Assembly (NCBI GenBank): GCA_002392765.1
Contig: DGHT01000022.1
Coordinates: forward strand, 1,324 to 65,323
Direction of reading: 5' to 3'
Length of the DNA: 64,000 nt
DNA from: Verrucomicrobia bacterium UBA3841
Lineage (GTDB): Bacteria; Verrucomicrobiota; Kiritimatiellia; RFP12; UBA1067
The position numbers and the translations under genes are program-made. How positions within the stretch are numbered: position 1 is the first letter of the stretch; the number at the start of each line of letters is the position of its first letter. Under the pieces are notes generated by a model. It saw only the letters and a program-made list of their open reading frames with translations, was not told the origin of the DNA and searched no databases. Positions 1 through 64,000 of the stretch are shown piece after piece.

Positions 1-328
1 GAAAGCCGATGTTCTCATCATTACCCTTTCTTTACTCCCGTCTTTATGCCCGTTCTGATTATATATCCCCCGGACCGCAGGGGAGCCGCGCAGAGGAGAG
101 GTTCAGCCGACGCCCCCCGAGCAATTCGCGAAGGCGACGGCCGAGACGGCACCCCGCATTGAGCACACCTCTAGCGAAATTGCTTCGCAATTCTCACTCC
201 GTTCGGGGGATACCGACTTCGTCGACTTCGGCCTTTGGCCTCGGGGGATATGTTCCCCCAGTAAGCCGTTCCCCGTTCTGAACGACCGGGACGGTCGTTC
301 CCCCAGTAGGCTGTTCACTATTCCCCGC
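1..328. repeat. Repeat-rich non-coding region downstream of umuC (palindromic-element debris)
   Basis: ORFs 9..281 and 103..318 are R/S/P-rich shadows. Contains palindrome aattgcTTCgcaatt (178-192; GCGAAGC on the other strand), gggggatacc (205-214; reverse of the GGTATCCCCC boundary at 14738 and 22994), cgacttcg x2 (214-230) and an 8-bp-stem hairpin gaacgacc/ggtcgttc (280-300). Confidence 0.4.
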
Positions 329-1705
329 CTATCTCACTGTCATCAACTCGTCCCAGCGGGTGGTGACGCGCTTGGAAAGCTTACCGCGCTTCATCTTCCA
401 GGCTTTATCCCCGATCCCCTCGCCGGCGGAGAAAACCTTTCCTTTGCCGAAGCGGGCGTTGAGCGAGTCGATGGCCTTGTAGAGTTTTGAGGGATGAGGG
501 ATGGGGGATGAGGGATGAGAGAAGAGGTCGAGTTGCTTCGGGGCGTCAGCCTTTTCCAGCCCAAAGAACACCACGCCCGTCTTGCGGTACTTCGTACCGG
601 GCAGGAAAAGAGCGGGAATCGCCGGACGCAGAGCCTTCATCATTTCGTTCGTGGCGTCCGTAGGCTCCGGGAAAGCGACGCTCCTGATCCGCAAGTCGGC
701 CTCGCCTCCGGCCCCCGGCGGACGCCAGCCGTCCGGTCCCCTGGACTTCCCCCCGGAGCGGAAAATCTGCGCGTAAATATTGCACCCCGCCGCGAACAAT
801 CCGTGTCTGCGCAGCTTAACGGCCGCTTGCGCCGTGAACGATGCTATGGATTCCTCCAGACCTTCGAGCGATCCGACCGGCTCGCCGAAAGAGCGCGAAC
901 AGCTGATGCTGTCGGGATCGGCGTCGTAGTCCTTGTCCTCGTTGCACGGCGTACCGCGCAGCTCTGTCGCGGTGCGCAGGAGCGTCACGCCGCCGATCGA
1001 CCGGATGACGTCGTCGCGGGCGTCCCGCAGGTCTTTCGCCGAGAATATCTGTTCGGCGCGAAGTTTCACGACAAGCCGGCGTCCTACTCCCCATACTTCG
1101 CCGGCTGGAAGCGATGCAAGGACGTCCGTTGGATCGTCGGGAAGGACGAACACGCCCTCTGGACGCTTCTTGGCGATGTGGTCGGCTATCTTGGCGAGCG
1201 TCTTGGTCGGCGCGAAACCGATCCCGCAGGGAAGCCCGATCCAGCGGAGTATCTTGCTTCTGAGCCTTCGGCCATAAGCAAAATACGGGGAATGGGGAAC
1301 GGGGAACGGGGAACGGAAAGAGAAATCGGCGTCTTCTTTTCGCTCTTCCCTCTTCCCTATTCCCTCTAACGCCTCCGGCGACGGAGGCGTTATAAACGCT
1401 TCGTCTATGGAATATTGTTCTACGTCCAGCGCTTCGTCTCGGAGAATCGAGATAAGACGTCTGGACATATCGCCGTAGAGTTCGTAGTTGGACGAGCAGA
1501 AAACAAGCTCTCCCGACGCCTCGCGGTTCTTGAGCTGGAAGTACGGAGTGCCCATCGCGATTCCCAAAGCCTTGAATTCGTCAGACCGCGCGACGCAGCA
1601 TCCGTCGTTGTTCGAGAGGACTGCGACGGGGCGTCCCGCGAGCGAGCGGTTGAACACCCGTTCGCACGAGACGAAGCAGTTGTTGACATCGACGAGGCCG
1701 ATCAT
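329..1705 (-). CDS. umuC: Y-family translesion DNA polymerase V catalytic subunit UmuC
   Basis: MIGLVDVNNCFVSCERVF..VLSNNDGC, SIDEAF, PTKTLAKIA and C-terminal WKMKRGKLSKRVTTRWDELMTVR align with E. coli UmuC landmarks. Start overlaps the umuD stop (ATGA). Carries two in-frame microrepeat insertions. Confidence 0.9.
   Translation of the reverse strand: MIGLVDVNNCFVSCERVFNRSLAGRPVAVLSNNDGCCVARSDEFKALGIAMGTPYFQLKNREASGELVFCSSNYELYGDMSRRLISILRDEALDVEQYSIDEAFITPPSPEALEGIGKREERKEDADFSFRSPFPVPHSPYFAYGRRLRSKILRWIGLPCGIGFAPTKTLAKIADHIAKKRPEGVFVLPDDPTDVLASLPAGEVWGVGRRLVVKLRAEQIFSAKDLRDARDDVIRSIGGVTLLRTATELRGTPCNEDKDYDADPDSISCSRSFGEPVGSLEGLEESIASFTAQAAVKLRRHGLFAAGCNIYAQIFRSGGKSRGPDGWRPPGAGGEADLRIRSVAFPEPTDATNEMMKALRPAIPALFLPGTKYRKTGVVFFGLEKADAPKQLDLFSHPSSPIPHPSKLYKAIDSLNARFGKGKVFSAGEGIGDKAWKMKRGKLSKRVTTRWDELMTVR
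489..516. repeat. Degenerate heptamer array (GAGGGAT/GGGGGAT x4) inside umuC
   Basis: gagggat gagggat gggggat gagggat. Read on the minus strand as SHPSSPIPHPS in a UmuC linker. Confidence 0.9.
1287..1366. repeat. Composite microrepeat insert inside umuC: GGGGAAY x4, spacer, CTMTTCC x3
   Basis: ggggaat ggggaac ggggaac ggggaac (1287-1314), then ctcttcc ctcttcc ctattcc (1343-1363). The arms can pair imperfectly (gggaa/ttccc). Corresponds to about 25 extra residues (..GKREERKEDADFSFRSPFPVPHSP..) relative to E. coli UmuC between SIDEAF and TKTLAK. Confidence 0.85.
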
Positions 1706-2166
1706 TCAACCGAGGGATTGGGGATGCGGGATGAGGGATGCGAGAAGATGTGGATGCAAGCCGTTACTTTCCCGAAGTAATCCAGCTCTTGTCCAGGCTT
1801 GAGTTTAATGACGGGGAACGCTGGATTCGCGGGTTCGAGCCAGACTTCCCTTTCCCCCTCTTTCCTCTTCCCCCTTCCCTCTTCCCTCTCTGCTTTTACG
1901 CGCAGCGTCTTCACGGTGAAATCGCCGTCCACGCAGGCGATGATGACATCTCCGGACGCCGGACGCAGCGAGCGGTCGACTACGAGCAGGTCGCCGTCGC
2001 GGATGCCCCTGCCAATCATCGAGTCGCCCTGGACGCGGACGAAAAACGTCGCCGCCGGACGCTTGACAAGAAGCTCGTTAAGGTCGAGCGGCGTTTCCCG
2101 GTACTGCTCCGCCGGCGACGGGAAACCCGCGACGACCGACCCCGACAATTTCGATTTCGACTGCAT
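1702..2166 (-). CDS. umuD: UmuD-like S24 peptidase (Pol V accessory subunit)
   Basis: No HTH domain. VVAG/FPSPAEQY cleavage-site context, GDSM serine and FTVKTL lysine motifs as in UmuD/LexA C-terminal domain. ATG at 2166 (MQSKSK..). Purine-rich in-frame insert AEREEGRGKRKEGE. Confidence 0.85.
   Translation of the reverse strand: MQSKSKLSGSVVAGFPSPAEQYRETPLDLNELLVKRPAATFFVRVQGDSMIGRGIRDGDLLVVDRSLRPASGDVIIACVDGDFTVKTLRVKAEREEGRGKRKEGEREVWLEPANPAFPVIKLKPGQELDYFGKVTACIHIFSHPSSRIPNPSVE
1713..1740. repeat. Degenerate heptamer array (NNGGGAT x4) at the umuD/umuC junction
   Basis: gagggat tggggat gcgggat gagggat. Encodes the UmuD C-terminal tail SHPSSRIPNPS in the same frame as the umuC array. Confidence 0.9.
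1845..1892. repeat. Pyrimidine-rich CTTCCCY-type microrepeat tract inside umuD
   Basis: cttccctttccccctctttcctcttcccccttccctcttccctctctg. Minus-strand translation KAEREEGRGKRKEGEREVW sits between the conserved FTVK and L.P.N motifs. Confidence 0.8.
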
Positions 2167-2167
2167 T

Positions 2168-2572
2168 TCAGGATCTCCTGGAATTATTTTTCGAACCGTC
2201 CCGCGCCTGTGCGAAGGCCATCGCCCTCTCAATCCACGCCATAAGAAAATCGACTATCCCGGCTTGGCGTTCCGCAGGGATTTCCTCACCCTCCGGAACT
2301 TTCCACCACTTGGCGAGGCATCCGCGGCAGCAGCAGGCGCAGGCATGCTGGGCCTTGAACACGGGGTGTCCCCGCATCGGAGTCTGCCTGCCGTCTTTGG
2401 GTGGATTGGAAGGAGCCAGGCGTGTACGTATGAAGTCTTCGCAATGGGTGCGGATCGTCGCCATCCCCTTGGCTGCGATGTATTCAACATCCTCCTGCGA
2501 CAGACGGAAACGGGAGCGGAATTTCGACTTTGCCAACCGCGCAAATGCTGAATCGTATCTTTTCCCGTCCAT
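2168..2572 (-). CDS. DUF4186-family protein
   Basis: ..DGRQTPMRGHPVFKAQHACACCCRGCLAKWW.. matches my recollection of the DUF4186 core (NDGxQTPxxGHPVFxAQHATATCCRGCLxKWH). Start taken at MDGKRY (2572). Ends 1 nt before the umuD start. Confidence 0.6.
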   Translation of the reverse strand: MDGKRYDSAFARLAKSKFRSRFRLSQEDVEYIAAKGMATIRTHCEDFIRTRLAPSNPPKDGRQTPMRGHPVFKAQHACACCCRGCLAKWWKVPEGEEIPAERQAGIVDFLMAWIERAMAFAQARDGSKNNSRRS

Positions 2573-2615
2573 TTCCGCTCCCGTCTTGACGCCGCCCGCC
2601 ACGGCGGCCTCCCGT

Positions 2616-4535
2616 CTAATCGAGGAAAATGAGCGGCACGCCGTCCCACACCGGATCCGGCGACTCCACGATCTTGAGTGCGCGTTCCTCGATCATCCTT
2701 TCGTAATCCGAATCGTCGTACTCGAGAAGTTCGTCCGGCCGGTCGGGTTCGATCTCAAGCTGCCGCATTGTGGTCTGGGCTATCCGCTTGAACACCGGGC
2801 CCGCCGAGTTGCCTCCCTGGTGGAATTTGCGGCACTCTTCGAAGTCGAGCGTCACGAGGATGACGACCTTGGGCGGCACCGGCTCGGGATCGGTCTCTTC
2901 CCTCTTCACCACGCCGGAAGGGACGATTCCGCAGAACGTCGCCCTGTACAGCCCAGGAGCGTAAGACCTGCCTTTCACTTTCTGCGCCGTTCCCGTCTTC
3001 CCCGCCACCGAATACCCCCTCAGCGCGGCGCGTCTTGCGGTGCCCGCCGGCGACGCCACTCCGAGCATCATCTTTCGCACCGTTCGCGCGCTTTCCGTCC
3101 TGAGCACGCGCACCGGAACGCGCTTGTCGCCGAGAGGCAGCGATCTTCCGTTTTCGTCCATTATCCTGTCCACTATTTTCGCCGGCATCCGCACGCCGTC
3201 GTTGGCGATGGCTTGATATGCGGATACGAGCTGGAGAGCCGTGACCGACACTCCCTGCCCTATCGCCGCCCTTGAGCGCGTGGCCATATCCCATTTTTCC
3301 GGTACGCGCAGGAGGCCGCGCTCCTCGCCCGGCAGTTCTATCCCCGTTTTCCGGCCGAAACCGAACTTCATCATCCATTCGTGGAGGACGCGCGGGCCCA
3401 TCTCGTAGCCGAGCTTGCCTATGACGATGTTCGAAGAGTGGACTATGGCGTCCTCGACCGTCATCGTCGGCTCCCATACGTGGCTTCCGTCGCCGGGCAG
3501 TTTGTAGTATTTCGGTTCGCCCCTGCAATCCTTCTCGTACCGGTCCGTGTTGTACCTCGTGTTCGGAGCGGCATACCCTTTTTCGATCGCGATCGCCGCC
3601 GTGATCACCTTCATAACGCTCCCCGGCTCGTACGTGAACGATATCGCCTTGTTCGGATAGTCGTTGGTGGACGAAAGGGTGTAGTGCGCGGGGTCGAATC
3701 CCGGAGTGGCGGCCATGGCCAGGACGTTCCCGGTGGCGACGTCCATGACTATGCACCATCCGTTTTCGGCTCCGTACTGTTCCACGCCGTCCGCAAGCGC
3801 CGTCTCCGCCTCGTACTGTATGCGATGGTCGATCGTAAGGTAGATGTCGGCCCCTTTTACGGGAAGAGTCTTTTCAATCCTCTTTTCGACGATTTCCCGC
3901 TTGCCGCGCCCGCCGCTGCGCATGCCTTTGATCGCCCCCGGGATCCCGCGCAGGAGCGTGTTGAAGCGCTGCTCTATGCCGTACGACCCCTCGTTGTTCC
4001 TGTTGACGAATCCGAGGACGTTCGACAGTCTGCTGCCTTCGAAATAATGTCTCTCGCTCGTCTCCTTGGCGATAACGCCGGCGACCAGGTGCGGGTTTGT
4101 CAATATCTCGAACGCGCGCCTGTCGCTGGAGCATTTCAAAAACCTGTACCTGTTGGAAATATCCTTCGTATACGCCAGCACCTTGCCGTAATCCATGTCG
4201 AGCACCTGCGCGATGGTGCGGGCCATCGCCTCGCGCGAACGCGGTTTCTCGCGCTTGAATTTGACGACACCGTTCGTCATGGCCACCGGGTCGAGATAGA
4301 AATTCCAGCATTGCGTCGATTTCACCAGCGGATAGGGGGCCAAGGTGCTCGAATTCACCGTGCAATCGTAAATCGTCCCGCGCGTGGTGGCGAGCGTTTC
4401 GTAATAATTGTAGTTGGGCGGCTCTTCGACCTTGGCGAAATGGGACCGGATGAATTTCTGGCTGGTGTAGCCCGCGAATGCCAGAAGAGCGGCCTCCGCG
4501 AACCAAAAACGGATATTCACACCCCGCAAACGCAT
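2616..4535 (-). CDS. ftsI: Class B penicillin-binding protein (FtsI-type transpeptidase)
   Basis: N-terminal membrane anchor, SVMK (SxxK), SSN and KTGTA motifs. Located after ftsL-like in the dcw cluster. Confidence 0.85.
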   Translation of the reverse strand: MRLRGVNIRFWFAEAALLAFAGYTSQKFIRSHFAKVEEPPNYNYYETLATTRGTIYDCTVNSSTLAPYPLVKSTQCWNFYLDPVAMTNGVVKFKREKPRSREAMARTIAQVLDMDYGKVLAYTKDISNRYRFLKCSSDRRAFEILTNPHLVAGVIAKETSERHYFEGSRLSNVLGFVNRNNEGSYGIEQRFNTLLRGIPGAIKGMRSGGRGKREIVEKRIEKTLPVKGADIYLTIDHRIQYEAETALADGVEQYGAENGWCIVMDVATGNVLAMAATPGFDPAHYTLSSTNDYPNKAISFTYEPGSVMKVITAAIAIEKGYAAPNTRYNTDRYEKDCRGEPKYYKLPGDGSHVWEPTMTVEDAIVHSSNIVIGKLGYEMGPRVLHEWMMKFGFGRKTGIELPGEERGLLRVPEKWDMATRSRAAIGQGVSVTALQLVSAYQAIANDGVRMPAKIVDRIMDENGRSLPLGDKRVPVRVLRTESARTVRKMMLGVASPAGTARRAALRGYSVAGKTGTAQKVKGRSYAPGLYRATFCGIVPSGVVKREETDPEPVPPKVVILVTLDFEECRKFHQGGNSAGPVFKRIAQTTMRQLEIEPDRPDELLEYDDSDYERMIEERALKIVESPDPVWDGVPLIFLD

Positions 4536-4558
4536 TCCGATCCCTCGTACGGCGGGAA

Positions 4559-4984
4559 TCAGCGTCTTCTTCTGCGCTGCGCCGAAACGGGCGTCGCGAC
4601 ACCGGCGGTAGCCGCGTTGGAGTAGCGCTCGCGGGCGAGAGCAACGGACGGCTGTCCGGGAAGCGCCCTGCCGTGCGCGTTGATCCTGATCAACTGTTTC
4701 GGATCCGTGGTGTACAACGCAAGCCCCCGCTTGAAGACGGCCTGATCAAGATTTTCGGATGCGCGCATGGCGTCCCACTTCGCGGCGGCGCGGTCGAGAT
4801 CGACCTCGCACTGCCTCAGCCGCGCGTCTTTGGCTTCGAGATTCTTGACCAGCTGGTTGCAGCTGGACGAAGCCAGGACGTTCAATATGACCGCAACGAA
4901 CACGACCGCAATCACCGCGCCGAGACGGAACGTGTGCGAGAGCATTCTCGAATAGCGTTTGGATCTCTTGTAATTCCCTTTCAT
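4559..4984 (-). CDS. ftsL: FtsL-like cell-division protein
   Basis: Small bitopic protein (TM LGAVIAVVFVAVILNVLA followed by coiled coil) between rsmH and ftsI. Start MKGNYK at 4984 overlaps the rsmH stop (ATGA) with GGAGG 7 nt upstream. Confidence 0.55.
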   Translation of the reverse strand: MKGNYKRSKRYSRMLSHTFRLGAVIAVVFVAVILNVLASSSCNQLVKNLEAKDARLRQCEVDLDRAAAKWDAMRASENLDQAVFKRGLALYTTDPKQLIRINAHGRALPGQPSVALARERYSNAATAGVATPVSAQRRRRR

Positions 4985-5916
4985 CGGCATACCTCCGTTT
5001 TTTCGACCGCCCGGAGTTTCGCACTCCTCGATCTTGGATTCAAATCCTTTTCCCGTTCCGTCGCCGTCACGGGATGCCTGAACATCAGGCGCACCCTGGG
5101 CCTTTCGCCAACCCACTTTTCGCCGCCCGCCTGGAGCGATTCGTATCTTCCCGCGTGAGCGGCGAATTTCCTCTTTACGATTCTGTCGGTTATCGACTCG
5201 AACGTTATCACCGCGAAACGCCCGCCGGCCGCAAGAAGCGAAAGCCCCCCTTCCAGCGCCCTTTCCAATTCCCCGACTTCGTCGTTCACATACATCCTCA
5301 AGGCCTGGAACACGCGAGTGGCGGGATGTTTGCCGCCGCTCCTTCCGACCGTCTTCTCCACGAACGCGGCGAGCTCCGCCGTCGACTCGAACGGCTTTGC
5401 GTCCCTCGCGCGCACTATCGCATCCGCCAGCCTCCTCGCCCGCGGCTCTTCGCCCAGCTCGCGGAATATCCTCTCCAGCCCGCCCGCGGAAAATCCATTC
5501 ACCACCGCCGCAGCCGTGAGTCCCTGGAATCGGTCCATACGCATGTCAAGGGGTCCATCCCTGAGAAAACTGAAACCCCGTCCGCCCTCATCAAGCTGAG
5601 GAGACGACACGCCCAGATCCAGAAGGATCCCGTCCGCTTTTTCCCAACCTTTTTCATTTGCAATCCTTTCAATGTCGCCGTGGTTTCCCCTGGCCAGCGT
5701 CAGTCTGCCGGCCCCGGCGCATCCCGCCGCGATCTTCTTTTCCACCTCTTCCAGCGCCTGGCTGTCGCGGTCTATCCCCAGTACGCTTCCGCCGCGCGCG
5801 GCTATCTCCAGAGCATGCCCTGCGCGGCCGAGCGTGCCGTCTACATATCTCCCGCCGTCTTTGACGTCGAGCGCCTTCATTGTCTCTTCGAGAAGAACCG
5901 GAACGTGATTTCCCAT
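4981..5916 (-). CDS. rsmH: 16S rRNA (cytosine1402-N4)-methyltransferase RsmH/MraW
   Basis: HVPVLLEE..DGTLGRAGHA..LLDLGVSSPQLD..GFSF motifs. Position after mraZ. Confidence 0.9.
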   Translation of the reverse strand: MGNHVPVLLEETMKALDVKDGGRYVDGTLGRAGHALEIAARGGSVLGIDRDSQALEEVEKKIAAGCAGAGRLTLARGNHGDIERIANEKGWEKADGILLDLGVSSPQLDEGGRGFSFLRDGPLDMRMDRFQGLTAAAVVNGFSAGGLERIFRELGEEPRARRLADAIVRARDAKPFESTAELAAFVEKTVGRSGGKHPATRVFQALRMYVNDEVGELERALEGGLSLLAAGGRFAVITFESITDRIVKRKFAAHAGRYESLQAGGEKWVGERPRVRLMFRHPVTATEREKDLNPRSRSAKLRAVEKTEVCR

Positions 5917-5931
5917 ATCCCGGCCCTCCCG

Positions 5932-6417
5932 TCAGAAACCTGCGACCGCCAGCGCTTCGCGCAGCGCCGCCTGGTCGACCGTCGCCGCGGGAGCCAGCGC
6001 CGCCGGATCCCACAACTTTATCATACGAACCGCACCAAGCATCGCGACCGTCGTCGTCAAGTTCGCAAACTGAAGGAGCTTGTCGCTGATGCGAATGCGG
6101 CCCTGTCCGTCAACAGCGGGCATTTCCGAGTTGGAGCCGATCGTTTGAAGAACTTGATTCAGCGCCGGATCAAAAAGCGCCTTCTCGCGTAACTTCGCCA
6201 GACGGGACTCCATTTCGATCGCCGGAATGATGTCTATGCATTTATCCGTTGGATCGGCCATCACGTAGACGAACTGCGGATCTCCCATCATTGCGCGCCA
6301 TTCGCGAGGAATGGTGAAACGCTTTTTGGGGTCCAGGTTGTGGTCGTAACGGCCTACAAAACCGCTACCCGCAACTTTAGTCGACTCCGCGACACTCTGT
6401 GTGCCCTCTTTTGACAT
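5932..6417 (-). CDS. mraZ: Transcriptional regulator MraZ
   Basis: FVGRYDHNLDPKKRFTIPREWR and a second DGQGRIRISDKL repeat (duplicated SpoVT/AbrB-like halves). First gene of the dcw cluster. Confidence 0.9.
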   Translation of the reverse strand: MSKEGTQSVAESTKVAGSGFVGRYDHNLDPKKRFTIPREWRAMMGDPQFVYVMADPTDKCIDIIPAIEMESRLAKLREKALFDPALNQVLQTIGSNSEMPAVDGQGRIRISDKLLQFANLTTTVAMLGAVRMIKLWDPAALAPAATVDQAALREALAVAGF

Positions 6418-6461
6418 TTCTTGCCACTATTATACACTTTCTGACACGACTTTGCAATAAA

Positions 6462-6506
6462 AAAATTCCATGAAACACATAATTAAGTAAAATATCATGG
6501 AATTTT
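6462..6506. promoter_or_regulatory. AT-rich mraZ upstream region with perfect 12-bp inverted repeat
   Basis: aaaattccatga (6462-6473) and tcatggaatttt (6495-6506) separated by 21 bp, within a markedly AT-rich stretch 6420-6560 upstream of mraZ. Confidence 0.4.
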
Positions 6507-6551
6507 ATAATTTTGATTATTTATATGATGTTGCAAGAATAAATGCAAATG

Positions 6552-6589
6552 TGTGGTATTTTTCTCTCGCAGAGGCGCAGAAATGGCGT
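6552..6589. repeat. Left half of dispersed element Y, split by prophage insertion
   Basis: tgtggtatttttctctcgcagaggcgcaga..atggcg matches 60326-60370. Continuity resumes at 39089. Confidence 0.85.
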
Positions 6590-6590
6590 T
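6586..6590. repeat. Target-site duplication, left copy (gcgt or gcgtt)
   Basis: gcgtt at 6586-6590 equals gcgtt at 39089-39093. The uninterrupted paralog has one copy (60368-60372). 4 bp if the phage starts TG at 6590, 5 bp if it starts at 6591. Confidence 0.75.
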
Positions 6591-6790
6591 GATTTATGCA
6601 ATGAGATTTGAGAAAGTGCGAAAAAGTGAGAATTTCCGCGAGATTGTGAGATTACCCCCGTTTCTACGGGGCTTTTCTCATTTTAGGCGCGGCGCGCGAT
6701 CCGCGCGATCGGCCGCCGGGCAAATTGAGAATCGCGGCGGGCGGATGGCCGCTGAAATTGACAAAGTATCAAATTGTTGAGAATATCAAC
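6590..6790. repeat. Prophage left end: terminal inverted repeat and subterminal GAGAAT repeats
   Basis: TGatttatGCAATGaGATTTGAGAAAG matches the reverse complement of the right end. GAGAAT/GAGATT cores at about 6628, 6648, 6727 and 6779 are candidate transposase-binding sites. Confidence 0.7.
6656..6684 (+). terminator. Putative intrinsic terminator facing into the prophage left end
   Basis: ccccg-tttcta-cgggg hairpin followed by cttttctcatttt. Would block host read-in. Confidence 0.4.
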
Positions 6791-7024
6791 TTGCCTTGAC
6801 ATGGAGTTTGCAAGGTAAAAGAAAGCCCCCTGCAAGTGGATTGCAGGGGGCTTGAATTGTTTATTCAGGGCGTCTATTTTTTCACGCGCCTTTATCATCC
6901 GATCGGCCTCCTGTGCCTCTCGTGTCCACCATGCCCGAGCCTCGGCAGAAGTGGCGGTTTGGGAAAAAAGCTCGGCCTCTTTGCGGAGGTGATACAACCC
7001 TGCTAGAGTGACTTCAATCGGCAT
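6683..7024 (-). CDS. Hypothetical protein, last gene of the early operon (C-terminus uncertain)
   Basis: The N-terminal roughly 55 aa look like a real coiled-coil sequence. The 3' half reads through a 13-bp-stem hairpin, so the true end is doubtful. Confidence 0.35.
   Translation of the reverse strand: MPIEVTLAGLYHLRKEAELFSQTATSAEARAWWTREAQEADRMIKAREKIDALNKQFKPPAIHLQGAFFYLANSMSRQVDILNNLILCQFQRPSARRDSQFARRPIARIARRA
6813..6853 (-). terminator. Putative intrinsic terminator of the early operon
   Basis: aagccccctgcaa-gtgga-ttgcagggggctt perfect 13-bp stem (6823-6853), followed on the minus strand by ttctttta. Confidence 0.5.
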
Positions 7025-7475
7025 GGCGGCGGAGGTGCGTCTTGAGCATGGCGAGGAGGCGGCGGAGCTGCGGGTTTGTGAGGTCGAGCCAGCCGGAGTC
7101 GGTGGCTAGGCGGGCAGCAAGTGTGGGCTGGTCGTAGCCGCGCACCGTGTGCGACTGGATCATCACGCCCGCCACGTAGTTGAGCGCGTTGTCCGGCGCT
7201 ATCTCCAATGCCGCCTCCATTATCAGGTGGCGGATGCGCGCAGTCGTGGCAAGGGAGTACTTGATGGCGGCTAAATCGTCGCCGGCGTCGCGGCTTATGC
7301 GCGCCATGAGCTTGTCATAGCCGGCCGTGGACGAAACCTGTGAAAGGTGTTCGACGCCAAGCTCTTCCTTGAGTATCCGCTTGCGATAGACTTCCGGATC
7401 TTCACCGGCCTCGAATGCGGCCGGGCGAATCATCCTGAATAGTGCCTTGCGTTGATTAGGTGTCATAGGAGTCAT
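7014..7475 (-). CDS. GemA/Mu gp16-like protein (DUF1018-like)
   Basis: QRKALFRMI...DPEVYRKRILKEELGVEHLSQVS..YDKLMARI resembles the gp16 family pattern. Sits at the distal end of the early region as in Mu. Confidence 0.45.
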   Translation of the reverse strand: MTPMTPNQRKALFRMIRPAAFEAGEDPEVYRKRILKEELGVEHLSQVSSTAGYDKLMARISRDAGDDLAAIKYSLATTARIRHLIMEAALEIAPDNALNYVAGVMIQSHTVRGYDQPTLAARLATDSGWLDLTNPQLRRLLAMLKTHLRRHAD

Positions 7476-7825
7476 GATCTGTCCTCCAGTTGGAATGTCT
7501 GTTGAGTCGGCAGCGGCGAACCGTGCTTGGCCTCGACGAGCGCGGCATCGAACGCGGCCGCGGCCTCCTTCAGGGCCGTAAACGCCGACACCGTCCGGCT
7601 GTGAAAATACGCCTGCTGCGCCTTGCGCATTGCTACGCCGGCGGCATACAATCTATTCATCACAGCCCGCTTGGAATTATACTGCGCCTGGATCGTCTCC
7701 GCCGACTCTGTCGCAGCATTGACTTTCGCCTGCTCCGCCGACAGCTTGATATGCAGATCCTCGACCTCGCGCCGGCTTTCAAGAAGCGCCACGAAATATT
7801 TGCACTCTTTGGGGTCATTGCACAT
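7472..7825 (-). CDS. Hypothetical coiled-coil protein
   Basis: Start chosen at MCNDPKECKYF (7825). The longer track ORF to 8092 overlaps the ASCH gene and is R/P-rich. Confidence 0.45.
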   Translation of the reverse strand: MCNDPKECKYFVALLESRREVEDLHIKLSAEQAKVNAATESAETIQAQYNSKRAVMNRLYAAGVAMRKAQQAYFHSRTVSAFTALKEAAAAFDAALVEAKHGSPLPTQQTFQLEDRS

Positions 7826-7907
7826 TGCGGACCTCGCTTTCTGCTTTCTTGGCCTTGCGGGTGGCATTGGCCTTGACGGCTGCCAGATGCCGCTTGTGCT
7901 TAGGCAT
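7815..7907 (-). CDS. Possible 30-aa basic peptide
   Basis: AAGGAGGTGCCAAATG start context. MPKHKRHLAAVKANATRKAKKAESEVRNVQ. Its stop overlaps the next start. Confidence 0.25.
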   Translation of the reverse strand: MPKHKRHLAAVKANATRKAKKAESEVRNVQ

Positions 7908-8373
7908 TTGGCACCTCCTTTTGGATTATTGGTTTTAACGTCTTGAGGAGTACTTGCGCAAGGGTGTTTTCTGCTGGCACGTTCGCCCGGAGACGCTGCC
8001 AACTCCGGGGTGGCATGACAGCAAACTTTTCGAGCAGCACGGACTCTTCCGGCGAGAATCGCCATGGCGAAGCTATAAGGATTGCGCAACACGTCGCCGA
8101 AGAGCTTCCAGCATAATCAAAAAGAAAGTCGCGGCGAACGCTGCCTGGCTTCCAATTATTGTTGCTTGAGCACTGGTGCCAGACGCGATACGCCGGAGCG
8201 GACAAAACAGCCTCGACGAAGAACGCCCCCGTCACTCTCTGCACCGGCGCGCACTCGTACATGAATACGACCGATCCGACAGATGGCGAGCTTTTCCGAA
8301 ACTCGACCGTCTTCTTGCCGCTGTATAGCTCTTTCGCCCACTTGGGCTTGATGCTCATCAAACAAATATTCAT
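7900..8373 (-). CDS. ASCH-domain protein
   Basis: MNICLMSIKPKWAKELYSGKKTVEFRKS...PPRSWQRL fits the ASCH beta-barrel pattern. The start overlaps the HD gene stop. Confidence 0.6.
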   Translation of the reverse strand: MNICLMSIKPKWAKELYSGKKTVEFRKSSPSVGSVVFMYECAPVQRVTGAFFVEAVLSAPAYRVWHQCSSNNNWKPGSVRRDFLFDYAGSSSATCCAILIASPWRFSPEESVLLEKFAVMPPRSWQRLRANVPAENTLAQVLLKTLKPIIQKEVPNA

Positions 8374-8921
8374 CGTGCCACCTCGATTCCTGGTTTGTCG
8401 CATCCCTCGCACTCGCTCGTCTCCTCAAATATGGACGCCAGATGGTCGGCGGCGTGCGTGAAGATGATAGGGACGGGCCATTTGCGGAGCGCAGCCTTGT
8501 ACTCGGCCATCTGACGCTCGTCAAGCCCGAACGCGCCCATGTGCCACACTATGGCGGCTCTTTCAACCGGATCCAGCCGGATGCCGATATCGGCGGCTAT
8601 CATCGCGCTTGCGACGCCGTGCCCCGGATACGGTGGCTGTGTGTATTCGTACTTGCCGTCACCGACGGCCTTGTAGCACAGGCACTTCACCAGGTCGTGG
8701 TACATGCCGATCCGATAGGCCGACACCTCCGACACGGCGTGCGTCTCAAGCAGGATTTCGGTCACGCGCATCGAATGTTTCGCCAAACCACCTGCGACGG
8801 CGAGGTGGTGGCCTTTTGACGCCGGTGCGTCGAAGTAGCCGATCTCCTTCAGGGCTTCAAACACCGAAAGCGGCTGATCTGTCCGCTCCCAATACTCGTT
8901 AATCCTCTCTTGATCAATCAT
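8370..8921 (-). CDS. HD-domain phosphohydrolase
   Basis: KGHHLAVAGGLAKHS and MYHDLVK (H...HD) motifs. Start MIDQERI at 8921 preceded by AAGGAGGA. Confidence 0.65.
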   Translation of the reverse strand: MIDQERINEYWERTDQPLSVFEALKEIGYFDAPASKGHHLAVAGGLAKHSMRVTEILLETHAVSEVSAYRIGMYHDLVKCLCYKAVGDGKYEYTQPPYPGHGVASAMIAADIGIRLDPVERAAIVWHMGAFGLDERQMAEYKAALRKWPVPIIFTHAADHLASIFEETSECEGCDKPGIEVAR

Positions 8922-9032
8922 TGTGATCCTCCTTGAAAATAAGCCGGTCTCCGTTGTCATCTTACCCAGGGCGCCGACCGGCGAACGCTCTGGCGCAGCC
9001 GCACCCTCCTAGATGTGCGGCGGGGGTTTAAA

Positions 9033-9614
9033 CTACTTCACCTGCTCGTCGGCGATGGGTTCGATCCAGAACTCGTCCGTCTGCTCCATCGAGATTTCGT
9101 ACTCGTCGAGCACGGCCTTCTTCGCCTGGGCCTTGGCGACGACCTCCGGATCCTCGCTCTTGAGGTCGCGGAATACGTCAAGGATCGCTTCCTTGTCGAC
9201 TTCCGGCTGATTCCGTACAAACTGCTTGAGCTTGTCGATGCCGTCAAAGATAAGTCCGAGCGCCTTCCACGCGACCTTCTTGAACTTGCCTGCCTTTGTG
9301 ACGGTCGGCATGCCGAGCCGCACGCCGAAGTTGGCGAGCTTGGTGGACCCGCTGCGCCGCCCAGGCGCGCACAGCTCGCCCGCGTGCGCTTCGAAATACG
9401 GAGCGGCGCGTTCGTGCGCAGTCTTGATATCCGCCTCGAGCGCCTTGATTTCCGCGCCGAACTTGTCGTCGATCTCCTGGTGCCGAGCCTTGAGCGCCGC
9501 GACCTTCTTCTCTCTCTGGACGCAGCACTTCGCCGCCGCGTCCACCGCCTCTTCGAACTCGGCGCGCGTCGCGCACACCGGGATCTTCACTGCCTTTATC
9601 CTTGCCATGTTCAT
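9033..9614 (-). CDS. gam: Mu Gam-like host-nuclease inhibitor
   Basis: MNMARIKAVK..TRAEFEEAVDAAA...KVAALKARHQEIDDKFGAEIKALEADI..YFEAH fits the Gam family layout. Lies downstream of the transposition genes. Confidence 0.7.
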   Translation of the reverse strand: MNMARIKAVKIPVCATRAEFEEAVDAAAKCCVQREKKVAALKARHQEIDDKFGAEIKALEADIKTAHERAAPYFEAHAGELCAPGRRSGSTKLANFGVRLGMPTVTKAGKFKKVAWKALGLIFDGIDKLKQFVRNQPEVDKEAILDVFRDLKSEDPEVVAKAQAKKAVLDEYEISMEQTDEFWIEPIADEQVK

Positions 9615-9748
9615 TTTCCTTTCTTTGCGGGTTTGGTTGATTTGACTGTTCTGTATTTGCATTCAAGCTGCGTGACGCCTGCGAAGAGTAGGCACTTGCC
9701 CTTCTTGTGCCACTTGCAGGATGTGTTTGCGCACTTGACCTCCTGCAT
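9611..9748 (-). CDS. Small Cys-rich protein (45 aa)
   Basis: MQEVKCANTSCKWHKKGKCLLFAGVTQLECKY... with four Cys. Translationally coupled between the MuB-like stop and the gam start. Below the track's size cutoff. Confidence 0.4.
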   Translation of the reverse strand: MQEVKCANTSCKWHKKGKCLLFAGVTQLECKYRTVKSTKPAKKGK

Positions 9749-9749
9749 G

Positions 9750-10817
9750 TCACACCTCCTCGAACTGCGAACGGTAGACAGCGCGGAAACTCTCCCAGTT
9801 GAGAGGATGCCTCTGCTTCGACCGGTTGTTGCCGCTGCACCAGCTCGCGGTGAGCGCGAGGCACGACGTGAGACGGTTCATCCTGATGTTCGAAAGGATT
9901 CCCTCGACACACTCGGTCGAACCGCCGATGCCGTACGCCTTCGCCGCGAGATCGATGTCCTCGGCCGGGATGCGGTTCGGAAGCGTCACCACCCTCTGGC
10001 ATCGCTGGTCAATCTGTACGAGCCATCCCTTCATTCTGGGATCGTTGATAAGATCGTCCTCAAGCGACTTTGTGCCGCACAGCACCATGCCGCATCCGGA
10101 ATTGTCCCATATCTCGCGAATCCACTCGACGACCTTCATCGCGGTGCCCTTCCCGCCGGACATTACCAGCTCATGCAGCTCGTCAATGATGAGGAGCGTA
10201 TTCCGCCCGACCGCCTTCGCGACGCGCTGCCGCGCTTCGTCCACCCTGATCGACGAGCCGACGCCTACCGCCTCGGCGACCGCCGCGATAGCCAGCTTCA
10301 TCGTCGGAGCCGCCGGAATCCTCACGTAGCACACCTGCTTGTTGGACCGGCGCATGTACTCTTTAAGGCAGTATGTCTTTCCGATCTGCGACGGCCCCAC
10401 GAGCCGCACGATCGCGTTGCGCGTTATCGCGAAATTGCAAAGCCCGCTGACGCGCGTCCAGATCGAGTTTTCGATAAATCGATCCGACTTCATCTTGGCG
10501 CGCTCCGCCTCCAGTTCAAGGTAGTTGTTGATTTGCGACACAACCTTGTCTAGCGCGCCTTCGTACTTGCCCGCGAAGAGCCGCGACAAGGTCGCGCCCG
10601 AATACTCGACAAGCGCGCCTGTCTGGTCGAACGAATATCCGCGCTGCTTGCCGAGGTTGAAAAGCCGGATTATGCTCTCGAGGCCCTCGTCGGTAATCCG
10701 CCCCGCGTCCACGTAAATGCGGCATGTAGCCCTCACCTGGTCCGCGCTACGGTTCATGCCCTGGCTTGGTGTCGCCGGCACAAGGTCGCTCACGACCTCT
10801 GGTATGATTATGCTCAT
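9750..10817 (-). CDS. MuB-like DNA transposition AAA+ ATPase
   Basis: N-terminal HTH-like segment (YSGATLSRLFAGKYEG), Walker A GPSQIGKT and Walker B LLIIDELH. Immediately downstream of the transposase. Confidence 0.85.
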   Translation of the reverse strand: MSIIIPEVVSDLVPATPSQGMNRSADQVRATCRIYVDAGRITDEGLESIIRLFNLGKQRGYSFDQTGALVEYSGATLSRLFAGKYEGALDKVVSQINNYLELEAERAKMKSDRFIENSIWTRVSGLCNFAITRNAIVRLVGPSQIGKTYCLKEYMRRSNKQVCYVRIPAAPTMKLAIAAVAEAVGVGSSIRVDEARQRVAKAVGRNTLLIIDELHELVMSGGKGTAMKVVEWIREIWDNSGCGMVLCGTKSLEDDLINDPRMKGWLVQIDQRCQRVVTLPNRIPAEDIDLAAKAYGIGGSTECVEGILSNIRMNRLTSCLALTASWCSGNNRSKQRHPLNWESFRAVYRSQFEEV

Positions 10818-10847
10818 TGTATTTTCCTCCTGTGTGTTGTGTTTGGT

Positions 10848-13055
10848 TTAGTCAATAAAATCGTCATGCGGTATCAGAGGCTCCTCGCCTTCGTCGAGGT
10901 CGCCTATGTCAGCGCCCTCTTCGCCCGGCACGTCGTCCGGATCGAGCGTGACGTCCGCGCCTTCGACTCCCGCAAGCTCGCCGCGCTGCCGCTCTTCGAG
11001 TTCCCGGCGCTCCACCGGATCCTCGACCCCGAGCGCGGCGAGATTCGCCGCCGCGGCCTCGTTGCGCTCCTTGAGACGCGCCCTGACAACCGGCTCGAGC
11101 TTCGCCTTGGCGTCCGCGAGCGCCGCGCTGCGAAGACCCAGCTGCTCCTGGAGCGCCGCAACGTCCGCGTCCGCATCGGCGCGAACCGCCGGAATCGACT
11201 TTGCAACCCCGAGGAAACGCCCTTGCAGGTCGCATACATACGCCTTGCCGCAGTCCATCGGATTGACCCAGACATGCAGCTTCATCCCCCGCGGAAGCGG
11301 CTTGCCGTCGATGATCGCGGCAACGACATACCTCTCGCCCGTCTCGGCATCGCGCACCGTCACCGTCAGTTTGTCGCCGACCGTCCCAATATGCGCCAGC
11401 TCCTTTCCCAGGATCATCGGAGCGAACGCCGGCGAGACGCTCTCGAGCTTCGCGGCCTTCGTCGCGCTCGACCACGCCTCCGCCGGACTCATCCGGCGCT
11501 CGCGGTACATCGCCGCGCCGGACGCGACAAGCGCCCTGACCTGCGCGGCCCTCTCGGGCGGGAGCGCCGCCATGCGCGGCATCGCCGTCCAGTGCGGCAT
11601 ACCGGCAACCTGCATTTCCCCGACCATAAACCCGCACTCCTCCCAGCCCTCCAGCTGGTGCTCCGTCCGCTCGTCCATGCGCCTGTGCGCATCATCGACC
11701 GCGACCGCGAACGCGCGCCACGTCGGGAAGTTGAACCGCAACCCGCTCCCCGGCGTCGCCGGAAGCGCTTCCGCCAGCCTCATAAGCGCCGCGTCCTCGC
11801 GCACCATGCCGATCGTCTCCTCGGGCTGGACGCCCCGCCCGCCGCCGATGTTGCCGAAGATTGCCGCGTCGGTGTAGTTTTTGAGCGTCGCATGCATCTG
11901 CTCTATCATCCCCTTGTGCCGCGGGTTGCCGTGGTGCTGCACGTCCGGCAGTCCCTTCGCAAGCGGCTCGGTTATAATCGAGCCCGCCCGGAATACAACC
12001 GGCTTGCGCCCCGCGCCCTCGCGTACCGCGTTGATCGCGGCGAGCGCCGCGCCGAACGTGTCGTCCGCCGACGCCGTACCGTGCTCGCCCTTGATTACGC
12101 AACCACCCTCCGGCACGCCGACTACACAAAGCAGATAATGGTATAGATACCTCACCCACGCGCTTTTCAGCGTCTTCCTGGTGCCGTCCTCCGCCTCGAC
12201 AACCGGCTTGGCAAGATGGCATATCACATGCCCCGTGAGACGGTCCATCGCCGCGAACTCGACGACCCGCTGCGGCTTCGCGTTCCCGCCGAAGATCACC
12301 ATGTGCTCGTACCACATGTCGTCCACCTCGACGACCTGGCACGGCAGGAGCCCGACGCGCGTCATCCTCACCGTCGGCAGGAAGTCTATCTTCGCCTGCC
12401 CAAGCCCGATCCGCGCCGCCTCTAGCGAGCATTTGTCGGGCTTTAGCGACATCAGGTTCCGGAGCGACCATCCGGGCGGAGGGTTGCGCTCCGACCAAGG
12501 ACACGGCTCGCCCTCAGCCGGACGGTAGCCGTGCACGTTGAAATAGATGTCCTGCCATTTGCCGAACCCGGGTATGGTGTCGCCGGTGGCGAGATCCCTC
12601 ATCAGTTTCACCCAGGCCGGCTTTACCTTCCGCTTGCACGAGAGGACCCGCGCGTGCCAGTCGGCCATGAAGGCATCGTTGAACGCGAGACCGTGGCCGG
12701 ATACACGGTTGGCGATTCTCATGTCGACGGCGCCCCAGACATCGACGACAACGGTCATCCTGCCGTTGCGGGATTCCTCCCTGAATACCCTGGCGCATTT
12801 CCGGTAGAGGCTCTTGAGCGATATGCCGCCGATCCCCAGCCGGTCGAGCCGCGCGGCGATCTCGTCGGCGCACCGCGCCTTGTCGGCGGAGAGCCGGAAT
12901 ACGTTGAGCGCGTCGACGAGCGACAGAGTGCGCCGCACTTCGTCACCGGGCAAGAGTTCGAACAGCCGGTCGATGTCGGCCTTCGGAATCAACGGCTTGC
13001 CTCTGCCGGAGTCTTCCGGCAGCGGCGCGGCCGGGGCTGCAATCAGTGTTCCCAT
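10848..13055 (-). CDS. MuA-like DDE transposase
   Basis: 735 aa with an rve-like core (..VVEVDDMWYEH.., ..SADD.., ..HKGMIEQMHATLKNY). Start MGTLIAAP at 13055 after AAGGAGA. Confidence 0.8.
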   Translation of the reverse strand: MGTLIAAPAAPLPEDSGRGKPLIPKADIDRLFELLPGDEVRRTLSLVDALNVFRLSADKARCADEIAARLDRLGIGGISLKSLYRKCARVFREESRNGRMTVVVDVWGAVDMRIANRVSGHGLAFNDAFMADWHARVLSCKRKVKPAWVKLMRDLATGDTIPGFGKWQDIYFNVHGYRPAEGEPCPWSERNPPPGWSLRNLMSLKPDKCSLEAARIGLGQAKIDFLPTVRMTRVGLLPCQVVEVDDMWYEHMVIFGGNAKPQRVVEFAAMDRLTGHVICHLAKPVVEAEDGTRKTLKSAWVRYLYHYLLCVVGVPEGGCVIKGEHGTASADDTFGAALAAINAVREGAGRKPVVFRAGSIITEPLAKGLPDVQHHGNPRHKGMIEQMHATLKNYTDAAIFGNIGGGRGVQPEETIGMVREDAALMRLAEALPATPGSGLRFNFPTWRAFAVAVDDAHRRMDERTEHQLEGWEECGFMVGEMQVAGMPHWTAMPRMAALPPERAAQVRALVASGAAMYRERRMSPAEAWSSATKAAKLESVSPAFAPMILGKELAHIGTVGDKLTVTVRDAETGERYVVAAIIDGKPLPRGMKLHVWVNPMDCGKAYVCDLQGRFLGVAKSIPAVRADADADVAALQEQLGLRSAALADAKAKLEPVVRARLKERNEAAAANLAALGVEDPVERRELEERQRGELAGVEGADVTLDPDDVPGEEGADIGDLDEGEEPLIPHDDFID

Positions 13056-13086
13056 TTCTGTTTCTCCTTGTCTTGTGGTTTGTGGA

Positions 13087-13812
13087 TTAGACCTTTTCAA
13101 GTCGTTGCAGCGCCGCTTCGGCGTCGCTGCAAAGCGACTTCAGGATGCTGTGCGCCTCGGCGAGCTCGACGAGGTCGAGATGGTCGATGACGTGGTGGTC
13201 GCGCTGCGCATCCTGGAGCGGACGCAGATGGTCGCGGACCGTCGCCCATGCAGACGACGCCGTCTCGGCCACCTTGTCGAGCTCTACCATCTCCGCTTTG
13301 CCCGATGCCTCGCCCTTCGGCTTGCGGCCCTGGCCGCGACCAGGGCCGCCCCAGCTGTTGCCGTCTTCGTTCTTAATGCGCTTGACGATGCCGAGGTCGA
13401 TCATCGCCCTCGTCGCGCTCTTGTCTTCCATCCCAACCGTCGCGGCGGAGAGTTCAGTGACTGTCGGCTTTTTCGAGATAGGTATCTCCGCCGCAGTCCT
13501 CATCACACCGACCGTCCTCGTGAAAAACTGTATATACCGGTCGGCGGTGAAGCGCGATATTTGCAGATTTTTGTCGCACCATTCGACCCAGCCTCCGTAG
13601 CCGATGGCCTGCTTCTGCTTGGCGAGTTCCCACCCGGCAAGTATCAGATGGGCAAGCGCCTGGCGGCCGTGGTGCTGCGCCATGCCGACGTGGTAGTTGA
13701 TGCGCTCGCCTGGCGTGTTGTAGTCCGGCTCATTGATGTCGCCCAGCGGCGGCAGTCCTTCCGGCGCGATCGGAGCGACGGGAGCAGGGAGATACTTCTT
13801 TGACTTTTTCAT
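13087..13812 (-). CDS. DUF3102-family protein
   Basis: ..LILAGWELAKQKQAIGYGGWVEWCDKNLQISRFTADRYIQFF.. matches the DUF3102 core pattern (G..L...K......G.W..W......S..TA..YM). Confidence 0.6.
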   Translation of the reverse strand: MKKSKKYLPAPVAPIAPEGLPPLGDINEPDYNTPGERINYHVGMAQHHGRQALAHLILAGWELAKQKQAIGYGGWVEWCDKNLQISRFTADRYIQFFTRTVGVMRTAAEIPISKKPTVTELSAATVGMEDKSATRAMIDLGIVKRIKNEDGNSWGGPGRGQGRKPKGEASGKAEMVELDKVAETASSAWATVRDHLRPLQDAQRDHHVIDHLDLVELAEAHSILKSLCSDAEAALQRLEKV

Positions 13813-14043
13813 TTAGATGGAGCCTTCGTCTGGGGTGTATTCGTTGGATTCGATGTAATCGCGCGCGGCGTCGCGTGAAATGATGTACTTGCCGTTGAGG
13901 ACGTTGGCGGCAAGCTTGCCGGTCTTGATGTCGGCAAGAATAGGAGCCGTCGTCGAAAGCCCGTACGCGGCGGCGATGTCCGCAGGCGACAGCAGGGGCT
14001 TTCGCGGCAGCATCTGGATGATAGTCTGTGTCGTGGCGTTCAT
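13813..14043 (-). CDS. Excisionase-family/HTH_17-like DNA-binding protein
   Basis: LLSPADIAAAYGLSTTAPILADIKTGKLAANVLNGKYIISRDAARDYI. Confidence 0.55.
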   Translation of the reverse strand: MNATTQTIIQMLPRKPLLSPADIAAAYGLSTTAPILADIKTGKLAANVLNGKYIISRDAARDYIESNEYTPDEGSI

Positions 14044-14046
14044 TAG

Positions 14047-14376
14047 TTACTTCCATTTATTTGCATAGAAACACTGTCCGCGCGTTTCAATTCGCGCGCG
14101 GCCGCAAATGCGGATATTTGTTTTCAGCTTTATCAGCTCGTATTTCTGGTCGCGTTCCGCGAGGTGCTGCAGCAGCTTCTCGCGGAACGTCCGCCGTTCC
14201 CATTTAAGGTGTTTTAGATGCGGATCGGCACGGTCGTACTTGCGCACCGTCGGCAATGCATGGTGGTCGCTGAGGTATTTCGCGCGCTTGCGGCAGGCGT
14301 CGGAGCAGTACCGCGTGTTTTTGTGTACTGCCCGAAACGCCTGTCCGCAGATGCCGCATGTTTTTTCCACAATCAT
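14047..14376 (-). CDS. Zinc-ribbon protein
   Basis: CGICGQAF...YCSDACRKRAKY Cys4 pattern. Confidence 0.5.
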   Translation of the reverse strand: MIVEKTCGICGQAFRAVHKNTRYCSDACRKRAKYLSDHHALPTVRKYDRADPHLKHLKWERRTFREKLLQHLAERDQKYELIKLKTNIRICGRARIETRGQCFYANKWK

Positions 14377-14699
14377 TGCGCGGAATCCCCCTTACGGTCT
14401 TCCCTCGCCTCCGCTCTCCGCCTGCGCCTGCGCTCGAGGGTGTGGACGTTCTCCTGGATGTAGGCGTTCGATGCCGCCGCCGCGCACTTTAGTACGCGGT
14501 GGAAGCTAGAGCCCGTCAGGCAGAATTTCTCCTCGCCGTCGATTCTGAATACAGCGACGATGTCGTCCTTGAACTTTTTGACGTGCAGGTTGTATACCTG
14601 CCCCTGGTTGTTTACGGCGAAGGCAGTCCAAAAGCCCTCGCCCTTGATGTACTTTGCCGGGAGTGTCCCGATCTTCAACTGGTTGTTGTCTTCTTGCAT
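14373..14699 (-). CDS. Hypothetical early protein
   Basis: Coupled start/stop within the operon. Non-shadow amino-acid composition in the N-terminal roughly 85 aa. Confidence 0.45.
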   Translation of the reverse strand: MQEDNNQLKIGTLPAKYIKGEGFWTAFAVNNQGQVYNLHVKKFKDDIVAVFRIDGEEKFCLTGSSFHRVLKCAAAASNAYIQENVHTLERRRRRRAEAREDRKGDSAQ

Positions 14700-14727
14700 T
14701 GCGTTTTCCTCCTGTTTGGGTGTAATT

Positions 14728-14800
14728 CAAGGAGATGGGTATCCCCCGGCCTCAGGCCATCCGCGAAGCGGATGCCCTAGCAGGGGTGCGTCCCGCTCCG
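14728..14800. repeat. Palindromic element X (three stem-loops incl. GCGAAGC mini-hairpin) with CAAGGAGATG left boundary
   Basis: caaggagatg-ggtatccccc-ggcc tca ggcc-atccgc gaa gcggat-gccct agc agggg. About 55 bp nearly identical to 22994-23050. Confidence 0.85.
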
Positions 14801-14801
14801 T

Positions 14802-14975
14802 TCAATCCCTCGTATCGACCGTATCCGCGAGCGACGGCTTGCGGACCTCGCCCTCGTCGTCCTCGTCGTCGCCGTCGAGTACCGCCATGACCGTCGCCGC
14901 GACTATCGTGCCGACGACCCCGACCGCAACCCCGAACAGGAATACGGCCCATGCCATCATTGTATCTGCTATCAT
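14802..14975 (-). CDS. Possible 57-aa membrane protein
   Basis: MIADTMMAWAVFLFGVAVGVVGTIVAATVMAVLDGDDEDDEGE.. has one TM helix and an acidic tail. Preceded by the GGAGGGGAGGAATAAAAAATG junction. Below the track cutoff. Confidence 0.4.
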   Translation of the reverse strand: MIADTMMAWAVFLFGVAVGVVGTIVAATVMAVLDGDDEDDEGEVRKPSLADTVDTRD

Positions 14976-14978
14976 TTT

Positions 14979-15257
14979 TTATTCCTCCCCTCCTTGAACT
15001 TCAAGCCCAGTTCGCGCCTCCTTCTTGTCGAGGCGCTCGAAGGTGACCGTCTCGCGGCCGCCGCCGAAGCGGTCGCATGGCTCGAGCTTTACGACCACGA
15101 ACTCGGCATACTCCTTGCTGTGGTAGCAGCAGTCGCCGGTGATCCGGAGCATGACGTGCTGGCCGACCTGGAACTGCCCAGCCTTGAGATCGGACACCTC
15201 GCGGGGTTTCGCGTGGGTCTGTCCGTTTCGATTGAGTGTGACTTTCTTCATCTTCAT
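14979..15257 (-). CDS. Hypothetical early protein
   Basis: CAAGGAGATACCAATG start context. 92 aa. Confidence 0.5.
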   Translation of the reverse strand: MKMKKVTLNRNGQTHAKPREVSDLKAGQFQVGQHVMLRITGDCCYHSKEYAEFVVVKLEPCDRFGGGRETVTFERLDKKEARTGLEVQGGEE

Positions 15258-15291
15258 TGGTATCTCCTTGTTTGTGGGTTGTGGTTTTTAG

Positions 15292-15360
15292 ACAGGATTT
15301 ACAGGATTGACAGGATTTGTCGCAGAGAGGTTCAGGGGCGGAGTATCTTGCTCCGCTCCT
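15292..15360. repeat. 9-mer array ACAGGATTK x3 plus hairpin
   Basis: acaggattt acaggattg acaggattt (15292-15318), then gcggag-tatcttg-ctccgc (about 15338-15356), related to SL1 of the cloverleaf family. Confidence 0.8.
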
Positions 15361-15580
15361 GTTGTGACTGAGCCTCGAGAAAGTTGAGCACATTACGGCT
15401 GCGGACGGCATCCAGCTTTTTAAAATGCGCCCCGCCGGTGCCTGCATAGAAGTCGGCGCAATAGCACCAGCACGGATCGCTGAATGTAGAGTGGAACGCG
15501 CACTTGTCGCAATCCTTCCCCTTAAGCACTTCGTAGAGCCAGGGGCCGATTGCCACGATTATCTGTCCAACTTCTTGCAT
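15332..15580 (-). CDS. Cys-rich hypothetical early protein
   Basis: ..CDKCAFHSTFSDPCWCYCADF... ATG at 15580 overlaps the upstream stop (TGATG). Confidence 0.45.
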   Translation of the reverse strand: MQEVGQIIVAIGPWLYEVLKGKDCDKCAFHSTFSDPCWCYCADFYAGTGGAHFKKLDAVRSRNVLNFLEAQSQQERSKILRP

Positions 15581-15909
15581 CACTTCCCCTCCTTGAACTC
15601 TTTGCCGTCGACGGTTCCAAGGGATATAGTAAGGATCATGTAGCGCTTTCCATGCTCGGCTGGGCCGTCCTCGTCGGTGGAGGAGAAGAAACTAAGGCCA
15701 AGCAGTCCGCCGGCATACGTGAAGCTCGTGATTATCTGGACGCGCTCGACCGGGTCCTTGTACAACGCGCTCACGTATGCGGTATCCTTGGAGCAAGATG
15801 CCTCGGCATTCTTGATCTCTTCCGCAGCGACAAAATCGCACCTCTCCGCAAACCGCGCAGCTGCCCGCCGCACTTGATTGAATAGACCGCGAATTTTCCT
15901 GGCGTGCAT
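15580..15909 (-). CDS. Hypothetical early protein (109 aa)
   Basis: Starts MHARKIRG at 15909, overlapping the Ner-like stop. The track ORF 15580..16116 fuses two genes. Confidence 0.5.
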   Translation of the reverse strand: MHARKIRGLFNQVRRAAARFAERCDFVAAEEIKNAEASCSKDTAYVSALYKDPVERVQIITSFTYAGGLLGLSFFSSTDEDGPAEHGKRYMILTISLGTVDGKEFKEGK

Positions 15910-16079
15910 CACTTCCCCTCCTTGAACTTGAGCCCGAGTTCGCGCATCTTTGCGCGGAGCGGGCGCGAAATCCTCATACCGCGCGACGCATAGCACACAT
16001 GCGCCGGCGAATATCCCGTCAAGCGCGCGATTTCGCGTACGCCGGCGGCCCGCAATTTCGGTTTTCCTTTTGTTGCCAT
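15909..16079 (-). CDS. Ner/Cro-like small HTH regulator (56 aa)
   Basis: MATKGKPKLRAAGVREIARLTGYSPAHVCYASRGMRISRPLRAKMRELGLKFKEGK (hand-translated). AAAGGAGGG RBS. First gene of the early operon, divergent from the repressor. Confidence 0.55.
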   Translation of the reverse strand: MATKGKPKLRAAGVREIARLTGYSPAHVCYASRGMRISRPLRAKMRELGLKFKEGK

Positions 16080-16129
16080 CTGCCCTCCTTTTTGATATAT
16101 TATTTTTCTGTTCCAACGGAACGAGGGAT

Positions 16130-16159
16130 ATTATACCAAATTGGAATATTGGTTGTCAA
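16130..16159 (-). promoter_or_regulatory. Early promoter (sigma70-like TTGACA-N18-TATAAT)
   Basis: Minus strand: TTGACA (16159-16154), 18-nt spacer, TATAAT (16135-16130), about 45 nt upstream of the Ner-like ATG. One operator repeat lies in the spacer. Confidence 0.6.
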
Positions 16160-16176
16160 TACCAGATTGGAATATT
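16140..16176. promoter_or_regulatory. Putative operators: ATTGGAATATT x2
   Basis: Identical 11-mers at 16140-16150 and 16166-16176 between the divergent Ner-like and repressor genes. Confidence 0.55.
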
Positions 16177-16189
16177 TTTTGGAGGCCGA

Positions 16190-16540
16190 ATGATCGATAA
16201 AGTCAGACGGAATCGCTTTGCGGCGAATTTGAAAGCCTTGCGCACTGGCGCAGGGCTCAATCAGCACGCCCTCGCTAAATTGCTTGGGATAGCACAGCCG
16301 GCAGTTGCCAGATATGAGTCAGGTGTGCGGGAACCTGACCTTGATGATTTGATGTCTATCGCGGATAAACTCAACACGACGCCGAACGACCTTCTAGGAT
16401 TTGCGCCGCAACGATCGACACCATCTGCGCATTCTTGTGCGACCAACATCCACACAGGTAATAACTCACCCGTTGCAATCGGCAATAACATTACACAAAT
16501 GTTAGGACCGTTAAAGACAAAAAGAAGTAAGGATTCATGA
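16190..16540 (+). CDS. XRE-family HTH repressor (Mu c / CI analogue)
   Basis: FAANLKALRTGAGLNQHALAKLLGIAQPAVARYESGVREPDLDDLMSIADKLNTTPNDLLGF. GGAGG RBS. No S24 peptidase domain. Confidence 0.8.
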   Translation: MIDKVRRNRFAANLKALRTGAGLNQHALAKLLGIAQPAVARYESGVREPDLDDLMSIADKLNTTPNDLLGFAPQRSTPSAHSCATNIHTGNNSPVAIGNNITQMLGPLKTKRSKDS

Positions 16541-16544
16541 TGCA

Positions 16545-17243
16545 ATGAATAACCCCGAACGCCTTTTAGAAATATTGTTTAAGTATAAACTTCCGCAACC
16601 TGCGAGTGCCGACGCAGAAGGCATAATACAGGAAACCATTGAATACGCGAAGAAGCGAAATCCCGGCGCAGCCGTTCTCGTTTGTTCTAGAACACTTGCC
16701 GAAGCTATGTCTCGATATACCTTGGCACAAGGTAATGCCGAATTTTCAATTCCTGAGGCAAGTCAACTGCTGGATGCAATTATAAAATATTATTTTTCCA
16801 CCATTTATAAAGCACCCAAGCAAGCGCTTGAAGCGGCGTCAACTGAAGAATGTGTTCAGACACTACTTCGTTTAGAAAATAGTGCGGCACAATACAAGGA
16901 AGACACCGACGCTATTGGACTTAGGATATTTCCCGCAAGAGAATTACGTCTATTTATGCACATTGGAAATAACGAACAAAAAGTTGAGGATTGCAAGCGC
17001 AAATGGATTCAGTGCGGAGGTGGCTTATATGGTGGTAAAATGATAGCATTAACAATGGATTCAATATGGGAGAAAATGTCTATATTCCAACTACCATACC
17101 CACCATTTGATTTTCGGTGCTGTTTTGGAACACTAGGTGTGCCAAGAAAAGACTGTATAAGTATTGGATTGATAAAGGAGCCGAAACACCTAATCTTGAA
17201 GCGCAAGTTGCCAGCAATTAGGCTCTCGATTAAAGCCAAATAG
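16545..17243 (+). CDS. Repressor-linked low-GC accessory protein with MuF-core-like C-terminal domain
   Basis: Begins 4 nt after the repressor stop. Visibly AT-richer than its surroundings. aa 129-211 align with aa 126-205 of the MuF-like protein at 31622..32758 (..W...GG..YGGKMIA...D..WE..S.F..P.PPFD....G.L.V.RK..I..GLI). Confidence 0.6.
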   Translation: MNNPERLLEILFKYKLPQPASADAEGIIQETIEYAKKRNPGAAVLVCSRTLAEAMSRYTLAQGNAEFSIPEASQLLDAIIKYYFSTIYKAPKQALEAASTEECVQTLLRLENSAAQYKEDTDAIGLRIFPARELRLFMHIGNNEQKVEDCKRKWIQCGGGLYGGKMIALTMDSIWEKMSIFQLPYPPFDFRCCFGTLGVPRKDCISIGLIKEPKHLILKRKLPAIRLSIKAK

Positions 17244-17247
17244 ACAT

Positions 17248-17284
17248 CCCCCCTTGCACCCCGCTTGCAGGGGGTTTGTTTTAT
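17248..17284 (+). terminator. Intrinsic terminator after the repressor operon
   Basis: ccccct..gca / tgc..aggggg stem followed by tttgttttat. Confidence 0.6.
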
Positions 17285-17322
17285 GGGCGCACGGTCGGTT
17301 GGTCGTGCGCTTTTTTTGTACA

Positions 17323-17403
17323 TTCAAGTTGATTAAGTTGTTGCACGCGTGCAACAACCTCTTCAAGTTGATTTGACCCTGTTTTGCTCATTTGACCCTG
17401 TTT
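17323..17403. promoter_or_regulatory. Dense repeat cluster between lysogeny and late modules
   Basis: ttcaagttgatt x2 (17323, 17362) flanking the 22-bp perfect palindrome gttgttgcacgcgtgcaacaac (17337-17358). atttgaccctgttt x2 (17371, 17390). Confidence 0.5.
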
Positions 17404-17464
17404 CATTCATCTTGATTATTTAGACCATTTTGCTCATTTACCCCCTTGCACCCCCGTGCAGCGT

Positions 17465-17493
17465 TTGAAATCGGCCGTTTGCTATGTCATAAT
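17465..17493 (+). promoter_or_regulatory. Candidate late/middle promoter TTGAAA-N17-CATAAT
   Basis: TTGAAA 17465-17470 and CATAAT 17488-17493. About 160 nt upstream of the first late ORF. Confidence 0.35.
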
Positions 17494-17616
17494 ATTGGCG
17501 TCTTGACCGATCATTGGTCCTCCTGAATGTGTATGGAAAGCAAGCCGCGTCCGGCGGTAGCTCGCGGAAGGTCTCGAACCCCGCGAACCGGACACCCCGA
17601 ACGGGGGTTGAAGCGA

Positions 17617-17651
17617 ATGTAAAATGTAAAGTGTAAAATGTAAAATGTGAG
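17617..17651. repeat. Heptamer array RTGTAAA x4-5 abutting the first late start codon
   Basis: atgtaaa atgtaaa gtgtaaa atgtaaa atgtgag, then ATG at 17652. Confidence 0.9.
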
Positions 17652-18107
17652 ATGGTGGAAACAACGACTATAGACGCGCTGCTGAATGTCGCGGTCAGAT
17701 ATGAACTCTACGGCGTAGATTTCATCCGGGATTTCGACTACGCCACGCTCTGCCGCGAATACAACGGCATCGGCCCGGAATGGGCGGGCGCTCCGATCCG
17801 CGAAAAGACTACGAAGTGGTTCTCCCTCTTCGAGCCCGCGGCGCTTATCCACGACATGCGCAACTACATGTCGGATGGCCGCAAGGAGGCATTCGACGCG
17901 GCGAACCTGGAGTTCCTCGCGAACTGTCGCAAGCTTGCAAACGCCGCGTATCCCTGGTACAGCTGGCGCAGATACCGCGCGCGCTTTGTCGCGCATCTCC
18001 TGTACGATTTTGTGGACGGCCCCGGCGGATGGATGGCTTGGCGCGAATGCTGGGAGAAGAGGAAAGAAAGAATACAAGGAGATGGAGCGTCCCGCTCCGT
18101 CGTATAG
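17652..18107 (+). CDS. Hypothetical protein at the endolysin position (YNGIG...HD motif)
   Basis: First late gene. EYNGIGPEW....AALIHDMRNY. The C-terminus is read through the cloverleaf element. No lysozyme, transglycosylase or amidase motif recognised. Confidence 0.5.
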   Translation: MVETTTIDALLNVAVRYELYGVDFIRDFDYATLCREYNGIGPEWAGAPIREKTTKWFSLFEPAALIHDMRNYMSDGRKEAFDAANLEFLANCRKLANAAYPWYSWRRYRARFVAHLLYDFVDGPGGWMAWRECWEKRKERIQGDGASRSVV

Positions 18108-18133
18108 ACGCGGCGGGACGCCGCATCTCCTTG
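18075..18133. repeat. 59-bp cloverleaf palindromic element (family Z), complete copy
   Basis: caaggagatg | gagcg tcc cgctc | cgtc gtata gacg | cggcg gga cgccg | catctccttg: 10-bp terminal stem plus three abutting stem-loops. Paralog at 60444-60502. Confidence 0.9.
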
Positions 18134-18172
18134 AAATATACCGATTTGTCAACAAAAACGAAAGGATGAAAA

Positions 18173-18694
18173 ATGAAACGACTGATGATGTTCGCCGCGC
18201 TTGCGGCAGTACTGGCCGGATGCCGCGCGGTGACGGTCGAGAACTTCGGCGAGGAAATCGCGCGCGACGCCGACAATAAGCCGGTCACTCTCCCAGACGG
18301 CAGAATCCAGACTGTCAACAGGGGCTGGAAGGTCCACCACAACCAGCACTGGATGGCGACGGACGTTGACACGATGGAAGCACACATCAAGCCGGAAGAC
18401 ATTTCGTTTTCCGTCGGCAAGATTTCGACGAAGCCGTCCGAGGAACTGGCCAAGCTCGTCGACGTCTCCCTGAAGGGCGCGGCGGAACTCGCGGCGAAGA
18501 TCGGCGCGGCGATCGCAACCGGCGGCGGATCTGTCGCAGGCGAGGCGGGATATACCGCACTCAGGAACGCGATATCGAACTTCATCGGCAAGGGCGGCGA
18601 CGCGTCGAAGGCGACCGTGACGTGCGAGGGAGGCAACTGCACCATATCCGACGGCACGGTCACGGAGGTTTGCGAGAGCTGCTTCGAGAGGTGA
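18173..18694 (+). CDS. Phage lipoprotein (possible o-spanin-like or exclusion protein)
   Basis: MKRLMMFAALAAVLAGC signal peptide with lipobox LAGC. Located in the lysis-cassette position. Confidence 0.6.
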   Translation: MKRLMMFAALAAVLAGCRAVTVENFGEEIARDADNKPVTLPDGRIQTVNRGWKVHHNQHWMATDVDTMEAHIKPEDISFSVGKISTKPSEELAKLVDVSLKGAAELAAKIGAAIATGGGSVAGEAGYTALRNAISNFIGKGGDASKATVTCEGGNCTISDGTVTEVCESCFER

Positions 18695-18700
18695 TCGCAG

Positions 18701-19042
18701 ATGGACGTCGAAACGATCATCCAGGGCGGAGGTCTGATCCTCTCCGGCGCGGCGGTCGGAAAGATCGTCGACGTCGCGGTCAAGGCGTGGACGGCCCGCC
18801 ACCACAAAGGCGAGGTGTCCGTAACGCCCGATCCGCTGAACGTCCGCAAGGAAGACAAGTTCGTGACACGCGGCGAGTTCAACAAGCACGTCGAGCAGAA
18901 CGACGCCGCGCACACCGAAATCTTCCGGCGACTCAAGGAGACGGAGCAGAAGACCGAGCACCAGGACGGCAAGCTGGACGTGATCGGCAGCGACGTGAAG
19001 ACCATCAAGGACATCTTAATCGGAAAGGCACTCAAGAAATGA
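18701..19042 (+). CDS. N-terminal TM plus coiled-coil protein (i-spanin- or holin-like)
   Basis: IIQGGGLILSGAAVGKIV hydrophobic segment, then a charged coiled coil. Confidence 0.45.
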   Translation: MDVETIIQGGGLILSGAAVGKIVDVAVKAWTARHHKGEVSVTPDPLNVRKEDKFVTRGEFNKHVEQNDAAHTEIFRRLKETEQKTEHQDGKLDVIGSDVKTIKDILIGKALKK

Positions 19043-19299
19043 ACGCAAACGACCCGGCCGTGCAGCTGAGAATACGCACGGCGCTCCAGACGCTGGAGCG
19101 CATCCCCGTGGGACTCCCCGCCGACGCCCTCGTGCGCCAGGTGGATTCACTCGTCGGCGACCCGACCAGCCCCGTCGAGGGCGAGGAGCTGCTGACGTTC
19201 CTCGTGCGCAAGCGCTGGGTCTACACGCTCACGGACGCGATCGGGCGCACGCTCTACCGCCTGTCGTCCGCCGGCAGAGAGGCTCTCGCGGAGGTCTGA
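19039..19299 (+). CDS. Hypothetical protein (86 aa)
   Basis: ATG 19039 overlaps the upstream stop (ATGA). In-frame portion of track ORF 18622..19299. Confidence 0.45.
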   Translation: MNANDPAVQLRIRTALQTLERIPVGLPADALVRQVDSLVGDPTSPVEGEELLTFLVRKRWVYTLTDAIGRTLYRLSSAGREALAEV

Positions 19300-19301
19300 C
19301 G

Positions 19302-19901
19302 ATGGCGAAGGCCGCGACCGAGAAGAAGCTGCGCAGCGACGCATGGGAGGCCCCGCTTTCGGCGGAGCTGCGCGAGAAGTTCTACTTCGCGATCGAGCCG
19401 CTGGACTTTCCGGAGGGCTCGGCGCTCGCCGCGAAGGAGCCGTACTCGCTGCGCGCGACGTCGATACAGGCGTACTACCGCTGCCAGGCCCGCGCCCGCG
19501 CGGCGATCGAGAAGGCGAAGACGCGCGCGAGCGCGCTGGCCAAGCTCGAGACCGCGCAGGCCGTCGCGCCGCTCGTGAGGTCGGCGGCGGTCAACGCCGT
19601 CGGCGACGGCGTGATGGCGGACACGCTCGCGTCGCTCGCGGCGACCGCCGTGATGCAGGGCGCGGACAAGGACACGATCACGGCGCTCGGTTCGCTCGCC
19701 TGCGGCTTCCGCGCCAACGCGCTCAAGGCCGCCGCGCAGCAGACCAAGGACGAGCAGCTGAAGCTCGCCCGGGAAAAGTTCGAGGCGGCGGAGAAGAGGC
19801 TGGAGCGCGTCGCCGAGATCGCCGACGCCGCGCGCGGCGGCAAGGTGGACCCCGCGAAGGTCGCCGACGAAATCGACAGAATCCTCGGAAGAAAGAAATA
19901 G
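19302..19901 (+). CDS. Putative small terminase subunit (Mu gp27-position)
   Basis: Immediately upstream of the large terminase. Helical and Ala-rich. Call is by position only. Confidence 0.35.
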   Translation: MAKAATEKKLRSDAWEAPLSAELREKFYFAIEPLDFPEGSALAAKEPYSLRATSIQAYYRCQARARAAIEKAKTRASALAKLETAQAVAPLVRSAAVNAVGDGVMADTLASLAATAVMQGADKDTITALGSLACGFRANALKAAAQQTKDEQLKLAREKFEAAEKRLERVAEIADAARGGKVDPAKVADEIDRILGRKK

Positions 19902-19903
19902 AA

Positions 19904-21349
19904 GTGAACGAAGCCGACACATCATATTTCCTGCCATACCAGGAAGCGTGGATCAACGACGACTCGCCGCTGAAGGTGGCAGAGAAGTCGCGCCGCGTCG
20001 GCTTCACCTACGCGTCGAGCTACCGCATGTTCCAGAAGTGCATGAGGCGCGGCAAGGGCTTCACGCAGTGGGTGAGCTCGCGCGACCGGCTGACGGCGCA
20101 GGAGCTCATACGCGACTACATCGCCATGTGGTGCAAGCTCGCCAACGTCGCCGCCCAGGGACTGACCGGCGAAGACATCCAGGTGATCGACACGGAGAAG
20201 GACATAACCGCCTTTGTCTGCACGTTCCCGAACGGCGCGCGCATCGTCTCGCTCTCCTCGACTCCGGAGGCGTTCGCCGGCAAGGGCGGCGACGTGTTCC
20301 TGGACGAAGTGGATCTGCACCGCGACTCGGGCGCGCTCATCGACATGGCGTATCCCTGCATCATGTGGGGCAACCAGCTTGAGATGGTCAGCGCCTACCG
20401 CGTGGACGGGTCGAAGGACACGCCCTTCGCGAAGCTCGTCGCCGAGGCGAAGAAGGACAACCCGCAGCATGCGTCGCTGCACCGCGTGACGATTCACGAC
20501 GCGGTGGCGCAGGGGCTCGTCGAGAAGATCAACGCGAAGTCGGGCCGCAGCCAGACGCGCGAGGAGTTCCTGCAGCAGACCCGCGCCGGATGCCGCACGC
20601 TCGCCGCATGGGAGTCGCAGTTCGAGTGCAAGGTGCAGGACGCGGGCGGGAAGCTGCTGCCGACGAAGATCCTCGCTCCGTGCGAAATGCCGGCGGAGGA
20701 GATCGCGGCGATCGAGCGCCGCTATCCGGACGCGCCGCGCTTCGCGGGCTTCGACATCGCCCGTCGCCGCCACGCGAGCGCCTGGAGCGAATGGCTGCAG
20801 ATCGGCGTCACATTCTTCCTCGTCAGGCGCGAGACCTTCCACGACATGGAGTTCGAGGCGCAGCGCAAGTTCCTCGAAGCTCAGATGCAGGGCCGCACTT
20901 CCAAGCGCATCACGCGGCTCGCCATGGACGCGACGGGCCTCGGCATGGAGACTGCGGAGTGGGCCGCCAAGAAATGGCCGGGCCGCGTCGACCAGGTGAA
21001 CCTGGAGTCGCACCGCCGCCACGAGATATGCATGATGTTCCAGGACTGGTTCAACACCGCGAACGCGAGGATCCCGGCGGACGCGGTACTTCGCGAGGAC
21101 TACCAGACGCCCGTCCTCAAGACCGCCGCGAACGGCAACGTGCGCGTGTCCGTCCCGGAGTTCGAGAACGACGAGGGCGAGACGTCTCACTGCGACGAGT
21201 TCATGGCGGGGGTGCTGGCGCGCTCCGCCGCCGACGCCGGCGGCGCGGAGCCCGCCATGCAGGCGACGGCGGAGATCGATGACGACGATTTGGGGAACGG
21301 GGAATGGGGAACGGGGAACGGAACCCTTACGAGAAGGAGCTTCATGTGA
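19904..21349 (+). CDS. Terminase large subunit (Mu gp28-like)
   Basis: GTG start at 19904. FLPYQEAWINDDSPLKVAEKSRRVGFTYASS.. N-terminal ATPase pattern. Followed by the portal gene. The C-terminus (LGNGEWGTGNGT) is encoded by a GGGGAAY array. Confidence 0.8.
   Translation: MNEADTSYFLPYQEAWINDDSPLKVAEKSRRVGFTYASSYRMFQKCMRRGKGFTQWVSSRDRLTAQELIRDYIAMWCKLANVAAQGLTGEDIQVIDTEKDITAFVCTFPNGARIVSLSSTPEAFAGKGGDVFLDEVDLHRDSGALIDMAYPCIMWGNQLEMVSAYRVDGSKDTPFAKLVAEAKKDNPQHASLHRVTIHDAVAQGLVEKINAKSGRSQTREEFLQQTRAGCRTLAAWESQFECKVQDAGGKLLPTKILAPCEMPAEEIAAIERRYPDAPRFAGFDIARRRHASAWSEWLQIGVTFFLVRRETFHDMEFEAQRKFLEAQMQGRTSKRITRLAMDATGLGMETAEWAAKKWPGRVDQVNLESHRRHEICMMFQDWFNTANARIPADAVLREDYQTPVLKTAANGNVRVSVPEFENDEGETSHCDEFMAGVLARSAADAGGAEPAMQATAEIDDDDLGNGEWGTGNGTLTRRSFM
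21292..21321. repeat. GGGGAAY heptamer array in the terminase 3' end
   Basis: ggggaacggggaatggggaacggggaacgg, identical 30-mer to 22942-22971. Same family as umuC 1287-1314. Confidence 0.95.
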
Positions 21350-23283
21350 TGAACATCCTAAGCGGCATCAGGCGGTTTTTCTTCCAGAAGGCGTCGAACG
21401 ACTTCGACGCGAACGAGGCGTTCCGCCGCAACCAGCTCAGGTACAACGCGCTGCGCGCGCTCGACCCGGACGTCCTGGTGCGGCACCTCGAGGCGTTCCA
21501 GCGCGGCGACATCTGCGGGCTCGAGCGCGTCATCGACGAGTTCGAGCAGCGCGAGGACAAGATGCGCATCGGCTCGTTCAAGATGGCGGCCGCCGTCTCG
21601 TCCAAGCCGTGGAAGGTGCAGATACGCCAGGGCGAGGAGGAGAACCCGCGCGCCAAGCTGCACCAGGAGCACTTGACGAAATTCTGGAACCGCGTCGAGG
21701 CGACGGACGCCTTCTGCCGCAATAGGAAAGGCGGGCTCAGGCTCCTAGTCAAGCAGATGATGAGCGCGCAGTCGCGCGTCTACTCCGTCCACGACATCTG
21801 CTGGAAGGTCAACGGCGACGGCACATTGAACGCGACGTTCACGCACGTTCCGGCGTGGTGCTTCGAGAACCGCACCGGACGGCTCAGGTACATCAGGAAC
21901 GACTGCGACACCGTCGGCGCGGAGATGCCCGACGGCGAATGGCTCGTCACCGTGGGCGAAGGCGTCGGCGTCGCGGCGGCGGTGATCGCCATGGCCAAGC
22001 GCCTCTCCTGGAACGACTGGCTGCTCTTCTCGGAGAAGTGCGGCATGCCGGTCATCCTGGGCAACACCAACGCGCAGCGCGATACGCCCGCATGGGCGGC
22101 GATGAGCCGCGCCATCCGCGCGATCGCGCCGAAGACCGGGCTTCTCGCCGACACCGGCACGACCCTGAACGCCGTCTCGATGGGCGCGGGCGGACAGAAC
22201 ACATACCGCGAGCTCGTCGACACGGTGGACCGTGCGATATCCGCGCTCTACCGCGGCGGGGACCTCGCCACGCAGTCGAGCGGACCGGACGCCGCGGGCG
22301 TCAACGCCCAGGCGGGCGAGTCGGAGCTGATGGACGACGACGGCTGCAAGATGGTCGCGGAGACGCTGCGCGACCAGGTTGAGAAGTTCGTGATCCGGTT
22401 CGAGCTCGGCGACTTCGAGCCGCTCGCGGAGATCGTCATCAACCCGCCAGCCGACACCGACGACGTCGACCGCGAGATGAAGATCGACACCCACCTCTCC
22501 GGACTCGGCGTGAAGCTGTCGAAGAAGGACGCGCTCGCCCGGTACGGCCGGACGGAGGCGGAGGACGAAAACGACGCCCTTGCCTTGTCGTCGGCACCTG
22601 TGACAGATTCCGATTCGCAGAAACTCACCGCTCAGGACATCGCATCGCTTATCTATCCGCTCAGAGCTGGTGGATATAAAATCTCCCAGCCGGTAGACGA
22701 GAGAGCGACAGGTCTCAAACTGGAGGAAATCACCCCTGGAGATGGAAGTGACGGCAGCAAAAACCAGCTTGCGAACGAGAAGACAGGCAAGACCCCCTTG
22801 CAAAACGACGAGAACCGCTTGCAAAACGCGCCGCGCGTTTCGGACGGACAAGGAGACCCCTCGGGCGAGGACGCGCTTGTAGAGGCTCTAAGCGGCCTGT
22901 TTGAGAAGTCGCTTGCCGAGGCAGCGGCTGACGCCGCCGCCGGGGAACGGGGAATGGGGAACGGGGAACGGGAACCGGTAGGGGCCGACCACCGGTATCC
23001 CCCAGCCGAAGGCTGTCCGCGAAGCGGATGCCCTAGCAGGGGTGCGGCCCAGGAAGAGCTTGCGAACTCCACCGACGCCCAGGGCAACGAGCACGCCGAA
23101 GCCGGATCCAATAACGGTGGCCAGTTCGTCAGCAAGGGTGAGGGCGGCGAAGCCCACACGCCTGAACAAAAGAAACGCATCGACGGCACGATGGCCGTGC
23201 AAACGGTTGTTCCGGACACGAAGCGCAAGACGCTCTTCATAACTTCGACAAGGATTGAAAAGCGAAAGGACGGGCACTTATAG
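21349..23283 (+). CDS. Portal protein (Mu gp29/DUF935-like) with extended C-terminus
   Basis: ATG overlaps the terminase stop and GAGAAGGAG lies upstream. MNILSGIRRFF..FRRNQLRYNALRALDPDVL..FQRGD. About 130 extra C-terminal residues contain repeat-element-encoded sequence. Confidence 0.8.
   Translation: MNILSGIRRFFFQKASNDFDANEAFRRNQLRYNALRALDPDVLVRHLEAFQRGDICGLERVIDEFEQREDKMRIGSFKMAAAVSSKPWKVQIRQGEEENPRAKLHQEHLTKFWNRVEATDAFCRNRKGGLRLLVKQMMSAQSRVYSVHDICWKVNGDGTLNATFTHVPAWCFENRTGRLRYIRNDCDTVGAEMPDGEWLVTVGEGVGVAAAVIAMAKRLSWNDWLLFSEKCGMPVILGNTNAQRDTPAWAAMSRAIRAIAPKTGLLADTGTTLNAVSMGAGGQNTYRELVDTVDRAISALYRGGDLATQSSGPDAAGVNAQAGESELMDDDGCKMVAETLRDQVEKFVIRFELGDFEPLAEIVINPPADTDDVDREMKIDTHLSGLGVKLSKKDALARYGRTEAEDENDALALSSAPVTDSDSQKLTAQDIASLIYPLRAGGYKISQPVDERATGLKLEEITPGDGSDGSKNQLANEKTGKTPLQNDENRLQNAPRVSDGQGDPSGEDALVEALSGLFEKSLAEAAADAAAGERGMGNGEREPVGADHRYPPAEGCPRSGCPSRGAAQEELANSTDAQGNEHAEAGSNNGGQFVSKGEGGEAHTPEQKKRIDGTMAVQTVVPDTKRKTLFITSTRIEKRKDGHL
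22942..23050. repeat. GGGGAAY array plus element X copy, in-frame inside the portal gene
   Basis: 30-mer array 22942-22971, then ggtatccccc-cagcc gaa ggctg-tccgc gaa gcgga-ccct agc aggg (22994-23050). Translated as GERGMGNGERE...YPPAEGCPRSGCPSRGAAQ. Confidence 0.9.
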
Positions 23284-23358
23284 GGCCGAAGCCCAAGTGG
23301 ATACCCGTCCTAACGACGCCACAAATTATACCACAACCACTTTCGGAAAGTCAAGGAG

Positions 23359-24405
23359 ATGAGAATGAAGAGCCTCAACATATATGCTCTCGCGAACGAA
23401 CTGAACCTCGGAGACCCGAAGTCCGGCACAATACGCGTGCCCTTCGGCCGGTGGGACTTCGGCGCGAAGAAGCTCGACGACGGCCGCACCGTGTTCTTCG
23501 TCCAGGAGCTGACGAAGGACGGCGCGGAGCGGATGGCCGCGAAGATCAACGCGGGCGTCGCGGACGGCGAGAAAGGCGTCCCGGTGTACTGGGGGCACCC
23601 CGACGTTCCGGAGCTCGCGCACAAGTACCCCGACAAGCGCGCCAAGGGCTGGATCAAGTCCGCGGCGGTCGATGCGGACGCGCTCGTCCTGGGCGTCGAA
23701 TGGCTGGAGGAGAACGCGACGGACGGCTTCGGCTGGTTCTCGCCCTACTGGGGCGGCCCGGCGACGGACCTCGGAGAGGGGCGCTACCTGAAGCACCTCG
23801 ACTCGCTCACGTCGGTCGCCTTGATCAACATCCCCAACATACAGGAATTTCGCCTTGCAAACGAGTTGCATGGCGGCTTAAACAACAATGAAACCGGCGC
23901 TATCGCCGGGGAAGGAGAAAAGAAAATGGATCGAGTGAAGCTCATCCAGGCCCTTGGGCTCCCGGAGACCGCGACGGACGAAGACATCTTCGCGGCCATC
24001 GAGAAGAACAAGGCAGCTGCGGCCGACGCCGCGACGAAACAGGCAGCCGCCGAAGCCGAAAAGGCGCAGGCAGAAACGGAGAAGGACGAGGCGAAGGCGG
24101 AGCTCGCGAACGAGCGCGCCGCGCGCTGCGGGCTTCTCCTGGACCAGGCGATCGCCGAGGGGCGCATCAGCGTCGCCGGCCGCCCCGCGTGGGAGAAGCG
24201 CCTAAAGGACGACTTCGCCGCCGGTTCGGTCGCCCTCGCGAACGAAAAGCCGCTCAAGACCGCGAGCGCGGTCACGCAGACGCCCGCCGCCCAGGCGAAG
24301 GTCGATCTCGTCGCGCTCGCGAACGAGCGGATGCAGAAGAACCCCTCCCTGACCTATCCCGCGGCGTTCGCGGCGGTCATGAAGGAACACCCCGAAGTCA
24401 AGTAA
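23359..24405 (+). CDS. Mu I-like prohead protease/scaffold
   Basis: ..IRVPFGRWDFG...FVQELTKDGAERMAAKINAG.. N-terminal domain, then an Ala/Glu-rich coiled-coil C-terminus (scaffold-like). Lies between portal and capsid. Confidence 0.7.
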   Translation: MRMKSLNIYALANELNLGDPKSGTIRVPFGRWDFGAKKLDDGRTVFFVQELTKDGAERMAAKINAGVADGEKGVPVYWGHPDVPELAHKYPDKRAKGWIKSAAVDADALVLGVEWLEENATDGFGWFSPYWGGPATDLGEGRYLKHLDSLTSVALINIPNIQEFRLANELHGGLNNNETGAIAGEGEKKMDRVKLIQALGLPETATDEDIFAAIEKNKAAAADAATKQAAAEAEKAQAETEKDEAKAELANERAARCGLLLDQAIAEGRISVAGRPAWEKRLKDDFAAGSVALANEKPLKTASAVTQTPAAQAKVDLVALANERMQKNPSLTYPAAFAAVMKEHPEVK

Positions 24406-24422
24406 ACGAAAGGTAAAAGCAA

Positions 24423-24794
24423 ATGAATGCAATCCACCAGAACGGCAAGGCCACGTTCACGGCCGGTGCCGCAATCGCCAAGGGCGAGTTCGTGAAGTTC
24501 TCGTCCGGAAAGGTCGTCAAGGCCTCCGCCGCGACCGACGTCTGCATCGGCGTCGCGCTCGATTCGGCGGCAGCCGACGGCGACATCATCCCCGTGCAGC
24601 TCCTCTCGAGCGGCGACACCGCCCTCGTCAAGGCGGGCGGTGCGGTCGCGCAGGGCGGCACGGTCTCGTGCCTCGGCACGACCGTCTCCACGGCCGGCGC
24701 GCTCCAGTACGGCATCGCGCTCGAGGCGGCCACCGCCTCCGGCCAGATCATCAACTGCATCGTCGGACTCCCGGCGGTCATCAAGATCAGCTAA
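24423..24794 (+). CDS. DUF2190-like capsid decoration/cement protein
   Basis: FTAGAAIAKGEFVKFSSGKVVKASAATDVCIGVALDSAAADGDIIPVQL. Directly upstream of the capsid gene. Confidence 0.65.
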   Translation: MNAIHQNGKATFTAGAAIAKGEFVKFSSGKVVKASAATDVCIGVALDSAAADGDIIPVQLLSSGDTALVKAGGAVAQGGTVSCLGTTVSTAGALQYGIALEAATASGQIINCIVGLPAVIKIS

Positions 24795-24819
24795 GTTGAA
24801 ACCCAAGAAAGGCAATCAA

Positions 24820-25800
24820 ATGAACATGAATCCGTTCAACATTCTCGCATCCGGCACGGCGGCGAAGCCCGGCCAGGTGTTTCTCGCCAACGAGGGCGCG
24901 GTGGACAACCAGTTCCTCTCCGAGGCGCTCACGCAGTACTCCGTCGGCTGGACGTCGCCGGACGGCAAGCTCGAGGCGCTCCTCCAGACGCTCACCGGCG
25001 CGCCGGTCGTCGTCCCGAAGCGCTTCAGCTTCAAGAAGATGAACAACGCCAAGGCGTTCGCCGCCGTCGAGAACGACGAGGACGTGCGCGCGATCGGCGC
25101 GGACTTCAAGCGCGTGACCGTCGGGGGCTCGACCGTCGACGCGCACACGGTCTCGAAGGGCCTGACGCTCCGCATCGACCGCGACGAGCTCAACGACAAC
25201 CCGCAGGCCGAGCAGGACGCAGTCGCCTACCTGAAGACGATCCTCCTCCGCGGCGAGATCATCCGCGCGTTCGCCGGTCTCAACGGCGCGGCGACGGGCG
25301 GCAAGGCCATCACCGCGACCTGGACGGCAGCCGCCAAGGCCGACGCCGACGCGGAGATCCTCGCGCACCTTCAGACGCTCGCCGACGACTCCGGGCTTCT
25401 CCCGAACCGCGTCTTCTTCGGCGCGACGGCGTTCGCGAAGCGCTTCACCACGATGCGCGCCTCCGCCGCGGTCGCCGTCTCGAACGGCGCGGGCCTGACG
25501 CCCGAGCAGCTCGCGGGCCTCTACGCCGTGGACACGGTGAACGTGTGCAACGAGCGCTACCAGACCGGCAGCGGCAAGGCGACGCTCGTCTCCAACAACG
25601 TCGTGCTCCTGTTCAACGCGCAGGGAAGCGGCGTGAAGGACGACCCGTCGAACATCAAGCGGTTCGTCACGAAGGTGAACGGCCAGGACTTCGCGGTGTT
25701 CCGCGAGGAGAAGGCGGCGGGCGTCGACGTCACGGTGGCGCACCAGTCGCTCATCGCGATCACGTCCGGCCTCGGCATCGGCAAGATCACCGTCTCGTAA
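24820..25800 (+). CDS. Major capsid protein
   Basis: 326 aa after the protease and decoration genes. Start MNMNPFNIL at 24820. Followed by a very long hairpin. Confidence 0.7.
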   Translation: MNMNPFNILASGTAAKPGQVFLANEGAVDNQFLSEALTQYSVGWTSPDGKLEALLQTLTGAPVVVPKRFSFKKMNNAKAFAAVENDEDVRAIGADFKRVTVGGSTVDAHTVSKGLTLRIDRDELNDNPQAEQDAVAYLKTILLRGEIIRAFAGLNGAATGGKAITATWTAAAKADADAEILAHLQTLADDSGLLPNRVFFGATAFAKRFTTMRASAAVAVSNGAGLTPEQLAGLYAVDTVNVCNERYQTGSGKATLVSNNVVLLFNAQGSGVKDDPSNIKRFVTKVNGQDFAVFREEKAAGVDVTVAHQSLIAITSGLGIGKITVS

Positions 25801-25802
25801 GA

Positions 25803-25895
25803 AGTTGAAAGGTTGAAAAGTTGAATAGTTGAGAAGTTGAACAGAGGCAAGAACCTTTCAACCTTTTAACCTTTCAACTTTTCAACTTTTCAACC
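25803..25895. repeat. Long hairpin whose arms are tandem 8-mers (GTTGAAAN x5 / NTTTCAAC x5)
   Basis: agttgaaaggttgaaaagttgaatagttgagaagttgaac - agaggcaagaa - cctttcaaccttttaacctttcaacttttcaacttttcaacc, immediately after the capsid stop. Confidence 0.9.
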
Positions 25896-25899
25896 TGGG

Positions 25900-26361
25900 A
25901 TGGAGCGAAGCGACATGAACTGGAGAGCAGTTGACGAAAACGACCTCGCGGCGACGACCTCGCAGGGCGAGATCGACGCATTCCGCCAGGACGCCTCGCT
26001 CGACGGCTCCGATCCCGTGGCGCGGCTCCTTAAGCGCACCGTCGCGATGGTTCGCGGCTACATCGCCACGAACGGCAAGGTGCGCCGCATGGGGCCCTCG
26101 GGGACTCTCCCCGAGAGCCTCATATCCCCCGCGATGGACTACGCCGCGGCGGACGTCCTCAAGCGACTCGCCGTGCCGCTCAACGACGACCGGCGCAAGG
26201 CGCGCGAGCGCGCGGAGGACCTCTTCAAGGACGTCGCGGCGGGGAAGTACACTCCGGAGAGCGACGACGCCGACGACACCGCGTCTACCGACGGTCCGGC
26301 GATCGAAGTAGTCTGCACCGTCCGCGACCGCGTGAGCGCGGCAAAACTGGAGGGACTGTGA
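25900..26361 (+). CDS. Head-tail adaptor, Mu gp36/DUF1320-like
   Basis: 153 aa after the capsid gene. ..EIDAFRQDA...RTVAMVRGYI..LPESLISPAMDYAAADVLKRL.. resembles the DUF1320 pattern. Confidence 0.45.
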   Translation: MERSDMNWRAVDENDLAATTSQGEIDAFRQDASLDGSDPVARLLKRTVAMVRGYIATNGKVRRMGPSGTLPESLISPAMDYAAADVLKRLAVPLNDDRRKARERAEDLFKDVAAGKYTPESDDADDTASTDGPAIEVVCTVRDRVSAAKLEGL

Positions 26362-27659
26362 AAATATCCAATGTGAAAATGTTGCCAATATCCAGTTCCA
26401 ATTCCAATTGGAAACTGGCAACATTGGTACTGGCAACAATGGCAACGATGGCAACATTCGCAAAGACCTTCGACGTCGACATCTCGACCGGGCGGCCCGC
26501 CGCGTCGAACGAGGCATACTACCACGGCGAGACGATAGAGTTCCGCGCCGTCCGCGGCAGATCCGTCGTCACCAACGTCGAGTACAGCTGCGTCTGGTAC
26601 ACGACAAACAACTCGTCCTCCGTAGCCTCCGGCGAAGGAGGATGGTGGAAGACCGACGGGCTTGTCTTTCACCCAAGCAACGACGTCGGCGCGGCGAGCT
26701 ACAGGTTTTTCATGGAGGGCCGGGACGAAATCGGCCGCGACTGGCACGCGAACGGGCTTCTCCGGCTCCTGGATTCTCCGGGGTTCGCGCCCAATGCGCT
26801 CGAGCTGCCCGTAAAGACGATCGACTTCGCCGCGGTCCAGGCAGCGAACGCGCCCTGGATCGAGACGGAGGCGGACCCCACCGTGCCCGGCTGGGCGAAA
26901 TCGGAAGCGCAACCGCTGCCGCCCGACTACGAGACAGTCTCCAACCGCGCGATGAATGCCGCGCTTGCCGCGGACACCTGCACCAAGGCGCAGCTGGACG
27001 CGCGAATCCGGGCTATACTCGCGACCAACACCTACAACCTGGCGGCTAATGCCGGGTACTATCTCGTTGTCCGCGACCTTGCCGTCGCTTTCGGCGCGAC
27101 CGTCACGAACGACCCATACGCCATCCCGCCAGCCCCCGCGCCGTCGCCGGAGCCTGCGCCGTCCATCCAGACGCGGCGGATTGCGATGTTCATCATTCCC
27201 GTCAACTCCGAGACGAACGGAATTTTCTGCGGCTTCGAACTCAAGGCCTCGACGAACAATTTCTCGCACGCGGCGGACGAAGCGGCCCGGTTGCAATACT
27301 ACGCCCAATCCGAAATCGCCGACACGGGCATGGAGGGTACGAACATCTGGGACCGCATCCGCATCTATACCGGCACGTCGCACGGCACGGATGACGTCCG
27401 CGCCTACACGCGCATACCGAACACCATCGAATGGCCCTGGCCGCTGACGAGCGTTGTCGCGCTAGTCGATGCATCGTGCCTGGTGCGCCATCCGTCCGGC
27501 GATTGGCTGCGCGAGGACAACGAGGAAATCGTCTGGTGCTACCTGCGCAACCGCGCGCTCTCGCCGCCCTACGAGCGGGAATCCGGCACGGCACACGGCC
27601 TCTGGCGCCCGATCGCTCCCGTCAGATGGTACAAGGAGTTGCCCCCATGGGCGCGGTAG
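26358..27659 (+). CDS. Hypothetical protein (start uncertain; possible Ig-like N-domain)
   Basis: The 5' end is built from an inverted repeat and a 9-mer array (LATLVLATMATMATFA). Alternative ATGs at 26379, 26439 and 26448. Confidence 0.5.
   Translation: MKISNVKMLPISSSNSNWKLATLVLATMATMATFAKTFDVDISTGRPAASNEAYYHGETIEFRAVRGRSVVTNVEYSCVWYTTNNSSSVASGEGGWWKTDGLVFHPSNDVGAASYRFFMEGRDEIGRDWHANGLLRLLDSPGFAPNALELPVKTIDFAAVQAANAPWIETEADPTVPGWAKSEAQPLPPDYETVSNRAMNAALAADTCTKAQLDARIRAILATNTYNLAANAGYYLVVRDLAVAFGATVTNDPYAIPPAPAPSPEPAPSIQTRRIAMFIIPVNSETNGIFCGFELKASTNNFSHAADEAARLQYYAQSEIADTGMEGTNIWDRIRIYTGTSHGTDDVRAYTRIPNTIEWPWPLTSVVALVDASCLVRHPSGDWLREDNEEIVWCYLRNRALSPPYERESGTAHGLWRPIAPVRWYKELPPWAR
26378..26457. 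repeat. Inverted repeat plus 9-mer array TGGCAACNN x3
   Basis: aatgttgcca (26378-87) pairs with tggcaacatt (26416-25) around a ttccaattggaa palindrome. Then tggcaacaa tggcaacga tggcaacat (26431-57). Confidence 0.8.
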
Positions 27660-27725
27660 GGGCACGCGTCCGCCCGCGATCGCAACGGTTTTTGCAGACC
27701 AAACCAAGAAAGGAAAAAAACAAAA

Positions 27726-28727
27726 ATGAAAAAGACAACGATACTCGCCGCTATCGCGGCAACCGCAATCGCGGCTATCGCCGCCGGTCGCACTCCGGCC
27801 GAAATCCGCGACGCAATCTCCGATATCGCGGCGCGCGACATATCGCAGGCCGAGAAGAGCGCCGCCCGGGTCGACCTCTTGCGCGGCATGTCCGAGGCCG
27901 AATGGCGCGCGTGCTTCGACGACGTTCTCGCCTACGCGGCCGACAAGCCATACAAGGAGGGGGAGAAGTGCAATTCCGCCGTCTACAATTACGCATTCTT
28001 CAAGGGCTTGAATCTAGTCAACTTCTTAGGCAGAGCGAAGGATCTGCCGTTCGATTCGCGTGCGCTCTGCGCCGAGTATGACGAGCGCTTCGCCGCGCTG
28101 CATTTCATCAAAACACTCCCGCCGTATGCCGCGTGGCCCAAAATGACAATCGAGCTCATGCACCGCGCGAGGTACTACGAATTGTGCCCGACAACCGCCG
28201 CGAAAATTGAAGCCAGCATTGCCGCGGGGAAGAATAAGTGCGACGTGTCCGGACAGACTTTCGCCCAGCATGTCCGCGACATGGCCGAGGCGCTCGCGTA
28301 CGCCAACGATGCGTGGGGGCGGCAGTATGCGACCATGTCGGAAAAGTTCGCCGACGATCTCTGCAAACGGCTCTCCAAGAGCGCGCTCAAGGCCGTCAAG
28401 CGCTCATTGCGCGCCAAAGGGAAATCGTTCGTTGCGAAGGTTGGCGGGGAGAATCCCGTCGAGGCCCCGGTCAATGCGCTGACGGACGCGCTCAATGCGC
28501 CGCGCTTCGCGGGGCTTGTCGAATGGTGCGACGAGTGGTGTCCTGAAGCGTCCGCCGAAGCTGCGAGGCTGATTGCCGCGTTGCCGGGCGAGGAGGCGAT
28601 CGCCGCGTTAAAAAATGGCGTATTCGTCGGCGAACTCGACTTCAACTCCGCGCGCAGGGCGTGGTTGCGCATGTGCCTGGGCGTTGAAGAGTACAACGAG
28701 TTCATCCGCCAGTACAACGGCGATTGA
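27726..28727 (+). CDS. Hypothetical protein with N-terminal signal/anchor
   Basis: MKKTTILAAIAATAIAAIAAG.. No recognised domain. Confidence 0.5.
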   Translation: MKKTTILAAIAATAIAAIAAGRTPAEIRDAISDIAARDISQAEKSAARVDLLRGMSEAEWRACFDDVLAYAADKPYKEGEKCNSAVYNYAFFKGLNLVNFLGRAKDLPFDSRALCAEYDERFAALHFIKTLPPYAAWPKMTIELMHRARYYELCPTTAAKIEASIAAGKNKCDVSGQTFAQHVRDMAEALAYANDAWGRQYATMSEKFADDLCKRLSKSALKAVKRSLRAKGKSFVAKVGGENPVEAPVNALTDALNAPRFAGLVEWCDEWCPEASAEAARLIAALPGEEAIAALKNGVFVGELDFNSARRAWLRMCLGVEEYNEFIRQYNGD

Positions 28728-28733
28728 GGGCGC

Positions 28734-28824
28734 GTGTAAAGTGTAAAAAGGGAAAAGGAAAAGTGAAGGAATAATAGAAATGAAACCCATCCGCAACTTT
28801 ACACTTTACACTTTACATTTCACA
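28734..28824. repeat. Hairpin with heptamer arms (GTGTAAA x2 ... CTTTACA x4) enclosing a start codon
   Basis: gtgtaaagtgtaaa (28734-47) and ctttacactttacactttacatttcaca (28797-824). The ATG of the next ORF (28780) lies in the loop. Confidence 0.85.
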
Positions 28825-29388
28825 CTCTCTTGCGCGGCGCTGGCGGCGGCACGCGAGAAGGTAGAGCCTGCGACACCCGCGCGGGCCCCCGCGTCCGAAA
28901 CCCCGGCCGCCGGGGAAATTTCGCGGATGGGCGGGGAAATCACCCGGGCCGCCGGGTTTTACACCCGGGCCGCCGGGTTTTCTTCCCCGGCCGCCGGGAA
29001 CGCCGAAAGCGTCCTCGCCGCGGCGTTTGCGTCGGCGAACGCGGCGGATATTCCGGCAATCCTCGCCGCGGCGTTTGCGTCGGCGAACGCGGCGGATATT
29101 CCGGCTATCCTCGCCGCGCTTCCGGCGGACATGCTGGATTCCGCCGCGCCGGAAATTGCCGCGACGCTGTACGCGGCGCTACTCAAATCTGCCGCGCCCA
29201 GCCTCTCGCCTGCCGCGCTTGCCGACGCAAAACGCGAGTGGTACGAGCGATTTGCCGCGGACGGCGGCTCGCGCGCAAGTTGGATTCTGCGGCGCGCCAA
29301 GACGCTTGCGGAGCGCGGCGAATCGACGGACGCTCTGCGCGCGGCGTTTTTGTCGACGCTCGAGCGTTGGATGCAAGAGGAGGATTGA
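28780..29388 (+). CDS. Hypothetical Ala-rich protein with internal tandem duplication
   Basis: Contains LAAAFASANAADIPAI x2 and RAAGF x2. Confidence 0.45.
   Translation: MKPIRNFTLYTLHFTLSCAALAAAREKVEPATPARAPASETPAAGEISRMGGEITRAAGFYTRAAGFSSPAAGNAESVLAAAFASANAADIPAILAAAFASANAADIPAILAALPADMLDSAAPEIAATLYAALLKSAAPSLSPAALADAKREWYERFAADGGSRASWILRRAKTLAERGESTDALRAAFLSTLERWMQEED
29013..29119. repeat. 48-bp tandem duplication (about 2.2 copies)
   Basis: cctcgccgcggcgtttgcgtcggcgaacgcggcggatattccggcWat at 29013 and 29061, with a partial third copy. Confidence 0.9.
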
Positions 29389-29391
29389 ACC

Positions 29392-29847
29392 ATGCGGAAA
29401 CTGTACGAGTTGGGACCCGATTCCGAAGTTGCCGAGCCGTCCGACGTGCCGACGGTCCCGTCCAACGTCAGCGCATTCGCGAACGACGCGGGGTATGTGC
29501 GGCGCTATGCGCTTCTTGCCGCGGATGTCGCGTACTCCGGCGCGACCGCGTCCGCCGCGCTGCGAGACCGCGCGGTGAACGGTGTCGACCTTTCCGGGCA
29601 TGCTTCGACCGCGGCGCTTTCGCTGTCGTTCCCAGAGGCGTCGAGCGGGTATGCGCGCGATTTCTTTGTCCGGCTCACGGTGGATGCGGGCGCGGCGTCC
29701 GCACCGACGGTGACGTTGCCGACGGGCGCGACAATTGATTTCGGTTCTGATTCTCTCGACGATCTCGATGTCGGGGTCAACCTGTTGCTGTTTTCGGAGA
29801 TCGCGGCGAATCATTGGCTTGTCGGCGTGAAGGGCCCGGAATCATGA
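29392..29847 (+). CDS. Putative fibre-associated protein
   Basis: SNVSAFANDAGY motif (FxNDxGY-type motif common at phage fibre N-termini). Confidence 0.35.
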   Translation: MRKLYELGPDSEVAEPSDVPTVPSNVSAFANDAGYVRRYALLAADVAYSGATASAALRDRAVNGVDLSGHASTAALSLSFPEASSGYARDFFVRLTVDAGAASAPTVTLPTGATIDFGSDSLDDLDVGVNLLLFSEIAANHWLVGVKGPES

Positions 29848-30554
29848 TTGCCGCGCACCATAGCATGTTGTCGGCGGCAAAGTCCGCACCGCTGTTGCCG
29901 GATGGGTACGTTGAACTGCCGTTCGTCAATACAAACGGCGACACTGTTTCCGGGGATGCGAAGAAGGTGAACAGCGCGGCAGCGTTCAACACTGGTTTCA
30001 CGCCGTCCGCGGCAACGGTAGTCGAGACGTCCATTTGTCCCGGCGACAACGGCACGGGGGAGTGGGAGACTTTCATCGGGGGGAGCGACAACGGCGATGC
30101 GCGGACCGGTGCGTGGCTGTTGAGACGATGGGGGCATTTTGCGCAATTTTGTTTTTCCGTAAATGCATGGGTCGGGGATGCGTATGCTAGTGGCGCGAGG
30201 TCGTCAGAATTCATAAACGCGACGTCCTGGGTGCAGCTAAGAATCAGGATTGGGTCGGTGGTATACAGGGTTGATGGAGCGGAGGAGACAGTATCCGTCC
30301 CACATAGCCAGTCGTTTTCCGGTGTTGCGCCGATATGGATAGGCGCATCAGGCAGGAAAAACTACTCTAACAGTTATCGAGGTTGCAAAGCTCTGTTTGG
30401 CCGGACGACCATCACCGAGGGGGGCGTACTTGTTAGAGATTACATTCCGGCAAGGCGGACAATCGATTCCGTATGCGGCTTCTACGATCTCGTCGCGGGA
30501 GAGTTCAAGCCTTCCGAAGTACCCAATCATGTATTTACAGCGGACGGATACTAA
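29844..30554 (+). CDS. Putative fibre/receptor-binding jelly-roll protein
   Basis: ATG 29844 overlaps the upstream stop. GYVELPFVNTN...FNTGFTPS...VVETSI...WETFIGG pattern parallels the N-terminus of the host surface protein 50834..53752. Confidence 0.4.
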   Translation: MIAAHHSMLSAAKSAPLLPDGYVELPFVNTNGDTVSGDAKKVNSAAAFNTGFTPSAATVVETSICPGDNGTGEWETFIGGSDNGDARTGAWLLRRWGHFAQFCFSVNAWVGDAYASGARSSEFINATSWVQLRIRIGSVVYRVDGAEETVSVPHSQSFSGVAPIWIGASGRKNYSNSYRGCKALFGRTTITEGGVLVRDYIPARRTIDSVCGFYDLVAGEFKPSEVPNHVFTADGY

Positions 30555-30565
30555 CGAGGATCGCC

Positions 30566-31102
30566 ATGACACGCTACTACACCTACAACCCAACCACCAA
30601 GAGCCTGACCGTCGCGCCGCGCGTGATTGTCGAGGACGGCAGGACGCTCATTCTCGGCACGGCGGCCGATTACGCGCGATATCTCGGCGCGTATCCTCTC
30701 GCGCCTGCCGCGCCCGCGCCGGAACCGCCGGAGGGCAGGGTCGCCGTTCCGGACGGGTATGCGCTGCAAGACGGCGCATGGGTGCGCTCCTACCGCTACG
30801 AGGACGCGCCGGCACCGACAATCGCGGATTTCGACGCCGCAATGGAGGACCACTTGCGAGCCGAGTGCGAGGCGCGCGGGTACACGACCCGCGAACCCGA
30901 CGCGTACCTCAACAGCGAAGTGCCGCGCTGGGCGAGCGACGCCCGGGACTGGGTTCGCCACCGCGACAAAACGATGATGTACGCGCTCGAGATCATGAAC
31001 GCGGTCGAGGCCGGAGAGCGCGAGCCGCCGACATTGGCAGAGTTCAGGGCGGGGCTTCCCGCCATACAATGGAGTGTGGCTGCAAATGCACTTGACGCTT
31101 AA
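30566..31102 (+). CDS. Tail-fibre assembly/chaperone-like protein
   Basis: Follows the fibre-like gene. ..RWASDARDWVRHRDKTMMYALEIMNAVEAGEREPPTLAEFRAGLPAIQW resembles the C-termini of fibre-chaperone families. Confidence 0.3.
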   Translation: MTRYYTYNPTTKSLTVAPRVIVEDGRTLILGTAADYARYLGAYPLAPAAPAPEPPEGRVAVPDGYALQDGAWVRSYRYEDAPAPTIADFDAAMEDHLRAECEARGYTTREPDAYLNSEVPRWASDARDWVRHRDKTMMYALEIMNAVEAGEREPPTLAEFRAGLPAIQWSVAANALDA

Positions 31103-31625
31103 GATATCCGAATCGGATCTGGCCGACCTGCTGCCAAGCGAAAACAAGCTTGCGCAGGCCGCTGGCCGCGGCGTATCCAATGCGGTCAAGCGACATCTGG
31201 CGGAACGGGACTCCAGGGCGAGGCCTGACGACGGAATGCCGCATACAGGTTATTACGGAGATGCGGCGGGAGGCGTCACTACCGACGTATCCGGCAAGAT
31301 GGCGGTTGTCACGATTCACAAGGAGGGTGTCGCGCTGCACTATTACGGCGGCGTCGTATATCCGACGAAAGGACACAAAGCGCTTGCCATACCGAAAAGC
31401 CCGGCGACAGCGGGAAAGCGTCCCGCCGAAATCGATCCCGACCGTTCGCGGTTCGCGCTCGTATGGCCCAAGGGAAAGACCGTTGGAACGCTGCGCGACA
31501 AAAAATCCGGGGACATAGTGTATCTGCTTGTCAGCAAGGCGACGATTAAAGCAGACAAGACCATCCTCCCGACAGAGGACGAAATGTTCGAAGCCGGCAA
31601 GTCCGCGATGGAGGCGATACTATGA
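31074..31625 (+). CDS. Virion morphogenesis / HK97 gp10-like protein
   Basis: Adjacent to the MuF-like gene. ..SNAVKRHLAE...VTTDVSGKMAVVTIHKEGVALHYYGG.. The start could be 31074 or 31086. Confidence 0.3.
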   Translation: MWLQMHLTLKISESDLADLLPSENKLAQAAGRGVSNAVKRHLAERDSRARPDDGMPHTGYYGDAAGGVTTDVSGKMAVVTIHKEGVALHYYGGVVYPTKGHKALAIPKSPATAGKRPAEIDPDRSRFALVWPKGKTVGTLRDKKSGDIVYLLVSKATIKADKTILPTEDEMFEAGKSAMEAIL

Positions 31626-32758
31626 CCGAAGCGGAGCTCATACTTCAGAAAGCGCTTGTCGGATCCGATCTGGATTCCTCGCAGTGGAACCAGATACAGG
31701 CGGGCTTCAGGAACCGCGCGTTCTTCTCTTCGCGCGTCGCCGAGGTCAACATCCTCGCGGCAATGCGCGAACGTGTTGCAAAGTACGCCGAGGGCGAAAC
31801 CGATCTCTCGAAGATTCGCATGATGATCCGGGATGACCTGCGCAGGGCGAACTACTCTCCAAAGCCCGGCGAGGAAGGCACGATCCACGACCTCTTCAGC
31901 CAGGCGCGGCTTGACGTCATCATCAAGACCAACGTCGCGCAGGCTCGCGGCTACATGCAGTTCGCGGAGGGAATGAGCCCCGGCGCGTTCGCCGCGTTTC
32001 CCGCGCAGGAATTCATGCGCGTACGCTATTCGCGGCACCCGCGCGGCGACTGGCCGCAGCGATGGGCGAAGGCTGGCGGCAAGGTTTACGGCGGCAAGAT
32101 GATCGCCATGAAGGACGACCCGGTATGGGAGCGGCTTTCGGTATTCGGCAATCCGTTCCCGCCCTTCGACTGGGGCAGCGGCATGGGCGTCCTCGATGTG
32201 GACCGCAAGACCGCGATCCAGCTCGGGCTAATCAGCGACGAGGAGCTGCGCGGCAAAACCGCCGCGCTCCGCGAGAAGCCCGTGCCCGACTTCAACGCCA
32301 ACCTGCAGGCGACCGTGCCTGTGCCGAACCTCCGGCACGACTCGCTCTGCGGGAAGATACTCATAAAGAACTTCGGCGACCAGGTTGCGATTGAGAACAG
32401 CGTCGTCAGCTGGCAGGGGAATCTGATTCAGGACGTAATCGCCGGTCGGCGCAAGAAGGCGCAGCTTGGCGTCGGATACAACGGCCGCCCCCTGCCTCTT
32501 TCGCACAACTTCTTCAGGGAACACCTCTCGAAGCACTTCGGCGACAACGAGACAAACCCGCAATCCATCCCTCTGACGGTCGGGGACTACGAGCTGCTGC
32601 CGACAGTGTGGCGCAGCCCGGACAGGGTGACAAAGAGCCGCGACCGCGACCATCTTGAGTTCGAGACGTTCGATGGCGGTATCCTGCATCTATTCGTCTC
32701 TGACATCAAGGGCATAAGGAGTTTCTACAAAACGAAATCCGGGAGGAGCCTGCAGTGA
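31622..32758 (+). CDS. MuF/SPP1 gp7-like head morphogenesis protein with C-terminal nuclease-like (PBECR-type) extension
   Basis: MuF-like core (..IIKTNVAQARGY...RVRYSRHPRGDWPQRW...PFPPFDWG..), then about 150 aa with ..HNFFREHLSKHFGD..LTVGDYELLPTVWRSPDRV..LEFETFDGGILHLFVSD..IRSFYKTK. Confidence 0.55.
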   Translation: MTEAELILQKALVGSDLDSSQWNQIQAGFRNRAFFSSRVAEVNILAAMRERVAKYAEGETDLSKIRMMIRDDLRRANYSPKPGEEGTIHDLFSQARLDVIIKTNVAQARGYMQFAEGMSPGAFAAFPAQEFMRVRYSRHPRGDWPQRWAKAGGKVYGGKMIAMKDDPVWERLSVFGNPFPPFDWGSGMGVLDVDRKTAIQLGLISDEELRGKTAALREKPVPDFNANLQATVPVPNLRHDSLCGKILIKNFGDQVAIENSVVSWQGNLIQDVIAGRRKKAQLGVGYNGRPLPLSHNFFREHLSKHFGDNETNPQSIPLTVGDYELLPTVWRSPDRVTKSRDRDHLEFETFDGGILHLFVSDIKGIRSFYKTKSGRSLQ

Positions 32759-32853
32759 GTCGCACACACGACTCGCGCCTTTTGGCCAAGCTGCAGCTGA
32801 ACGCCCGGACACGGATATAATACCATAAACCACTTCAAAAAGGCAACAGCAAA

Positions 32854-33282
32854 ATGAAGATCAAGGAATTCCAGGAAGCGATAGCCGACGAGTTGAACGG
32901 CATTGACGAGCTTGTTCAGGGCGGATGCAAGGCATTTGCAGAGGACTCCCGGGAAGTCTACAAGGGGTCCGACCAGCACGTCCAAAGCGGGAAGGTCGCC
33001 ATTGTCGTGGTGACGCCGGAGATGACAAGAAACGGCTGCTCGTCCGATGCCATTTCGGCGGAAACGCAGCTGCTTATCCAGTGCAGCGAAAAGCCAATGG
33101 TGGCGCGCGCCCAGCCGGGCGTCATAACCGCGCTCGACGCGGCGGAGATCGTCATGTACGCGCTTGACGGCTCGCAGTTCTGCTGGCTCGATACGCGGCA
33201 GACGCTCGACCGGCAGGCGGGCGTTCTGACTGCTACAGTCACTTTTGCGACATCGATGTCATTCGAGAAGTGTAAAGTGTAA
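32854..33282 (+). CDS. Hypothetical head-tail joining/tail terminator-position protein
   Basis: 142 aa upstream of the tube gene. Call is by position only. Confidence 0.3.
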   Translation: MKIKEFQEAIADELNGIDELVQGGCKAFAEDSREVYKGSDQHVQSGKVAIVVVTPEMTRNGCSSDAISAETQLLIQCSEKPMVARAQPGVITALDAAEIVMYALDGSQFCWLDTRQTLDRQAGVLTATVTFATSMSFEKCKV

Positions 33283-33320
33283 AATTGCGGTATCAAGGAG
33301 ATGGAGCATCTTGTTCCGTC
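33270..33320. repeat. GTGTAAA x2 plus truncated cloverleaf-family copy
   Basis: gtgtaaagtgtaaa (33270-83), then caaggagatg-gagca tct tgttc-cgtc.. (33294-) without the right terminal repeat. Confidence 0.8.
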
Positions 33321-33356
33321 ACCAACCGGAAAAAACAAAACAGAAAGGAACAAACA

Positions 33357-33728
33357 ATGCCGATAACACCAGCATCGGTCGACGGAACCTGGGGCGTGTC
33401 GAAAACGCTGTCCGGGTACACGATCGAGTCGTACAACGAAACAAAAAACCCGGTCAGGGAAACCGTCCCGGACCAGTACAACCGCGTAGCGAAGGAAATC
33501 CGCTACGATACGCGCTGGGACCTGCGCATGACAGTCCGCGGCAGTGCTGCGCCGTCCGACGTCTCGATCTCGTTCAACAGCAACACGTACATAGTCGACA
33601 GCGTCGAAGAGGCCGGGCAATACAACGGGCTGCTGCGCTACAACATCACGGCGCACCGTTACGAGAACTGCAATGCGGAAACGGCCATGTCAGCCGGATC
33701 GTCGACACCAGCCGGATCGTCGACATGA
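33357..33728 (+). CDS. Putative major tail (tube) protein
   Basis: 123 aa immediately upstream of chaperone and tape measure. Start MPITPAS after AAAGGAAC. The C-terminus carries an 18-bp x2 repeat (SAGSSTPAGSST, 33693-33728). Confidence 0.4.
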   Translation: MPITPASVDGTWGVSKTLSGYTIESYNETKNPVRETVPDQYNRVAKEIRYDTRWDLRMTVRGSAAPSDVSISFNSNTYIVDSVEEAGQYNGLLRYNITAHRYENCNAETAMSAGSSTPAGSST

Positions 33729-34275
33729 GCAGGCTGAATCCCGATAAAGCGATGGCGGCGCTGATGCCGCTGCCGATCGAGATTGCGCCGGGCGTTGAGG
33801 TGAGGCCTGTGACTCTCGGCATGTGGGCCGCACTCGAGCGCATAAAATCCCCGCTCGTCACAGGCGAGGAGCCGAAGGACACGCTGGAGCTCATCCCGTC
33901 ACTCTACCTCCTTACGCACGATCCGCGTATTGTGCTCAATGGCGGGCTGCTGGAGGCCGCGATGGCCTGGGCGGACACTCTGCCGGTGACGGCGATGGAC
34001 GCCATACAACGCGCCTGCAACAAGCATATAGACGCGGCACTTGCTGTAATCCCTCAAAAAAAAACGACGGACCGCGCAGGCATTCAGACGGATTCATCGC
34101 CCGTCTCGTCGACTTCGCCGCGGCAAGGTACGGGTGGAGTTTTTCCGAAATCCTCTGGGACGTGCCAATGTCGGCGCTCTACCTCCTTGAAAGGCAAGAG
34201 TGGCTTGACAAGGACAAAATCTTCCCGCTCAGTGCGATAGAGGAGATTGACAATGGCAAAGAAGCTGAAAGTTGA
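33725..34275 (+). CDS. Tail assembly chaperone with -1 frameshift (G/GT-like)
   Basis: Frame 0 is 33725..34240. At A AAA AAA (34057-34063) a -1 shift continues as ..KKNDGPRRHSDGFIARLVDFAAARYGWSFSEILWDVPMSALYLLERQEW.. to 34275. The frame-0 tail after the slip site is S/T/R-rich and looks non-coding. Confidence 0.55.
34056..34064 (+). promoter_or_regulatory. Slippery A9 run (candidate programmed -1 frameshift site)
   Basis: ccc tca aaa aaa aac: nine consecutive A, unique in this GC-rich context, at the chaperone frame switch. Confidence 0.5.
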
Positions 34276-35194
34276 AGTCGAAACAGACACGCGGCAGGCG
34301 AAGAGAGAACTAGCGGACCTGGCGAACGGTGTCGATTCCGGCGGCGCGTCCGACCAGGCCGCCTCTGCGGCCAAGCGCTTGGCGCAGGGCGCGGATGCGG
34401 CGGCGAAATCGTCGCGGCAGCTGTCGCAATCGGCTTCTGAAGGCGCGGCGAGTTTGAAGGCGACCGTGAAGGTGTTCGGCGGCATGGCCGTCAGGATGGC
34501 CGCGTCGGCGGCAGCGCAGTCGCTACCGGAAGGTTCGACTGCCCGCACGACGGTGGATGCCGCCGGCGGCGCGATTGCGGGTGCCTTGCAGGGCGCGGTC
34601 GCAGGTCCGATCGGAGCGGTTGCCGGCGGGCTAATGGGGCTTACAAGCGCCCTCATGCAGGCCAATGCGGAGGAAAAGGCCAGAAAGGACGCCATCCTCG
34701 CCACGAATGCCGCCAACCGCGAACAGCTGGAGGCGATGTGGAAGGCGGAAGACCGCACGGAAAAGTTCAAAAAGCAGCTCGATGAACTGTCGAAAATCGA
34801 GGATCCTGATTTGCGCAGGGAGCGCTTGACGTCCGCATTGAAAGAACGCGAAGTGAACGGGATGAATGAGAGCGACACGAAGCTGTTCAACGCCTCCTCC
34901 AATTTCGCGGGAGAGGGTGGCGACAAGGCGTTCCGGGAAGCGCTGACGGAGCGTAGCGCGCTCAAAAGCGAAATATCGCAGCTCAAGGCGCTGCTGGAGC
35001 AGCCTGAAGCCCGCAAATCGGGAGGCGGCGGGAGCAGCCGTGAAAGCATGTCCGCTTTGGACAATCTGTCCAGGCTTGGCGCGTCATTCGGCGGCGATTC
35101 GGGGCGCGACATGCTCAATGTACAAAAAGACCAGCTGGAAGTTTTGAAGTCGATTGACCGCAAGTCGACTTCGGGAGGTGCAACATGGCAATAA
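34253..35194 (+). CDS. Tape measure protein (short, 313 aa)
   Basis: GAGGAG 8 nt upstream of ATG 34253. Coiled-coil rich with a Gly/Ala hydrophobic segment (AGGAIAGALQGAVAGPIGAVAGGLMGL). Follows the chaperone. Confidence 0.6.
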   Translation: MAKKLKVEVETDTRQAKRELADLANGVDSGGASDQAASAAKRLAQGADAAAKSSRQLSQSASEGAASLKATVKVFGGMAVRMAASAAAQSLPEGSTARTTVDAAGGAIAGALQGAVAGPIGAVAGGLMGLTSALMQANAEEKARKDAILATNAANREQLEAMWKAEDRTEKFKKQLDELSKIEDPDLRRERLTSALKEREVNGMNESDTKLFNASSNFAGEGGDKAFREALTERSALKSEISQLKALLEQPEARKSGGGGSSRESMSALDNLSRLGASFGGDSGRDMLNVQKDQLEVLKSIDRKSTSGGATWQ

Positions 35195-36042
35195 CAGTAC
35201 CCTCGGGTTGTTATCGGCAACCGATAGAGCAGGAAGGCATAGACGCGTCCGGCGCAAAGACGTTTAATTACGTGCTTAAGGGCCCATATTCTTCCCTGCA
35301 GACTTTCAAGAACAGTCTGACGGGCGGGCAGGAGATTGAATCCGGGTGGGGGTTCGCGTCCGCCATGCTCAACCGCAATCCTGGCGGTCTGGGCACATTG
35401 ACCATAACATGCAAACCGATCGCAGATGGAGAATCAGGCGGCGGGTCCGATGCGTCCACAACGCCACTAGATGAAATATGGCAGATTAAATCATGCCGCA
35501 ACGACATGTCGGTTTTAGCATATTGCGGCAAGGGTCCGTCAAATCCATGCCGGGAATGGATCGAAGCATGGATGAAAGAGCCCGACGGCGAGCTGGCGAA
35601 GGCCGACTCGTTCAGGAAGCCTGACGGTGAAGTTTTTGCCATACTTGCTGGGTCGGAGGGTTCATCGGAGAGTTCAGGAGCCGAAACCCGCGGGCAGGCG
35701 ACCGTCGAGGTCATGGGCAAGTTGCGGGAAGGGAAAGAATCGGTAATGCGGTTTTATCCGATGCTGATTTGCACCAAGATATATTCCGTCGCCCCGGCTT
35801 CAGTGTACGAAAATCTCTCTTATATAGACACGCCAAACCCCGGCACGACCACCAAGAAGCCGGGAAATCTATCAACAATCATCAGCAATCACGAGTGGCT
35901 TAAATGCCAAGATGATTGCGAACAGATGCAAAACGGAAACTGGCGGCGCATCCAGGCCTGGATCGGCGCGCCCTCCTGGGACGACAATTTCTACGGCACC
36001 GCGAACCGCTGGCCCATGCCATACTCGCACAGCAACAGCTGA
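35185..36042 (+). CDS. Hypothetical tail-tip protein (distal tail position)
   Basis: Overlaps the tape-measure stop. 285 aa. No recognised motif. Confidence 0.4.
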   Translation: MAITVPSGCYRQPIEQEGIDASGAKTFNYVLKGPYSSLQTFKNSLTGGQEIESGWGFASAMLNRNPGGLGTLTITCKPIADGESGGGSDASTTPLDEIWQIKSCRNDMSVLAYCGKGPSNPCREWIEAWMKEPDGELAKADSFRKPDGEVFAILAGSEGSSESSGAETRGQATVEVMGKLREGKESVMRFYPMLICTKIYSVAPASVYENLSYIDTPNPGTTTKKPGNLSTIISNHEWLKCQDDCEQMQNGNWRRIQAWIGAPSWDDNFYGTANRWPMPYSHSNS

Positions 36043-36048
36043 AACCCG

Positions 36049-36080
36049 CCTTCAACTTTTCAACCTTTCAACTTTTCAAC
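36049..36080. repeat. 8-mer array YTTTCAAC x4
   Basis: cttcaac ttttcaac ctttcaac ttttcaac. Same family and orientation as the right arm of the 25803-25895 hairpin. Confidence 0.9.
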
Positions 36081-36086
36081 CGTTAA

Positions 36087-36761
36087 ATGATACAAATTCC
36101 GCAGAAAGGAGAACCGCTTCGAGCCGATTGGGCCGCCCAAATCACGGGCCGCGTCAACTCGTTGGCGCCGATAGGCTCGCCGAGGATGCTGGTTCGCGAC
36201 GGCATTGGCGGCTTCGGCAGCGAACCGTGTCCGCCAAACCACCGCGACAGGCGCGGTATCGCCAGCAGGACGTCGCCGCCAGGTTGCTTCGAGCTTGTTG
36301 AGCGTACTGTCACGCGCAATAACATTTCGTTAATCGAACATTTCTTCGTCAATCAATACTACATGGTCGGAGACCTTTTGAAAAAATGCTCGGTGATTGA
36401 CGGGGAAGTAGAATCAGAACAGTTTGTCATTTCTTTGGAATCGATCCTGCTTTCATCTATCGGCGAGAATGTGCAATCTGGAGAAATAACATCATGGGTA
36501 ATGCTCCAGATAGATGCACGGGGCGATGCCTATCCAAGGGGCAATGGCGAGACGGAGGAAAACGACGAGGCTTCTCCGCAAATTAAAATATTTATGGATT
36601 TCAACGAGGTTGAAGAATGCCAGAGAGACCTCGACTTTCATACTATACCCCTTTTCATAGTGCAATTTCAATACGTTGCCGAGGAAGAGGTCATTAAAGG
36701 GCTGGAAATCACATGCGACTTTCGCCGTGGTCTCTTTGGCCAGCAAGTGGAGCTTATATGA
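36087..36761 (+). CDS. Hypothetical tail-tip protein
   Basis: 224 aa. GC content drops visibly within this gene, from about 36300 onward. Confidence 0.4.
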   Translation: MIQIPQKGEPLRADWAAQITGRVNSLAPIGSPRMLVRDGIGGFGSEPCPPNHRDRRGIASRTSPPGCFELVERTVTRNNISLIEHFFVNQYYMVGDLLKKCSVIDGEVESEQFVISLESILLSSIGENVQSGEITSWVMLQIDARGDAYPRGNGETEENDEASPQIKIFMDFNEVEECQRDLDFHTIPLFIVQFQYVAEEEVIKGLEITCDFRRGLFGQQVELI

Positions 36762-39007
36762 GATTGATTGTGATCCTGTTCGCGCTTATATACCGATCTG
36801 CAATGGGTATCATGTCGCAAAACGCAACATTGTTTTTCGGAGGCGATGCAACAAACAAATTGCCGGCATTCGTAGATTCTTATGGATATTTCGACTCGTC
36901 GGTCACAAACCGCCGTCCAAGCTTGCGGATATCGTCCTCGGTTGCCGCCGCAGTACTATCAACTGCCGGAGGAATCCTGCAGCGCCACATCCTCGCTGTG
37001 GAGCCGGAAAGACTGAATATCGATAGGTTTGATGCCGAATATTTCAGGACAAACGATTTTCTGGGGTGTATCTACGATTGCGACAAATATGCTGCGGCAT
37101 CGAATCGCACGGTGGAACTGTGCAGAATTACAGGGGATTATCTGGAGTACGCATTTGACATGTTTCGGAGTGCAGTCAATATCGGCAATCCCAATGGGTA
37201 TACCTGGGATGGTTATAGAGACGGAGATTACCTTAGGAATCCATTTGGCTGGGGTTCATCTGTACTAGACAACTACATTATAGCACTTAATGCACCCTCT
37301 GTCTTGGAAGCCGCCGAGTCAGAAGGTAATCCTGAATTATTGGAGTACAACCCCGAGTTTCCCGAATGGGACTGGCGTGAAGGCAGCGCCTGGCAATGGC
37401 GAACACCAGGGCAATGGGCATATACATGGCCAATGCTTTGCTATTGCAATGCTGATGGATTCATTATTAGCACCAACACATCGTTTCGCCCGCCGGAGAC
37501 CATTCTGAACACCTATGTAATTCCTCTTTCCAATTGGTGGACGGGAGAGAATTTTCTGCGAACAAACCCTCCTGTTATGCGCAGTGTAGAAATTCCTCGG
37601 CTCCTTGCAAGTCGATATGTCGACCGTCCCGCCTCGAACTACAATGTCAATATCACAAGCAATTTGATTAATACCAGCCGCATGTCCCATGCGAAAGCCG
37701 GTGCAATTCAGTATGCTGTTGCTATGATGGACAGGCTTTACGGTCAAAGTTTTGGTTTTAGGTTTTGGGAAGGTAAAGAGCAGTACGCATTACGAGGTGT
37801 AGACTATGGCGGCGGGATCACTGTCGGCGAAGGTAATTGGCAGTTCATAGCGAAAGAACGTCTTCCTGGCGCTTTTGTCGGAACCATGTCAATAAACCAG
37901 TCGCTACCGTGGGGAGACCCTCACCCCGTATGGATTCAGGAAGACACCACTAATTTTCCAAGCCACAATGAATTTACAATGGAGACTCCTTTCTACTCCT
38001 GTTCTGGCATCCACCATGGTTACGGAGGGATTGTGTCAGCATCCCAAGGTCTCGTCGTCCCGTTTGAGGCTCTTCAGAGTTTGATTTTGGGCATAGGTCC
38101 GCCAGGCACTTACGAGATATCACTTGAATTGGTCGCTCCCGACACCGTCACAATATCGGCGTGGGGATCGTCTAGGTCGTGCCGCGCCGACCTAGACGAT
38201 CTCTATGTTAGTTTTGGCGTAAGCGGCGCAGAAAGCACGTTCGTTGTTTATCCTGGCAATGTCATTTCAAATGCAAACCCGTACGTGCACTGTTCTGTTG
38301 GCGTGGGAGGAGACGGACACTGGCTGTCCGGGAAATATCTGTGGTCAATGATTGAAGCCGATGTATATTCATTTGACCGCATGGAGGTTTATGGGGAGTA
38401 TACATCTGCCGGAGGCCTTGATTTATTAGGACAACCGGATCAGGCGTCAATGTTCGATTATGGCCTGAGTGTTTACACGAATTATGTAGAGTATACTCGC
38501 ATCCGCAAACTTCGAGACGGCATTAATAAAGGGGCAAAATCCATTCACAATGTTTCAAATATGGTACTCAATGCGGCTGACAATCTGAAAGCCCAAGCTA
38601 GATCTCAAATATCCCAATTGATAGGAGGCGATATCGAGGATCTTAGATCGCTCCTTGTCGTTGACAATCGCGAGATAACGAATCTTCGCGGTCAGATTGA
38701 CGGCGCAATCGCTTCGTTGCCGGCTCGCTCGGCTTTGTATATGTCCAGCTTTACTTGCTCATGCGACAATCCGGGCGGCCCGTATACTGTCACATACCGT
38801 ATTGACAGCGAGGGATCGGCAATACCTGTCACCCACACCCTTGTTATGACACCAGGCACTGTACTGTCCGTCGGCTCAATATCCGCCGACTTCGTTCCAA
38901 CCTCGAGCAAGGAAGGAAGCACCCCGCCAGCATCGGTGTATGCTACGCAGTATTTCCCGACGCGCTATAGATTTAGCCTTGACACCATCAACCTACCTGA
39001 GGATTAA
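36758..39007 (+). CDS. Large tail fibre / receptor-binding protein candidate
   Basis: 749 aa and the last gene before the right end (the Mu fibre position). AT-richer than the phage backbone. ATG 36758 overlaps the upstream stop. Confidence 0.45.
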   Translation: MRLIVILFALIYRSAMGIMSQNATLFFGGDATNKLPAFVDSYGYFDSSVTNRRPSLRISSSVAAAVLSTAGGILQRHILAVEPERLNIDRFDAEYFRTNDFLGCIYDCDKYAAASNRTVELCRITGDYLEYAFDMFRSAVNIGNPNGYTWDGYRDGDYLRNPFGWGSSVLDNYIIALNAPSVLEAAESEGNPELLEYNPEFPEWDWREGSAWQWRTPGQWAYTWPMLCYCNADGFIISTNTSFRPPETILNTYVIPLSNWWTGENFLRTNPPVMRSVEIPRLLASRYVDRPASNYNVNITSNLINTSRMSHAKAGAIQYAVAMMDRLYGQSFGFRFWEGKEQYALRGVDYGGGITVGEGNWQFIAKERLPGAFVGTMSINQSLPWGDPHPVWIQEDTTNFPSHNEFTMETPFYSCSGIHHGYGGIVSASQGLVVPFEALQSLILGIGPPGTYEISLELVAPDTVTISAWGSSRSCRADLDDLYVSFGVSGAESTFVVYPGNVISNANPYVHCSVGVGGDGHWLSGKYLWSMIEADVYSFDRMEVYGEYTSAGGLDLLGQPDQASMFDYGLSVYTNYVEYTRIRKLRDGINKGAKSIHNVSNMVLNAADNLKAQARSQISQLIGGDIEDLRSLLVVDNREITNLRGQIDGAIASLPARSALYMSSFTCSCDNPGGPYTVTYRIDSEGSAIPVTHTLVMTPGTVLSVGSISADFVPTSSKEGSTPPASVYATQYFPTRYRFSLDTINLPED

Positions 39008-39009
39008 AT

Positions 39010-39088
39010 AAGTTTGCAAATCTCTTGCAACCGCATTGCACATTCTCGACAACTTGATTCTTTATCTCAAATCCCATTGCGTTTTACA
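39010..39088. repeat. Prophage right end (terminal inverted repeat, ends ...CA)
   Basis: Reverse complement TGtaaaacGCAATGgGATTTGAGAtAAAGaatcaagttgtcGAGAATgtg aligns with the left end. Confidence 0.7.
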
Positions 39089-39093
39089 GCGTT
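39089..39093. repeat. Target-site duplication, right copy
   Basis: gcgtt directly after the terminal CA (39087-39088). Confidence 0.75.
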
Positions 39094-39200
39094 TGCGGGC
39101 AAAGCGGGGACGGGGAGTTGTGAAATTGTGGCAACTGGGAAAGTCAGCATCCTGCCGGCGGAATCAAGGAGATGGAGCATCTTGCTCCGTCACTGCCGGG
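39089..39200. repeat. Right half of dispersed element Y (plus truncated cloverleaf copy at 39165)
   Basis: gcgtttgcgggcaaagcggggacggggagttgtgaaattgtggcaactgggaaagtcagcatcctgccggcggaatcaaggagatggagc.. is near-identical to 60368-60474. Confidence 0.9.
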
Positions 39201-39300
39201 GGAAACTGGGGGAACGGGCGTCCCGCCCGTTTGAGAATTGTGGAATTGTGGGAAGAGTGAACCGGGGAGGGACCGGGAAGGGTCGCGCTTCAGCGCGTCC

Positions 39301-42300
39301 TTATTGCGCAGCGCCGGCGCCATGCTCCACATACCCGCGCTCGAAGTCGATGACCGTTGCGGGAAGGCCGTTGTCCCACTGGTGCCACCATGCGTCGAGA
39401 CGTCCAAGATAGAAGTCGGCGATCAGCCCGGACCACATCCTCGCCGCATAGTCGTTCGTCGGCGGTCCCCATACGGTGAGTATCCGCCTTGCGTTCTTCA
39501 CATAAATATCCGCAAGCGCCGGATCGCCCTCGGCGCAATCCCGCGCCATTGCGACCCATCTCTCCATGTTGAGCGTCGGATGGTTCCTGAGCCTCGCGTC
39601 AATGTCGAGAAGTCCCTCCCGTATCTGGCGCCGGAGCTCAAGCGCACGCTCCGTGTTCAGGGCTTCGCGTTCGCGCTGCTCTTCGTACATAAGCCTGTCG
39701 ATGCGGTATCCGTCGACCAGAGACGTGTATTCCGCAAGGTCGAAGCGGAAAAGCGGCGAAGCCGCAAGGACAGGGTCCTTCGCCGCTTCGCGCATCGCGG
39801 CCGCACCTTCCTCCCGCAACGCCATCTCATCGTCGGCGATCTCGCCCCACCAGGCGCTGCCGCCGGCGGACGGACGCTCCACCGGCTTCTTGCCGCCGGG
39901 ACCGGAACTCCAGTGCGGTTCCGCCGGACTCGACTGCCAGCGGAAGCGCGGATGGTCGTTGAACCTGGACCAAGGTCCGCGCAGAAACGCATCCCAGGCT
40001 CTCTCCAGCGCCGGGGAACATGCCCCGTACCGGCACAGAGACCATCGGCGGAACCAGTCGTGAAGATCGATCCTTGCCGCGCCCTCCGGCCGCCAATAGG
40101 AATCGTAGACAAGCTCGAACACCGGCTCCATGCACTCCACGCCCTCCGGCGCAGTGCCAAAGCCGACAAGATTGCCGCGATTGGACGATGCAAGCGCGCC
40201 GTCGCGACCGTTCGCGTAGAACTCAAGCGGCCCGGACCCGAAGTCGTTGGCGCCGCCCATGTTCGGGATCAGGCTCCATATCCATTCCTTTCCGCCGAAT
40301 CCCGCGAAACGGTCCCAGTTCCACTTGCCCTTGCCGTAGTGCCGCGTATAGTCGACCGCAAGGTCGAGGACAAGCATGGCGTCGTCCGGGATGTTCTCCG
40401 TAAAGGCCCTGTATCTGTCAGCGGTCCAGCAGTCCTCGAGGAACATCCAGCCCTGCACAGCCCACGTGGCGTCAGGGTTGGCGTCGCGGATTCCATCAAG
40501 TATGTTTTCCGCGCAGTGCGCAAGGCCCCTGCGAATATCCTGCTCGTCCGTCCAGGGGAACTTGAGTTCGTTGAAGCTGTCGGCGAGGTAGTACCTGGTC
40601 CTGCCGAACTCCTTCTCCCACTCCTCCACCCATACGCGAGCCATCTCCCTGAATATGGGCTGGTCGGGAGAAAGGAACCACGCATGGTTCGTGTCCCAGC
40701 GGACTTCCTTGAGCTTCACGTCAGTCCGCACTTCCCTCAGAGCCTCCGGAACGAACCCCGCGAAGCCGTGCACGACCGGCTCAATGCCAAGCTCGCGCAT
40801 CCGGGAGAGTACCGCATGCTGAAGTCTCACCGACCTCTCGCGCCACTGGCGCGGCAAACCGTCGGGATATCCGGAGAGGTTGCCCATCCTGAACCACGGC
40901 AGATGCGCGGGACCGACAAACCACTTCTCTATCTTCTCCTCCGGGACGCCAAAGCGCCTCAGCATGCGAAACGCAATCTCCTCGTCGGCGATCGTTGCAA
41001 GCGACATGTTTATGCCGTGCAGCGCCATCCAGTCCAGCTCCTCCATCCAGCGCTTCTCGCTCCAGAACGGCATGGAGTAGCCGAACGTCACAACGTTGAA
41101 AGCCTGAAAGTACCTGACGGGCGCCTCGACACGCACATCCGGCGAAGGCGCGAACGCGGCAGCCGCGTCGAAGCGCTTTCCGCTCCATGTCGCAATCGCG
41201 GCGTTCTTCGACTTCGCGTTGTCATAGAAGGCACGGCAGATCGCAGTTGGAGACGACCCGCGCAACGTCCACCCGCCGTCCGCGATCTCGTACACCTGCC
41301 GTCCCCCGGGGGCGCACGGAATATCCTCTATCCTGACCCTCGCGGCAACTTCCTCGCCGGCAAAGCGCGCGATGACGCCGCGCGACGGATGCGCCGCCGC
41401 ATTTTCAGCGGTCACCTCCAGCGAGGCCTTCAGGCGGATATCCTCGCTGCTGGAGCCGACAAGCACCTCGAACGTCCCTGGCTCAACGACCCACTTCAAA
41501 TTCGCATCGAGAAGCGCCAGATGGTGCGGCTCGAGGGCAAAGGATATCCGCCTTGTCTCCATCGGCTCCAGATGGACCTTTTCAAACCCGCGGAGCATGG
41601 AGTCCCACGTGACCACGCTCGACTCGACGTCCTTCACATACAGCTGCACGACCTCCGAGCCCGCCATCCATCCAGTGTTGGTGACGTCCAGCGAAACGAC
41701 GCGCCGCGTCGCCGCGTCGGCCACGCGGGGTTCCACGCTGATGTTCGAATAGGCGAAACGCGTATAGCTCAGCCCGTAACCGAACGGATACAGCGCCCCT
41801 TGTACGCGAGTATGCGCAAACTCGTCGGTCTGGCCGTTGTGCGAACTTTTCCGGAACGGAAAGTTCAGCTCGATCTGCCCGACCGTCTTCGGGAACGTCA
41901 CGTTCAGCCGTCCGCACGGATTCACCTCGCCGAACAAAGTGCGAGCGACGGCGACGCCGACCCTGCTTCCGCCGAACCACGTCTCAAGGATCGCCGCGAC
42001 GTTGCGCTCGGCCCAGTTGACGGTGACGGGCTGGCCGTTGACCAGGACAAGCACTACCGGCCTGCCCGTCGCATGCAGACGCTTCAGCAGCATTTCCTGC
42101 CGGCCGGGGAGGTCCAGCGACGTACGCGACCTGCACTCGCCGGTGATCTTCTCGCTCGTGCCGAGGACCGCCACCACCACGTCCGCGTCCGCCGCGGCCG
42201 CCACGGCCTCGTCCATCATCTCCATTTCGTCCCTGTCTGGCTCTGTCGGGACGATCTCGCTGTCCGGCCACGTCCTGTCGACCGTTTCGCAACCCTTCCT

Positions 42301-44937
42301 GTAGACAACTTCCGCATGCCCGTCCAGATATTCCCTGAGCCCGCGCAATATGCTGACGTCGTCGTTGTCCCGCGGTCCGTAGCGGCTCGTCATGTAGTCT
42401 GTCTCGTCCGCGAGCGGACCGGCGACCAGTATCTTTCCGACGCGGCTCCGGTCCAGCGGCAGCACGCCGGTGTTGCGCAGGAGCACCAGCGACTCCTCCT
42501 GGATCCGGTCGGCTGTCGTGGTCCGCGGCCCCGCCCCGTCTGCACTCGACTCCATGAACACCTGGAGCCGCGCGCCCCATTCGCGGCGAAACTGCCCTGG
42601 ACTGCTCTTCGGCAAGGCGCACTTGACGAGAAGGTAGTTGTAACCCTTCGTCACCTTGTGCCGGAACCACTCCGGCGCCATCAGCATGCCTTCCGTCCAA
42701 GGGAGGCCGCGATAGACCTCCTTGTCTCCGATGAACGCCTGGAGCCGCGATGCACCTCCAAGCGCGAAAACCGCCTCGCCCGCCTCGTCGCTCCAGAAGC
42801 GGAACATCAGATACGCGAGCCGCCCGCGCTCGCTGCCGTAGACGTCGCGCAAGTCGAAGAACACTTCCGGCGTCCGCTGCGGAACTTTGTAGAGGTTGCG
42901 GTACTTCAAGTCGTCCCACCCTTCCGGCTCGAAGACCTGTTCCTCAATCGGCTTCGTCTCGTCGTAGGGATACGCCTCGCCGGACGTGTAGGCGGCGACG
43001 ACAGGCAGTTCGACGCGCTTGACCGTATCGGGGAAGCACGTAATGCGCCCAAGCGTCGTCGCATACGGTACCAGTTCGATCGCCGTTCTCCTTCCAGTCG
43101 GATGCACAAAGAGCGGCGGATCGGGCATGAAGCGGTTGAAGTCCGCTGTTCGCCACTCCTCGATTTCGCACACCGGCACCTTGAGCACCATCGCCGGGGA
43201 CTCGAACGGATAAGAGCTCTTCCTGAACTCGACCTTTAAATCGGCTTTCTTGAGCTCGTTCGTGTCAAAGGCATAGTTCCAGGGGCCGTTAGGCACAATC
43301 CTGAGCGCCCCAAACGCGTCGCCGGGCTCTTCTTCGACAACTTCGCTCGGCACGGCGTATGCGAAGGTAATCGGTCCGCGCTCAAACCAATGCCAGTTGC
43401 GTTCGCTCTTCAAGGCGACCTTCGTGGGAAGCGGAACGACGAACGTGTCACCGTCCTTCCATACGCGTTTTTCGACAAGGACCTTTCCCGCATCGGGCCG
43501 GTCGCACCACGACGGAACGCGGTACTTGAGCGGCATCTCGACGGTTCCGCCGCGATAGACGATTCTTGCTTCGTCGCCAAATGGATAGCCGCCGTCAAGC
43601 TCCTCCAGCGTGTACTTTACGCCGCGATATTCGCCGGAGAGCGTGGACGGACCGTAGACCATCTTGACCGGCGCGCCCGTCTCAGCGTCCTTGAGCCACA
43701 GACGCGCAACGTACGCGGGCATGGCGCGACCGATGTTGCCGGTGCAGCACTGCGGAAAGTGCGCCTTGCGGTACTGCCGCCAGGTGGATTCCGCATAGTT
43801 GAAGTGGGCGCTTTGCGAAAACGGCGTGCAAAACGCCTGGTTTACGGACGAGAGATACTGGTGGCGCCTGAAGTCTTTGGTGCAGCTTCCCGGAAGCGCA
43901 TTGTAGACGATCCGCTCCATGCGGTCAGCCGCCGCGACGCTCCCCTCCGCCATCAGATAGTAGCCAAGCGCCCATGTCATGTCGGCAGCGAGACATGTTT
44001 CGTGCCCCTGCCTCGGATCGCGTCCGGAAAGAAACTCGTTGCCCGAAATCTGTCCATCCGCCTGTTCATTGACGGCAAAGACATCCTCCATAGCGCACCG
44101 GCCTTTTTCAAGAAGCGCCTTGTCGCCGGTGTAGAGGTAGAGCAGCGCGGGGATTTTAAGCGATTCGCAAAAGGAAACGCCGTGGTCGTGGATGCGCCGC
44201 TCGTTGCCGAACTCGCGGCAGTAGCGCGTCCCCCTGTAGGAGGCGAGCGCGTCCTCGAGAAGAGACTTGTCGCCCGTCCGCTCGTATATCTTGCACATTC
44301 CCTCGGCGGCAAGCATGTCGCGTCCGTCCCACTTCGCACGGTCGGCCTTGTGCGCGGCAAAATGCCGCGCAAACGCTTTTGTCACCTCGGCCTCGCGCCC
44401 TGTCGCCTCTCCCCACGCCCAAATCGCGCGGAAAAACACGACAAGCGGCCATTGCGTCCCCGAGTTTGAAAGCGGCGTGAAGATGTCGCCGTCATTCGCA
44501 GGATGGGCAAGAACCCACTCGAAGGACCTGGCCGCATCCTCCATCAGCGCAGGAGCGTCTGCAAGCGCGGCGACGCGGACCATGCCGTCCAGCAGGTATG
44601 CGCTCTGCTCGAAAGGCCACCACGAACCGCTCGCCCAGAAATCCTCCTTCGTGCCTTCCTTTTTCTGGTCGCTGCCGTTGTAGACGCCCTCGGTGAAGTA
44701 TATTTCCTCCATCCGTCCTTCCCAAAGGGATCCGTCGAACGGATAGCCAAGCTTCTCGCGGTGGCCGGTCAAGCCATCCGCCTGACGGCGCAGAAACTCC
44801 AGCAAATACCCGGTTGGCTTAACTTCGCCGGTCTTCGCCTCGCGACACACGCCGTAGTAAGGCACCTCGGCTGCGGCAGCTTCAAGACAGCAGATCGCAC
44901 ACAGCGTCGCAAGGCTTGCTATGCACATGGTTCTCAT
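39301..44937 (-). CDS. Secreted tri-modular glycosidase: GH127-like (DUF1680) + GH3 C-terminal/Fn3-like + GH89 alpha-N-acetylglucosaminidase
   Basis: Start MRTMCIASLATLC (signal peptide) at 44937, overlapping the upstream stop. HETCLAADM and FPQCCTGNIGR (GH127 Cys/Glu site). LVLLRN..ITGECRSRTSLDLPGRQ..GYGLSYT (GH3-C plus Fn3-like). WMALHGINM..VGPAHLPWFRMGNL..HGFAGFVP (GH89). One uninterrupted frame. Confidence 0.75.
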   Translation of the reverse strand: MRTMCIASLATLCAICCLEAAAAEVPYYGVCREAKTGEVKPTGYLLEFLRRQADGLTGHREKLGYPFDGSLWEGRMEEIYFTEGVYNGSDQKKEGTKEDFWASGSWWPFEQSAYLLDGMVRVAALADAPALMEDAARSFEWVLAHPANDGDIFTPLSNSGTQWPLVVFFRAIWAWGEATGREAEVTKAFARHFAAHKADRAKWDGRDMLAAEGMCKIYERTGDKSLLEDALASYRGTRYCREFGNERRIHDHGVSFCESLKIPALLYLYTGDKALLEKGRCAMEDVFAVNEQADGQISGNEFLSGRDPRQGHETCLAADMTWALGYYLMAEGSVAAADRMERIVYNALPGSCTKDFRRHQYLSSVNQAFCTPFSQSAHFNYAESTWRQYRKAHFPQCCTGNIGRAMPAYVARLWLKDAETGAPVKMVYGPSTLSGEYRGVKYTLEELDGGYPFGDEARIVYRGGTVEMPLKYRVPSWCDRPDAGKVLVEKRVWKDGDTFVVPLPTKVALKSERNWHWFERGPITFAYAVPSEVVEEEPGDAFGALRIVPNGPWNYAFDTNELKKADLKVEFRKSSYPFESPAMVLKVPVCEIEEWRTADFNRFMPDPPLFVHPTGRRTAIELVPYATTLGRITCFPDTVKRVELPVVAAYTSGEAYPYDETKPIEEQVFEPEGWDDLKYRNLYKVPQRTPEVFFDLRDVYGSERGRLAYLMFRFWSDEAGEAVFALGGASRLQAFIGDKEVYRGLPWTEGMLMAPEWFRHKVTKGYNYLLVKCALPKSSPGQFRREWGARLQVFMESSADGAGPRTTTADRIQEESLVLLRNTGVLPLDRSRVGKILVAGPLADETDYMTSRYGPRDNDDVSILRGLREYLDGHAEVVYRKGCETVDRTWPDSEIVPTEPDRDEMEMMDEAVAAAADADVVVAVLGTSEKITGECRSRTSLDLPGRQEMLLKRLHATGRPVVLVLVNGQPVTVNWAERNVAAILETWFGGSRVGVAVARTLFGEVNPCGRLNVTFPKTVGQIELNFPFRKSSHNGQTDEFAHTRVQGALYPFGYGLSYTRFAYSNISVEPRVADAATRRVVSLDVTNTGWMAGSEVVQLYVKDVESSVVTWDSMLRGFEKVHLEPMETRRISFALEPHHLALLDANLKWVVEPGTFEVLVGSSSEDIRLKASLEVTAENAAAHPSRGVIARFAGEEVAARVRIEDIPCAPGGRQVYEIADGGWTLRGSSPTAICRAFYDNAKSKNAAIATWSGKRFDAAAAFAPSPDVRVEAPVRYFQAFNVVTFGYSMPFWSEKRWMEELDWMALHGINMSLATIADEEIAFRMLRRFGVPEEKIEKWFVGPAHLPWFRMGNLSGYPDGLPRQWRERSVRLQHAVLSRMRELGIEPVVHGFAGFVPEALREVRTDVKLKEVRWDTNHAWFLSPDQPIFREMARVWVEEWEKEFGRTRYYLADSFNELKFPWTDEQDIRRGLAHCAENILDGIRDANPDATWAVQGWMFLEDCWTADRYRAFTENIPDDAMLVLDLAVDYTRHYGKGKWNWDRFAGFGGKEWIWSLIPNMGGANDFGSGPLEFYANGRDGALASSNRGNLVGFGTAPEGVECMEPVFELVYDSYWRPEGAARIDLHDWFRRWSLCRYGACSPALERAWDAFLRGPWSRFNDHPRFRWQSSPAEPHWSSGPGGKKPVERPSAGGSAWWGEIADDEMALREEGAAAMREAAKDPVLAASPLFRFDLAEYTSLVDGYRIDRLMYEEQREREALNTERALELRRQIREGLLDIDARLRNHPTLNMERWVAMARDCAEGDPALADIYVKNARRILTVWGPPTNDYAARMWSGLIADFYLGRLDAWWHQWDNGLPATVIDFERGYVEHGAGAAQ

Positions 44938-46259
44938 TTTGTCCCTCCTGTCATGAAGTATGCGAGCATGATGCGGCCGATAATCTGCTTGCCGAGCTCG
45001 CCGGAATGGACGAAGTCGCGGCTGTAGTATTGGTTGGGCAGCCCCGAACCGTAAAGCCACGTGTAGCAAGGCAAGAACTCGTCCCACCACTGCATCCTGT
45101 TCGCCGCGCAGAGTTTCTTCAGCGCTCCGTATTCCGTCTCCATCTCGCGCATTCTGAACTGCGACGGGCCGAACGGCATCTTCGGGAGCGGCGCATCCAG
45201 GTTGTCGTCGTCGTACGGACGCGTATCGACGGAAAGCGGCGAATTGACGAGCAGGACTTCGCAACCGAGACGTTCGCGGGCAACCTTCGCTACGCGCACC
45301 ATCGCGTCCGCGCCGGTCGGACCAACATCCTTCCCGCCTTTCTCGTCGTGCTTCCTGTTGTTGGAGATACCGCCGATTATCAGGATGTCTGGCTTGTGGT
45401 CTACAACATACGGATAGAAGTTCTCGGCGAGAATGTAATGCCAGCAGCCCGTTCCGCCGCGCATGGAGAGAATCCACTCGACGTTCGACTGCGGGAATTC
45501 GCGCTTGACGAGCGCGTGGAACTGCGAGTGGAACGTATCCTGTATGATCGAATCGCCGAGCATCACGACGCGCCACGGCTTGCCGGTCTTGAGCGCATCC
45601 ATCGTGCGCGGCAGAAGCGCAGTCCAGTCGCCTTCGGGCGCGAAGTCGAGCGGCGCTTTCGCTGCGATCTCGCCGTAGATGCGGTCGGCATACTCCGCCG
45701 CGTCCTCCCATGTCGCCGTTTCGATCTTGACGTTGGAAACCTCAAGCGTACACCTGTCGCCCTTCTTCTCGTTCATGGCCCACGGCTTCTGGAAAAAGAG
45801 TTCGAAGGAATCCACCTCGTCCCATGCGTACAAAACGCGCTCGTAATGCCTCGCCGCATCCACCGCAGGATACATCGTGTCGTAGCAGTCGGGCAGAACC
45901 TTGCCGTTCCTGTCGTAGAAGAACACCCCCTGGTTGCAGCGCTGCGGTCTGCCGCCCGGAGTGCCGGACATGAACTCGTACTTCGCATCGAACGAGAACT
46001 TGAAGTAAACGCCCTTGCCTGGCTCCTTGTGCGGAAGACGCAGCTTCTTCGTAGTAAGCCGGCCCTTCGCGCCCTCCGTCATCTCGATCTGCTCGAACTT
46101 CGCGCAGACGCGGTCGTTGTCCGTGAACGTGACGTTCCCAAACCTGAAGCCGGGCGTCCTGTCGGTTACGACGCCCTTCGCCTCGAATATCGTCCCGGCG
46201 TTCGCCGTGACAGCGGCGGCGAATACCGCCGCCAGGATTGTTCCGTACAGCATTCTCAT
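44934..46259 (-). CDS. SGNH/GDSL-family carbohydrate esterase with N-terminal beta-sandwich-like domain
   Basis: VVMLGDSI, IIGGISNN and DFVHSGE blocks. Signal peptide MRMLYGTILAAVFAAAVTANA. GGAAAGGAGG RBS. Confidence 0.7.
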   Translation of the reverse strand: MRMLYGTILAAVFAAAVTANAGTIFEAKGVVTDRTPGFRFGNVTFTDNDRVCAKFEQIEMTEGAKGRLTTKKLRLPHKEPGKGVYFKFSFDAKYEFMSGTPGGRPQRCNQGVFFYDRNGKVLPDCYDTMYPAVDAARHYERVLYAWDEVDSFELFFQKPWAMNEKKGDRCTLEVSNVKIETATWEDAAEYADRIYGEIAAKAPLDFAPEGDWTALLPRTMDALKTGKPWRVVMLGDSIIQDTFHSQFHALVKREFPQSNVEWILSMRGGTGCWHYILAENFYPYVVDHKPDILIIGGISNNRKHDEKGGKDVGPTGADAMVRVAKVARERLGCEVLLVNSPLSVDTRPYDDDNLDAPLPKMPFGPSQFRMREMETEYGALKKLCAANRMQWWDEFLPCYTWLYGSGLPNQYYSRDFVHSGELGKQIIGRIMLAYFMTGGTK

Positions 46260-46478
46260 TTTCGCCTCCTTTCCAACTTTCAACTACAGATCCCTTAGGC
46301 TAGAATATGCAAGCGCGCCGCATGCCGAGACAAAGCCTCGCCGTGTCAGCCCGCATCCCCTATTCAAACCCTCCCGTGTTTTCATCTTTATCCCTCAATT
46401 CCTGGCGCTGAACAGACACGCGCCGCCGAGACTCTTTCTGTCAAAGGCGTCTCACCACGCAATTTCAATACTGCTGTA

Positions 46479-49400
46479 TCAATAAGCTCTTCTCTCTGCG
46501 GACTGCAACCATGGAGCATCGTTTTCCGGACGCGGACCCGCGAGCGAGGCGTCCCACTCCTTGAAACCGAGCTTGAGCGCGGGCGAATCCGGCTTCAGAC
46601 GGAAATCTCCGTTCCTTGCATCGACGAAGAGCGGATCCGCCACGACGTCGCCGTATGCCCTGCCGGACGCGAGGAACCCCTCGGCGGAGCGTCCGTCGAA
46701 GTCGTCCGCCTCCGTGCCGCCCTCCTTCCACCATACGTTATGCGCCCATACGCCGTCCACCGACATAGAGCCGCGGCAAGCGAGAGGCCCCTTGTGGGTG
46801 TAGAATATATTTCCGGTGACATGCACCTGGGACGGCACCCCGAACGCCTCCCGCCTCTGCGTCGAGAGGCATCCGCGGGCATCGTTGTATGCGACGATGT
46901 TGTTGCGGAAGACGCAGCCGCTGCCAAAGTGCTGGTTGATGCCGCCGAACTCGGTGTGCGAGACGATGTTGTTCTCGAACACGATGCCCTCGGAGCCTTC
47001 GTCCGCGTAAAGCCCCCACGCCGCCGTGTCGTAGCCGAACACTTCGGAGATCACGTTGTTGGAGACAACCGTACCGAAGCTCGTCGCAAGGGTGTATATC
47101 CCTCCCATGTCGGAGAGCTCGTGCTGGCCAAGGCGCGAAATGCGGTTGAATGCAATGACATTGCGCTGCGCCGTGCTGCCTTCGTAGCCCCACGTGTAGC
47201 CGACTGTAACGCCCGAATAGTACCAGTCGTCGATTTCATTGTGCTCTATGCGGCAGTCTGAGGCGTGCGTCACGAACACCGCCGTTCCCTCCGGGTTGAA
47301 GCGCCCGCCATGCCGGAGCCGGCAGTCCTCTACTACGTTGAACGCGCACGAGGCTGGCTCTGTCGGCGCAAGGATGGCGCGCTTCAGCACCCCTCCCGGA
47401 GGATGCATCTTCTCCGATCCTATCCAGACGCCGCCGGCACCGGTGTCCCAAGTCTCGCATCGCCGCAGCGCCACGTTCCGGCATCCGTCCGCGATACGGA
47501 AGGCGTAGTTCCCTGTCCTCGCCACGCGGCAGCGGACAAACTCAACTCGCTCGGCGTAGCGAAGCTCGACCGTGGCGTCGTAGGTAGCGGCAGACTGGCA
47601 GCGGTAGGTCTGGTTGTTCCTTCGAGGATCGTCGGCAATCCCTCCCTGCGGCGCATCGGCGTACTCGAATGAAAAGCCCTCGAAACACAGGTCGCGGACT
47701 CCGTCCGCAGTCAGGAGCTTCGACAGCCTGTTCGCCGGCGCGACGGCCCTGAGAGACTCGGCCGCCTCGCCTTCCCGAAGCCGGTACAGCACTTTGCCCG
47801 CCTTTGCGTCGTAGAACCACTCGCCCGGTTCCGTAAACGCCGCGCGGAGATTCTCGAACCGAACCGCAGACCGCTCGCACCAGCGGTTCTTCGTCGCCCG
47901 CGACCTGCCTCCGAACGCCTCGGTCAGAACCTCGCGCTTCGAGCGGTCCCAGCCGACGACCCGGCGGCGGTCCTGCGTCCAGTCCATCCTGACCTGCATC
48001 TGCACATACGGCAGGTCGTCCGCGTCGACCTCGTCCAGCACTGCGGCCGCATCCGGGCCAAGGCGCGTGAACTCCCGCGCATAAGTCACGTCTCCGTTTG
48101 CGTTCGTCGAAACAAGCTCGTAGCGGCTGTCATCCTCGCCGCCGGGGATTCTGAACGATCCCCGGTTCTTCGGCAGCACGGAACGAGAGACCCGCTCGCC
48201 GTTCACGAACAGCATGTCGAGCGCAAGGAATTTCCCGTCAGCATTCCTAGGGATAGGCGCAGAGACGACGCCCTTCCCCTCGTTCTTCCACGGCCCGATG
48301 TCGACGCCGCCGCGGATTGTCACGCCTTCGCCCTTCCAGACGACCAGAGCACCGGGACGACCGGAATCTTCCGCGCCGAATGACAGCGCCTCGTCAAGAC
48401 GGATTTCGCCCGCCGGGACGACCACCGTCCACGGCTCGTTCGGCTGCGCGGCCTTCAGCCTACGGACCTCGGTCTGCGCCTCCCTGAAGCCCGAGGCGCC
48501 CGCCTTCGAGTACACGACACCGCCGAAATCATACCGCGCAGGTCCAAGCCCCTCAGCCTCGGCGGTCAGCGTGATCACGCCCTCGCCGGTGCGACGCACT
48601 ACGACAAGAGCCTTGCCGAAACGGAGCGGAAACGCGGCGAAGTCACGGAACGAAGTCGAACCGTGTTCGTCTGAATTGCCGACTGCGACCAGTTCGCCCT
48701 GGCCTGACACCGAGAACCTCACCTTAGGCTCGGCAAACGGATCGCGCGTTCCATGCGCGTCGACGACGTCGACCTGTATGAAGCGGAGCGCCGACGGGTC
48801 GTCCGGCTGGAACGGATCGGCCGACAGCTTCAGCGCAACCGGAGAACCGCATGTACGAATCGTTTCCTCTGCGATCCTCTTCCCGGCCTTGTAGGCGACG
48901 GCCTTCAGCTCGCCGGGCTCGTAAGGTACGGAGTCCCAGCGGAGGCGATAACGGTCGCACACGTCGTAGTACGCAGTCACGAGCTGGTTCGAGACGGACG
49001 GCGTCATCTGATGCGGCAGAAGCCATCCCTTCCCTGGCTCATTGGGGTACGCGAGGTCGAGAGGATAGTCCGTGCGCGTCGATTTGGCCCTGCGTTCGAG
49101 GGAACGTCCGTTGAGGAACAGCTCCGCCTCGTCGCCGTTAGTGTAGAGATAAACGGGAATACGTTCGCCGGCACCAAAGTTCCAGTGTCCCGGCACAATA
49201 TGGCAGGTGGTCTCGTCGGGGAGCCAGTGCGAACGGTAGAGCCAGAAGCGGTCTTTCGGGATAACGCAGAGGTCGCACACGCCGAAGTAGCTCGACCGCG
49301 CCGAGTCGTGCGGAGTCGGCTCCCCGAGGTAGTCGATGCCCGTCCATACGAACTCCCCGCCGCAGTAGCGGTCGCGCTCCATCCGCCAGAACTCGTAGTC

Positions 49401-50837
49401 CGGGATGTCGCTCCACCATGCGGAATGGCGGTCGTACGCCGAACATGTGCGGGTCATCCGCCTGAAGTCTGTCCGCCACTCCGGCAGCGGAAGGGACGTG
49501 TCGCCGAACGACGAGACGGCGCTGGCCGATTCGGTGTAGAGGACTGGCTTGCCGGGCGCGTGCGCCTTCATCTTCGCATACTTGCGCGCATAGTTCCATC
49601 CTGTTATGTCAAGGTCGTCCAACCAGCCCTTCTCCACAAGGCCGTCGTCGCATTCGCCGATCCCGACCGGACGCGTCGCGTCCTCGCTCAGCACAGCCTC
49701 GCGGAAAAGACGGCAGCGCTCGCGCGTCACACCGTCCGGATTCTTCTCCGCAGCGGCGTTGACCTCGTTGCCAAACGACCAGACGATCACCGAGGGATGG
49801 TTGCGGTCGCGGCGGACAAAGCGCTTCAGATGGCTGGAGATGTATTCCTCAAGGTTTTCTTCTGGAAGTCGCCCCGCCGTTCCGTCCCACTTGTCGAAGC
49901 ACTCGTCCCATACGACAAAGCCCATCTCGTCGCACAAGTCGAGAAGCTGCGGCGCCGGGCAGTTGTGGCTTGTGCGTATGGCGTTGACGCCCATTGCCTT
50001 CATCGCGAGAAGCTGCCGCGTCATCGCGCTTTTATCAAACGCCATGCCGAGGGGTCCGAGGTCGGAGTGGAGGTCCACGCCCTTGATCTGCACTCGTCTG
50101 CCGTTGAGGAAGAACCCCTCCGCCGCGTCGAAGCGCACGTAGCGGATGCCGTACGGAAACTTGAAGCCGTAGACGTCAAGTTCGTACATATAGGGATCCT
50201 CGATCGACCACAGCCGGGGTTTTTCGACCGTCCACCGCCTGGTCTCGCGTCCCCACGGCGCCTCGAACGTCGCGACCATCTCGGCCTTCTCCTCCGACAG
50301 CCTATCCACGCGAATCGCCATCGTGTCGGGGATGGGATGCGCATGCGGACAGACCCTCAGGCGCACATCGCGGTAGATGCCGCCGCCGGGATACCAGCGC
50401 GCCCGCTGCTTGAGCGTCGTCGCCTTGACGACCAGCTCGTTCGCGCCGGTCTTCCTCACGGCCTTCGTGACATCCAGCTTGTAGCCGAGGTATCCGTATG
50501 TTCCGCCGCCGACGAGCTGTCCGTTCAGGATCACCTCGCTGCGCCCCATCACTCCGTCGAATTCGAGATAGGCGCGTCCGTCCATGTCGAGATTGTCCCG
50601 ATCCTCGTCCGACAGCGCGAATGTCCGGCGGTACTCGCCGGCGCCGCGCCACGGCAGTGCCCCGGTCCAGCCGCCCTCCAGATTCGGCGCGAACGGCCCC
50701 GAAATTCCCCAGTCATGAGGCACGACGACGCTGCGCCATGCCTCATTGACCTCGTTCGTGTTCGCGTCAAGAGTCCTGCGGAACTCCCAGTTCCCCGTCA
50801 GGGCCGTCACTGCGGCCAGCATGCACAAGGTGTTCAT
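46479..50837 (-). CDS. GH2 beta-galactosidase-like enzyme fused to a right-handed beta-helix domain
   Basis: VVVPHDWG, NAIRTSHN, NHPSVIVWSFGNEV and LYTES motifs. The C-terminal roughly 500 aa contain NYAFRIADGCRNVALRRC..GVWIG.. parallel beta-helix-type repeats. Confidence 0.75.
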   Translation of the reverse strand: MNTLCMLAAVTALTGNWEFRRTLDANTNEVNEAWRSVVVPHDWGISGPFAPNLEGGWTGALPWRGAGEYRRTFALSDEDRDNLDMDGRAYLEFDGVMGRSEVILNGQLVGGGTYGYLGYKLDVTKAVRKTGANELVVKATTLKQRARWYPGGGIYRDVRLRVCPHAHPIPDTMAIRVDRLSEEKAEMVATFEAPWGRETRRWTVEKPRLWSIEDPYMYELDVYGFKFPYGIRYVRFDAAEGFFLNGRRVQIKGVDLHSDLGPLGMAFDKSAMTRQLLAMKAMGVNAIRTSHNCPAPQLLDLCDEMGFVVWDECFDKWDGTAGRLPEENLEEYISSHLKRFVRRDRNHPSVIVWSFGNEVNAAAEKNPDGVTRERCRLFREAVLSEDATRPVGIGECDDGLVEKGWLDDLDITGWNYARKYAKMKAHAPGKPVLYTESASAVSSFGDTSLPLPEWRTDFRRMTRTCSAYDRHSAWWSDIPDYEFWRMERDRYCGGEFVWTGIDYLGEPTPHDSARSSYFGVCDLCVIPKDRFWLYRSHWLPDETTCHIVPGHWNFGAGERIPVYLYTNGDEAELFLNGRSLERRAKSTRTDYPLDLAYPNEPGKGWLLPHQMTPSVSNQLVTAYYDVCDRYRLRWDSVPYEPGELKAVAYKAGKRIAEETIRTCGSPVALKLSADPFQPDDPSALRFIQVDVVDAHGTRDPFAEPKVRFSVSGQGELVAVGNSDEHGSTSFRDFAAFPLRFGKALVVVRRTGEGVITLTAEAEGLGPARYDFGGVVYSKAGASGFREAQTEVRRLKAAQPNEPWTVVVPAGEIRLDEALSFGAEDSGRPGALVVWKGEGVTIRGGVDIGPWKNEGKGVVSAPIPRNADGKFLALDMLFVNGERVSRSVLPKNRGSFRIPGGEDDSRYELVSTNANGDVTYAREFTRLGPDAAAVLDEVDADDLPYVQMQVRMDWTQDRRRVVGWDRSKREVLTEAFGGRSRATKNRWCERSAVRFENLRAAFTEPGEWFYDAKAGKVLYRLREGEAAESLRAVAPANRLSKLLTADGVRDLCFEGFSFEYADAPQGGIADDPRRNNQTYRCQSAATYDATVELRYAERVEFVRCRVARTGNYAFRIADGCRNVALRRCETWDTGAGGVWIGSEKMHPPGGVLKRAILAPTEPASCAFNVVEDCRLRHGGRFNPEGTAVFVTHASDCRIEHNEIDDWYYSGVTVGYTWGYEGSTAQRNVIAFNRISRLGQHELSDMGGIYTLATSFGTVVSNNVISEVFGYDTAAWGLYADEGSEGIVFENNIVSHTEFGGINQHFGSGCVFRNNIVAYNDARGCLSTQRREAFGVPSQVHVTGNIFYTHKGPLACRGSMSVDGVWAHNVWWKEGGTEADDFDGRSAEGFLASGRAYGDVVADPLFVDARNGDFRLKPDSPALKLGFKEWDASLAGPRPENDAPWLQSAERRAY

Positions 50838-53752
50838 CGGAAAAATAACGTCATCCCGCCGCTGACGAGATGTGCGTAGATGGTGTTGCCGGAGCGCGTG
50901 AACACGGTGCGCACCCTTTCACCGTCGTTGACGGCGCGGAGCTTTGTCAGGTCGAAAGACGCCCCTTCAGGCAGCGTCAGGACCGGCAACGTCGCATTCG
51001 GCCAGTGTCTGTCCTCGGAACGACCGAAATCTACAGTCCAGTAGCTCTGGCCGTCCGCAAGCTGCACCTCGGCGTTGACAAGCGTCAGGCCAGAATCACC
51101 GCCGTCGGTCGTCGCTGTCGCAGGCACGGTAAACCCTGGCGTCGTGAACACAAGCTTTTCCCCGGCGGACGACAACGTGCCGCCGTTGAGTCCGACGGTG
51201 CCAAGCGCCTGCGTCCCGGCCTCGTCCGAGCAGTCGATGCGAAGCGTCGCCCCCTTCGCGACAGCCACAGGCATGGAAGCGCGGAATGTGCCGTTGGAAA
51301 ACACGAGTGTACCCTCTTCTACGGACAGCGGTCCCGTCCATCCGGCGACCATTTCGGGCTTCGACTGCGTGATAGTGCCTGTGTTGCGGCTATCGGCCTT
51401 GTTCTGAGACGTCAGAACGACCTGCTGGTCCATGTAGAGCGTGCCTTTGCCGATCTTGGCGACTTTCGCCCTGCCTGTGACCTGGAGTCCCATCCAGTGG
51501 GAAACGTCCTCCTCGACGCCGAAGGACACTGTCCGGTCATCCGCCCCAGCGTCTGTTCCGAACACTATCTCGCCCTGCTGAACTCCATTTCCGTTGGCCT
51601 TGCCGTAGCTTACGCCGTCACCGCTCTGGAACCAGACAGTGGCGTCTCCCTGGTCGCAACGCAGCCTGGCCGACGAAGTCGTGCAGTTGAAGTGGATTCC
51701 GCCGCAGCGCAGTGTCGAGCCGTTGCGCAGGTACAGCTGGGGAATTCCCTCGGCCTGTGCTCCGTACGTCTCAGAAACGTCGATTACGCTGCTGTCGGCA
51801 ATGATCTTCGGATCGCCGGACCCGACAAGGCCCTTCCCGGCGAAAACGCTGTTCGTCATGTACATCGTCGTCGATGTCGGCGACCCGAATATGGACGACA
51901 CATAGCGCCTGACGCGCAACGTCGAATTCGTCAGGGCAATGGAAATGGTTGCCGGAAGTCTCGCTGAATGCCCGTCGCGAGCGACATGGAAGCAGCTCCG
52001 ATTCGCGTTGGCGCTAGGCCTCGCGTTTCCGAAACCAGCAACGTCAAAACAGGAATCGACCATCGAAAACGACCAGTTTGTCGGATAGGCCATGTCGTAC
52101 ACGCTGCTCGACGTGTCTGTGTCGCACAGGCCAAGGACATAATACTGCGCGTAGTCGCCCGTCGAACGAAGCGCGGCGCCATCAAGCGAGAACGACCACT
52201 TGCGGTTCACGGAATCCCAGCCGCGGCCGTTCGCGAAGTACGCATTGAACTCTACCACGCGGTTGGTTCCGCACCCTACGAGGCGCAGTCCTCCGTCAAG
52301 GACGTTGAACCCGTAGAGGCCCTTCATGTCCGGCAGCGATCCGTCCGCATGGAACTCCGGCACGGATGTCGGAGTGTCATACGGGCTCTCGCGCGTCTTG
52401 TCGGCCACGACGTTCCAGGTCCAGTCGTCGCCGAACGAAACAGGCCAGGACTCGTAGTCCGGCAGCGCCAGCGTCAGCGTTCCGGAGCCCGTCTTGACGA
52501 TTCCGCCGCCTGTGAACGCCACGACCGTGCCGAGCGATACGTCATTCGGCGCATGGACTACCGTCGCGACCTTGTTCGAGGTCGTCCCCTGGATAGTCAG
52601 CTGGCGCAGAGGGCTAATCTCGCCCGCGCCGGTCAGGTCGAGATAGCCGCCATCTAACACAGCGGAATCAAACGACGACGCATCGTAGGCAACCCAGTCT
52701 CCAGAAGCGTTTCGCATCTCGTGTACCCACCGCCATGTCAGCTGCCGGCACTCCCCTTCGCCCTGCACCGCCTCATACGACTTTGCAGACGACACGGTTG
52801 CGCTTGACCATGTCCCCTGCGAACGGTCGTACGTCTTCAGCTCGTATCCCGTGCAGCGCGACCGTACGCCGAGATCCTCCCGCTCGCAGTCCTCCGCCGT
52901 CGCAACAATGCTGTCCCCGGTCTTGACGAACGTGCAGCCTACCGCCGGAGTCATCTTCCCGCTCGTCACGCCCGAGCTGGCGACCTCCAGCCATCCGTCC
53001 TGCGGAACCGGCCCGACTTCCTCGCCGCCTTCAAGAGACATCGTGCCGCGGTTGGCGCAGAACTTTCCGAGCAGCACCTCGTAGAGACCATACCGCGCAG
53101 TCGAGGACTCCGCCGCATCGTCGTCGCGCGCCGGCACGAACCAGCGCTTCAAAGAGCCGAACTCGTCGTAGATCTTGACCCAGTAGACAGTCATCGGGGC
53201 GACGTTGTTTACGGTATCTTTCGTGGGATCGAGCTTATCTGCGTCCGTACCCTTGGTGTGCGACGCAAGGAAAACGAGCGGGGAGCCCGGAGTATAGTCC
53301 CCGACGGCAGCATCAGCCGAGATTTTGACAGTCGTGACCGTCGTGCCATCGTCGATGCGCCCCTGACAACGTCCGGCATCATAGACAATCGTTATTGGCG
53401 TATCGGACGGCAGCGCAAAACCGCTGGCTGTAGACGCCGACGTGCCCTTGCGGTCAAAGCGCATGCTCCCTCCGCCGATGAGAAAAAGGGATTGCGTCCG
53501 ATCCCATGCGCTGCTGCCGCGGGAGCAAAACACAGTCCAGTTCTCCCCTGCTTTCCTCTCCGCCGGAAACGACACGCACAACTCAATGCGGTTGCTGCAG
53601 CTTGGGGTGTAGTCGCTGACGATAAACGCAGAGCCATCATCGTAAGACGTCGTCGAGATCGACGTCAGTTCCGTATAGGACGCCGCCGCACCCAGCGAAC
53701 CGAGGATGCAGCAGACGCCGGCGAATGCCGTTTTGCATATACTTGTTCTCAT
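50834..53752 (-). CDS. Large secreted surface protein with autotransporter-associated beta-strand (PATR-like) repeats
   Basis: Signal peptide. VKTGSGTLTLA, GKGTLYMDQ and EEGTLVFSNG repeat signatures. N-terminal YTEL...DYTPS jelly-roll-like module. Confidence 0.55.
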   Translation of the reverse strand: MRTSICKTAFAGVCCILGSLGAAASYTELTSISTTSYDDGSAFIVSDYTPSCSNRIELCVSFPAERKAGENWTVFCSRGSSAWDRTQSLFLIGGGSMRFDRKGTSASTASGFALPSDTPITIVYDAGRCQGRIDDGTTVTTVKISADAAVGDYTPGSPLVFLASHTKGTDADKLDPTKDTVNNVAPMTVYWVKIYDEFGSLKRWFVPARDDDAAESSTARYGLYEVLLGKFCANRGTMSLEGGEEVGPVPQDGWLEVASSGVTSGKMTPAVGCTFVKTGDSIVATAEDCEREDLGVRSRCTGYELKTYDRSQGTWSSATVSSAKSYEAVQGEGECRQLTWRWVHEMRNASGDWVAYDASSFDSAVLDGGYLDLTGAGEISPLRQLTIQGTTSNKVATVVHAPNDVSLGTVVAFTGGGIVKTGSGTLTLALPDYESWPVSFGDDWTWNVVADKTRESPYDTPTSVPEFHADGSLPDMKGLYGFNVLDGGLRLVGCGTNRVVEFNAYFANGRGWDSVNRKWSFSLDGAALRSTGDYAQYYVLGLCDTDTSSSVYDMAYPTNWSFSMVDSCFDVAGFGNARPSANANRSCFHVARDGHSARLPATISIALTNSTLRVRRYVSSIFGSPTSTTMYMTNSVFAGKGLVGSGDPKIIADSSVIDVSETYGAQAEGIPQLYLRNGSTLRCGGIHFNCTTSSARLRCDQGDATVWFQSGDGVSYGKANGNGVQQGEIVFGTDAGADDRTVSFGVEEDVSHWMGLQVTGRAKVAKIGKGTLYMDQQVVLTSQNKADSRNTGTITQSKPEMVAGWTGPLSVEEGTLVFSNGTFRASMPVAVAKGATLRIDCSDEAGTQALGTVGLNGGTLSSAGEKLVFTTPGFTVPATATTDGGDSGLTLVNAEVQLADGQSYWTVDFGRSEDRHWPNATLPVLTLPEGASFDLTKLRAVNDGERVRTVFTRSGNTIYAHLVSGGMTLFFR

Positions 53753-53753
53753 G

Positions 53754-56700
53754 TTATTTCTCCTTGTTTGTAGATTTGAGTTCGTACTTGCCCCAGAGGT
53801 CGACCCTGGTGTTGTTGTCGAAAGTCCCGTTGAACGTCATGGCCGACTTGCGGAGCTCCGATTCGGCGTCCGTGTCGTTCACTGTGAAATCGAGCCTGAG
53901 GCGCGACCCGGCGCGAACGCGGAACGCCGACCCCTCGGCGGGACGGATCCTGCCCTGCACGACATATCCGCCGTCCGTGCGCCGTCCGACGGCCTCGACG
54001 GAAACGGACGACTTGTCGCCCATCGCCGTCCAGCTGTCCACGCGGCTCGGCGCGGCCGAGGCGGAGTCGACTGCGCAGCACGTCGTCTGGTCCGCGCCAG
54101 GCGAACGCTGGGTGCCGAGCTTGCCGGCTTCGCGCGTGTCGGTGAAGACCTCGAGGCAGTCGTAGCAGAACGGAAGTTTGCCGTCCGCCGGGCAGGGGCA
54201 CACCACGTCGTCCGTCACCTTCATGATGAAGTGAATCGCGTCGTCCTCGGTCCAACCGAGCTTAAGGCGGCACGAGAGGTCATTGGGGCCAGCCCAGTGC
54301 GGATTCCACAGGCAGGCGAGGTTGGGACGCCCGTGCGAGACATCCTCAAGGCTGTCGCAGACGTATTCGCGCACGCCTTCCCATCCGTCCCCGGACGCAT
54401 CGAACTTCGGCGCCTTCTCCAATACGGGGATGAACATCTTCGATCCGTTCGAGTCGAACGGCGCCGCCGCGGCCGCGACGACCTTCCCGTCCCGGCGGAA
54501 CTCGAAGCGTGCGACGTACGCGCGGCTGCGGAGCGAAACGGACTTTACCGAAAAGGGAATCTCAAGGCGCTCGCCTGGTTTGAGGGAGACTGGCACATCC
54601 ACGGGCGCGATCTCCATGCCGCGCTCGCCGACGGAAGCGAGATGCCCGGAAATCGAAACGCCGCTCTCGTTGACAAGCGTCGCGACGCCGTTCAGCGTGC
54701 CGTCGCCCGGCATGGTCTTGGGCATGCGGACCTTGAGCATCGCCGACTCGGCGAAGTCTCCGGGCACGTCGAACACGTAGAGCGGATTCATCCCGGCCTT
54801 GACGCTTAGGATGCCCGTCCCGTCCGTTCGCACCGACCCGAAGTTGCCGAGCATGTCCATCGTGCGGTATGTCTTGTCCGGCGCGAGCCGGAAGTTGATC
54901 GGCTCGTCAGCCATGCCGCAGATCGCGGCAATCCGCGAGCCGTCGTCCTGTTCGACGATAAAGCACGCCATGTTGAGCGACGCCAGCGGAAGGCGCGAGA
55001 CGCGCGTCTGGCGGTTGAGGACCTGCCCGGCCAGCGCGGTCCACGCGACGCCCTGGAGGCTGGGCGGGCTTTTGAGACCCGGCGCCATGCACTTCACGTA
55101 GAACTTGAACCCCAGCGCCAGTTCGGAGAGGACGGCATGCACCTGCATCGCGGCGGCTTCGTCCTCCGGTGCGCACGGCATCGAAGTCATGAACATCTCG
55201 TATCCGTGCGAGACACATGCGGAGTACCCGGCCCGGCGAGCCTCCTCGTGCGTCATCGGGCGACGCCCTACGCGCGGCAGGTAGTCGTAGCCGCTTTCCG
55301 TGTTCCAGTATTCGAGCTTCCTGCCGGGATGTTTCGCGAAGATGGCGCGGATGGGCTTGGTAGGGTCGTTCAGATTCATCTCCATCAGCGGATTGCCGCG
55401 GTAGGAATGGTAGGAAATGCCGTCGACGAGCGACGCAACCTCGTCCGTCAGCATCCTGTCGGTCCACGGCAGGCCCACGGGGCATACGCCAGCAGGGAAG
55501 AGCTTCACCTCGGGATGGCGCTCGCGGATGAGCCGGGCCGCGAGGGCGATCGACTCGCTCGCGGAATCCGGGGTCGCGCGGTGGTCGTCCGGTTCGCTCA
55601 TGAACTCGACGCCGAATACGTTGACCTGCGGGAGGAAGTCTGCGACATCCGCGTAGTAGCGCTCCCACTGCGCCCGCTTCTCGGCCGTCATCGTCGAAAG
55701 CTTCTCGCCTTTCGTGGGATATCCGAAGAACACGAAATTACGCAGCTCCGGGGTAATGGCGCGGCGGTTTTCGAATTGCTTCCTGGCGACATCTCTCCAG
55801 TCGCTCTTGAGCCAGCTCGTGAACGGGCTGTGGAAATCCGCGCGGCGAATCGGCGAATCGTACGAGAAGTCGTTGTCGACCGCCCACAGCCCCATCGGGT
55901 TGCGGGCAGTCAATCCGCCTTCCGGAGCCTTCGGCGTCACGGCGACGACGCGCGAGGGATCGAGACGGCGCACGATTTCGCCGCCGGGCCCCTTTACCGT
56001 CACGTCGACGAAATAGACGCCGCAGACAGGCGGCTCAAGCACGAGCTCCGCCCTGCCGCCTCCCTTGACGGAGAACGTCTCGGACTTTCGGAACGGCCCC
56101 ATCATCTGCTCGCATACAATCTCGACCGTATGTACACCAGCGAACATGTCATCATCTGGAATCGCAACCGAGACTGGAATCGGCGTTCCTATGCGGAAAT
56201 AGCCGCTGGAATCGTCCGGTACGCATATCTCGATCTGCCTGCGCTTCGCCTCAGCGTCGTTGAACGCAGCCATCGCCTTCTGCTGGTCGGACTCCGGCAC
56301 GGACGGCTTCCCCGCGTCATACAGCGAGTCAAGTTCGGCGACGGAGAGCGCTCGGTCGAATACCAGTATCTCGTCGCAGTCGACAAATTCGATTTTCTCA
56401 CGGTTGAAGTTGTAGCCGACACGCACATACGGCGTACCGCCCCATCCGCCGATTTCGGACGTGAGTTCATTCAGCTGCCCCGGCTTCGGATGCGGCGCAG
56501 TCATCAGCGGAATCAGGGAGTTCGTGCAGGCGACCTCGGACGTGCGCCCGTCCGCGTAGATGCGGCAGAACCCGTCGCCGAGCGTACAGGCGACGAGATG
56601 CCACTGTCCGCTCTTGCAGTCCTTGAGGCGGAAGTCGAGCCGCTCGGCCGCATTCGTCGCCGCCAGCCGAAAGCCGAGCTGACCCTCGGGACACCACGGC

Positions 56701-57197
56701 GTTATGTCGTGGAAGAAATGGAATCCGCTCTGCTTCGTGTGGGCGTCTCCGAGGAAAAGAAGCCCCGTGCCGCCGTGCTTCGTCTCGCCGGTCGGGCGCA
56801 TCCACATTGCAAATGTAAAGCCGTTCGCAAGTTCGCGTCCCGTCACAGCCATGCGGTGAAGCGCGGCCATTGTAGTTCCGCTGCGGACGGCGAACGATCC
56901 GGGGCGACGCCCGTCCGCGATCCAGCGCGGCGCAATCTCGGTCGGGCGGCCCTTGCCCCTGCATCGCCAGCCGTACGGCTTGACCGTCACAAGGCTCATC
57001 GAGCCGAATGGTCCGCCGGTAATCGCGATTCTGTCGGAATCGACTGGCGCGGAGTTTGCGACCTCCGTGCCGAATCCCTCCTCGAATGTGTAGTGGCGGA
57101 TGAGACCGGAAACGCCGTTCGGTGTCGATGCTCCGAGCGCACAACTCGCAAACAATGACAGCGCAGGAAGTGACAATCTTGATACAGTGTGTTTCAT
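53754..57197 (-). CDS. Secreted LamG-domain / clan-A-like glycoside hydrolase / CBM9-like protein
   Basis: Start MKHTVSRLSLPAL at 57197. LamG-like N-domain (..FTFAMWMRP..GQWHLVACTL..IYADG). TIM-barrel-like middle (..YWNTESGYDY). C-terminal ..IHFIMKVTDD...YDCLEVFTD.. is CBM9-like. Confidence 0.55.
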   Translation of the reverse strand: MKHTVSRLSLPALSLFASCALGASTPNGVSGLIRHYTFEEGFGTEVANSAPVDSDRIAITGGPFGSMSLVTVKPYGWRCRGKGRPTEIAPRWIADGRRPGSFAVRSGTTMAALHRMAVTGRELANGFTFAMWMRPTGETKHGGTGLLFLGDAHTKQSGFHFFHDITPWCPEGQLGFRLAATNAAERLDFRLKDCKSGQWHLVACTLGDGFCRIYADGRTSEVACTNSLIPLMTAPHPKPGQLNELTSEIGGWGGTPYVRVGYNFNREKIEFVDCDEILVFDRALSVAELDSLYDAGKPSVPESDQQKAMAAFNDAEAKRRQIEICVPDDSSGYFRIGTPIPVSVAIPDDDMFAGVHTVEIVCEQMMGPFRKSETFSVKGGGRAELVLEPPVCGVYFVDVTVKGPGGEIVRRLDPSRVVAVTPKAPEGGLTARNPMGLWAVDNDFSYDSPIRRADFHSPFTSWLKSDWRDVARKQFENRRAITPELRNFVFFGYPTKGEKLSTMTAEKRAQWERYYADVADFLPQVNVFGVEFMSEPDDHRATPDSASESIALAARLIRERHPEVKLFPAGVCPVGLPWTDRMLTDEVASLVDGISYHSYRGNPLMEMNLNDPTKPIRAIFAKHPGRKLEYWNTESGYDYLPRVGRRPMTHEEARRAGYSACVSHGYEMFMTSMPCAPEDEAAAMQVHAVLSELALGFKFYVKCMAPGLKSPPSLQGVAWTALAGQVLNRQTRVSRLPLASLNMACFIVEQDDGSRIAAICGMADEPINFRLAPDKTYRTMDMLGNFGSVRTDGTGILSVKAGMNPLYVFDVPGDFAESAMLKVRMPKTMPGDGTLNGVATLVNESGVSISGHLASVGERGMEIAPVDVPVSLKPGERLEIPFSVKSVSLRSRAYVARFEFRRDGKVVAAAAAPFDSNGSKMFIPVLEKAPKFDASGDGWEGVREYVCDSLEDVSHGRPNLACLWNPHWAGPNDLSCRLKLGWTEDDAIHFIMKVTDDVVCPCPADGKLPFCYDCLEVFTDTREAGKLGTQRSPGADQTTCCAVDSASAAPSRVDSWTAMGDKSSVSVEAVGRRTDGGYVVQGRIRPAEGSAFRVRAGSRLRLDFTVNDTDAESELRKSAMTFNGTFDNNTRVDLWGKYELKSTNKEK

Positions 57198-57286
57198 ACG
57201 AATAATTATAGCCAAAATCCGCTTTAAATGAAAGACCCTGTTTACAGGGGCTATGCAAAACGCACGGCTTATGGTAAAATATTTGT

Positions 57287-59434
57287 ATGAATACTGGCTG
57301 CCGCACATGGCCCCGTTTCTTCGCGACCTTGGCGATGTTTGCCGCCTCCAATCTGGCGGCAGCGGCCTCTGCGCAGTCCGTTCTCACGAACTGCACGATG
57401 GTGGCGGAGGCCTTCCTTGACGGCGAAACAGTTGCGGATATGGAAGTGGTCGCGACGGTGACCGGAGTGGAAGACGACAGCACAAAGGCCAGAACGACCG
57501 TATGCGATGGGATAGCCGCTTTCGACTTCGACTATGCAGGCGACAAAGCGACCGGACTTAGTCTCGGCGATGTCGTGCGGGTCAGAGGTTCGTTGACGAG
57601 GAACATCTACGACGAGCCGGTGACCATCGTCTCTTCCGCCACCGTCATAGCCCACGGACCGCCCCCCAAGCCGGTCGACATCTCGCCCGACGAGTTCAAG
57701 AGCGGACGTTTCGACGACTGGTTCGTCAGGATATCGGGAGTCGTGCGCTGCACAGTCCAGGACGAAATCGATCCCAACTGGAGATTTCTGGTGCTGGCGG
57801 TCGGAGGGCAGATAGTCTACGTGGCGCAGCATATAAACGCGGCGAGGGAACCGGCCGACATGGATCTGCTTGGTGCGTCCGTAGCCGTCGCGGGCTTCTG
57901 CCGGCGCAATCGCCATGGCGTCAGGCGTCCGCCGTACCGGCGCATAGAGCGCGAGATCGTGGCGGTCAGGGACGGAATAGAGGTAATCAAACCCGCCGAT
58001 GCGGACTTCAGCCGCATGCCGGACATCGGTACGTTCACGTGCCGTCTTCCGGAGACGATACCCCTCGACGAGCGATTCCGCGTCAGAGGAAACGTCCTCG
58101 CCGTCTGGAACGGCGACACCGCCCTAATACGCGCCGCCACAGGTCCGATCGTGCAGGTGCAGTTCGCCGCCGAGCCCCTGCCGGCGATCGGGGATTCCGT
58201 GGATGTCGCCGGATTCCCGGAATACAATCTCTTCACCTTCGGCCTCAGCGGATGCGTATGGCGGAAGACCGACCATATCGCGCTGCCCGAACCGTCCGCC
58301 ACCAACGTAAGCGCGCGCTGTCTGCTTGAAGACGGATTCGGACGCCCCGTGGCGAAGATCATTCTTCACGGGAAAGCCATCCGGATGGAGGGAGTGGTGC
58401 ACAGCGCAAGAGGCGAGGGCCTTGACCACCGCATGATTCTCTCGTCCGACGGCTACCTCGTGCCCGTAGACGCCGGGACCAGTCCGGAGGCACTTGCCGG
58501 CATCCCGGTCGGGAGCCGCGTCTCCGTCACGGGGATATGCGTGATGAACATCGACGACTGGAGGCCGGCCGCGCCATTCCCCCGCATCAGGGGCTTCACT
58601 GTAGTCATGCGGTCGCCGGAAGACATCCGGGTGTTGGCTTTTCCGCCATGGTGGACCCCCGCCCGGCTCACCGCGCTTCTGCTGCTCATTCTGGCCGTGC
58701 TGTGCTGCAGCGCACTCCTCAACATACTTCTGAGGCGCCTTGCAAAGCGGCGGCGACAGCAGCTTGCGAAGGAAATCCGCACACGCATCGAGTCGGACCT
58801 CAAGGTGAAGGAGCGCACGCGTCTCGCGGTAGAGCTCCACGACGCGATGTCCCAGACCCTGACGGGAGTCGCGCTTCAGCTCCAGACCGTACGCAGCGGG
58901 GAAGGCGCGATGTCCCCACATGCGGCAAAGCACCTCGCCATAGCCGAGAAGTCCCTTGATTCCTGCCGGACGGAGATGCGGAACTGCATCTGGGACCTCC
59001 GCAACGACACGCTGGACTGTCCGGACATGAACGAGGCGATCCGGCATACGCTGTCCCCGTGCATTGGCGGCGCGAAGCTCTTCGTCCGCTTCGACGTGAA
59101 CCGCACCCGCTTCGCGGACAACTTTGCGCATGCCCTTCTGCACATCATCCGCGAACTTGCCTCCAACGCCGTGAATCACGGCCGCGCAACGCGGATAAGA
59201 ATCGCAGGATGCATTGAGAACGGGCGGCTGCTGTTCTCGGTCTCTGACAACGGATGCGGCTTCGACCCGCAGCACACTCCGGGCATCGAGGAGGGGCATT
59301 TCGGGCTCATAGGCGTGCGGGAACGCATAGAGGGCTTCGACGGAAAGCTGAAGATAGACAGCGGTCCGAAGGGAACAACCATCACGGCGGCGATGAACAT
59401 AAAGCCGGACAAAGGACGGGACGAGGCGACATGA
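57287..59434 (+). CDS. Sensor histidine kinase (HisKA_3/NarX-LiaS type) with large extracytoplasmic domain
   Basis: ERTRLAVELHDAMSQTLTGVAL H-box and a C-terminal HATPase (..NAVNHG..DNGCGF..GHFGLIGVRER..). Confidence 0.8.
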   Translation: MNTGCRTWPRFFATLAMFAASNLAAAASAQSVLTNCTMVAEAFLDGETVADMEVVATVTGVEDDSTKARTTVCDGIAAFDFDYAGDKATGLSLGDVVRVRGSLTRNIYDEPVTIVSSATVIAHGPPPKPVDISPDEFKSGRFDDWFVRISGVVRCTVQDEIDPNWRFLVLAVGGQIVYVAQHINAAREPADMDLLGASVAVAGFCRRNRHGVRRPPYRRIEREIVAVRDGIEVIKPADADFSRMPDIGTFTCRLPETIPLDERFRVRGNVLAVWNGDTALIRAATGPIVQVQFAAEPLPAIGDSVDVAGFPEYNLFTFGLSGCVWRKTDHIALPEPSATNVSARCLLEDGFGRPVAKIILHGKAIRMEGVVHSARGEGLDHRMILSSDGYLVPVDAGTSPEALAGIPVGSRVSVTGICVMNIDDWRPAAPFPRIRGFTVVMRSPEDIRVLAFPPWWTPARLTALLLLILAVLCCSALLNILLRRLAKRRRQQLAKEIRTRIESDLKVKERTRLAVELHDAMSQTLTGVALQLQTVRSGEGAMSPHAAKHLAIAEKSLDSCRTEMRNCIWDLRNDTLDCPDMNEAIRHTLSPCIGGAKLFVRFDVNRTRFADNFAHALLHIIRELASNAVNHGRATRIRIAGCIENGRLLFSVSDNGCGFDPQHTPGIEEGHFGLIGVRERIEGFDGKLKIDSGPKGTTITAAMNIKPDKGRDEAT

Positions 59435-60048
59435 AGACAAGAATACTCATTGCAGACGACCACGCCATCATCCGCTACGGACTCGCCTCTCTCATCGCGA
59501 CGCAGCCCGACATGGAAGTCGTCGGACAGGCGAAGAACGGCAGGGAGGCGGTCGACATCGCCTGCAGGACAAATCCCGACATCGTCATCATGGACATTGA
59601 GATGCCCAAGATGGACGGAGTCGAGGCGACGGAGGCTCTGCGCGACAAGGTGCCGTCTGCAAAGGTCGTCGTCCTGACGTCGTTCATCGCCTCCGACAAG
59701 ATTGCCCACGCCCTGGACAGCGGCGCTTCGGGGGCCATAACGAAGACCGCCAACGAGCAGGCCATACTCCCGACACTGCGGAAAATCGCCGCCGGCGAGC
59801 GCGTGATCTCGCCGGACATCAGGCGGCAGCTGGCCGTCGACCCGCCGGTGCCTAAGCTGTCCCCGCGCCAGCGCGAGATACTCGATTCAATAGTACGCGG
59901 GATGACCAACAAGGCGATCGCATCCCAGCTCGGCATCCGCAAGGACGGCGTAGAGAAGCACATCGAGGCGCTTTTCTCGAAGATCGGCGCGGTGAACCGC
60001 GCCGAAGCTGTTGCCATAGCCATGCGAAAACGGCTGCTGAAAACATAG
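59431..60048 (+). CDS. NarL/LuxR-family response regulator
   Basis: MKTRILIADDH..DIVIMDIEMPKMDG receiver domain and LSPRQREILDSIVRGMTNKAIASQLGI HTH. ATGA overlap with the kinase. Confidence 0.9.
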   Translation: MKTRILIADDHAIIRYGLASLIATQPDMEVVGQAKNGREAVDIACRTNPDIVIMDIEMPKMDGVEATEALRDKVPSAKVVVLTSFIASDKIAHALDSGASGAITKTANEQAILPTLRKIAAGERVISPDIRRQLAVDPPVPKLSPRQREILDSIVRGMTNKAIASQLGIRKDGVEKHIEALFSKIGAVNRAEAVAIAMRKRLLKT

Positions 60049-60109
60049 CCGCCGAATTGTTCGCAAACCTCAAATACCAATTCTTTCCGTCGGAAAGGTT
60101 TCTGCGTGC

Positions 60110-60253
60110 CGTCTTTACGCTTTTCCCCACCTGTTTCCACTCTGCGCAACTTGCATCGCCCGGCAATGCGGATTCAAGTCTGCCAACTACCTTACGCACA
60201 TATTCAAGAGGCGCTTCGGCAAGTCGCCCACATCGCTCCGCCGGCATCGCTGA
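60110..60253 (+). pseudogene. AraC-family regulator C-terminal remnant
   Basis: Hand translation ..RLYAFPHLFPLCATCIARQCGFKSANYLTHIFKRRFGKSPTSLRRHR* matches the second AraC HTH (IA..CGF.S..YF...FK..FG.SP...RR). No start codon or N-terminal domain in frame upstream. Confidence 0.5.
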
Positions 60254-60325
60254 TCGCATCTTGCTTAATGTAGCCGCTCCGCGTTTCAAACCCAGGCAGT
60301 TTCATCACGTATGTCTCTGCCTTGT

Positions 60326-60502
60326 TGTGGTATTTTTCTCTCGCAGAGGCGCAGAGTCGCAGAGATGGCGTTTGCGGGCAAAGCGGGGACGGGGAGTTGT
60401 GAAATTGCGGCAACTGGGAAAGTCGGCATCCTGCCGGCGGAATCAAGGAGATGGAGCTTCCAGCTCCGTCTTGCGGACGCGGCAGGATGCCGCATCTCCT
60501 TG
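60326..60502. repeat. Uninterrupted copy of element Y followed by a complete 59-bp cloverleaf element
   Basis: 60326-60370 matches 6552-6589 and 60368-60474 matches 39089-39195. Cloverleaf at 60444-60502: caaggagatg|gagct tcc agctc|cgtc ttgcg gacg|cggca gga tgccg|catctccttg. Confidence 0.9.
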
Positions 60503-60577
60503 TTCCCTTCCAGCTCCTTGCAAACACTATGGGGTTCAGACACCACAGTGTACAAAGTCTATTTCAAGGCTTTGGCG

Positions 60578-62308
60578 TCACTGAAATTCAACAAAGCCCT
60601 TGGCCGTGAGGAACTCCCAGATTCGGTCGAGATACGTGTAGCTGCCCGTTCCCGGCGATGCCTGGCGCTGGAAGCAGTGCGGCCGCTTGGCGAGCGTATG
60701 GAGCTCGCCCTGGATGCCCATGCGCCGGAGCTGCTCCCACGCCTTGACTGAGTTCATCGAAGCCCACCCGTCGGCGTCGCCGTGGACGAATAGAATCGGC
60801 GGCGTGGAGAGGTCGAACGAAAACTCCGGCGCGAGGCGCGCGGAATCGTCGTTGCCGCCGGTTGTGTTGCCGCGTTCCAGTCCGTCCGTGAGGGCGTATG
60901 CGGGGTAGATCGCCACCGCCCACTGCACGTTGCAGGGCAGCTTGTCTATTTCATCCTTTGGCCGGTATGCGTGACGCCTCGAACTCGTCGCACCCATAAG
61001 CGTCAGGTGTCCGCCTGCCGAGGAGCCCATGATGCCGATTCTGTCCGGATCGAGTCCGCGCGACGGCGCCTCGCTGCGGACGATTCTTATGGCGCGCTGG
61101 AGATCCTGCCAGGCGGTGGTGTGCTTGGCGAGCGGTGCCGCGGGGCGGGGCGTACGGTACTTCATCGTCACGACAGTCATCCCTTTTTCGTTGAGGAAGC
61201 GGCGCGCCGGGGCGACTTCAAATCCGTCCGGGCTGTTGCCATTGTAACCGCCGCCTGAATAAATTATCTGGATAGCCTTCGTAGTCGGAGTCGCCGGAAT
61301 GTGCCATTCTATGTAGGGTGTGCACTGATTGGTCTGGACATCCGGCATGGAGCCTTTGGGCCAGATGTTCTCCTTGGAGTATTGCGCACGGGCGGAATCT
61401 GCGGCATAGCGGTCCATCAGAGGAACTTCTGCGCCGAGCGGAAGGAATTCCATCTGGCGCAGGAACTCGACGGCGCGTTCAAAGCCGAGAACGGCGTGGC
61501 CCTTGTCGGGGTAGAGGTGGAGTTCTGCCGGGATCTTCATGCGGCGCAGCTGACGGTAGACGTGAGCAGAACTTGCCGGAGAATACGGGTCGTTTCCGCC
61601 GTGCGACATCCACATGGGGCAGGTTTTCCCGTCAAACTTGAAAACATCGGAGAGTTTTGCGTCGACGGCGTCGCCGTCGCGCGTGTTGGCTACGCCCAGC
61701 CCGTCAGTCATTCCGTAGGCGATAGCGAAAGTGCAGGCGAAATTGATGTTGCACGCAATGCCATCGATCTCGTCTACGGGCTCGTACGCCGGCGTGAGCG
61801 AACTCGTCGCGAGGAGCGTCGCGAGGTGCGAGCCGGCGCTCATCGACATCGTGCCGATCTTGTCGGGACTGAACCCGCGCGCGGCGGCCTCGCGGCGGAC
61901 GAGCCTCACGGCCCTCTGTCCGTCCTCCCAAGCGCTCTGGTAGAACGGAAGGCCGACGGGACGCGGGGTCCGGTGTACGAGATTGACGCATGTCACGCCG
62001 AGCGCAGTAAGTTCGCGTCTCCAGTTTTCCACGTGCTTGACGTCGCACTGGCATCCGTAGCCGCCGCCCGAAATAAGAATAACGCAGACATCGGTCTTGC
62101 CTTCAGCCTTTGGCGCCTCGAACCACTCGATGTACGGACGTCGCCACTCGTCGGCCTTGAAACCATTGGCGCGCGAAACATCTGTCATCGCGGCAATCTG
62201 TCCCGGCTGCGCATCCGGCATGCGCCCTTCCGGCCAAAGATACACCTTTTCGCCGGCCGATGCCGCCAGCGACACCGCGACGGCCAAAAACATCGATATT
62301 TTCCTCAT
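60578..62308 (-). CDS. Secreted tandem alpha/beta-hydrolase (two esterase domains)
   Basis: Two repeats, each with ..ILISGGGY/IIYSGGGY.. and GxSxG (MSMSAGSH, MGSSAGGH). Signal peptide MRKISMFLAVAVSLAASA. Confidence 0.7.
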   Translation of the reverse strand: MRKISMFLAVAVSLAASAGEKVYLWPEGRMPDAQPGQIAAMTDVSRANGFKADEWRRPYIEWFEAPKAEGKTDVCVILISGGGYGCQCDVKHVENWRRELTALGVTCVNLVHRTPRPVGLPFYQSAWEDGQRAVRLVRREAAARGFSPDKIGTMSMSAGSHLATLLATSSLTPAYEPVDEIDGIACNINFACTFAIAYGMTDGLGVANTRDGDAVDAKLSDVFKFDGKTCPMWMSHGGNDPYSPASSAHVYRQLRRMKIPAELHLYPDKGHAVLGFERAVEFLRQMEFLPLGAEVPLMDRYAADSARAQYSKENIWPKGSMPDVQTNQCTPYIEWHIPATPTTKAIQIIYSGGGYNGNSPDGFEVAPARRFLNEKGMTVVTMKYRTPRPAAPLAKHTTAWQDLQRAIRIVRSEAPSRGLDPDRIGIMGSSAGGHLTLMGATSSRRHAYRPKDEIDKLPCNVQWAVAIYPAYALTDGLERGNTTGGNDDSARLAPEFSFDLSTPPILFVHGDADGWASMNSVKAWEQLRRMGIQGELHTLAKRPHCFQRQASPGTGSYTYLDRIWEFLTAKGFVEFQ

Positions 62309-62464
62309 TTTCTCCCTTTCGTTTTTGATGGACTGCTGCTGTCAGCCCGCAAGTACTTTCATATAGTATATCAAATCCCGATTTTGCAGGCAATACACAA
62401 AATTCCGAGGAGGTGGAAACACAGATGCGCCGCAGAGAAGAAACCGTCCCTTTTACTTGCACCA

Positions 62465-63730
62465 TCACAGCGAGACGGTGGATTTTCTGGACATGACAAA
62501 ACCGGCAAGAAAAGAAAACGCGAACGGCAGAAGCAGCATGTTCAATGCCGCGGCTTTGCCGACATCGCTCCATTCTACGCAAAACGTCTCTTCAAGGCGG
62601 GAGACGGGATCGAATGCGTTCAGCGGGGCCGACATTGAAGCGGCAAAGTCGGTAAGAGCCAGGCTCATTCTGTCCACCTTGCTACCTTCCAGCGGATCCG
62701 GATAGCTTTCCGTCACGCTCGGGCTGACCGCCATTACAAACAGGAGCGACAACACGCAGAATACAGCCACGCTTCTGGACAGACACGCGCCCAAAAGCAT
62801 CCCCAGCGACACGAACGCAACGAGCACGCAGGCCATTACGATCACCGCACGCACGAAATTCCACGCCTGCGGACCGGCTGGCGAAAGGAGCAGCAGATCG
62901 GTTCTGGGATGGAGCGAAAGGCCCGTTCTGCCCGTATTCTCGAAAGAAAGTTCCGACGGGCCGTTCTCCGTCCCGGAACCGGCGGCGGCATCGAGGGAAA
63001 CTGTCGCCACGCCCCCGGTCAGAGCGCCTAGGCCTCCCTTGCGTCCGCGGTACGCAAACACGCCAGACGGCGCGTCGAGGCGTCCGAACATTTCCGTAAG
63101 CCGTATCCTGACGGCGGACGCGCCGTCCCCCGCGCCCGGGAACCGCCACGTGTGCGTCTGGCCGGGAGGGATGGTCTCGTATTCGTTCATGACGTGCTGG
63201 ATCAGGTAGCGCATGATGTCCCGCTTGGGCAGCTTCGATGCGCGCTCCCTGAAATCGGGGTAGTCGGCCATGTACTGCGAGTAAAGTTTCCCGGCCGCCT
63301 CGACGGGATCTTCGAGCGCCGGTTCGTACTTGTGCATGCACTGCACTCCCCTTCCGGCGATGCAGAACGCGATCGCCGCGCAGACGGCCAGAACCGCCGC
63401 CCCGGAGAGCGTCATCGCGGCAATCCTTCCGAGCGCCACGGAAAAATGCCGCACGGGGCGCACAAGCGTCAGCTGCAAAATCTTCATGCGGCGGTCCCTG
63501 GAAATCGATCCCGCCGCCGCCGCGGCAAGGCAGACGAGCACTGCGGAGAACACGATTCCGAGCGAATACCTCAAATAAAGCGCGCGGAAACCTTCCGCCG
63601 TACCGTCGCCCGTTATGAGATACTTCGCGGCGACGGTCCACGCGGCGGACGCCGTAAAGAGCATCGCAAGCGTCTTCGACCGCGCCAGGGCCAGAGCCTC
63701 CAGGCGGAATATCGCCCAGAACCCTCTCAT
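62465..63730 (-). CDS. ABC-2-type transporter permease
   Basis: Start MRGFWAIFRLEALAL at 63730, overlapping the ATPase stop. Multiple hydrophobic helices. Confidence 0.6.
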   Translation of the reverse strand: MRGFWAIFRLEALALARSKTLAMLFTASAAWTVAAKYLITGDGTAEGFRALYLRYSLGIVFSAVLVCLAAAAAGSISRDRRMKILQLTLVRPVRHFSVALGRIAAMTLSGAAVLAVCAAIAFCIAGRGVQCMHKYEPALEDPVEAAGKLYSQYMADYPDFRERASKLPKRDIMRYLIQHVMNEYETIPPGQTHTWRFPGAGDGASAVRIRLTEMFGRLDAPSGVFAYRGRKGGLGALTGGVATVSLDAAAGSGTENGPSELSFENTGRTGLSLHPRTDLLLLSPAGPQAWNFVRAVIVMACVLVAFVSLGMLLGACLSRSVAVFCVLSLLFVMAVSPSVTESYPDPLEGSKVDRMSLALTDFAASMSAPLNAFDPVSRLEETFCVEWSDVGKAAALNMLLLPFAFSFLAGFVMSRKSTVSL

Positions 63731-64000
63731 GCCAGAAACTCCGCCACTTTGAAATTCCTGGCGTCGCCGACCTTGGCAAGGAAATACTCTTCGAGGGAAG
63801 AGCCCATGTCGGCGATTCTCCCCTCGGCGGCCTTCTCGCCGCGATTGAGAATGACAACCGTGTCGCACACGTCCTGCGCGTCGGCAAGAAGATGCGAAGA
63901 CATGACAATCGTCATGCCTGCGGCGGAGAGCGTCTTTACGAGCGTCTTGACCTCGCTTGTGGAAACGGGGTCGAGTCCGCTCGTGGGCTCGTCCATGACA
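63727..64000 (-). CDS. ABC transporter ATP-binding protein (partial, continues beyond the window)
   Basis: DEPTSGLDP (Walker B/D-loop) and SSHLL H-loop. The N-terminus lies off-window. Confidence 0.8.
   Translation of the reverse strand, partial: VMDEPTSGLDPVSTSEVKTLVKTLSAAGMTIVMSSHLLADAQDVCDTVVILNRGEKAAEGRIADMGSSLEEYFLAKVGDARNFKVAEFLA

Follow-up and report, generated by a model that had tools for sequence, protein, structure and literature searches.

The window, the whole 64-kb stretch of DNA analysed here, contains a Mu-like transposable prophage that encodes MuA/MuB-like, terminase, portal, head, Gam and Portal_Mu proteins. Two 59-bp elements are present; copy 1 lies inside the prophage, and copy 2 lies in host DNA, where it is flanked by convergent genes for a response regulator (59431-60048, + strand) and an esterase (60578-62308, - strand). 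The first-pass annotation had described them as cloverleaf palindromes, each with 10-bp terminal arms and three directly abutting hairpins (SL1 to SL3), and the coordinates, arms and hairpins of both copies were all confirmed (Table 1). The paired differences that it listed among the SL1 stems, including GAGCA/TGCTC at 39175, and between the SL3 stems are also as claimed. The pattern CAAGGAGATG-N20-50-CATCTCCTTG occurs 2 times in the window against 0.00 expected from 100 shuffles. The 10-mer is also matched at 23352, where it simply forms a normal ribosome-binding site with its start codon.

Three further sites had been taken for truncated copies. Those at 33294 and 39165 are in fact complete 27-nt half-units and not broken 59-mers; the former is found in a prophage intergenic region upstream of a gene starting at 33357, and the latter in host DNA 77 nt beyond the right end of the prophage, with a left flank 95% identical to that of copy 2. 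The site at 14728 does share the 10-nt arm, which is followed there by a different 57-nt repeat and then by ...TCC-CGCTC-CGTT; tentatively, this is a half-unit interrupted by a nested multi-hairpin repeat, and similar nested arrangements occur at L003:277-350 and in contigs L078/L079. Copy 1 and the units at 33294 and 14728 all lie within the prophage. Two orphan hairpins of the same stem and TCC-loop type lack the arm, and one of them, 8 nt upstream of copy 2, has the stem-loop of the copy 2 (-) unit read on the opposite strand. About 70 kb of this genome carries 6-7 units.

Table 1. Positions of the repeat copies and accompanying features in the window, and of the transposase gene in a related contig
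Feature	Position	Strand	Description
Mu-like transposable prophage	6590..39088	.	ends TGATTTATGCAATGAGATTTGA... and ...TCAAATCCCATTGCGTTTTACA; target duplication GCGT(T)
Interrupted half-unit (tentative)	14728..14802	+	arm 14728-14737; other repeat 14738-14794; ...GCG TCC CGCTC CGTT ends 14802
REP doublet copy 1	18075..18133	.	inside the prophage
Copy 1 (+) unit	18075-18101	+	hairpin GAGCG/CGCTC (SL1)
Copy 1 spacer			5 nt, GTATA, between the units
Copy 1 (-) unit	18107-18133	-	hairpin CGGCG/CGCCG (SL3)
Single half-unit	33294..33320	+	CAAGGAGATG GAGCA TCT TGTTC CGTC; nhmmer E = 1.2e-4
Single half-unit	39165..39191	+	CAAGGAGATG GAGCA TCT TGCTC CGTC; nhmmer E = 1.4e-5
Orphan hairpin	39216..39228	+	GGGCG TCC CGCCC; no arm
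Host composite intergenic repeat	60328..60470	+	right end carries copy 2
Orphan hairpin	60424..60436	+	CGGCA TCC TGCCG; no arm
REP doublet copy 2	60444..60502	.	host DNA
Copy 2 (+) unit	60444-60470	+	hairpin GAGCT/AGCTC (SL1)
Copy 2 (-) unit	60476-60502	-	hairpin CGGCA/TGCCG (SL3)
Y1/HUH transposase gene	L028:1903-2529	-	208 aa; HVH...YISRNP motifs

Units, doublets and arrays across the family

Relatives of the element were collected with an unbiased pattern built on the terminal arms alone, which returned true relatives in one Kiritimatiellae MAG and about 20 metagenome contigs. The resulting set comprises 177 units in 34 loci from public metagenome contigs and the MAG, and the family belongs to Kiritimatiellae-like genomes. 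Neither outcome that would have told against the first-pass account, an absence of other copies or changes disrupting the stems, was seen: this is a real family that did not arise by chance, and the compensatory changes in SL1 and SL3 persist in the wider sample. The repeated unit is the 27-nt half-unit, which consists of a 10-nt flank CAAGGAGRYG, a 5-bp GC-rich stem, a TCY loop and a CGYC tag. The tag following the hairpin is CGTC, CGCC or CGTT in 39 of 42 distinct units and GGTC or CATC in the remaining three, while the 10-nt arm and the TCY loop are conserved at the sequence level beyond what pairing needs.

Units may stand alone, form inverted doublets whose spacer is always 5 nt, or make up arrays in which the orientation alternates, as in L070-L075. 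Neighbouring units in (+,-) order are separated by exactly 5 nt (41 times), those in (-,+) order by 24, 35 or 16 nt (48 times), and neighbours of the same orientation are rare. Tandem arrays have a period of 83 nt in L003 and of 94 nt in L022, L024 and L032, with 4-9 units (8-9 in L024). Every copy is intergenic or overlaps no more than the last codons of a gene, and most family members are found in non-phage contexts. Many copies are located at contig ends, which marks an assembly-breaking repeat.

Copies 1 and 2 fold far better than shuffled sequence, with z-scores of -4.3 to -9.6. The minimum-free-energy fold of copy 1, however, is a long imperfect hairpin and not the cloverleaf, which is the minimum for copy 2 only, and there only under DNA parameters. 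As a conserved structure the long single hairpin was rejected, since across the family it shows zero covariation, only 80% pairing and many broken pairs. In the unit hairpin, by contrast, four of the five pairs covary with double changes (CG/GC, AU/GC, GC/CG and GC/UA/AU), and 96.7% of its cells pair compared with 69.8% after shuffling, a value reached by 0 of 500 shuffles. Full doublets, of which 21 are distinct, have no double change in either the terminal stem or SL2 (the middle stem-loop), and in 13 of the 21 the terminal stem includes a C.A mismatch; both helices result from the inverted placement of the same conserved flanks. The compensatory changes invoked in the first-pass annotation hold up for the two unit hairpins, whereas the four-way junction is not a conserved feature.

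Covariation demonstrates that the unit hairpins are under selection or maintained. Compensatory changes in short DNA hairpins can also come from template-switch "quasipalindrome correction", so the covariation speaks for maintenance of the hairpin and not for the particular molecule or protein that reads it. As half-units occur alone and in alternating arrays, and covariation is confined to the unit hairpins, the "cloverleaf" amounts to two 27-nt repeats, inverted relative to each other and arranged tag-to-tag across a 5-nt spacer, and the 59-bp element is not a new class of structured element.

A RAYT-like gene in related contigs and the competing explanations

An all-versus-all blastp of the locus ORFs gave no recurrent neighbour gene, and the crude GC3 caller used had mis-called both the RAYT locus and the response-regulator gene. 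Only a scan of all six frames for the HUH...YxxNP motif found the transposase gene in L028. Its product matches Pfam Y1_Tnp at 34.3 bits, above the gathering threshold of 23, and its best NCBIfam match is REP_Tyr_transpos (E = 1.4e-19), at 70.5 bits and thus below the equivalog cut-off of 80. With the transposase-family profile the best PDB match is 4er8, TnpArep (E = 9e-8), with the TnpA structures of IS200/IS605 ranking behind it, and many homologues carry the JGI name "REP element-mobilizing transposase RayT".

Family units are near this gene and its 68-83%-identical homologues in every contig fetched, usually as arrays. An inverted bracket, in the order arm-hairpin-tag, gene, tag-hairpin-arm, could be read out in the L028 and P0138 contigs (L070-L076); in L078/L079 the units immediately flanking the gene are both (+), and in L080 units were detected only downstream of it. 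The unit variants track the divergence of the transposase, with GATG/GACG arms and a CGTC tag in one lineage and GGTG arms and a CGCC tag in the other. In L070 the RAYT gene, together with unit arrays, is located at the 3' end of an esterase gene orthologous to that of the window (65% identical), which is the very position of copy 2. The association with a transposase is drawn from related contigs and not from this genome: the window (tblastn) and the 6 kb that follow it contain no RAYT gene. Taken together, the units very likely constitute a previously undescribed, RAYT-associated family of REP/REPIN/BIME-like repeats.

One alternative is that a structured RNA is primary, be it a cis-acting cloverleaf, a terminator or mRNA stabiliser, or a small RNA, with selection acting on a four-way-junction RNA fold. 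The strong folding relative to shuffles is in its favour, but the terminal stem and SL2 lack covariation, the former being mismatched in the majority of distinct doublets, and the asymmetry between G.U and C.A pairs favours neither strand (columns 8-52 and 25-35 favour the + strand, 9-51 and 26-34 the - strand). Copies do follow the 3' ends of genes, whether the neighbouring genes converge or run in the same direction, and arrays adjoin TGGTATAAT promoters; however, half-units occur alone and in both orientations, and a consensus scan around copy 2 revealed neither a sigma-70 pair nor a U-tract terminator at the element. RNA-level action has been reported for REPs elsewhere (PMC3733652). No Rfam family matches at the gathering threshold in the window and 12 loci (E-value mode on L010 gave noise only), and ARAGORN found no tRNA, tmRNA or tRNA-like gene. 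Nor would one expect an RNA gene to be associated with a transposase gene, and we consider this explanation improbable.

Less probable still is that the repeats are DNA cruciforms or binding sites for nucleoid or topology proteins, kept for a host function and not for mobility. Binding of gyrase and IHF has been proposed for E. coli BIMEs, which are also bound by Pol I, and the organisation seen here, in which arrays alternate and linkers fall into two classes, is like that of BIMEs. Although it would suit a binding site that the 10-nt arm and the TCY loop are conserved beyond pairing, this is accounted for more directly by the RAYT association, and the sequence reveals no binding protein. Such a function could coexist with the REP/RAYT explanation.

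It is very improbable, and already largely refuted, that the elements are phage-related sites such as attachment cores or Mu-type transposase-binding sites common to phage and host. This idea draws on a 103-nt direct repeat (39089-39191 and 60368-60470, 95% identity) that borders directly on the end of the prophage and includes the element's left part. The prophage has its own Mu-like ends, mapped at about 6590 and 39088, with a short target duplication of 4-5 bp, and the 103-nt repeat, rejected for this reason as an att site, is host DNA into which the phage transposed: the prophage splits a paralogue of the host composite repeat into 6555-6589 and 39089-39191. Nor are the family members mostly in phages; two patterns had no match in IMG/VR, and blastn gave none among GenBank phages. 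A chance origin of the palindromes from sequence resembling ribosome-binding sites is already refuted. The 10-mer does look like a Shine-Dalgarno sequence plus ATG, and the window has many near-matches that are true ribosome-binding sites, but the full pattern far exceeds its expectation and the related units elsewhere have covarying stems.

The copy in the prophage can be compared with relatives. Between the same two genes the element is absent from phage L061, which has at least 90% amino-acid identity in the flanking gene, and the same site is also without it in the more distant phages L051-L060. The empty site of L061 is not a clean excision: its flanking sequence diverges, and within it is GCGGTCGGGACGCC, perhaps left over from the right-hand unit; with these flank differences and the possible relic, gain and loss of the prophage copy are both compatible with the data. 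In orthologous host loci (response-regulator-cluster contigs) no empty site was found, the contigs diverging downstream or ending inside the repeat, and no target-site rule or duplication could be defined for the element. The prophage doublet, absent from a close relative, offers a natural case for the study of REPIN gain and loss.

Relation to known repeats and proposed mechanism

REP dimers, heterodimers, REPtrons and CGTC-tagged REPs have been described (PMC3733652), and so have REPINs (PMC3116915, PMC3337134). The earlier statement that no described family has this layout was therefore mistaken as to kind, the layout being that of REP, REPIN and BIME organisation (PMC3733652, PMC3116915). 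The sequence family itself does appear to be undescribed, given the lack of an Rfam match and of any paper found in the literature that links Kiritimatiell* with REP.

The family resembles the REPIN/RAYT systems of Pseudomonas fluorescens and E. coli (PMC3116915, PMC3337134; PDB 4er8) in several respects: both have short extragenic hairpin repeats, the usual unit is two inverted repeats with singletons, doublets and clusters coexisting, a Y1/HUH transposase gene is located between inverted units (here in related contigs only), and the repeat variants follow the transposase lineage. Classical gamma-proteobacterial REPs have a conserved GTAG tetranucleotide at the foot of the hairpin; here it is missing, and the hairpin is bordered by the CGYC tag and the CAAGGAGRYG flank, one at either side. 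Compared with REPIN/RAYT, a very short hairpin, of 5 bp and a 3-nt loop, goes with a long conserved flank (10 nt), and the spacer is fixed at 5 nt, as against roughly 20-100 nt in most described REP dimers. The transposase, 208 aa long, carries an LPHW-containing extension at its N-terminus and falls short of the NCBIfam equivalog cut-off, and the host phylum is Kiritimatiellota (PVC), whereas the described REPIN/RAYT systems are from Proteobacteria. REP/RAYT systems are thereby extended to a poorly studied PVC lineage, with a repeat that is unusually compact in its hairpin, conserved flank and fixed spacer and, being so short, would be a convenient substrate for RAYT biochemistry.

The likeness to the CGTC-1 to CGTC-4 REPs of Di Nocera et al. 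2013 (PMC3733652) includes an unpaired CGTC tag abutting the hairpin (with the variants CGCC and CGTT here), a prevalence of tags-facing, HH-type dimers and common heterodimers with different stems. In those REPs the stem is 8-9 bp long and starts with A/T pairs, the loop has 4-5 nt and there is a CCA tail, while the present units have a 5-bp GC-rich stem, a 3-nt TCY loop and a 10-nt conserved flank that replaces the CCA tail. No transposase was found in association with the CGTC REPs (PMC3733652), unlike here, where CGTC/CGCC-tagged units bracket a RAYT-like gene in related contigs; the family thus bears on an issue that Di Nocera et al. (2013) left unsettled, namely whether a transposase goes with the CGTC-tagged REPs. 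As in E. coli BIMEs, above all BIME-2, in whose arrays Y and Z REPs take turns (PMC3733652), the arrays alternate, have two alternating linker classes, are extragenic and often follow gene 3' ends, but the sequences are unrelated and the linkers (5 nt, and 16, 24 or 35 nt) are shorter than and different from those of E. coli. Like IS200/IS605 elements and their miniature derivatives (PATEs), the transposase-carrying units encode a Y1 HUH transposase and have a subterminal hairpin at either end, and the doublet resembles the two ends of such a unit with the gene deleted; unlike IS200/IS605, they have no TnpB or accessory gene and no defined target tetranucleotide, and RAYT-type proteins are as a rule single-copy and far outnumbered by their repeats.

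On this reading the 59-bp element is a tag-to-tag doublet in which two 27-nt REP-type units face each other across the 5-nt spacer, and it is a heterodimer, its two units having different stems. With different stems, single-stranded DNA would tend to form two local hairpins joined by the paired flanks and not one long hairpin. In the transposase-carrying form the gene occupies the exact place of the 5-nt spacer. By analogy with RAYT/REPIN and IS200/IS605 biology, the transposase may bind the hairpins on single-stranded DNA and cleave in the conserved flank, with the result that doublets are copied or maintained, and the copy in the resident Mu-like prophage could have come by the same transposase route. 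Once transcribed, the hairpins may have a secondary role at 3' ends or in stabilisation, of the kind described for REPs elsewhere. A bolder version, which we regard as possible but doubtful, would make this the first CGTC-type REP family with a dedicated RAYT, in a phylum (Kiritimatiellota) without described REPINs; its obligate heterodimer would be selected to fold as a junction of two short hairpins, escaping hairpin-processing nucleases yet remaining a transposase substrate, and it would have been active enough to colonise a resident Mu-like prophage.

The repeats explain metagenome assembly breaks at these loci in these organisms; the Logan contig L082, for instance, breaks within the host composite repeat. 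They also call for caution in annotation, as short C-terminal ORF extensions can be repeat-encoded: in the ORF at 17652-18107, the last 11 codons and the stop codon come from the first 33 nt of copy 1.

The repeating unit and its inverted doublet

Both 59-bp elements described in the first-pass annotation are present in the window, one in the Mu-like prophage (copy 1) and one in the host (copy 2), and they differ by paired substitutions as that annotation had it. They share the layout CAAGGAGATG, a 5-bp hairpin with a TCC loop, CGTC-N5-GACG, a 5-bp hairpin with a GGA loop and CATCTCCTTG. An arm-N20-50-arm pattern matches the window only at these two sites (none expected from 100 dinucleotide shuffles), and both copies fold far better than their shuffled versions (z -4.3 to -9.6). 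At minimum energy, copy 1 folds into one long, imperfect hairpin pairing the first stem-loop (SL1) with the third (SL3); the cloverleaf is the minimum for copy 2 only, and with DNA parameters only.

Pattern search, the check proposed in that annotation, recovered further copies. With the two arms fixed and nothing else, a scan of 185,579 species genomes returned nine palindromes, one of them a true relative from a Kiritimatiellae MAG (L003), where the element stands in a tandem array with a period of 83. The same pattern with Y permitted at arm position 9 matched 40 loci among metagenome contigs, about 20 of which hold true relatives, and nhmmer on these loci added more diverged and partial copies; IMG/VR and the GenBank phages contained none. 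Many copies lie close to a contig end (about 100 nt or less), which fits a repeat at which assemblies break. On contigs L022, L024 and L032, arrays of up to 8-9 units with a period of 94 are located directly upstream of a TGGTATAAT promoter and start codon.

Under the cloverleaf model, 94.6% of cells are paired in 21 distinct full-length elements, and four pairs are changed on both sides, three in SL1 and one in SL3, with no double change in the 10-bp terminal helix or SL2; 13 of the 21 carry a C.A mismatch at columns 9-51. The compensatory changes that the first-pass annotation described in SL1 and SL3 persist in this wider sample. The long hairpin was rejected as the conserved structure (no covariation, 80% pairing), and wobble-versus-mismatch asymmetry in the full-length elements favours neither strand.

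What repeats is one half of the "cloverleaf". Its left version (arm, hairpin and CGTC) is found as singletons in the window at 33294 and 39165, which had been taken for truncated 59-mers and are half-units occurring alone; the left half CATGGAGACG-CGGCT-TCC-AGCCG-CGTC is solitary at several loci, and right halves (GACG, hairpin and arm), also found solitary, are the same unit on the opposite strand. A 27-nt model identified 177 units at 34 loci. The 5-bp stem is fully paired in 37 of 42 distinct variants, with at least seven perfectly paired versions (CGGCG/CGCCG, CACCG/CGGTG, CGGCA/TGCCG, CGGCT/AGCCG, GAGCT/AGCTC, GAGCG/CGCTC and GAGCA/TGCTC), some of them absent from the seed alignment. Double changes affect four of the five pairs among distinct units, and 96.7% of cells are paired, against 69.8% in shuffled units and 31-55% with slid partners. 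The element is a real structured repeat whose hairpins are maintained by compensatory change.

Neighbouring units are arranged (+,-) with a 5-nt gap 41 times, these being the 59-mers, and (-,+) with linkers of 24, 35 or 16 nt 48 times; the same orientation is rare. Since arm and CGTC tag are conserved and inverted, the terminal "stem" and "SL2" arise automatically, and therefore no selection for a four-way junction is needed. In folds computed with DNA parameters, both unit hairpins and the arm-arm helix are always present in the common heterodimeric doublets, and SL2 is present in only some.

Another repeat with several hairpins, about 50-57 nt long (TATCCCCC, a hairpin, a CCGCGAAGCGG hairpin and CAGGGGTG) occurs at 14738-14794 and 22994-23050, at L003:288-336, and in L038 and L078/L079. 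It lies inside or against a REP half-unit in the window and at three other loci, and looks like an element nesting in the REP hairpin. A further repeat is composite, dispersed and about 350 bp long (L010:1-420 and 2250-2700; L017, L018, L026, L034, L036, L039, L047). Its parts are a TGGTATAAT promoter that faces outward, a right half-unit separated by a 24-nt linker from a full doublet, the palindrome GTCACTTATTGCAATATGTGAC and some 150 nt of conserved sequence; it adjoins unrelated genes and may be a mobile promoter-bearing module.

The associated transposase and relation to REPs

Crude gene calls gave no recurrent neighbouring gene. A six-frame scan for the HUH...YxxNP signature found one ORF, at 1903-2529(-) of contig L028, encoding a 208-aa protein with the motifs HVHVLF and YISRNP. 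It scores 34.3 bits against Pfam Y1_Tnp (gathering threshold 23). In NCBIfam it matches REP_Tyr_transpos best, at E = 1.4e-19 and 70.5 bits, where 80 is the equivalog cut-off, and IS200 transposase ranks behind. A profile of this ORF and 28 homologues best matches PDB 4er8 (TnpArep, the E. coli REP-associated tyrosine transposase, RAYT; E = 9e-8), with the IS200/IS605 TnpA structures ranking lower. JGI gives the name "REP element-mobilizing transposase RayT" to many homologues, found in Akkermansiaceae, Verrucomicrobiales, Haloferula and Kiritimatiellae.

The L028 gene is bracketed by units with tags gene-ward and arms outward, the (+) unit ending 4 nt from the stop codon and the (-) unit separated by 26 nt from the start, on its upstream side. 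The arrangement is that of the 59-mer, except that a gene replaces the 5-nt spacer. Homologues of 68-83% identity on 11 contigs all have units near the gene, mostly in alternating arrays: the inverted bracket recurs on contigs carrying the homologue P0138, units of one orientation stand on both sides in L078/L079, and L080 has them downstream only. Unit variant tracks transposase lineage: one variant combines GATG/GACG arms and a CGTC tag, the other GGTG arms, a CGCC tag and doublets spaced by 13 nt. On contig L070 the transposase is found immediately past the 3' end of an esterase that shares 65% identity with window 60578-62308, the place that copy 2 takes in the window. No transposase gene of this type was detected in the window by tblastn, and the next 6 kb of scaffold hold no further units.

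REPs paired in inverted orientation (REPINs) and RAYTs are known (PMC3116915, PMC3337134). Di Nocera et al. (PMC3733652) divided REPs into GTAG- and CGTC-tagged super-families and described head-to-head and tail-to-tail dimers with spacers down to 1-2 bp, heterodimers with differing stems, clusters and REPtrons; according to these authors, CGTC REPs have no associated transposase genes. The present units lack GTAG and resemble CGTC-1 to CGTC-4 in their CGTC-like tag; however, the 8-9-bp AT-initiated stems, 4-5-nt loops and CCA tail of those families do not fit. Our literature search found nothing linking Kiritimatiell* with REPs. The 59-mer consists of two inverted copies of a REP-type unit from a RAYT-associated family; it is a known kind of repeat and not the new four-way-junction class that had been suggested. 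The transposase would act on single-stranded hairpins of the units, which might also have a role at the RNA level.

ATG start codons in L018, L010, L024 (for example around 3080-3100), L028 and L070-L079 follow extended -10 promoters (TGGTATAAT or TGCTATAAT) at a distance of only 6-8 nt, so short as to suggest that mRNAs of these Kiritimatiellae-like contigs are commonly leaderless.

Prophage and host context

Features of the window
Feature	Position	DNA	Remarks
59-bp doublet, copy 1	18075-18133	prophage
59-bp doublet, copy 2	60444-60502	host
Unit	33294	prophage
Probable interrupted unit	14728	prophage
Unit	39165	host
Mu-like prophage, predicted ends	about 6590 to 39088		about 32.5 kb; early genes -, late genes +
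Target duplication GCGT(T)	6585-6589 and 39089-39093
Composite intergenic repeat, intact	60328-60502	host	at least 140 nt
Composite intergenic repeat, prophage-split	6555-6589 and 39089-39191	host
Tandem heptamer arrays	475-531, 1287-1329, 1712-1754, 21292-21326, 22942-22976
Complementary heptamer runs	1336-1372, 1851-1901

The host resembles Kiritimatiellae: its Y-family polymerase shares 75% identity with one from a "Kiritimatiellae bacterium" MAG. The prophage encodes MuA- and MuB-like proteins (among the early genes), terminase, portal, head protein, Gam and Portal_Mu, and its terminal inverted sequences TGATTTATGCAATGAGATTTGA and TCAAATCCCATTGCGTTTTACA match at 16 of 22 positions. It transposed into one copy of a host composite repeat, of which an intact paralogue persists. 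A TGGTATTTT motif and CGCAGAG repeats stand at the start of this composite repeat and a REP unit at its end, and same-strain assemblies (L082) break within it.

The last 11 codons of ORF 17652-18107 come from copy 1, and homologues of the encoded protein end in unrelated short tails. In L061, a phage whose version of this protein is at least 90% identical, only about 29 nt without the element separate the two genes, and the element is absent from this site in more distant Mu-like phages. The L061 junctions are not clean, and a 14-nt stretch resembles part of the right-hand unit; gain of copy 1 in this lineage is therefore likely, though unproven. Just upstream of the homologue of this ORF, a related Mu-like phage (L051/L052) encodes a group II intron-type reverse transcriptase (866-2266; RVT_1 and GIIM).

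Prophage ORF 28780-29388 contains an in-frame 48-nt tandem duplication (29012-29107; 98% identical). Intergenic heptamer arrays of GGGGAAC/GGGGAAT and GAGGGAT, with their complements, occur in host and phage alike. Two intergenic regions of the prophage, one following the major head gene (25802-25896) and one preceding a tail gene (36026-36095), hold inverted arrays of 8-nt GTTGAAAA/TTCAACTT repeats, which may be regulatory or protein-binding sites.

Follow-up and report, generated by a model that had tools for sequence, protein, structure and literature searches.

To our knowledge, the in-frame colonisation of genes by palindromic repeats has so far been regarded as peculiar to Rickettsia. 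Repeats of the REP/RAYT system carry a GTAG head and form an imperfect palindrome, with the RAYT gene flanked by REPs. Elements derived from IS200/IS605 have subterminal hairpins, cause no duplication, use a short fixed target motif and show a strand bias tied to replication. The Rickettsia elements (RPEs) are interspersed palindromic repeats that lie in frame within ORFs (Ogata et al. 2000, 2002, as relayed in PMC10969869), and MITEs such as Correia, ERIC, RUP and Nezha give rise to occasional in-frame fusions (PMC10969869). DNA mini-hairpins of the form d(GCGNAGC) are extraordinarily stable under a loop rule of GNA or GNNA (Hirao and colleagues; PMC13037366), and C(GNA)G hairpins occur at the primase recognition sites of phage G4 and RSF1010 ssiA (PMC13037366).

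The repeat described here, which we call the core, behaves much as an RPE does. We encountered it in a Mu-like portal gene within a 64,000-nucleotide stretch of the Verrucomicrobia bacterium UBA3841 genome (the window). Core and RPEs alike are interspersed palindromic repeats without coding capacity of their own that lie in frame in unrelated housekeeping ORFs, leave the ORF intact and add a short peptide, and in both about one third to one half of copies lie within genes. We liken the two by behaviour alone and claim no RPE membership, as the core spans 48 nt whereas RPEs span ~100–150 nt. Its hosts belong to a different phylum and are Kiritimatiellia, free-living gut anaerobes rather than bearers of reduced intracellular genomes. 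It also differs in its predicted cloverleaf with two GNA mini-hairpins, in nesting in the tips of other repeats, in occupying four frames and both orientations (by predicted translation), and in being present in a prophage structural gene as well.

By analogy, the core also recalls REP/BIME sequences, REPINs (RAYT, HUH Y1) and IS200/IS605-derived elements, all of them short, GC-rich, many-copy hairpin repeats that produce no target-site duplication and are recognised by structure. REPs are targets of IS110-family insertion sequences (PMC1525189, PMC11208160), as the core is at two loci (L198 and L213). Unlike REPs, the core starts with GTAT and not with a GTAG head (the carrier hairpins around it do have GGTAGGG), and a large share of its copies lies inside genes, where by definition REPs do not occur. 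Near core copies the search turned up neither RAYT nor TnpA genes, a weak negative given the approximate queries. Measured against the traits of IS200/IS605-derived elements, the core has hairpins, no duplication and a G(C/A)G flank motif on one side, and no bias was seen against GC skew (30/57). MITEs are likewise small, non-autonomous and interspersed; the core is far shorter than a typical MITE and has neither of the features that mark one, namely real terminal inverted repeats and target-site duplication. The d(GCGNAGC) mini-hairpin is a biophysical motif rather than a genetic element, and we infer its relevance to the core.

A nested composite in a phage portal gene

The portal gene encodes a 644-aa product, identical to homologue P0001. 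Its Pfam Portal_Mu domain (1.6e-44, aa 93–415) gives way to a long, variable tail and then a PBECR3 remnant. The segment at 22942–23050 is a nested composite at a module junction, not one clean insertion. It consists of a GGGGAAY heptamer array, a REP-like carrier hairpin (GGTAGGGGCCG...CGGCCC) and the core at the hairpin tip (Table 1). The portal frame runs through array and element as ...GERGMGNGEREPVGADHRYPPAEGCPRSGCPSRGAAQ... with no stop codon, as a sequence-only reading of the window had proposed. Within that frame (offset 0 from the ATG at 21349) the core has the predicted peptide YPPAEGCPRSGCPSRG, and its DNA matches the commonest variant of the family exactly. The portal core lies ~300 nt upstream of a protease gene. 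By sequence pattern, positions 22942–22966 of the array fit a G-quadruplex-type motif (at least four G runs of at least three, loops of 1–7 nt); the window contains seven such motifs versus 1.8 expected, and five of the seven are heptamer arrays. A second array lies shortly before the portal start, where the large terminase gene encodes its C-terminal tail.

Table 1. The portal-gene segment and related repeats in the window
Feature	Position	Strand	Evidence or remark
Mu-like portal gene	21349..23283 (alternative ORF start 21304)	+	Portal_Mu Pfam match; PHROG portal
GGGGAAY heptamer array in portal gene, 5 units	22942..22976	+	predicted peptide GERGMGNGERE
Type-F carrier, left arm GGTAGGGGCCGACCACCGG	22977..22995	+	GGGCCG pairs with right arm (fold)
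48-nt core in portal gene	22996..23043	+	16 codons; covariance model 82.3 bits
Type-F carrier, right arm GCGGCCC	23044..23050	+	matching flanks at other loci; fold
Second GGGGAAY array	21292..21326	+	94% identical to portal array
Second core copy, intergenic	14740..14787	+	covariance model 73.2 bits
Carrier-X repeat CAAGGAGATGG^GCGTCCCGCTCC, split by core	14728..14801	+	empty paralogue in window
Empty carrier-X hairpin, paralogue of the 14728 site without core	18075..18133	+	
Diverged third core-family copy	166..213	-	covariance model 30.2 bits, E ~1e-6
Partial core copy adjoining third copy	224-251	-	

Further copies lie elsewhere in the window. The earlier reading had placed an element of about 55 bp at two sites, and these indeed form a 57-nt direct repeat (14738–14794 and 22994–23050) with 89% identity and a common exact 31-mer, TCCGCGAAGCGGATGCCCTAGCAGGGGTGCG (2 matches versus 0.00 expected over 100 shuffles). 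The second copy lies between the minus-strand early genes 14373..14699 and 14802..14975. As had been read, SL2 is tccGCGAAGCgga in both copies, and SL1 differs yet still pairs, having diverged to GGCC-TCA-GGCC at the second site against (C)AGCC-GAA-GGCT(G) in the portal. A proposed link to positions 182–188 proved right, though on other grounds than the heptamer. The covariance model recovers a diverged minus-strand copy there, in which SL2 is compensated (AATTGC-GAA-GCAATT) and contains GCGAAGC, but the bare heptamer had to be rejected as a signal, since it occurs 26 times in the window where 27 are expected.

The core is peculiar to this portal among its relatives. The segment had been suspected to be an insertion, and the core-derived peptide, sought in any frame, is in none of 119 other portal homologues; the window protein alone carries it (1 of 120). 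Close homologues (82–86% identity; flanks at ~95% DNA identity) have other, unrelated short cassettes at the same point, and past the insert the sequence remains conserved with P0002 in the same frame. At the junction, relatives carry PBECR1, 2 or 3, either as a portal fusion or encoded by a gene of its own, and some have heptamer arrays there, of the GGGGAAY type in P0030 and the CGCAGAG type in seven proteins. The insert is at a hypervariable junction between a conserved portal body and a decayed C-terminal PBECR3 nuclease module.

Such a position invites the idea that the junction repeats are recombination substrates for swapping C-terminal nuclease cassettes (PBECR1, 2 or 3) and are selected in phages for that reason. 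The break between the conserved portal and the alternative C-terminal modules does fall exactly in the repeat-filled linker, and the arrays of P0030 and the seven CGCAGAG-type proteins show that repeats recur there in several relatives. We nonetheless regard selection for module exchange as very unlikely: the core is restricted to a single homologue, the cassettes differ between relatives and thus offer little shared homology for recombination, and the same kinds of cassette fill LeuRS loops without any exchange of modules.

Fold of the core and extent of its family

Each core of the standard form is 48 nt, or 16 codons, and reads TATCCCCC, SL1, G, SL2, a CTAG-containing tail and GGGGT. Four of its six frames are stop-free. 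It starts (G/A)TAT, and its ends share only CCCC/GGGG. A single strand of the core is predicted to fold as a small cloverleaf in which a CCCC/GGGG helix closes off two mini-hairpins of the C(GNA)G type and a third, short one. Minimum-energy folding as DNA yields this cloverleaf too (z = -3.3).

Covariation supports this fold. The whole cloverleaf has nine covarying pairs, a number reached by 0 of 500 shuffles. SL1 has three pairs in which both sides have changed (no shuffle out of 500 attains the observed score), and SL2, with diverged copies included, has four and is 99% paired. The sequence-only reading had counted three stem-loops. SL1 and SL2 are borne out by covariation, but the third hairpin shows one compensatory event, as does the closing helix, and a third stem-loop drawn as CCCT/AGGG is indistinguishable from the CCCC/GGGG plus TGC/GCA alternatives. 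In variant C, the motifs CCCCC, CCCT and GGGG change together.

Loop sequences follow the mini-hairpin rule. SL1 loops are GAA, GCA, GTA, GGA or GACA in nearly all copies, and the loops of SL1 and SL2 are almost always of the C(GNA)G type. In terms of d(GCGNAGC), SL2 is GCGAAGC in both window copies and SL1 has GNA or GNNA. Because GNA loops are the rule in both hairpins, the special stability of d(GCGAAGC) is plausible in the element by analogy.

Several other assignments were considered and rejected. Flank complementarity exceeds permuted values (3.92 versus 3.36 ± 0.11), but this signal comes from about a quarter of the copies, so we read it as nesting in carrier hairpins and not as an outer helix universal to the element. 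Differences between copies are not adenine-specific, as they would be in a diversity-generating retroelement; attC sites would have R''/R' core sites, which the element lacks; and it is too long and too structured for a DNA uptake sequence.

The family extends far beyond the window, in keeping with the suggestion that the similarity would be found elsewhere. An exact 22-mer scan of metagenomes returned at least 120 loci, and a pattern scan of genomes in which the element's 3' half was left free returned at least 104. In most of the genome-scan matches listed, the free half is still conserved. Nearly all of the listed loci from the genome scan belong to Kiritimatiellia-type MAGs, with several copies per MAG, and the loci listed by both scans come almost entirely from gut or rumen Kiritimatiellia. 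From these matches we examined 187 full copies, which lie in 91 different flank contexts. Scans of IMG/VR gave no true copies, the twelve 17-mer matches being chance hits with unrelated flanks, and blastn against GenBank phages gave no match. Among the matches listed, this is a large, interspersed, structured, non-coding family specific to gut and rumen Kiritimatiellia.

Copies inside genes and inside other repeats

Many copies are carried within protein-coding genes. By a crude gene caller, with eight in-ORF cases verified with Pfam, 29 of the 91 site clusters among the matches listed lie inside ORFs, in frame and in both orientations (15 co-oriented with the gene, 14 opposite). These copies use only the four stop-free frames. 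All 29 are of the 48-nt form, and none of the 12 clusters of 49–54-nt forms is in an ORF. Pfam domains flank the insert on both sides in LeuRS, MetRS, AlaRS, CPSase, UxuA and a dTDP-glucose-dehydratase-like protein. The analogy to Rickettsia drawn in the earlier reading is apt as a description of behaviour, with in-frame copies in conserved housekeeping ORFs at about a third of independent sites.

Action as an RNA, either in cis (as a terminator, an attenuator or an mRNA stabiliser, with the portal copy regulating the downstream head genes) or as a small RNA, is hardly credible to us, even though covariation backs a structure, intergenic copies are often found where only a short spacer separates co-directional genes, and the portal copy lies ahead of a protease gene. 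Orientation to transcription is random, at 15 versus 14 within genes and 15 versus 11 between co-directional genes. The element is not followed by a run of U, and its GNA loops are specific to one strand although copies are transcribed in both orientations. At the gathering score, Rfam has no match in the window or in 20 loci with RNA-like flanks; at E up to 10 it returns nothing relevant across 22900–23100. ARAGORN found no tRNA or tmRNA.

Filled and empty sites reveal how copies are placed. Many carrier repeats exist in an empty as well as a filled state. The filled ones have R plus 48 nt in place of one nucleotide, so that 48 nt are gained overall, and these pairs show no duplicated target site. 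Insertions adjoin G(C/A)G on the right flank, often at the hairpin tip or loop of another repeat or inside a heptamer array. Carriers begin GGTAGGG. The type-F flanks of the portal copy also surround cores in L147, L168, L178 and L213, and the empty type-F carrier, TAGGGGCCGACCACCGG^GCGGCCC, is found in L178 and L213; in L221, L140 and L184, cores are nested in GGGGAAY-type arrays. Elements also nest in one another and occur as inverted doublets (L182). Copies are also found interrupted by a nested palindrome, disrupted by an IS110-family element or with internal deletions.

Orthologous sites differ in the presence or absence of the core at three LeuRS sites and in the portal; in both genes, alleles show cassette replacement rather than clean insertion. 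Orientation is unbiased with respect to gene strand (32/57) or local GC skew (30/57). A phmmer search of all ORFs in ~1.5 Mb of loci found no Y1/HUH transposase near copies, a weak negative since the IS200/IS608 TnpA queries were approximate. Since its ends offer nothing more than CCCC/GGGG as terminal inverted repeats and it makes no duplication, the element matches no defined mechanism.

A candidate selfish repeat of gut Kiritimatiellia

We consider it likely that the core is a non-autonomous, RPE-like mobile (selfish) repeat that a disordered portal linker tolerates. A mobilising enzyme would act on single-stranded hairpin DNA in an HUH/RAYT-like manner. Copies landing in permissive protein loops or linkers would simply be translated and persist, and this persistence would be owed to their 16-codon length and four open frames. 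The portal copy may have been acquired during residence of the prophage in a host rich in repeats, and its insertion was probably neutral or nearly so for the phage.

A host function could account equally well for the very strong conservation of the core and the upkeep of its helices. The core would then be a host-beneficial DNA signal, either a REP/BIME-type site (for gyrase, IHF or a nucleoid protein) or a GNA-hairpin signal for single-strand initiation or priming, with prophage copies as by-products or in the same role. Conservation that includes the 3' half left unconstrained in the scan, helices kept by compensatory changes, the joint changes of the variant C motifs, as co-evolving recognition motifs would show, and the known hairpins at primase sites all speak for such a signal. 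Yet near-identical alleles differ in core presence, essential ORFs carry copies in either orientation, GC skew imposes no orientation, and copies are broken by the IS110-family element, internal deletions and a nested palindrome; we therefore judge a host signal unlikely.

Mobility may also go further than the selfish-repeat reading that we prefer. It is possible, though we put it forward tentatively, that the core is active mobile DNA with an undescribed mechanism (no duplication, inverted ends or linked transposase) that homes in on the tips of hairpins and arrays. It would have been shaped to 16 codons and four stop-free frames to colonise essential genes and, together with the heptamer arrays, would be a major source of variation in the loops and linkers of proteins of both gut Kiritimatiellia and their phages.

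In practical terms, gene calling, protein clustering and strain typing in rumen metagenomes will be misled by these cassettes. To look for translation in metaproteomes, the peptide strings YPPAEGCPRSGCPSRG, RIPQPKAVREADALAGV, SPLLGHPLRGQPAAGGY and TPARASASRTAFGWGI of the core can serve as ready probes. The system opens questions of how the repeat moves, how proteins tolerate it and whether prophages sample the repeats that burden their hosts. Far smaller than RPEs and with a well-defined structure, the core has targets that include aminoacyl-tRNA synthetases and a phage portal. [quoted passage not shown]

The repeat pair and the portal junction

The repeat reported in the sequence-only reading is genuine. 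Positions 14738-14794 match 22994-23050 at 89% identity across 57 nt, and the two share an exact 31-mer never reproduced when the window was shuffled. As that reading described, SL1 (the first stem-loop) differs in sequence between the copies while keeping its pairing, SL2 (tccGCGAAGCgga) is identical in both, and a GGGGAAY array adjoins the portal copy; conceptual translation of the portal ORF runs through array and element unbroken, as claimed. The SL1 at 14740 is unique to that copy, so the copies at 14740 and 22996 are independent insertions rather than a duplication within the phage. GCGAAGC at 182-188, also singled out in that reading, is explained by a third, diverged copy covering 166-213 (minus strand) with a partial copy beside it, both recovered when the family's covariance model was run on the window. 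The bare heptamer was rejected as a signal, its frequency in the window being at chance level.

The portal gene belongs to a transposable prophage that also encodes MuA-like, MuB-like, large terminase, protease and major head proteins. Its exact product (P0001) is present in public assemblies and has hundreds of close relatives in Kiritimatiellae metagenome-assembled genomes (MAGs). An alignment of 16 relatives is near-identical through ...KSLAEAAA and again from ...EELANSTDAQGNEHA, with a different short segment in each lineage between them. At locus L002, with DNA flanks ~95% identical, the junction holds ~60 nt of other GC-rich hairpin-like sequence versus ~105 nt in the window; further relatives carry GTCCCAG-type or CGCAGAG-type arrays. 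The segment is thus not common to portal homologues, the comparison proposed earlier: none of the 119 others listed has a core-derived peptide in any of the four open frames, and at this junction one of them (P0030) carries an array of the GGGGAAY type. Some relatives end the portal gene just past the linker and encode the PBECR2 nuclease in a separate, overlapping gene; others have a fusion of the portal to PBECR1 or PBECR3. Because these segments and modules differ at one point, the element sits at a module junction, which from these alignments appears to be effectively a translated spacer. Compared with the homologue P0002, the window portal's C-terminus (23051-23283) is a PBECR3 remnant with an in-frame internal deletion of ~150 residues (KKRI^...^DGTMAV).

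Heptamer arrays of GGGGAAY, GAGGGAT and C-rich counterparts recur in the window, and their in-frame translation indicates that umuC, umuD and the terminase tail tolerate them as ORFs tolerate the core. In all five G-rich arrays (5/5) the G strand is the + strand regardless of gene orientation, and the window holds 7 G-quadruplex-type motifs versus 1.8 expected. Separately, two late genes on the + strand are each immediately preceded by an octamer array, perhaps a regulatory or promoter element that they share.

Coordinates of the portal gene, repeats, carriers and nested insertion (window positions unless a locus is named)
Feature	Location	Gene or strand	Remarks
Mu-type portal ORF	21304/21349..23283		Pfam Portal_Mu aa 93-415; PHROG portal
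Heptamer arrays	491-514, 1287-1372	umuC, minus strand	translated in frame, IMS polymerase domain
Heptamer arrays	1714-1737, 1851-1901	umuD	translated in frame, S24 peptidase domain
Heptamer array	21292-21326	terminase C-terminal tail	translated in frame
Octamer arrays CTTTTCAAC/CCTTTCAA	25832-25901, 36026-36095	late genes, + strand	gene starts 25900, 36087
CGGGCCGCCGGG-containing repeat cluster	28882-28998	in or beside + strand ORF	near tandem 48-nt unit
Tandem 48-nt unit	29012-29107		two units, 98% identity
103-nt direct repeat	39089-39191, 60368-60470		95% identity, 21.3 kb apart; includes carrier-X hairpin
Carrier X	empty at 18075, filled at 14728		both within window
Portal carrier GGTAGGGGCCGACCACCGG^GCGGCCC	empty in L178, L213		occupied by the core at four loci within one MAG
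IS110-family insertion	L198:529-1824	minus strand	second case L213 near 6590

A Kiritimatiellia family with a covarying fold

Copies abound beyond the window, as the sequence-only reading had proposed to check. An exact core 22-mer occurs at no fewer than 120 metagenome loci (at least; mostly rumen samples), and a pattern fixing only TATCCCCC and SL2 at at least 104 genome loci. The genome matches listed come almost exclusively from Kiritimatiellia or from MAGs with a Verrucomicrobia/Lentisphaerae label, with several copies per MAG, and most retain ATGCCCTAGCAGGGGTG, the 3' half that the pattern left free. The few hits in other phyla lack ATGCCCTAGCAGGGGTG and were discarded as chance matches. 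Full cores with typical Kiritimatiellia flanks on short contigs of an Eggerthellaceae MAG (L139) and a Faecalibacterium MAG (L174) are probably binning contamination. Scans of IMG/VR and GenBank phages found no core copy. The core spans TATCCCCC to GGGGT; of the 187 copies analysed from the matches listed, 147 have a length of 48 nt, and the portal copy has the commonest variant.

Both main stem-loops covary. SL1 has compensatory variants AGCC/GGCT, GGCC/GGCC, AACC/GGTT, AGGC/GCCT and GGAC/GTCC, with 3 pairs changed on both sides and an observed score reached by no shuffle. In diverged, model-recovered copies SL2 varies as TCCGC/GCGGA, TCGCC/GGCGA, CTGCC/GGCAG and AATTGC/GCAATT; it has 4 covarying pairs, and 99% of cells are paired (diverged copies included). 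As single-stranded DNA the core is predicted to fold into a four-way junction (z = -3.3) made of SL1, SL2, a small TGC-CCTA-GCA hairpin and the CCCC/GGGG helix that closes them. This cloverleaf has 9 covarying pairs, counted in alignments fitted to the covariance model and so biased toward the structure; the closing helix and third hairpin have one compensatory event each, and a CCCT/AGGG hairpin fits as well as these two together. Nearly every SL1 and SL2 loop is C(GNA)G, each of the four bases occurring as N, or GNNA. Such loops are the rule for unusually stable DNA mini-hairpins (PMC13037366), and in the core the rule holds on one strand only. In a diverged subfamily (L195:6613-6660, L222:6099-6146, L225:1719-1766), CCCCC->CCACC, CCCT->CACT and GGGG->GTGG changed together, which suggests either that other pairings form or that a single recognition motif is present three times and its copies co-evolve.

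Insertion into genes and other repeats

Genes were called with a simple codon-usage caller written for this analysis. The 187 listed copies form 91 flank clusters: 29 inside ORFs, 3 partial and 59 intergenic. In-ORF copies use only the four stop-free frames; the other two run into a TAG stop within CTAG. All 29 in-ORF clusters have the 48-nt form, and 0 of 12 clusters of 49-54-nt forms lie in ORFs. A cis-acting element at the RNA level is unlikely, since orientation relative to transcription is random (15 in-ORF clusters co-oriented with the gene, 14 opposite). Pfam domains flank the insert on both sides in LeuRS, MetRS (two sites), AlaRS, carbamoyl-phosphate synthase, UxuA and a dTDP-glucose-dehydratase-like protein; a macro-domain protein carries it in the tail, past the single domain. 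Three LeuRS alleles (L162, L182, L059) are ~95% identical, yet three loops are hypervariable: cores, a doublet of inverted cores, each in a translated frame, and unrelated tandem arrays replace one another by strain.

The core's flanks are many recurring contexts, themselves repeats (hairpins, CGCAGAG arrays, GGGGAAC arrays). Searching these flank repeats without the core yielded many empty/filled carrier pairs. In every pair, one carrier nucleotide is replaced by R plus 48 nt; the right flank starts G(C/A)G, and no pair compared shows a target duplication. Pairing between flanks across the core exceeds permutation, stems from about a quarter of copies and is read as nesting at hairpin tips. 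The two copies of the 103-nt direct repeat enclose a block of minus-strand ORFs, all very large (2136, 1452, 972 and 1184 aa).

The core is itself a target. An IS110-family element (Pfam DEDD_Tnp_IS110 and Transposase_20) is inserted at its CTAG, and the junction ATGCCCTAG|ATATAATGGGAAC... is identical in two different flank contexts (L198, L213); the core is therefore a target site of that element, paralleling the REP sequences that IS110 elements target (PMC1525189, PMC11208160). At L091 (~1500-1560), a 26-nt sequence with a perfect 20-nt palindrome, TTATCAGGAATTCCTGATAA, interrupts the C-run of one core and is another small nested element.

A probable mobile repeat of a known kind

The simplest account is that the core is a non-autonomous mobile repeat spreading through Kiritimatiellia genomes. 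Its strong conservation would also suit a DNA signal beneficial to the host, a reading we consider improbable. As a mobile repeat, the core would persist in any ORF able to accommodate 16 extra residues; two or three copies would have passed from the host to the prophage, one of them into the disordered portal-nuclease linker. Hairpins, the lack of duplication and a one-sided flank motif are reminiscent of HUH-type single-strand transposition; unlike that process, the core shows no strand bias (30/57 versus GC skew). No HUH-type enzyme was found among all locus ORFs (~1.5 Mb), in a weak test with approximate TnpA queries.

A full-text literature search found no description of such repeats in Kiritimatiellae. 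The Rickettsia-like in-frame behaviour proposed from sequence matches what is known of Rickettsia palindromic elements (PMC10969869), a likeness of behaviour. Because of this likeness the core is assigned to a known kind of element and not to a new one: by analogy, we file it as a new family whose kind of behaviour is already known from Rickettsia.

Follow-up and report, generated by a model that had tools for sequence, protein, structure and literature searches.

The post-capsid hairpin and other arrays in the prophage

The window, which is the whole 64,000-nt stretch of DNA analyzed here, contains a Mu-like prophage with its transposase gene (phrog_310) at 10848-13100. The major capsid gene is preceded by genes for terminase, portal, and head protease, and a fold-back of tandem short repeats fills the junction with its downstream neighbor.

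24640-25800, plus strand: major capsid gene (phrog_1005, E = 2e-10), given as the longest ORF, whose true start may be further downstream
25803-25895, no strand assigned: post-capsid fold-back with (GTTGAANN)x5 as left arm, an 11-nt loop, and (NNTTCAAC)x5 as right arm
25915-26361, plus strand: gene 3′ of the hairpin, its start revised to ATG 25915 (MNWRAVDENDL)

The start of the last gene was set at 25915 rather than 25900, because its relatives begin with MAWRK or MGWRK and because the joint of the empty site described below resumes at 25917. The hairpin begins 2 nt past the capsid stop codon (TAA, 25798-25800). Its left arm reads AGTTGAAAG GTTGAAAA GTTGAATA GTTGAGAA GTTGAA, its loop cagaggcaaga, and its right arm ACCTTTCAAC CTTTTAAC CTTTCAAC TTTTCAAC TTTTCAAC. 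A hairpin of this build directly past the capsid stop had been claimed in the original prediction and is real, with five units in each arm.

When 25803-25895 was folded as RNA, the energy was −46.3 kcal/mol (z = −7.15), far below that of 200 dinucleotide shuffles (−22.8 ± 3.3 kcal/mol), none of which folded equally well. The minus strand gave −42.0 kcal/mol (z = −7.3), so that the sense strand is the more stable one, unlike in most hairpins of the genome. The best fold makes up only 14% of the ensemble, in line with the earlier suggestion that stems built from register-shiftable units allow alternative pairings.

The stem of 40 bp is A/U-rich and is followed on its 3′ side by CCTGGGATGG, in which there is no U-tract. 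The hairpin is absent from the calls of a terminator scan, and an Rfam scan of the whole window, which is devoid of rRNA, matched no family. It thus shares with late-operon terminators and stem-loops of phages the position directly 3′ of the major capsid cistron, but differs from them in its A/U-rich stem, the missing U-tract, and the lack of conservation described below. An intrinsic terminator or attenuator with a G+C-rich stem and a U-tract was accordingly rejected.

Other arrays of 7- or 8-nt units are distributed over the prophage and the adjacent host genes as follows, together with two REP-like hairpins.

488-527, no strand assigned: (TGAGGGA)x5.7, in frame near the umuC C-terminus
1285-1367, no strand assigned: fold-back (GGGGAAC)x4.6 + (TTCCCTC)x4.1, in frame inside host umuC (minus strand)
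1721-1889, no strand assigned: (GGGATGC)x3.1 at 1721-1742 and (CCCTCTT)x4.9 at 1856-1889, inverted and 113 nt apart, in umuD (minus strand)
17613-17651, plus strand: single arm (ATGTAAA/GTGTAAA)x4.7, with the array at 17616-17648, abutting ATG 17652
18109-18133, minus strand: copy of the REP-like hairpin family, directly 3′ of the first late ORF (17652-18107) and the same as C40:19432-19456
21292-21321, plus strand: (GGGGAAC)x4.3, in-frame C-terminal tail of the large terminase
22941-22972, plus strand: (GGGGAAC)x4.6, in frame in the portal gene, translated as ...AGERGMGNGERE..., a portal loop
26378-26457, plus strand: palindrome followed by a TGGCAACNN array at the 5′ end of ORF 26358-27659 (−30.8 kcal/mol, z = −3.45)
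28734-28826, plus strand: weak fold-back with GTGTAAA x2 and AAAGGRA units on the left, (CTTTACA)x4.4 on the right, and ATG 28780 in the loop
33268-33318, plus strand: gene junction with (AAGTGTA)x2.3 at 33268-33283, then a REP-like hairpin, CAAGGAGATGGAGCATCTTGTTCCG, at 33294-33318
36049-36081, plus strand: single arm (TTCAACYT)x3.8 of the GTTGAAAR family, like the capsid hairpin; the array proper is 36051-36080, and the arm ends 6 nt before ATG 36087

The design does recur at gene boundaries of the late operon, as had been predicted, although the individual sites are of unequal quality. The repeats at 1287-1366 and 26378-26457 are strong, the former folding with −42.0 kcal/mol (z = −4.0), but that at 28734-28824 is weak: at −19.5 kcal/mol (z = −1.76), with 8 of 200 shuffles as good, its fold is not significant. 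Among the predicted single arms, those at 17616-17648 and 36051-36080 hold up, but those at 33270 and 46268 are weak, consisting of about two units each, which are degenerate at 46268. The arrays at 488-527, 1721-1742, 1856-1889, 21292-21321, and 22941-22972 are additional to the sites listed earlier.

Five arrays of the window are read through by umuC and umuD. In terms of Pfam domain lengths, the IMS domain of UmuC takes up 171 aa, ~24 residues more than the 147 positions of its profile, and the UmuD Peptidase_S24 domain is ~14 aa longer than its profile. A PDB search with UmuC at E ≤ 1e-10 found nothing. The predicted portal start, ATG 21304, falls within a GGGGAAT|G unit, and start codons within arrays of this sort are not to be trusted in annotation. 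The prophage carries 8 arrays where 2.4 are expected, a 3.4-fold enrichment (P = 0.003).

Period-7 and period-8 arrays of the host genome

The same kind of repeat is abundant in the host genome, a 3.05-Mb assembly of 72 contigs with 59% G+C and 86% completeness. The host is an uncultured gut bacterium, probably of the Kiritimatiellae to judge by the names of MAGs with which it shares arrays. Tandem Repeats Finder, run on the whole genome with at least three copies, returned 193 arrays of period 7 and 161 of period 8, along with 12, 59, and 12 arrays of periods 5, 6, and 10, respectively. After merging, there were 338 period-7/8 arrays of a few unit families, GGGGAAC (46), GTTGAAAR or GTTGAAAG/A (42), GTGTAAA (24), GTGGAATT (20), GGACTTC (15), and ATGTAAA (14). 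The two GTTGAAAR variants, when counted apart, are GTTGAAAG (22) and GTTGAAAA (20). The post-capsid hairpin is a member of this class.

Copy numbers range from 3 to 11. Three copies (121 arrays) and four copies (111) are the leading classes over all arrays, three being the detection floor, and four units are commonest in exact GGGGAAC runs. Unit variants alternate, as AAAG with AAAA, GGGGAAC with GGGGAAT, and GTGTAAA with ATGTAAA. A separate family of REP-like hairpins is present in 92 copies.

Array placement was evaluated against a crude codon-usage gene call with random placement as the baseline.

Read through by long high-scoring ORFs: 164 arrays, 49% (random 84%)
Intergenic: 137 arrays, 40% (random 13.6%)
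Across a gene edge: 37 arrays, 11% (random 2.4%)

Roughly one array in two is thus tolerated as an extra loop of a protein. Whole hairpins are in frame within valyl-tRNA synthetase (ValS) and carbamoyl-phosphate synthase (CarB), and the sense strand of arrays inside genes is purine-rich in 91 cases and pyrimidine-rich in 48.

Of 136 intergenic arrays, 19 have their end no more than 15 nt from a start codon, and 31 have their beginning no more than 15 nt from a stop codon. The arrays could in this light be positively selected host signals, serving either as factor binding sites or as unstructured translation leaders and spacers at gene borders. Long TTCAAC arrays directly upstream of two ATGs in a Bacteroidales MAG, and arrays present in metatranscriptome contigs, agree with such signals. 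However, half of the arrays are within coding sequence, both orientations occur upstream of starts (9 versus 7), and arrays at the same site are not conserved between congeners. In the variable loop of ValS, there is a GTTGAAAR hairpin here and (GGGGAAC)x3 at the same place in one congener; neither unit was found in six further congeners compared by DNA alignment, and no translated array in the loop peptides of 25 relatives in a protein alignment. We regard host signals as improbable.

About 30 array pairs are inverted, although most arrays are solo. The G- or purine-rich arm is 5′ in 25 fold-backs and 3′ in 5 (p = 3e-4), and all five exceptions are of the GGACTTC type (GACTTCA or GACTTCT variants), in whose core unit G equals C. 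Among the 28 hairpins with a defined direction of transcription, the mRNA-sense fold is weaker than the antisense fold in 20 (Wilcoxon p = 0.004), which argues against general selection for mRNA structure. The capsid hairpin is one of the eight exceptions with a more stable sense-strand fold. The loops of different fold-backs are unrelated, as seen when the GTTGAAAR copies were compared, and neither a conserved target motif nor a target-site duplication was found at array borders or outer flanks. Such features do not fit an element that moves as a whole by classical cut-and-paste or copy-and-paste.

Bacterial arrays of heptamers and octamers have been on record since 1990, and a survey of heptameric bacterial SSRs was reportedly made by Mrazek et al. 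in 2007. To our knowledge, the origin and function of such arrays have so far remained without explanation. In Xanthomonas and Nostoc, dispersed GGGAATC heptamer arrays with a four-unit preference and ~70 convergent pairs were described (Rehm et al. 2015, PMC4692102), and that paper cites a 2007 survey for the over-representation of heptameric repeats among bacterial SSRs. The arrays of this genome resemble those repeats and the STRR of Calothrix and Nostoc in their ~7-nt head-to-tail units, in the hundreds of dispersed copies per genome, in the enrichment in spacers near stop and start codons (40% intergenic against 13.6% expected), and in convergent inverted pairs with the G-rich arm first, a rule in PMC4692102 and in 25 versus 5 cases here. 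They differ from them in several respects. The four-unit mode of PMC4692102 is seen here only in exact GGGGAAC runs, several 7- and 8-nt families coexist, most of them without G-tracts, and 49% of the arrays are inside ORFs and translated in frame, in distinction from published STRR cases. Bracketing of PF05635 or PF13366 genes, a colonized prophage, and a unit common across phyla also set the present arrays apart. Like the coexisting families and the in-frame translation, these features are absent from the account in PMC4692102.

The GGGNATC arrays of Xanthomonas and Nostoc, repeats of a type that forms G4 structures in vitro, were read as G-quadruplex elements (PMC4692102). The commonest form of the GGGGAAC family here, (GGGGAAC)x4, fits the G4 motif. 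Nevertheless, GTTGAAAR, GTGTAAA, and GTGGAATT lack G-tracts, so that a G-quadruplex is no explanation for the capsid hairpin or for most families, and as an account of the hairpin it is extremely improbable.

Gene-bearing cassettes and a copied arm

Some inverted arrays enclose a small gene. In this genome, inverted arrays bracket each of the six PF05635 hits, of which two score below Pfam's cut-off, and also the single PF13366 hit. We take PF05635 to be an Avd-like four-helix bundle, the ‘23S rRNA intervening-sequence protein’, and PF13366 to be a GxxExxY PD-(D/E)XK nuclease. Both are large families for which we know of no established role, nor do we know of a catalytic activity for PF05635. 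The bracketing units differ from cassette to cassette, being ATGTAAA, GGGGAAC, GTGGAATT (twice), GACTTCA, a 9-mer, and CGCAGAGG/CTGAGAG.

The arrangement extends over the order, in which 31 of 41 genomes have a PF05635 gene. When one PF05635 locus was taken from each of 13 genomes, 12 of the 13 had inverted tandem-array arms within ~100 nt, with locus-specific units. Two proteins 71-73% identical to the GGGGAAC-armed PF05635 protein have GGGAAC or GGGAAGA arms, which share the GGGAA core, and those with 55% identity or less have unrelated arm units. No description of a link between PF05635 or GxxExxY genes and such arrays was found in a literature search, nor was one found of in-frame occupancy of coding sequence on this massive scale or of cross-phylum unit sharing.

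One phage arm is linked base for base to a cassette. Over 35 nt, positions 17613-17647 of the window match the left arm of a PF05635 cassette, C67:483-517, without a single difference. The identity takes in 4 nt outside the array as well as the order of unit variants, and the string occurs only twice in the genome. Judged from the two sequences, this is copying and not convergence.

Such an identity bears on whether arrays could simply grow in place by slippage from a short seed, with the inverted partner made by template switching and no copying between loci. Slippage would agree with the varying copy number (3 to 11), with unrelated loops and flanks between copies, and with the compared sites, where sequence is replaced rather than cleanly interrupted. 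On the other hand, most arrays come from a few unit families, polarity is fixed, the alternating 16-mer GTTGAAAAGTTGAAAG recurs in many phyla, and the phage and cassette arms agree down to flank bases and variant order. Slippage without copying therefore has a low probability. Copying of arms at the DNA level with linked repair fits the data better than transposition of whole elements, and slippage alone fits them least.

For the GTTGAAAR family, no gene-bearing cassette was found in the 86%-complete genome. The sole gene flanked by GTTGAAAR arrays is a Y1 (HUH) transposase-like gene at C43:37491-38132, with the arrays in direct rather than inverted orientation. On each side of the gene, (GAAAAGTT/GAAAGGTT)x5 stands between two REP-like hairpins. 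From this one locus, a RAYT-like enzyme is a candidate mobilizer of the family. Two of the four Y1 hits in the genome have no array nearby.

Three known systems are similar in part. First, the REP/BIME unit is a single imperfect palindrome of 20-40 nt with a GTAG head, and its RAYT is a Y1 HUH transposase (‘REPtrons’). Abundant small junction hairpins and a gene between repeat copies are found here too, but the arms are tandem 8-mer arrays rather than single palindromes, the bracketed genes are PF05635 and PF13366, and the one Y1 gene flanked by GTTGAAAR arrays carries them in direct orientation. Second, Rickettsia palindromic elements (RPE) of 100-150 bp with a conserved internal sequence insert in frame and are translated as extra loops. 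In-frame insertion likewise occurs in ValS, CarB, UmuC, UmuD, terminase, and portal, but in contrast to RPE and MITEs only the unit is common, while loops and copy numbers vary and there is no target-site duplication. Third, the 23S rRNA intervening sequences (IVS) of Leptospira and Coxiella, located in helix 25 or 45, contain a PF05635 ORF in long terminal inverted repeats, the stem of which is cut by RNase III. The gene-bearing form, not the capsid hairpin, shares the PF05635 ORF between long inverted repeats, but the copies here are outside rRNA.

Filled and empty sites and the origin of the hairpin

The capsid junction is polymorphic among closely related phages. In contigs from runs X2, X3, and X21 with ~95%-identical flanks, position 25793 is joined to 25917 by 29 nt (GAGCTAAAGGAAAGGAACCGCGCCATGTC), and there is no hairpin. 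X2 and X3 are listed as DNA, and X21 is listed as probable RNA. In a fourth run, 92 different letters occupy the capsid junction. Record 22 of X3 spans 25861-25946, which is the right junction of the hairpin, indicating that both alleles exist in nature. An assembly artefact as the source of the hairpin is unlikely on this ground and was rejected, the sample being an independent one.

In a more distant relative from IMG/VR (locus L153), whose capsid is 80% identical, the junction consists of TAG, 16 nt, and ATG without a hairpin, and no array of a 7- or 8-nt unit with at least three copies was found in the 4 kb of it that were searched. A conserved phage cis-regulatory RNA was thereby rejected, as the hairpin is missing from the X2, X3, and X21 contigs as well as from locus L153, and no Rfam family matches. 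In 40 genomes, capsid relatives were found in one only, a congener with two prophages at 43-46% identity. Their capsid spacers are ~200 nt; one has no such array, and in the other (43% identical) one arm, (CACTTTTC)x5, directly adjoins the ATG that follows. At the capsid junction as well as in the ValS loop, local sequence is replaced without a clean interruption. Around the terminase and portal GGGGAAC arrays, the contigs of relatives are too diverged to give clean empty sites. In transcript data, the three metatranscriptomes of the source sample gave no depth over phage genes, and other RNA runs yielded repeat fragments or the empty-site variant only.

The unit itself is widespread. The exact pattern (GTTGAAAR)x3.75 occurs at 119 loci or more across many phyla, where the chance expectation, as estimated from pattern length and collection size, is below 1e-5 matches. 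Carriers among the matches listed are Kiritimatiellae rumen MAGs, Lentisphaera, Verrucomicrobia, several Bacteroidota orders, Gastranaerophilales, two Firmicutes lineages, Chloroflexota, and Acidobacteria. Six loci among the matches listed have the fold-back form, and in each of them the G-rich arm leads. When PF05635, PF13366, and Y1 were checked, a PF05635 gene was beside the arrays at one locus (L104) among the 119 matches listed. In other gut metagenomes, the summed contig depth over the hairpin is ~100- to 1000-fold above that over its flanks, showing that the unit is highly repeated in those communities. In viruses, on the other hand, a GTTGAAAR array was found in 1 of 2.9 million IMG/VR contigs.

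These distributions bear on the function first proposed for the hairpin, namely an evolved phage regulator of capsid stoichiometry, which would attenuate read-through or stabilize capsid mRNA and so raise the ratio of capsid to minor proteins. Such a regulator would account for the exact placement in the space from the capsid stop to the following gene, for a sense-strand fold that is among the few more stable than the antisense one, for the enrichment of arrays in the prophage, and for the array at the same junction of a distant relative. However, the hairpin is missing in three runs of ~95%-identical phages and in the 80%-identical relative, the same units reside in host genes and spacers (338 arrays), mRNA-sense folds are mostly the weaker ones (20 versus 8), viral contigs are nearly free of the arrays, and there is no U-tract, terminator call, or Rfam match. 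The near-identical phages without the hairpin point to a recent insertion rather than an evolved phage control element, and we consider the regulator very unlikely. Still, the 3.4-fold enrichment, the junction array of the 43%-identical prophage, and the sense-strand fold leave room for a local function.

The capsid hairpin is thus probably a gene-less fold-back of the STRR or heptamer-repeat type that the resident Mu-like prophage gained recently from the host repertoire. Each copy in the class is a tandem array of 3-10 units of 7-8 nt. Arrays are often paired as fold-backs in which the arm rich in G or purines comes 5′ and the complementary one 3′, and in its full form the class carries a small PF05635 or PF13366 gene in the loop between the arms. 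Arm sequence would be copied, not grown in place, into tolerant sites, which may be the few bases between a stop and the next start or surface loops of proteins. Inside proteins, only stop-free, in-frame copies would survive, and later the copies would drift by slippage and then be lost. The prophage would have gained at least eight arrays in this way, with the capsid fold-back taking the place of a 16-29-nt spacer.

As for the process, we infer that copying takes place at the DNA level, triggered by a nuclease at hairpin or cruciform DNA and followed by repair. A cassette-encoded nuclease and a Y1 (RAYT-like) nuclease are candidates for the trigger. In the late transcript, the 40-bp stem may act incidentally in a REP-like manner, either by blocking 3′ exonucleases or by giving RNase III a site just past the capsid cistron. 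REP elements are known to stabilize upstream mRNA, and by this analogy an effect of the stem on the stability of late or capsid mRNA is possible as a by-product.

The locus ties heptamer and octamer arrays to PF05635 and PF13366, and it does so in a prophage that arrays have colonized and for which filled and empty alleles are present in public metagenomes. With one arm traced to a cassette, it offers a datable, testable system for how such repeats spread. It also gives a warning for annotation that hairpins of this kind are not to be taken as terminators or phage regulators.

A broader and more speculative reading, which we hold to be rather unlikely, is that STRR-type arrays, in-frame ‘palindromic’ inserts, and orphan PF05635 or PF13366 genes constitute one cross-phylum class of selfish cassettes. 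The arms may then be installed at DNA ends or breaks by a templated process of fixed polarity, not by slippage; for example, each of the two 3′ ends of a break could receive a copy of the 3′ arm from a cassette transcript or from cassette DNA, and the Avd-like PF05635 protein could be a putative specificity factor. Solo arms and short fold-backs may be truncated products, and the 23S rRNA IVS protein may be included in the class. If so, the resident prophage would be a natural trap by which recent events are dated.

Fold-back stability and array-bearing sites

In the 28 fold-back hairpins compared genome-wide, the mRNA-sense strand is less stable than the antisense strand by 3.9 kcal/mol on average, with the sense strand being the weaker in 20 hairpins versus 8 (p = 0.004). 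This bias is consistent with selection against stable transcript structure or with a strand-biased mutation pattern.

One loop of valyl-tRNA synthetase (ValS) is a single permissive site with independent gain of two different array families, as a congener (L009 in the same-genus genome G003) has (GGGGAAC)x3 precisely where this genome carries the GTTGAAAR hairpin.

Arrays in prophage and viral sequence

The prophage looks Mu-like, because a 750-aa ORF on the minus strand (10848-13100) matches phrog_310, a transposase. Its early genes are on the minus strand, and its late genes are on the plus strand from ~17.6 kb. At the predicted portal start (21304), the ATG arises where a GGGGAAT variant unit of a GGGGAAC array is followed by G, and the ATG at 25900, 3′ of the hairpin that follows the capsid gene, is a comparable false start. 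Start-codon calls may be misled by such array-derived ATGs.

Among 2.9 million viral contigs, only one contains a (GTTGAAAR)x3.75 array, and this contig may represent another colonised prophage from a host of similar kind.

Viral array
IMGVR_UViG_3300031994_004278:5949-5978 (L184), (GTTGAAAR)x3.75

Nested, duplicated and possibly compound arrays

At L049:426-560 in a Verrucomicrobiota MAG, an array is nested within an array, as the loop of a GTTGAAAG fold-back consists of ~10 GGCGGAAG units in a run. At L104:2760-3460 in a Bacteroidales MAG, two 140-nt TTCAAC-type arrays surround a PF05635 gene in direct orientation. Because both end in CTCACCCATGYACGCATT, insertion duplicated the array together with the beginning of the gene that follows it. 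In this genome, arrays of different families adjoin at C8:2514, C21:569, C21:14039 and C63:22121. Their order recurs, with GGGATGA/GAGGGAA units followed by GTGTAAA units and these by ATTGTGG units, which suggests compound super-arrays copied as blocks.

Other repeat families

A REP-like family, CAAGGAGATGCGGCATCTTGCCGCG, is separate from the 7-8-mer arrays and has 92 copies in the whole genome at a threshold of 5 mismatches or fewer, four of which are in the window.

REP-like copies in the window
18109-18133, REP-like copy
33294-33318, REP-like copy
39165-39189, REP-like copy
60478-60502, REP-like copy

Stem variants are compensatory (GCGGCA/TGCCGC, GGAGCA/TGCTCC and GCACCA/TGGTGC), and tandem clusters with a period of 35-55 nt are frequent. 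REP-like copies flank a Y1 transposase-like gene (C43:37491-38132) and sometimes occupy the loop of array fold-backs.

Also distinct in kind from the 7-8-mers are two longer repeats at 28900-29118 within the ORF 28780-29388. One, CACCCGGGCCGCCGGGTTTTA, is 21 nt long and has ~3 copies, each of which forms a GC hairpin; the other is 48 nt long and has 2.2 copies that are 98% identical.
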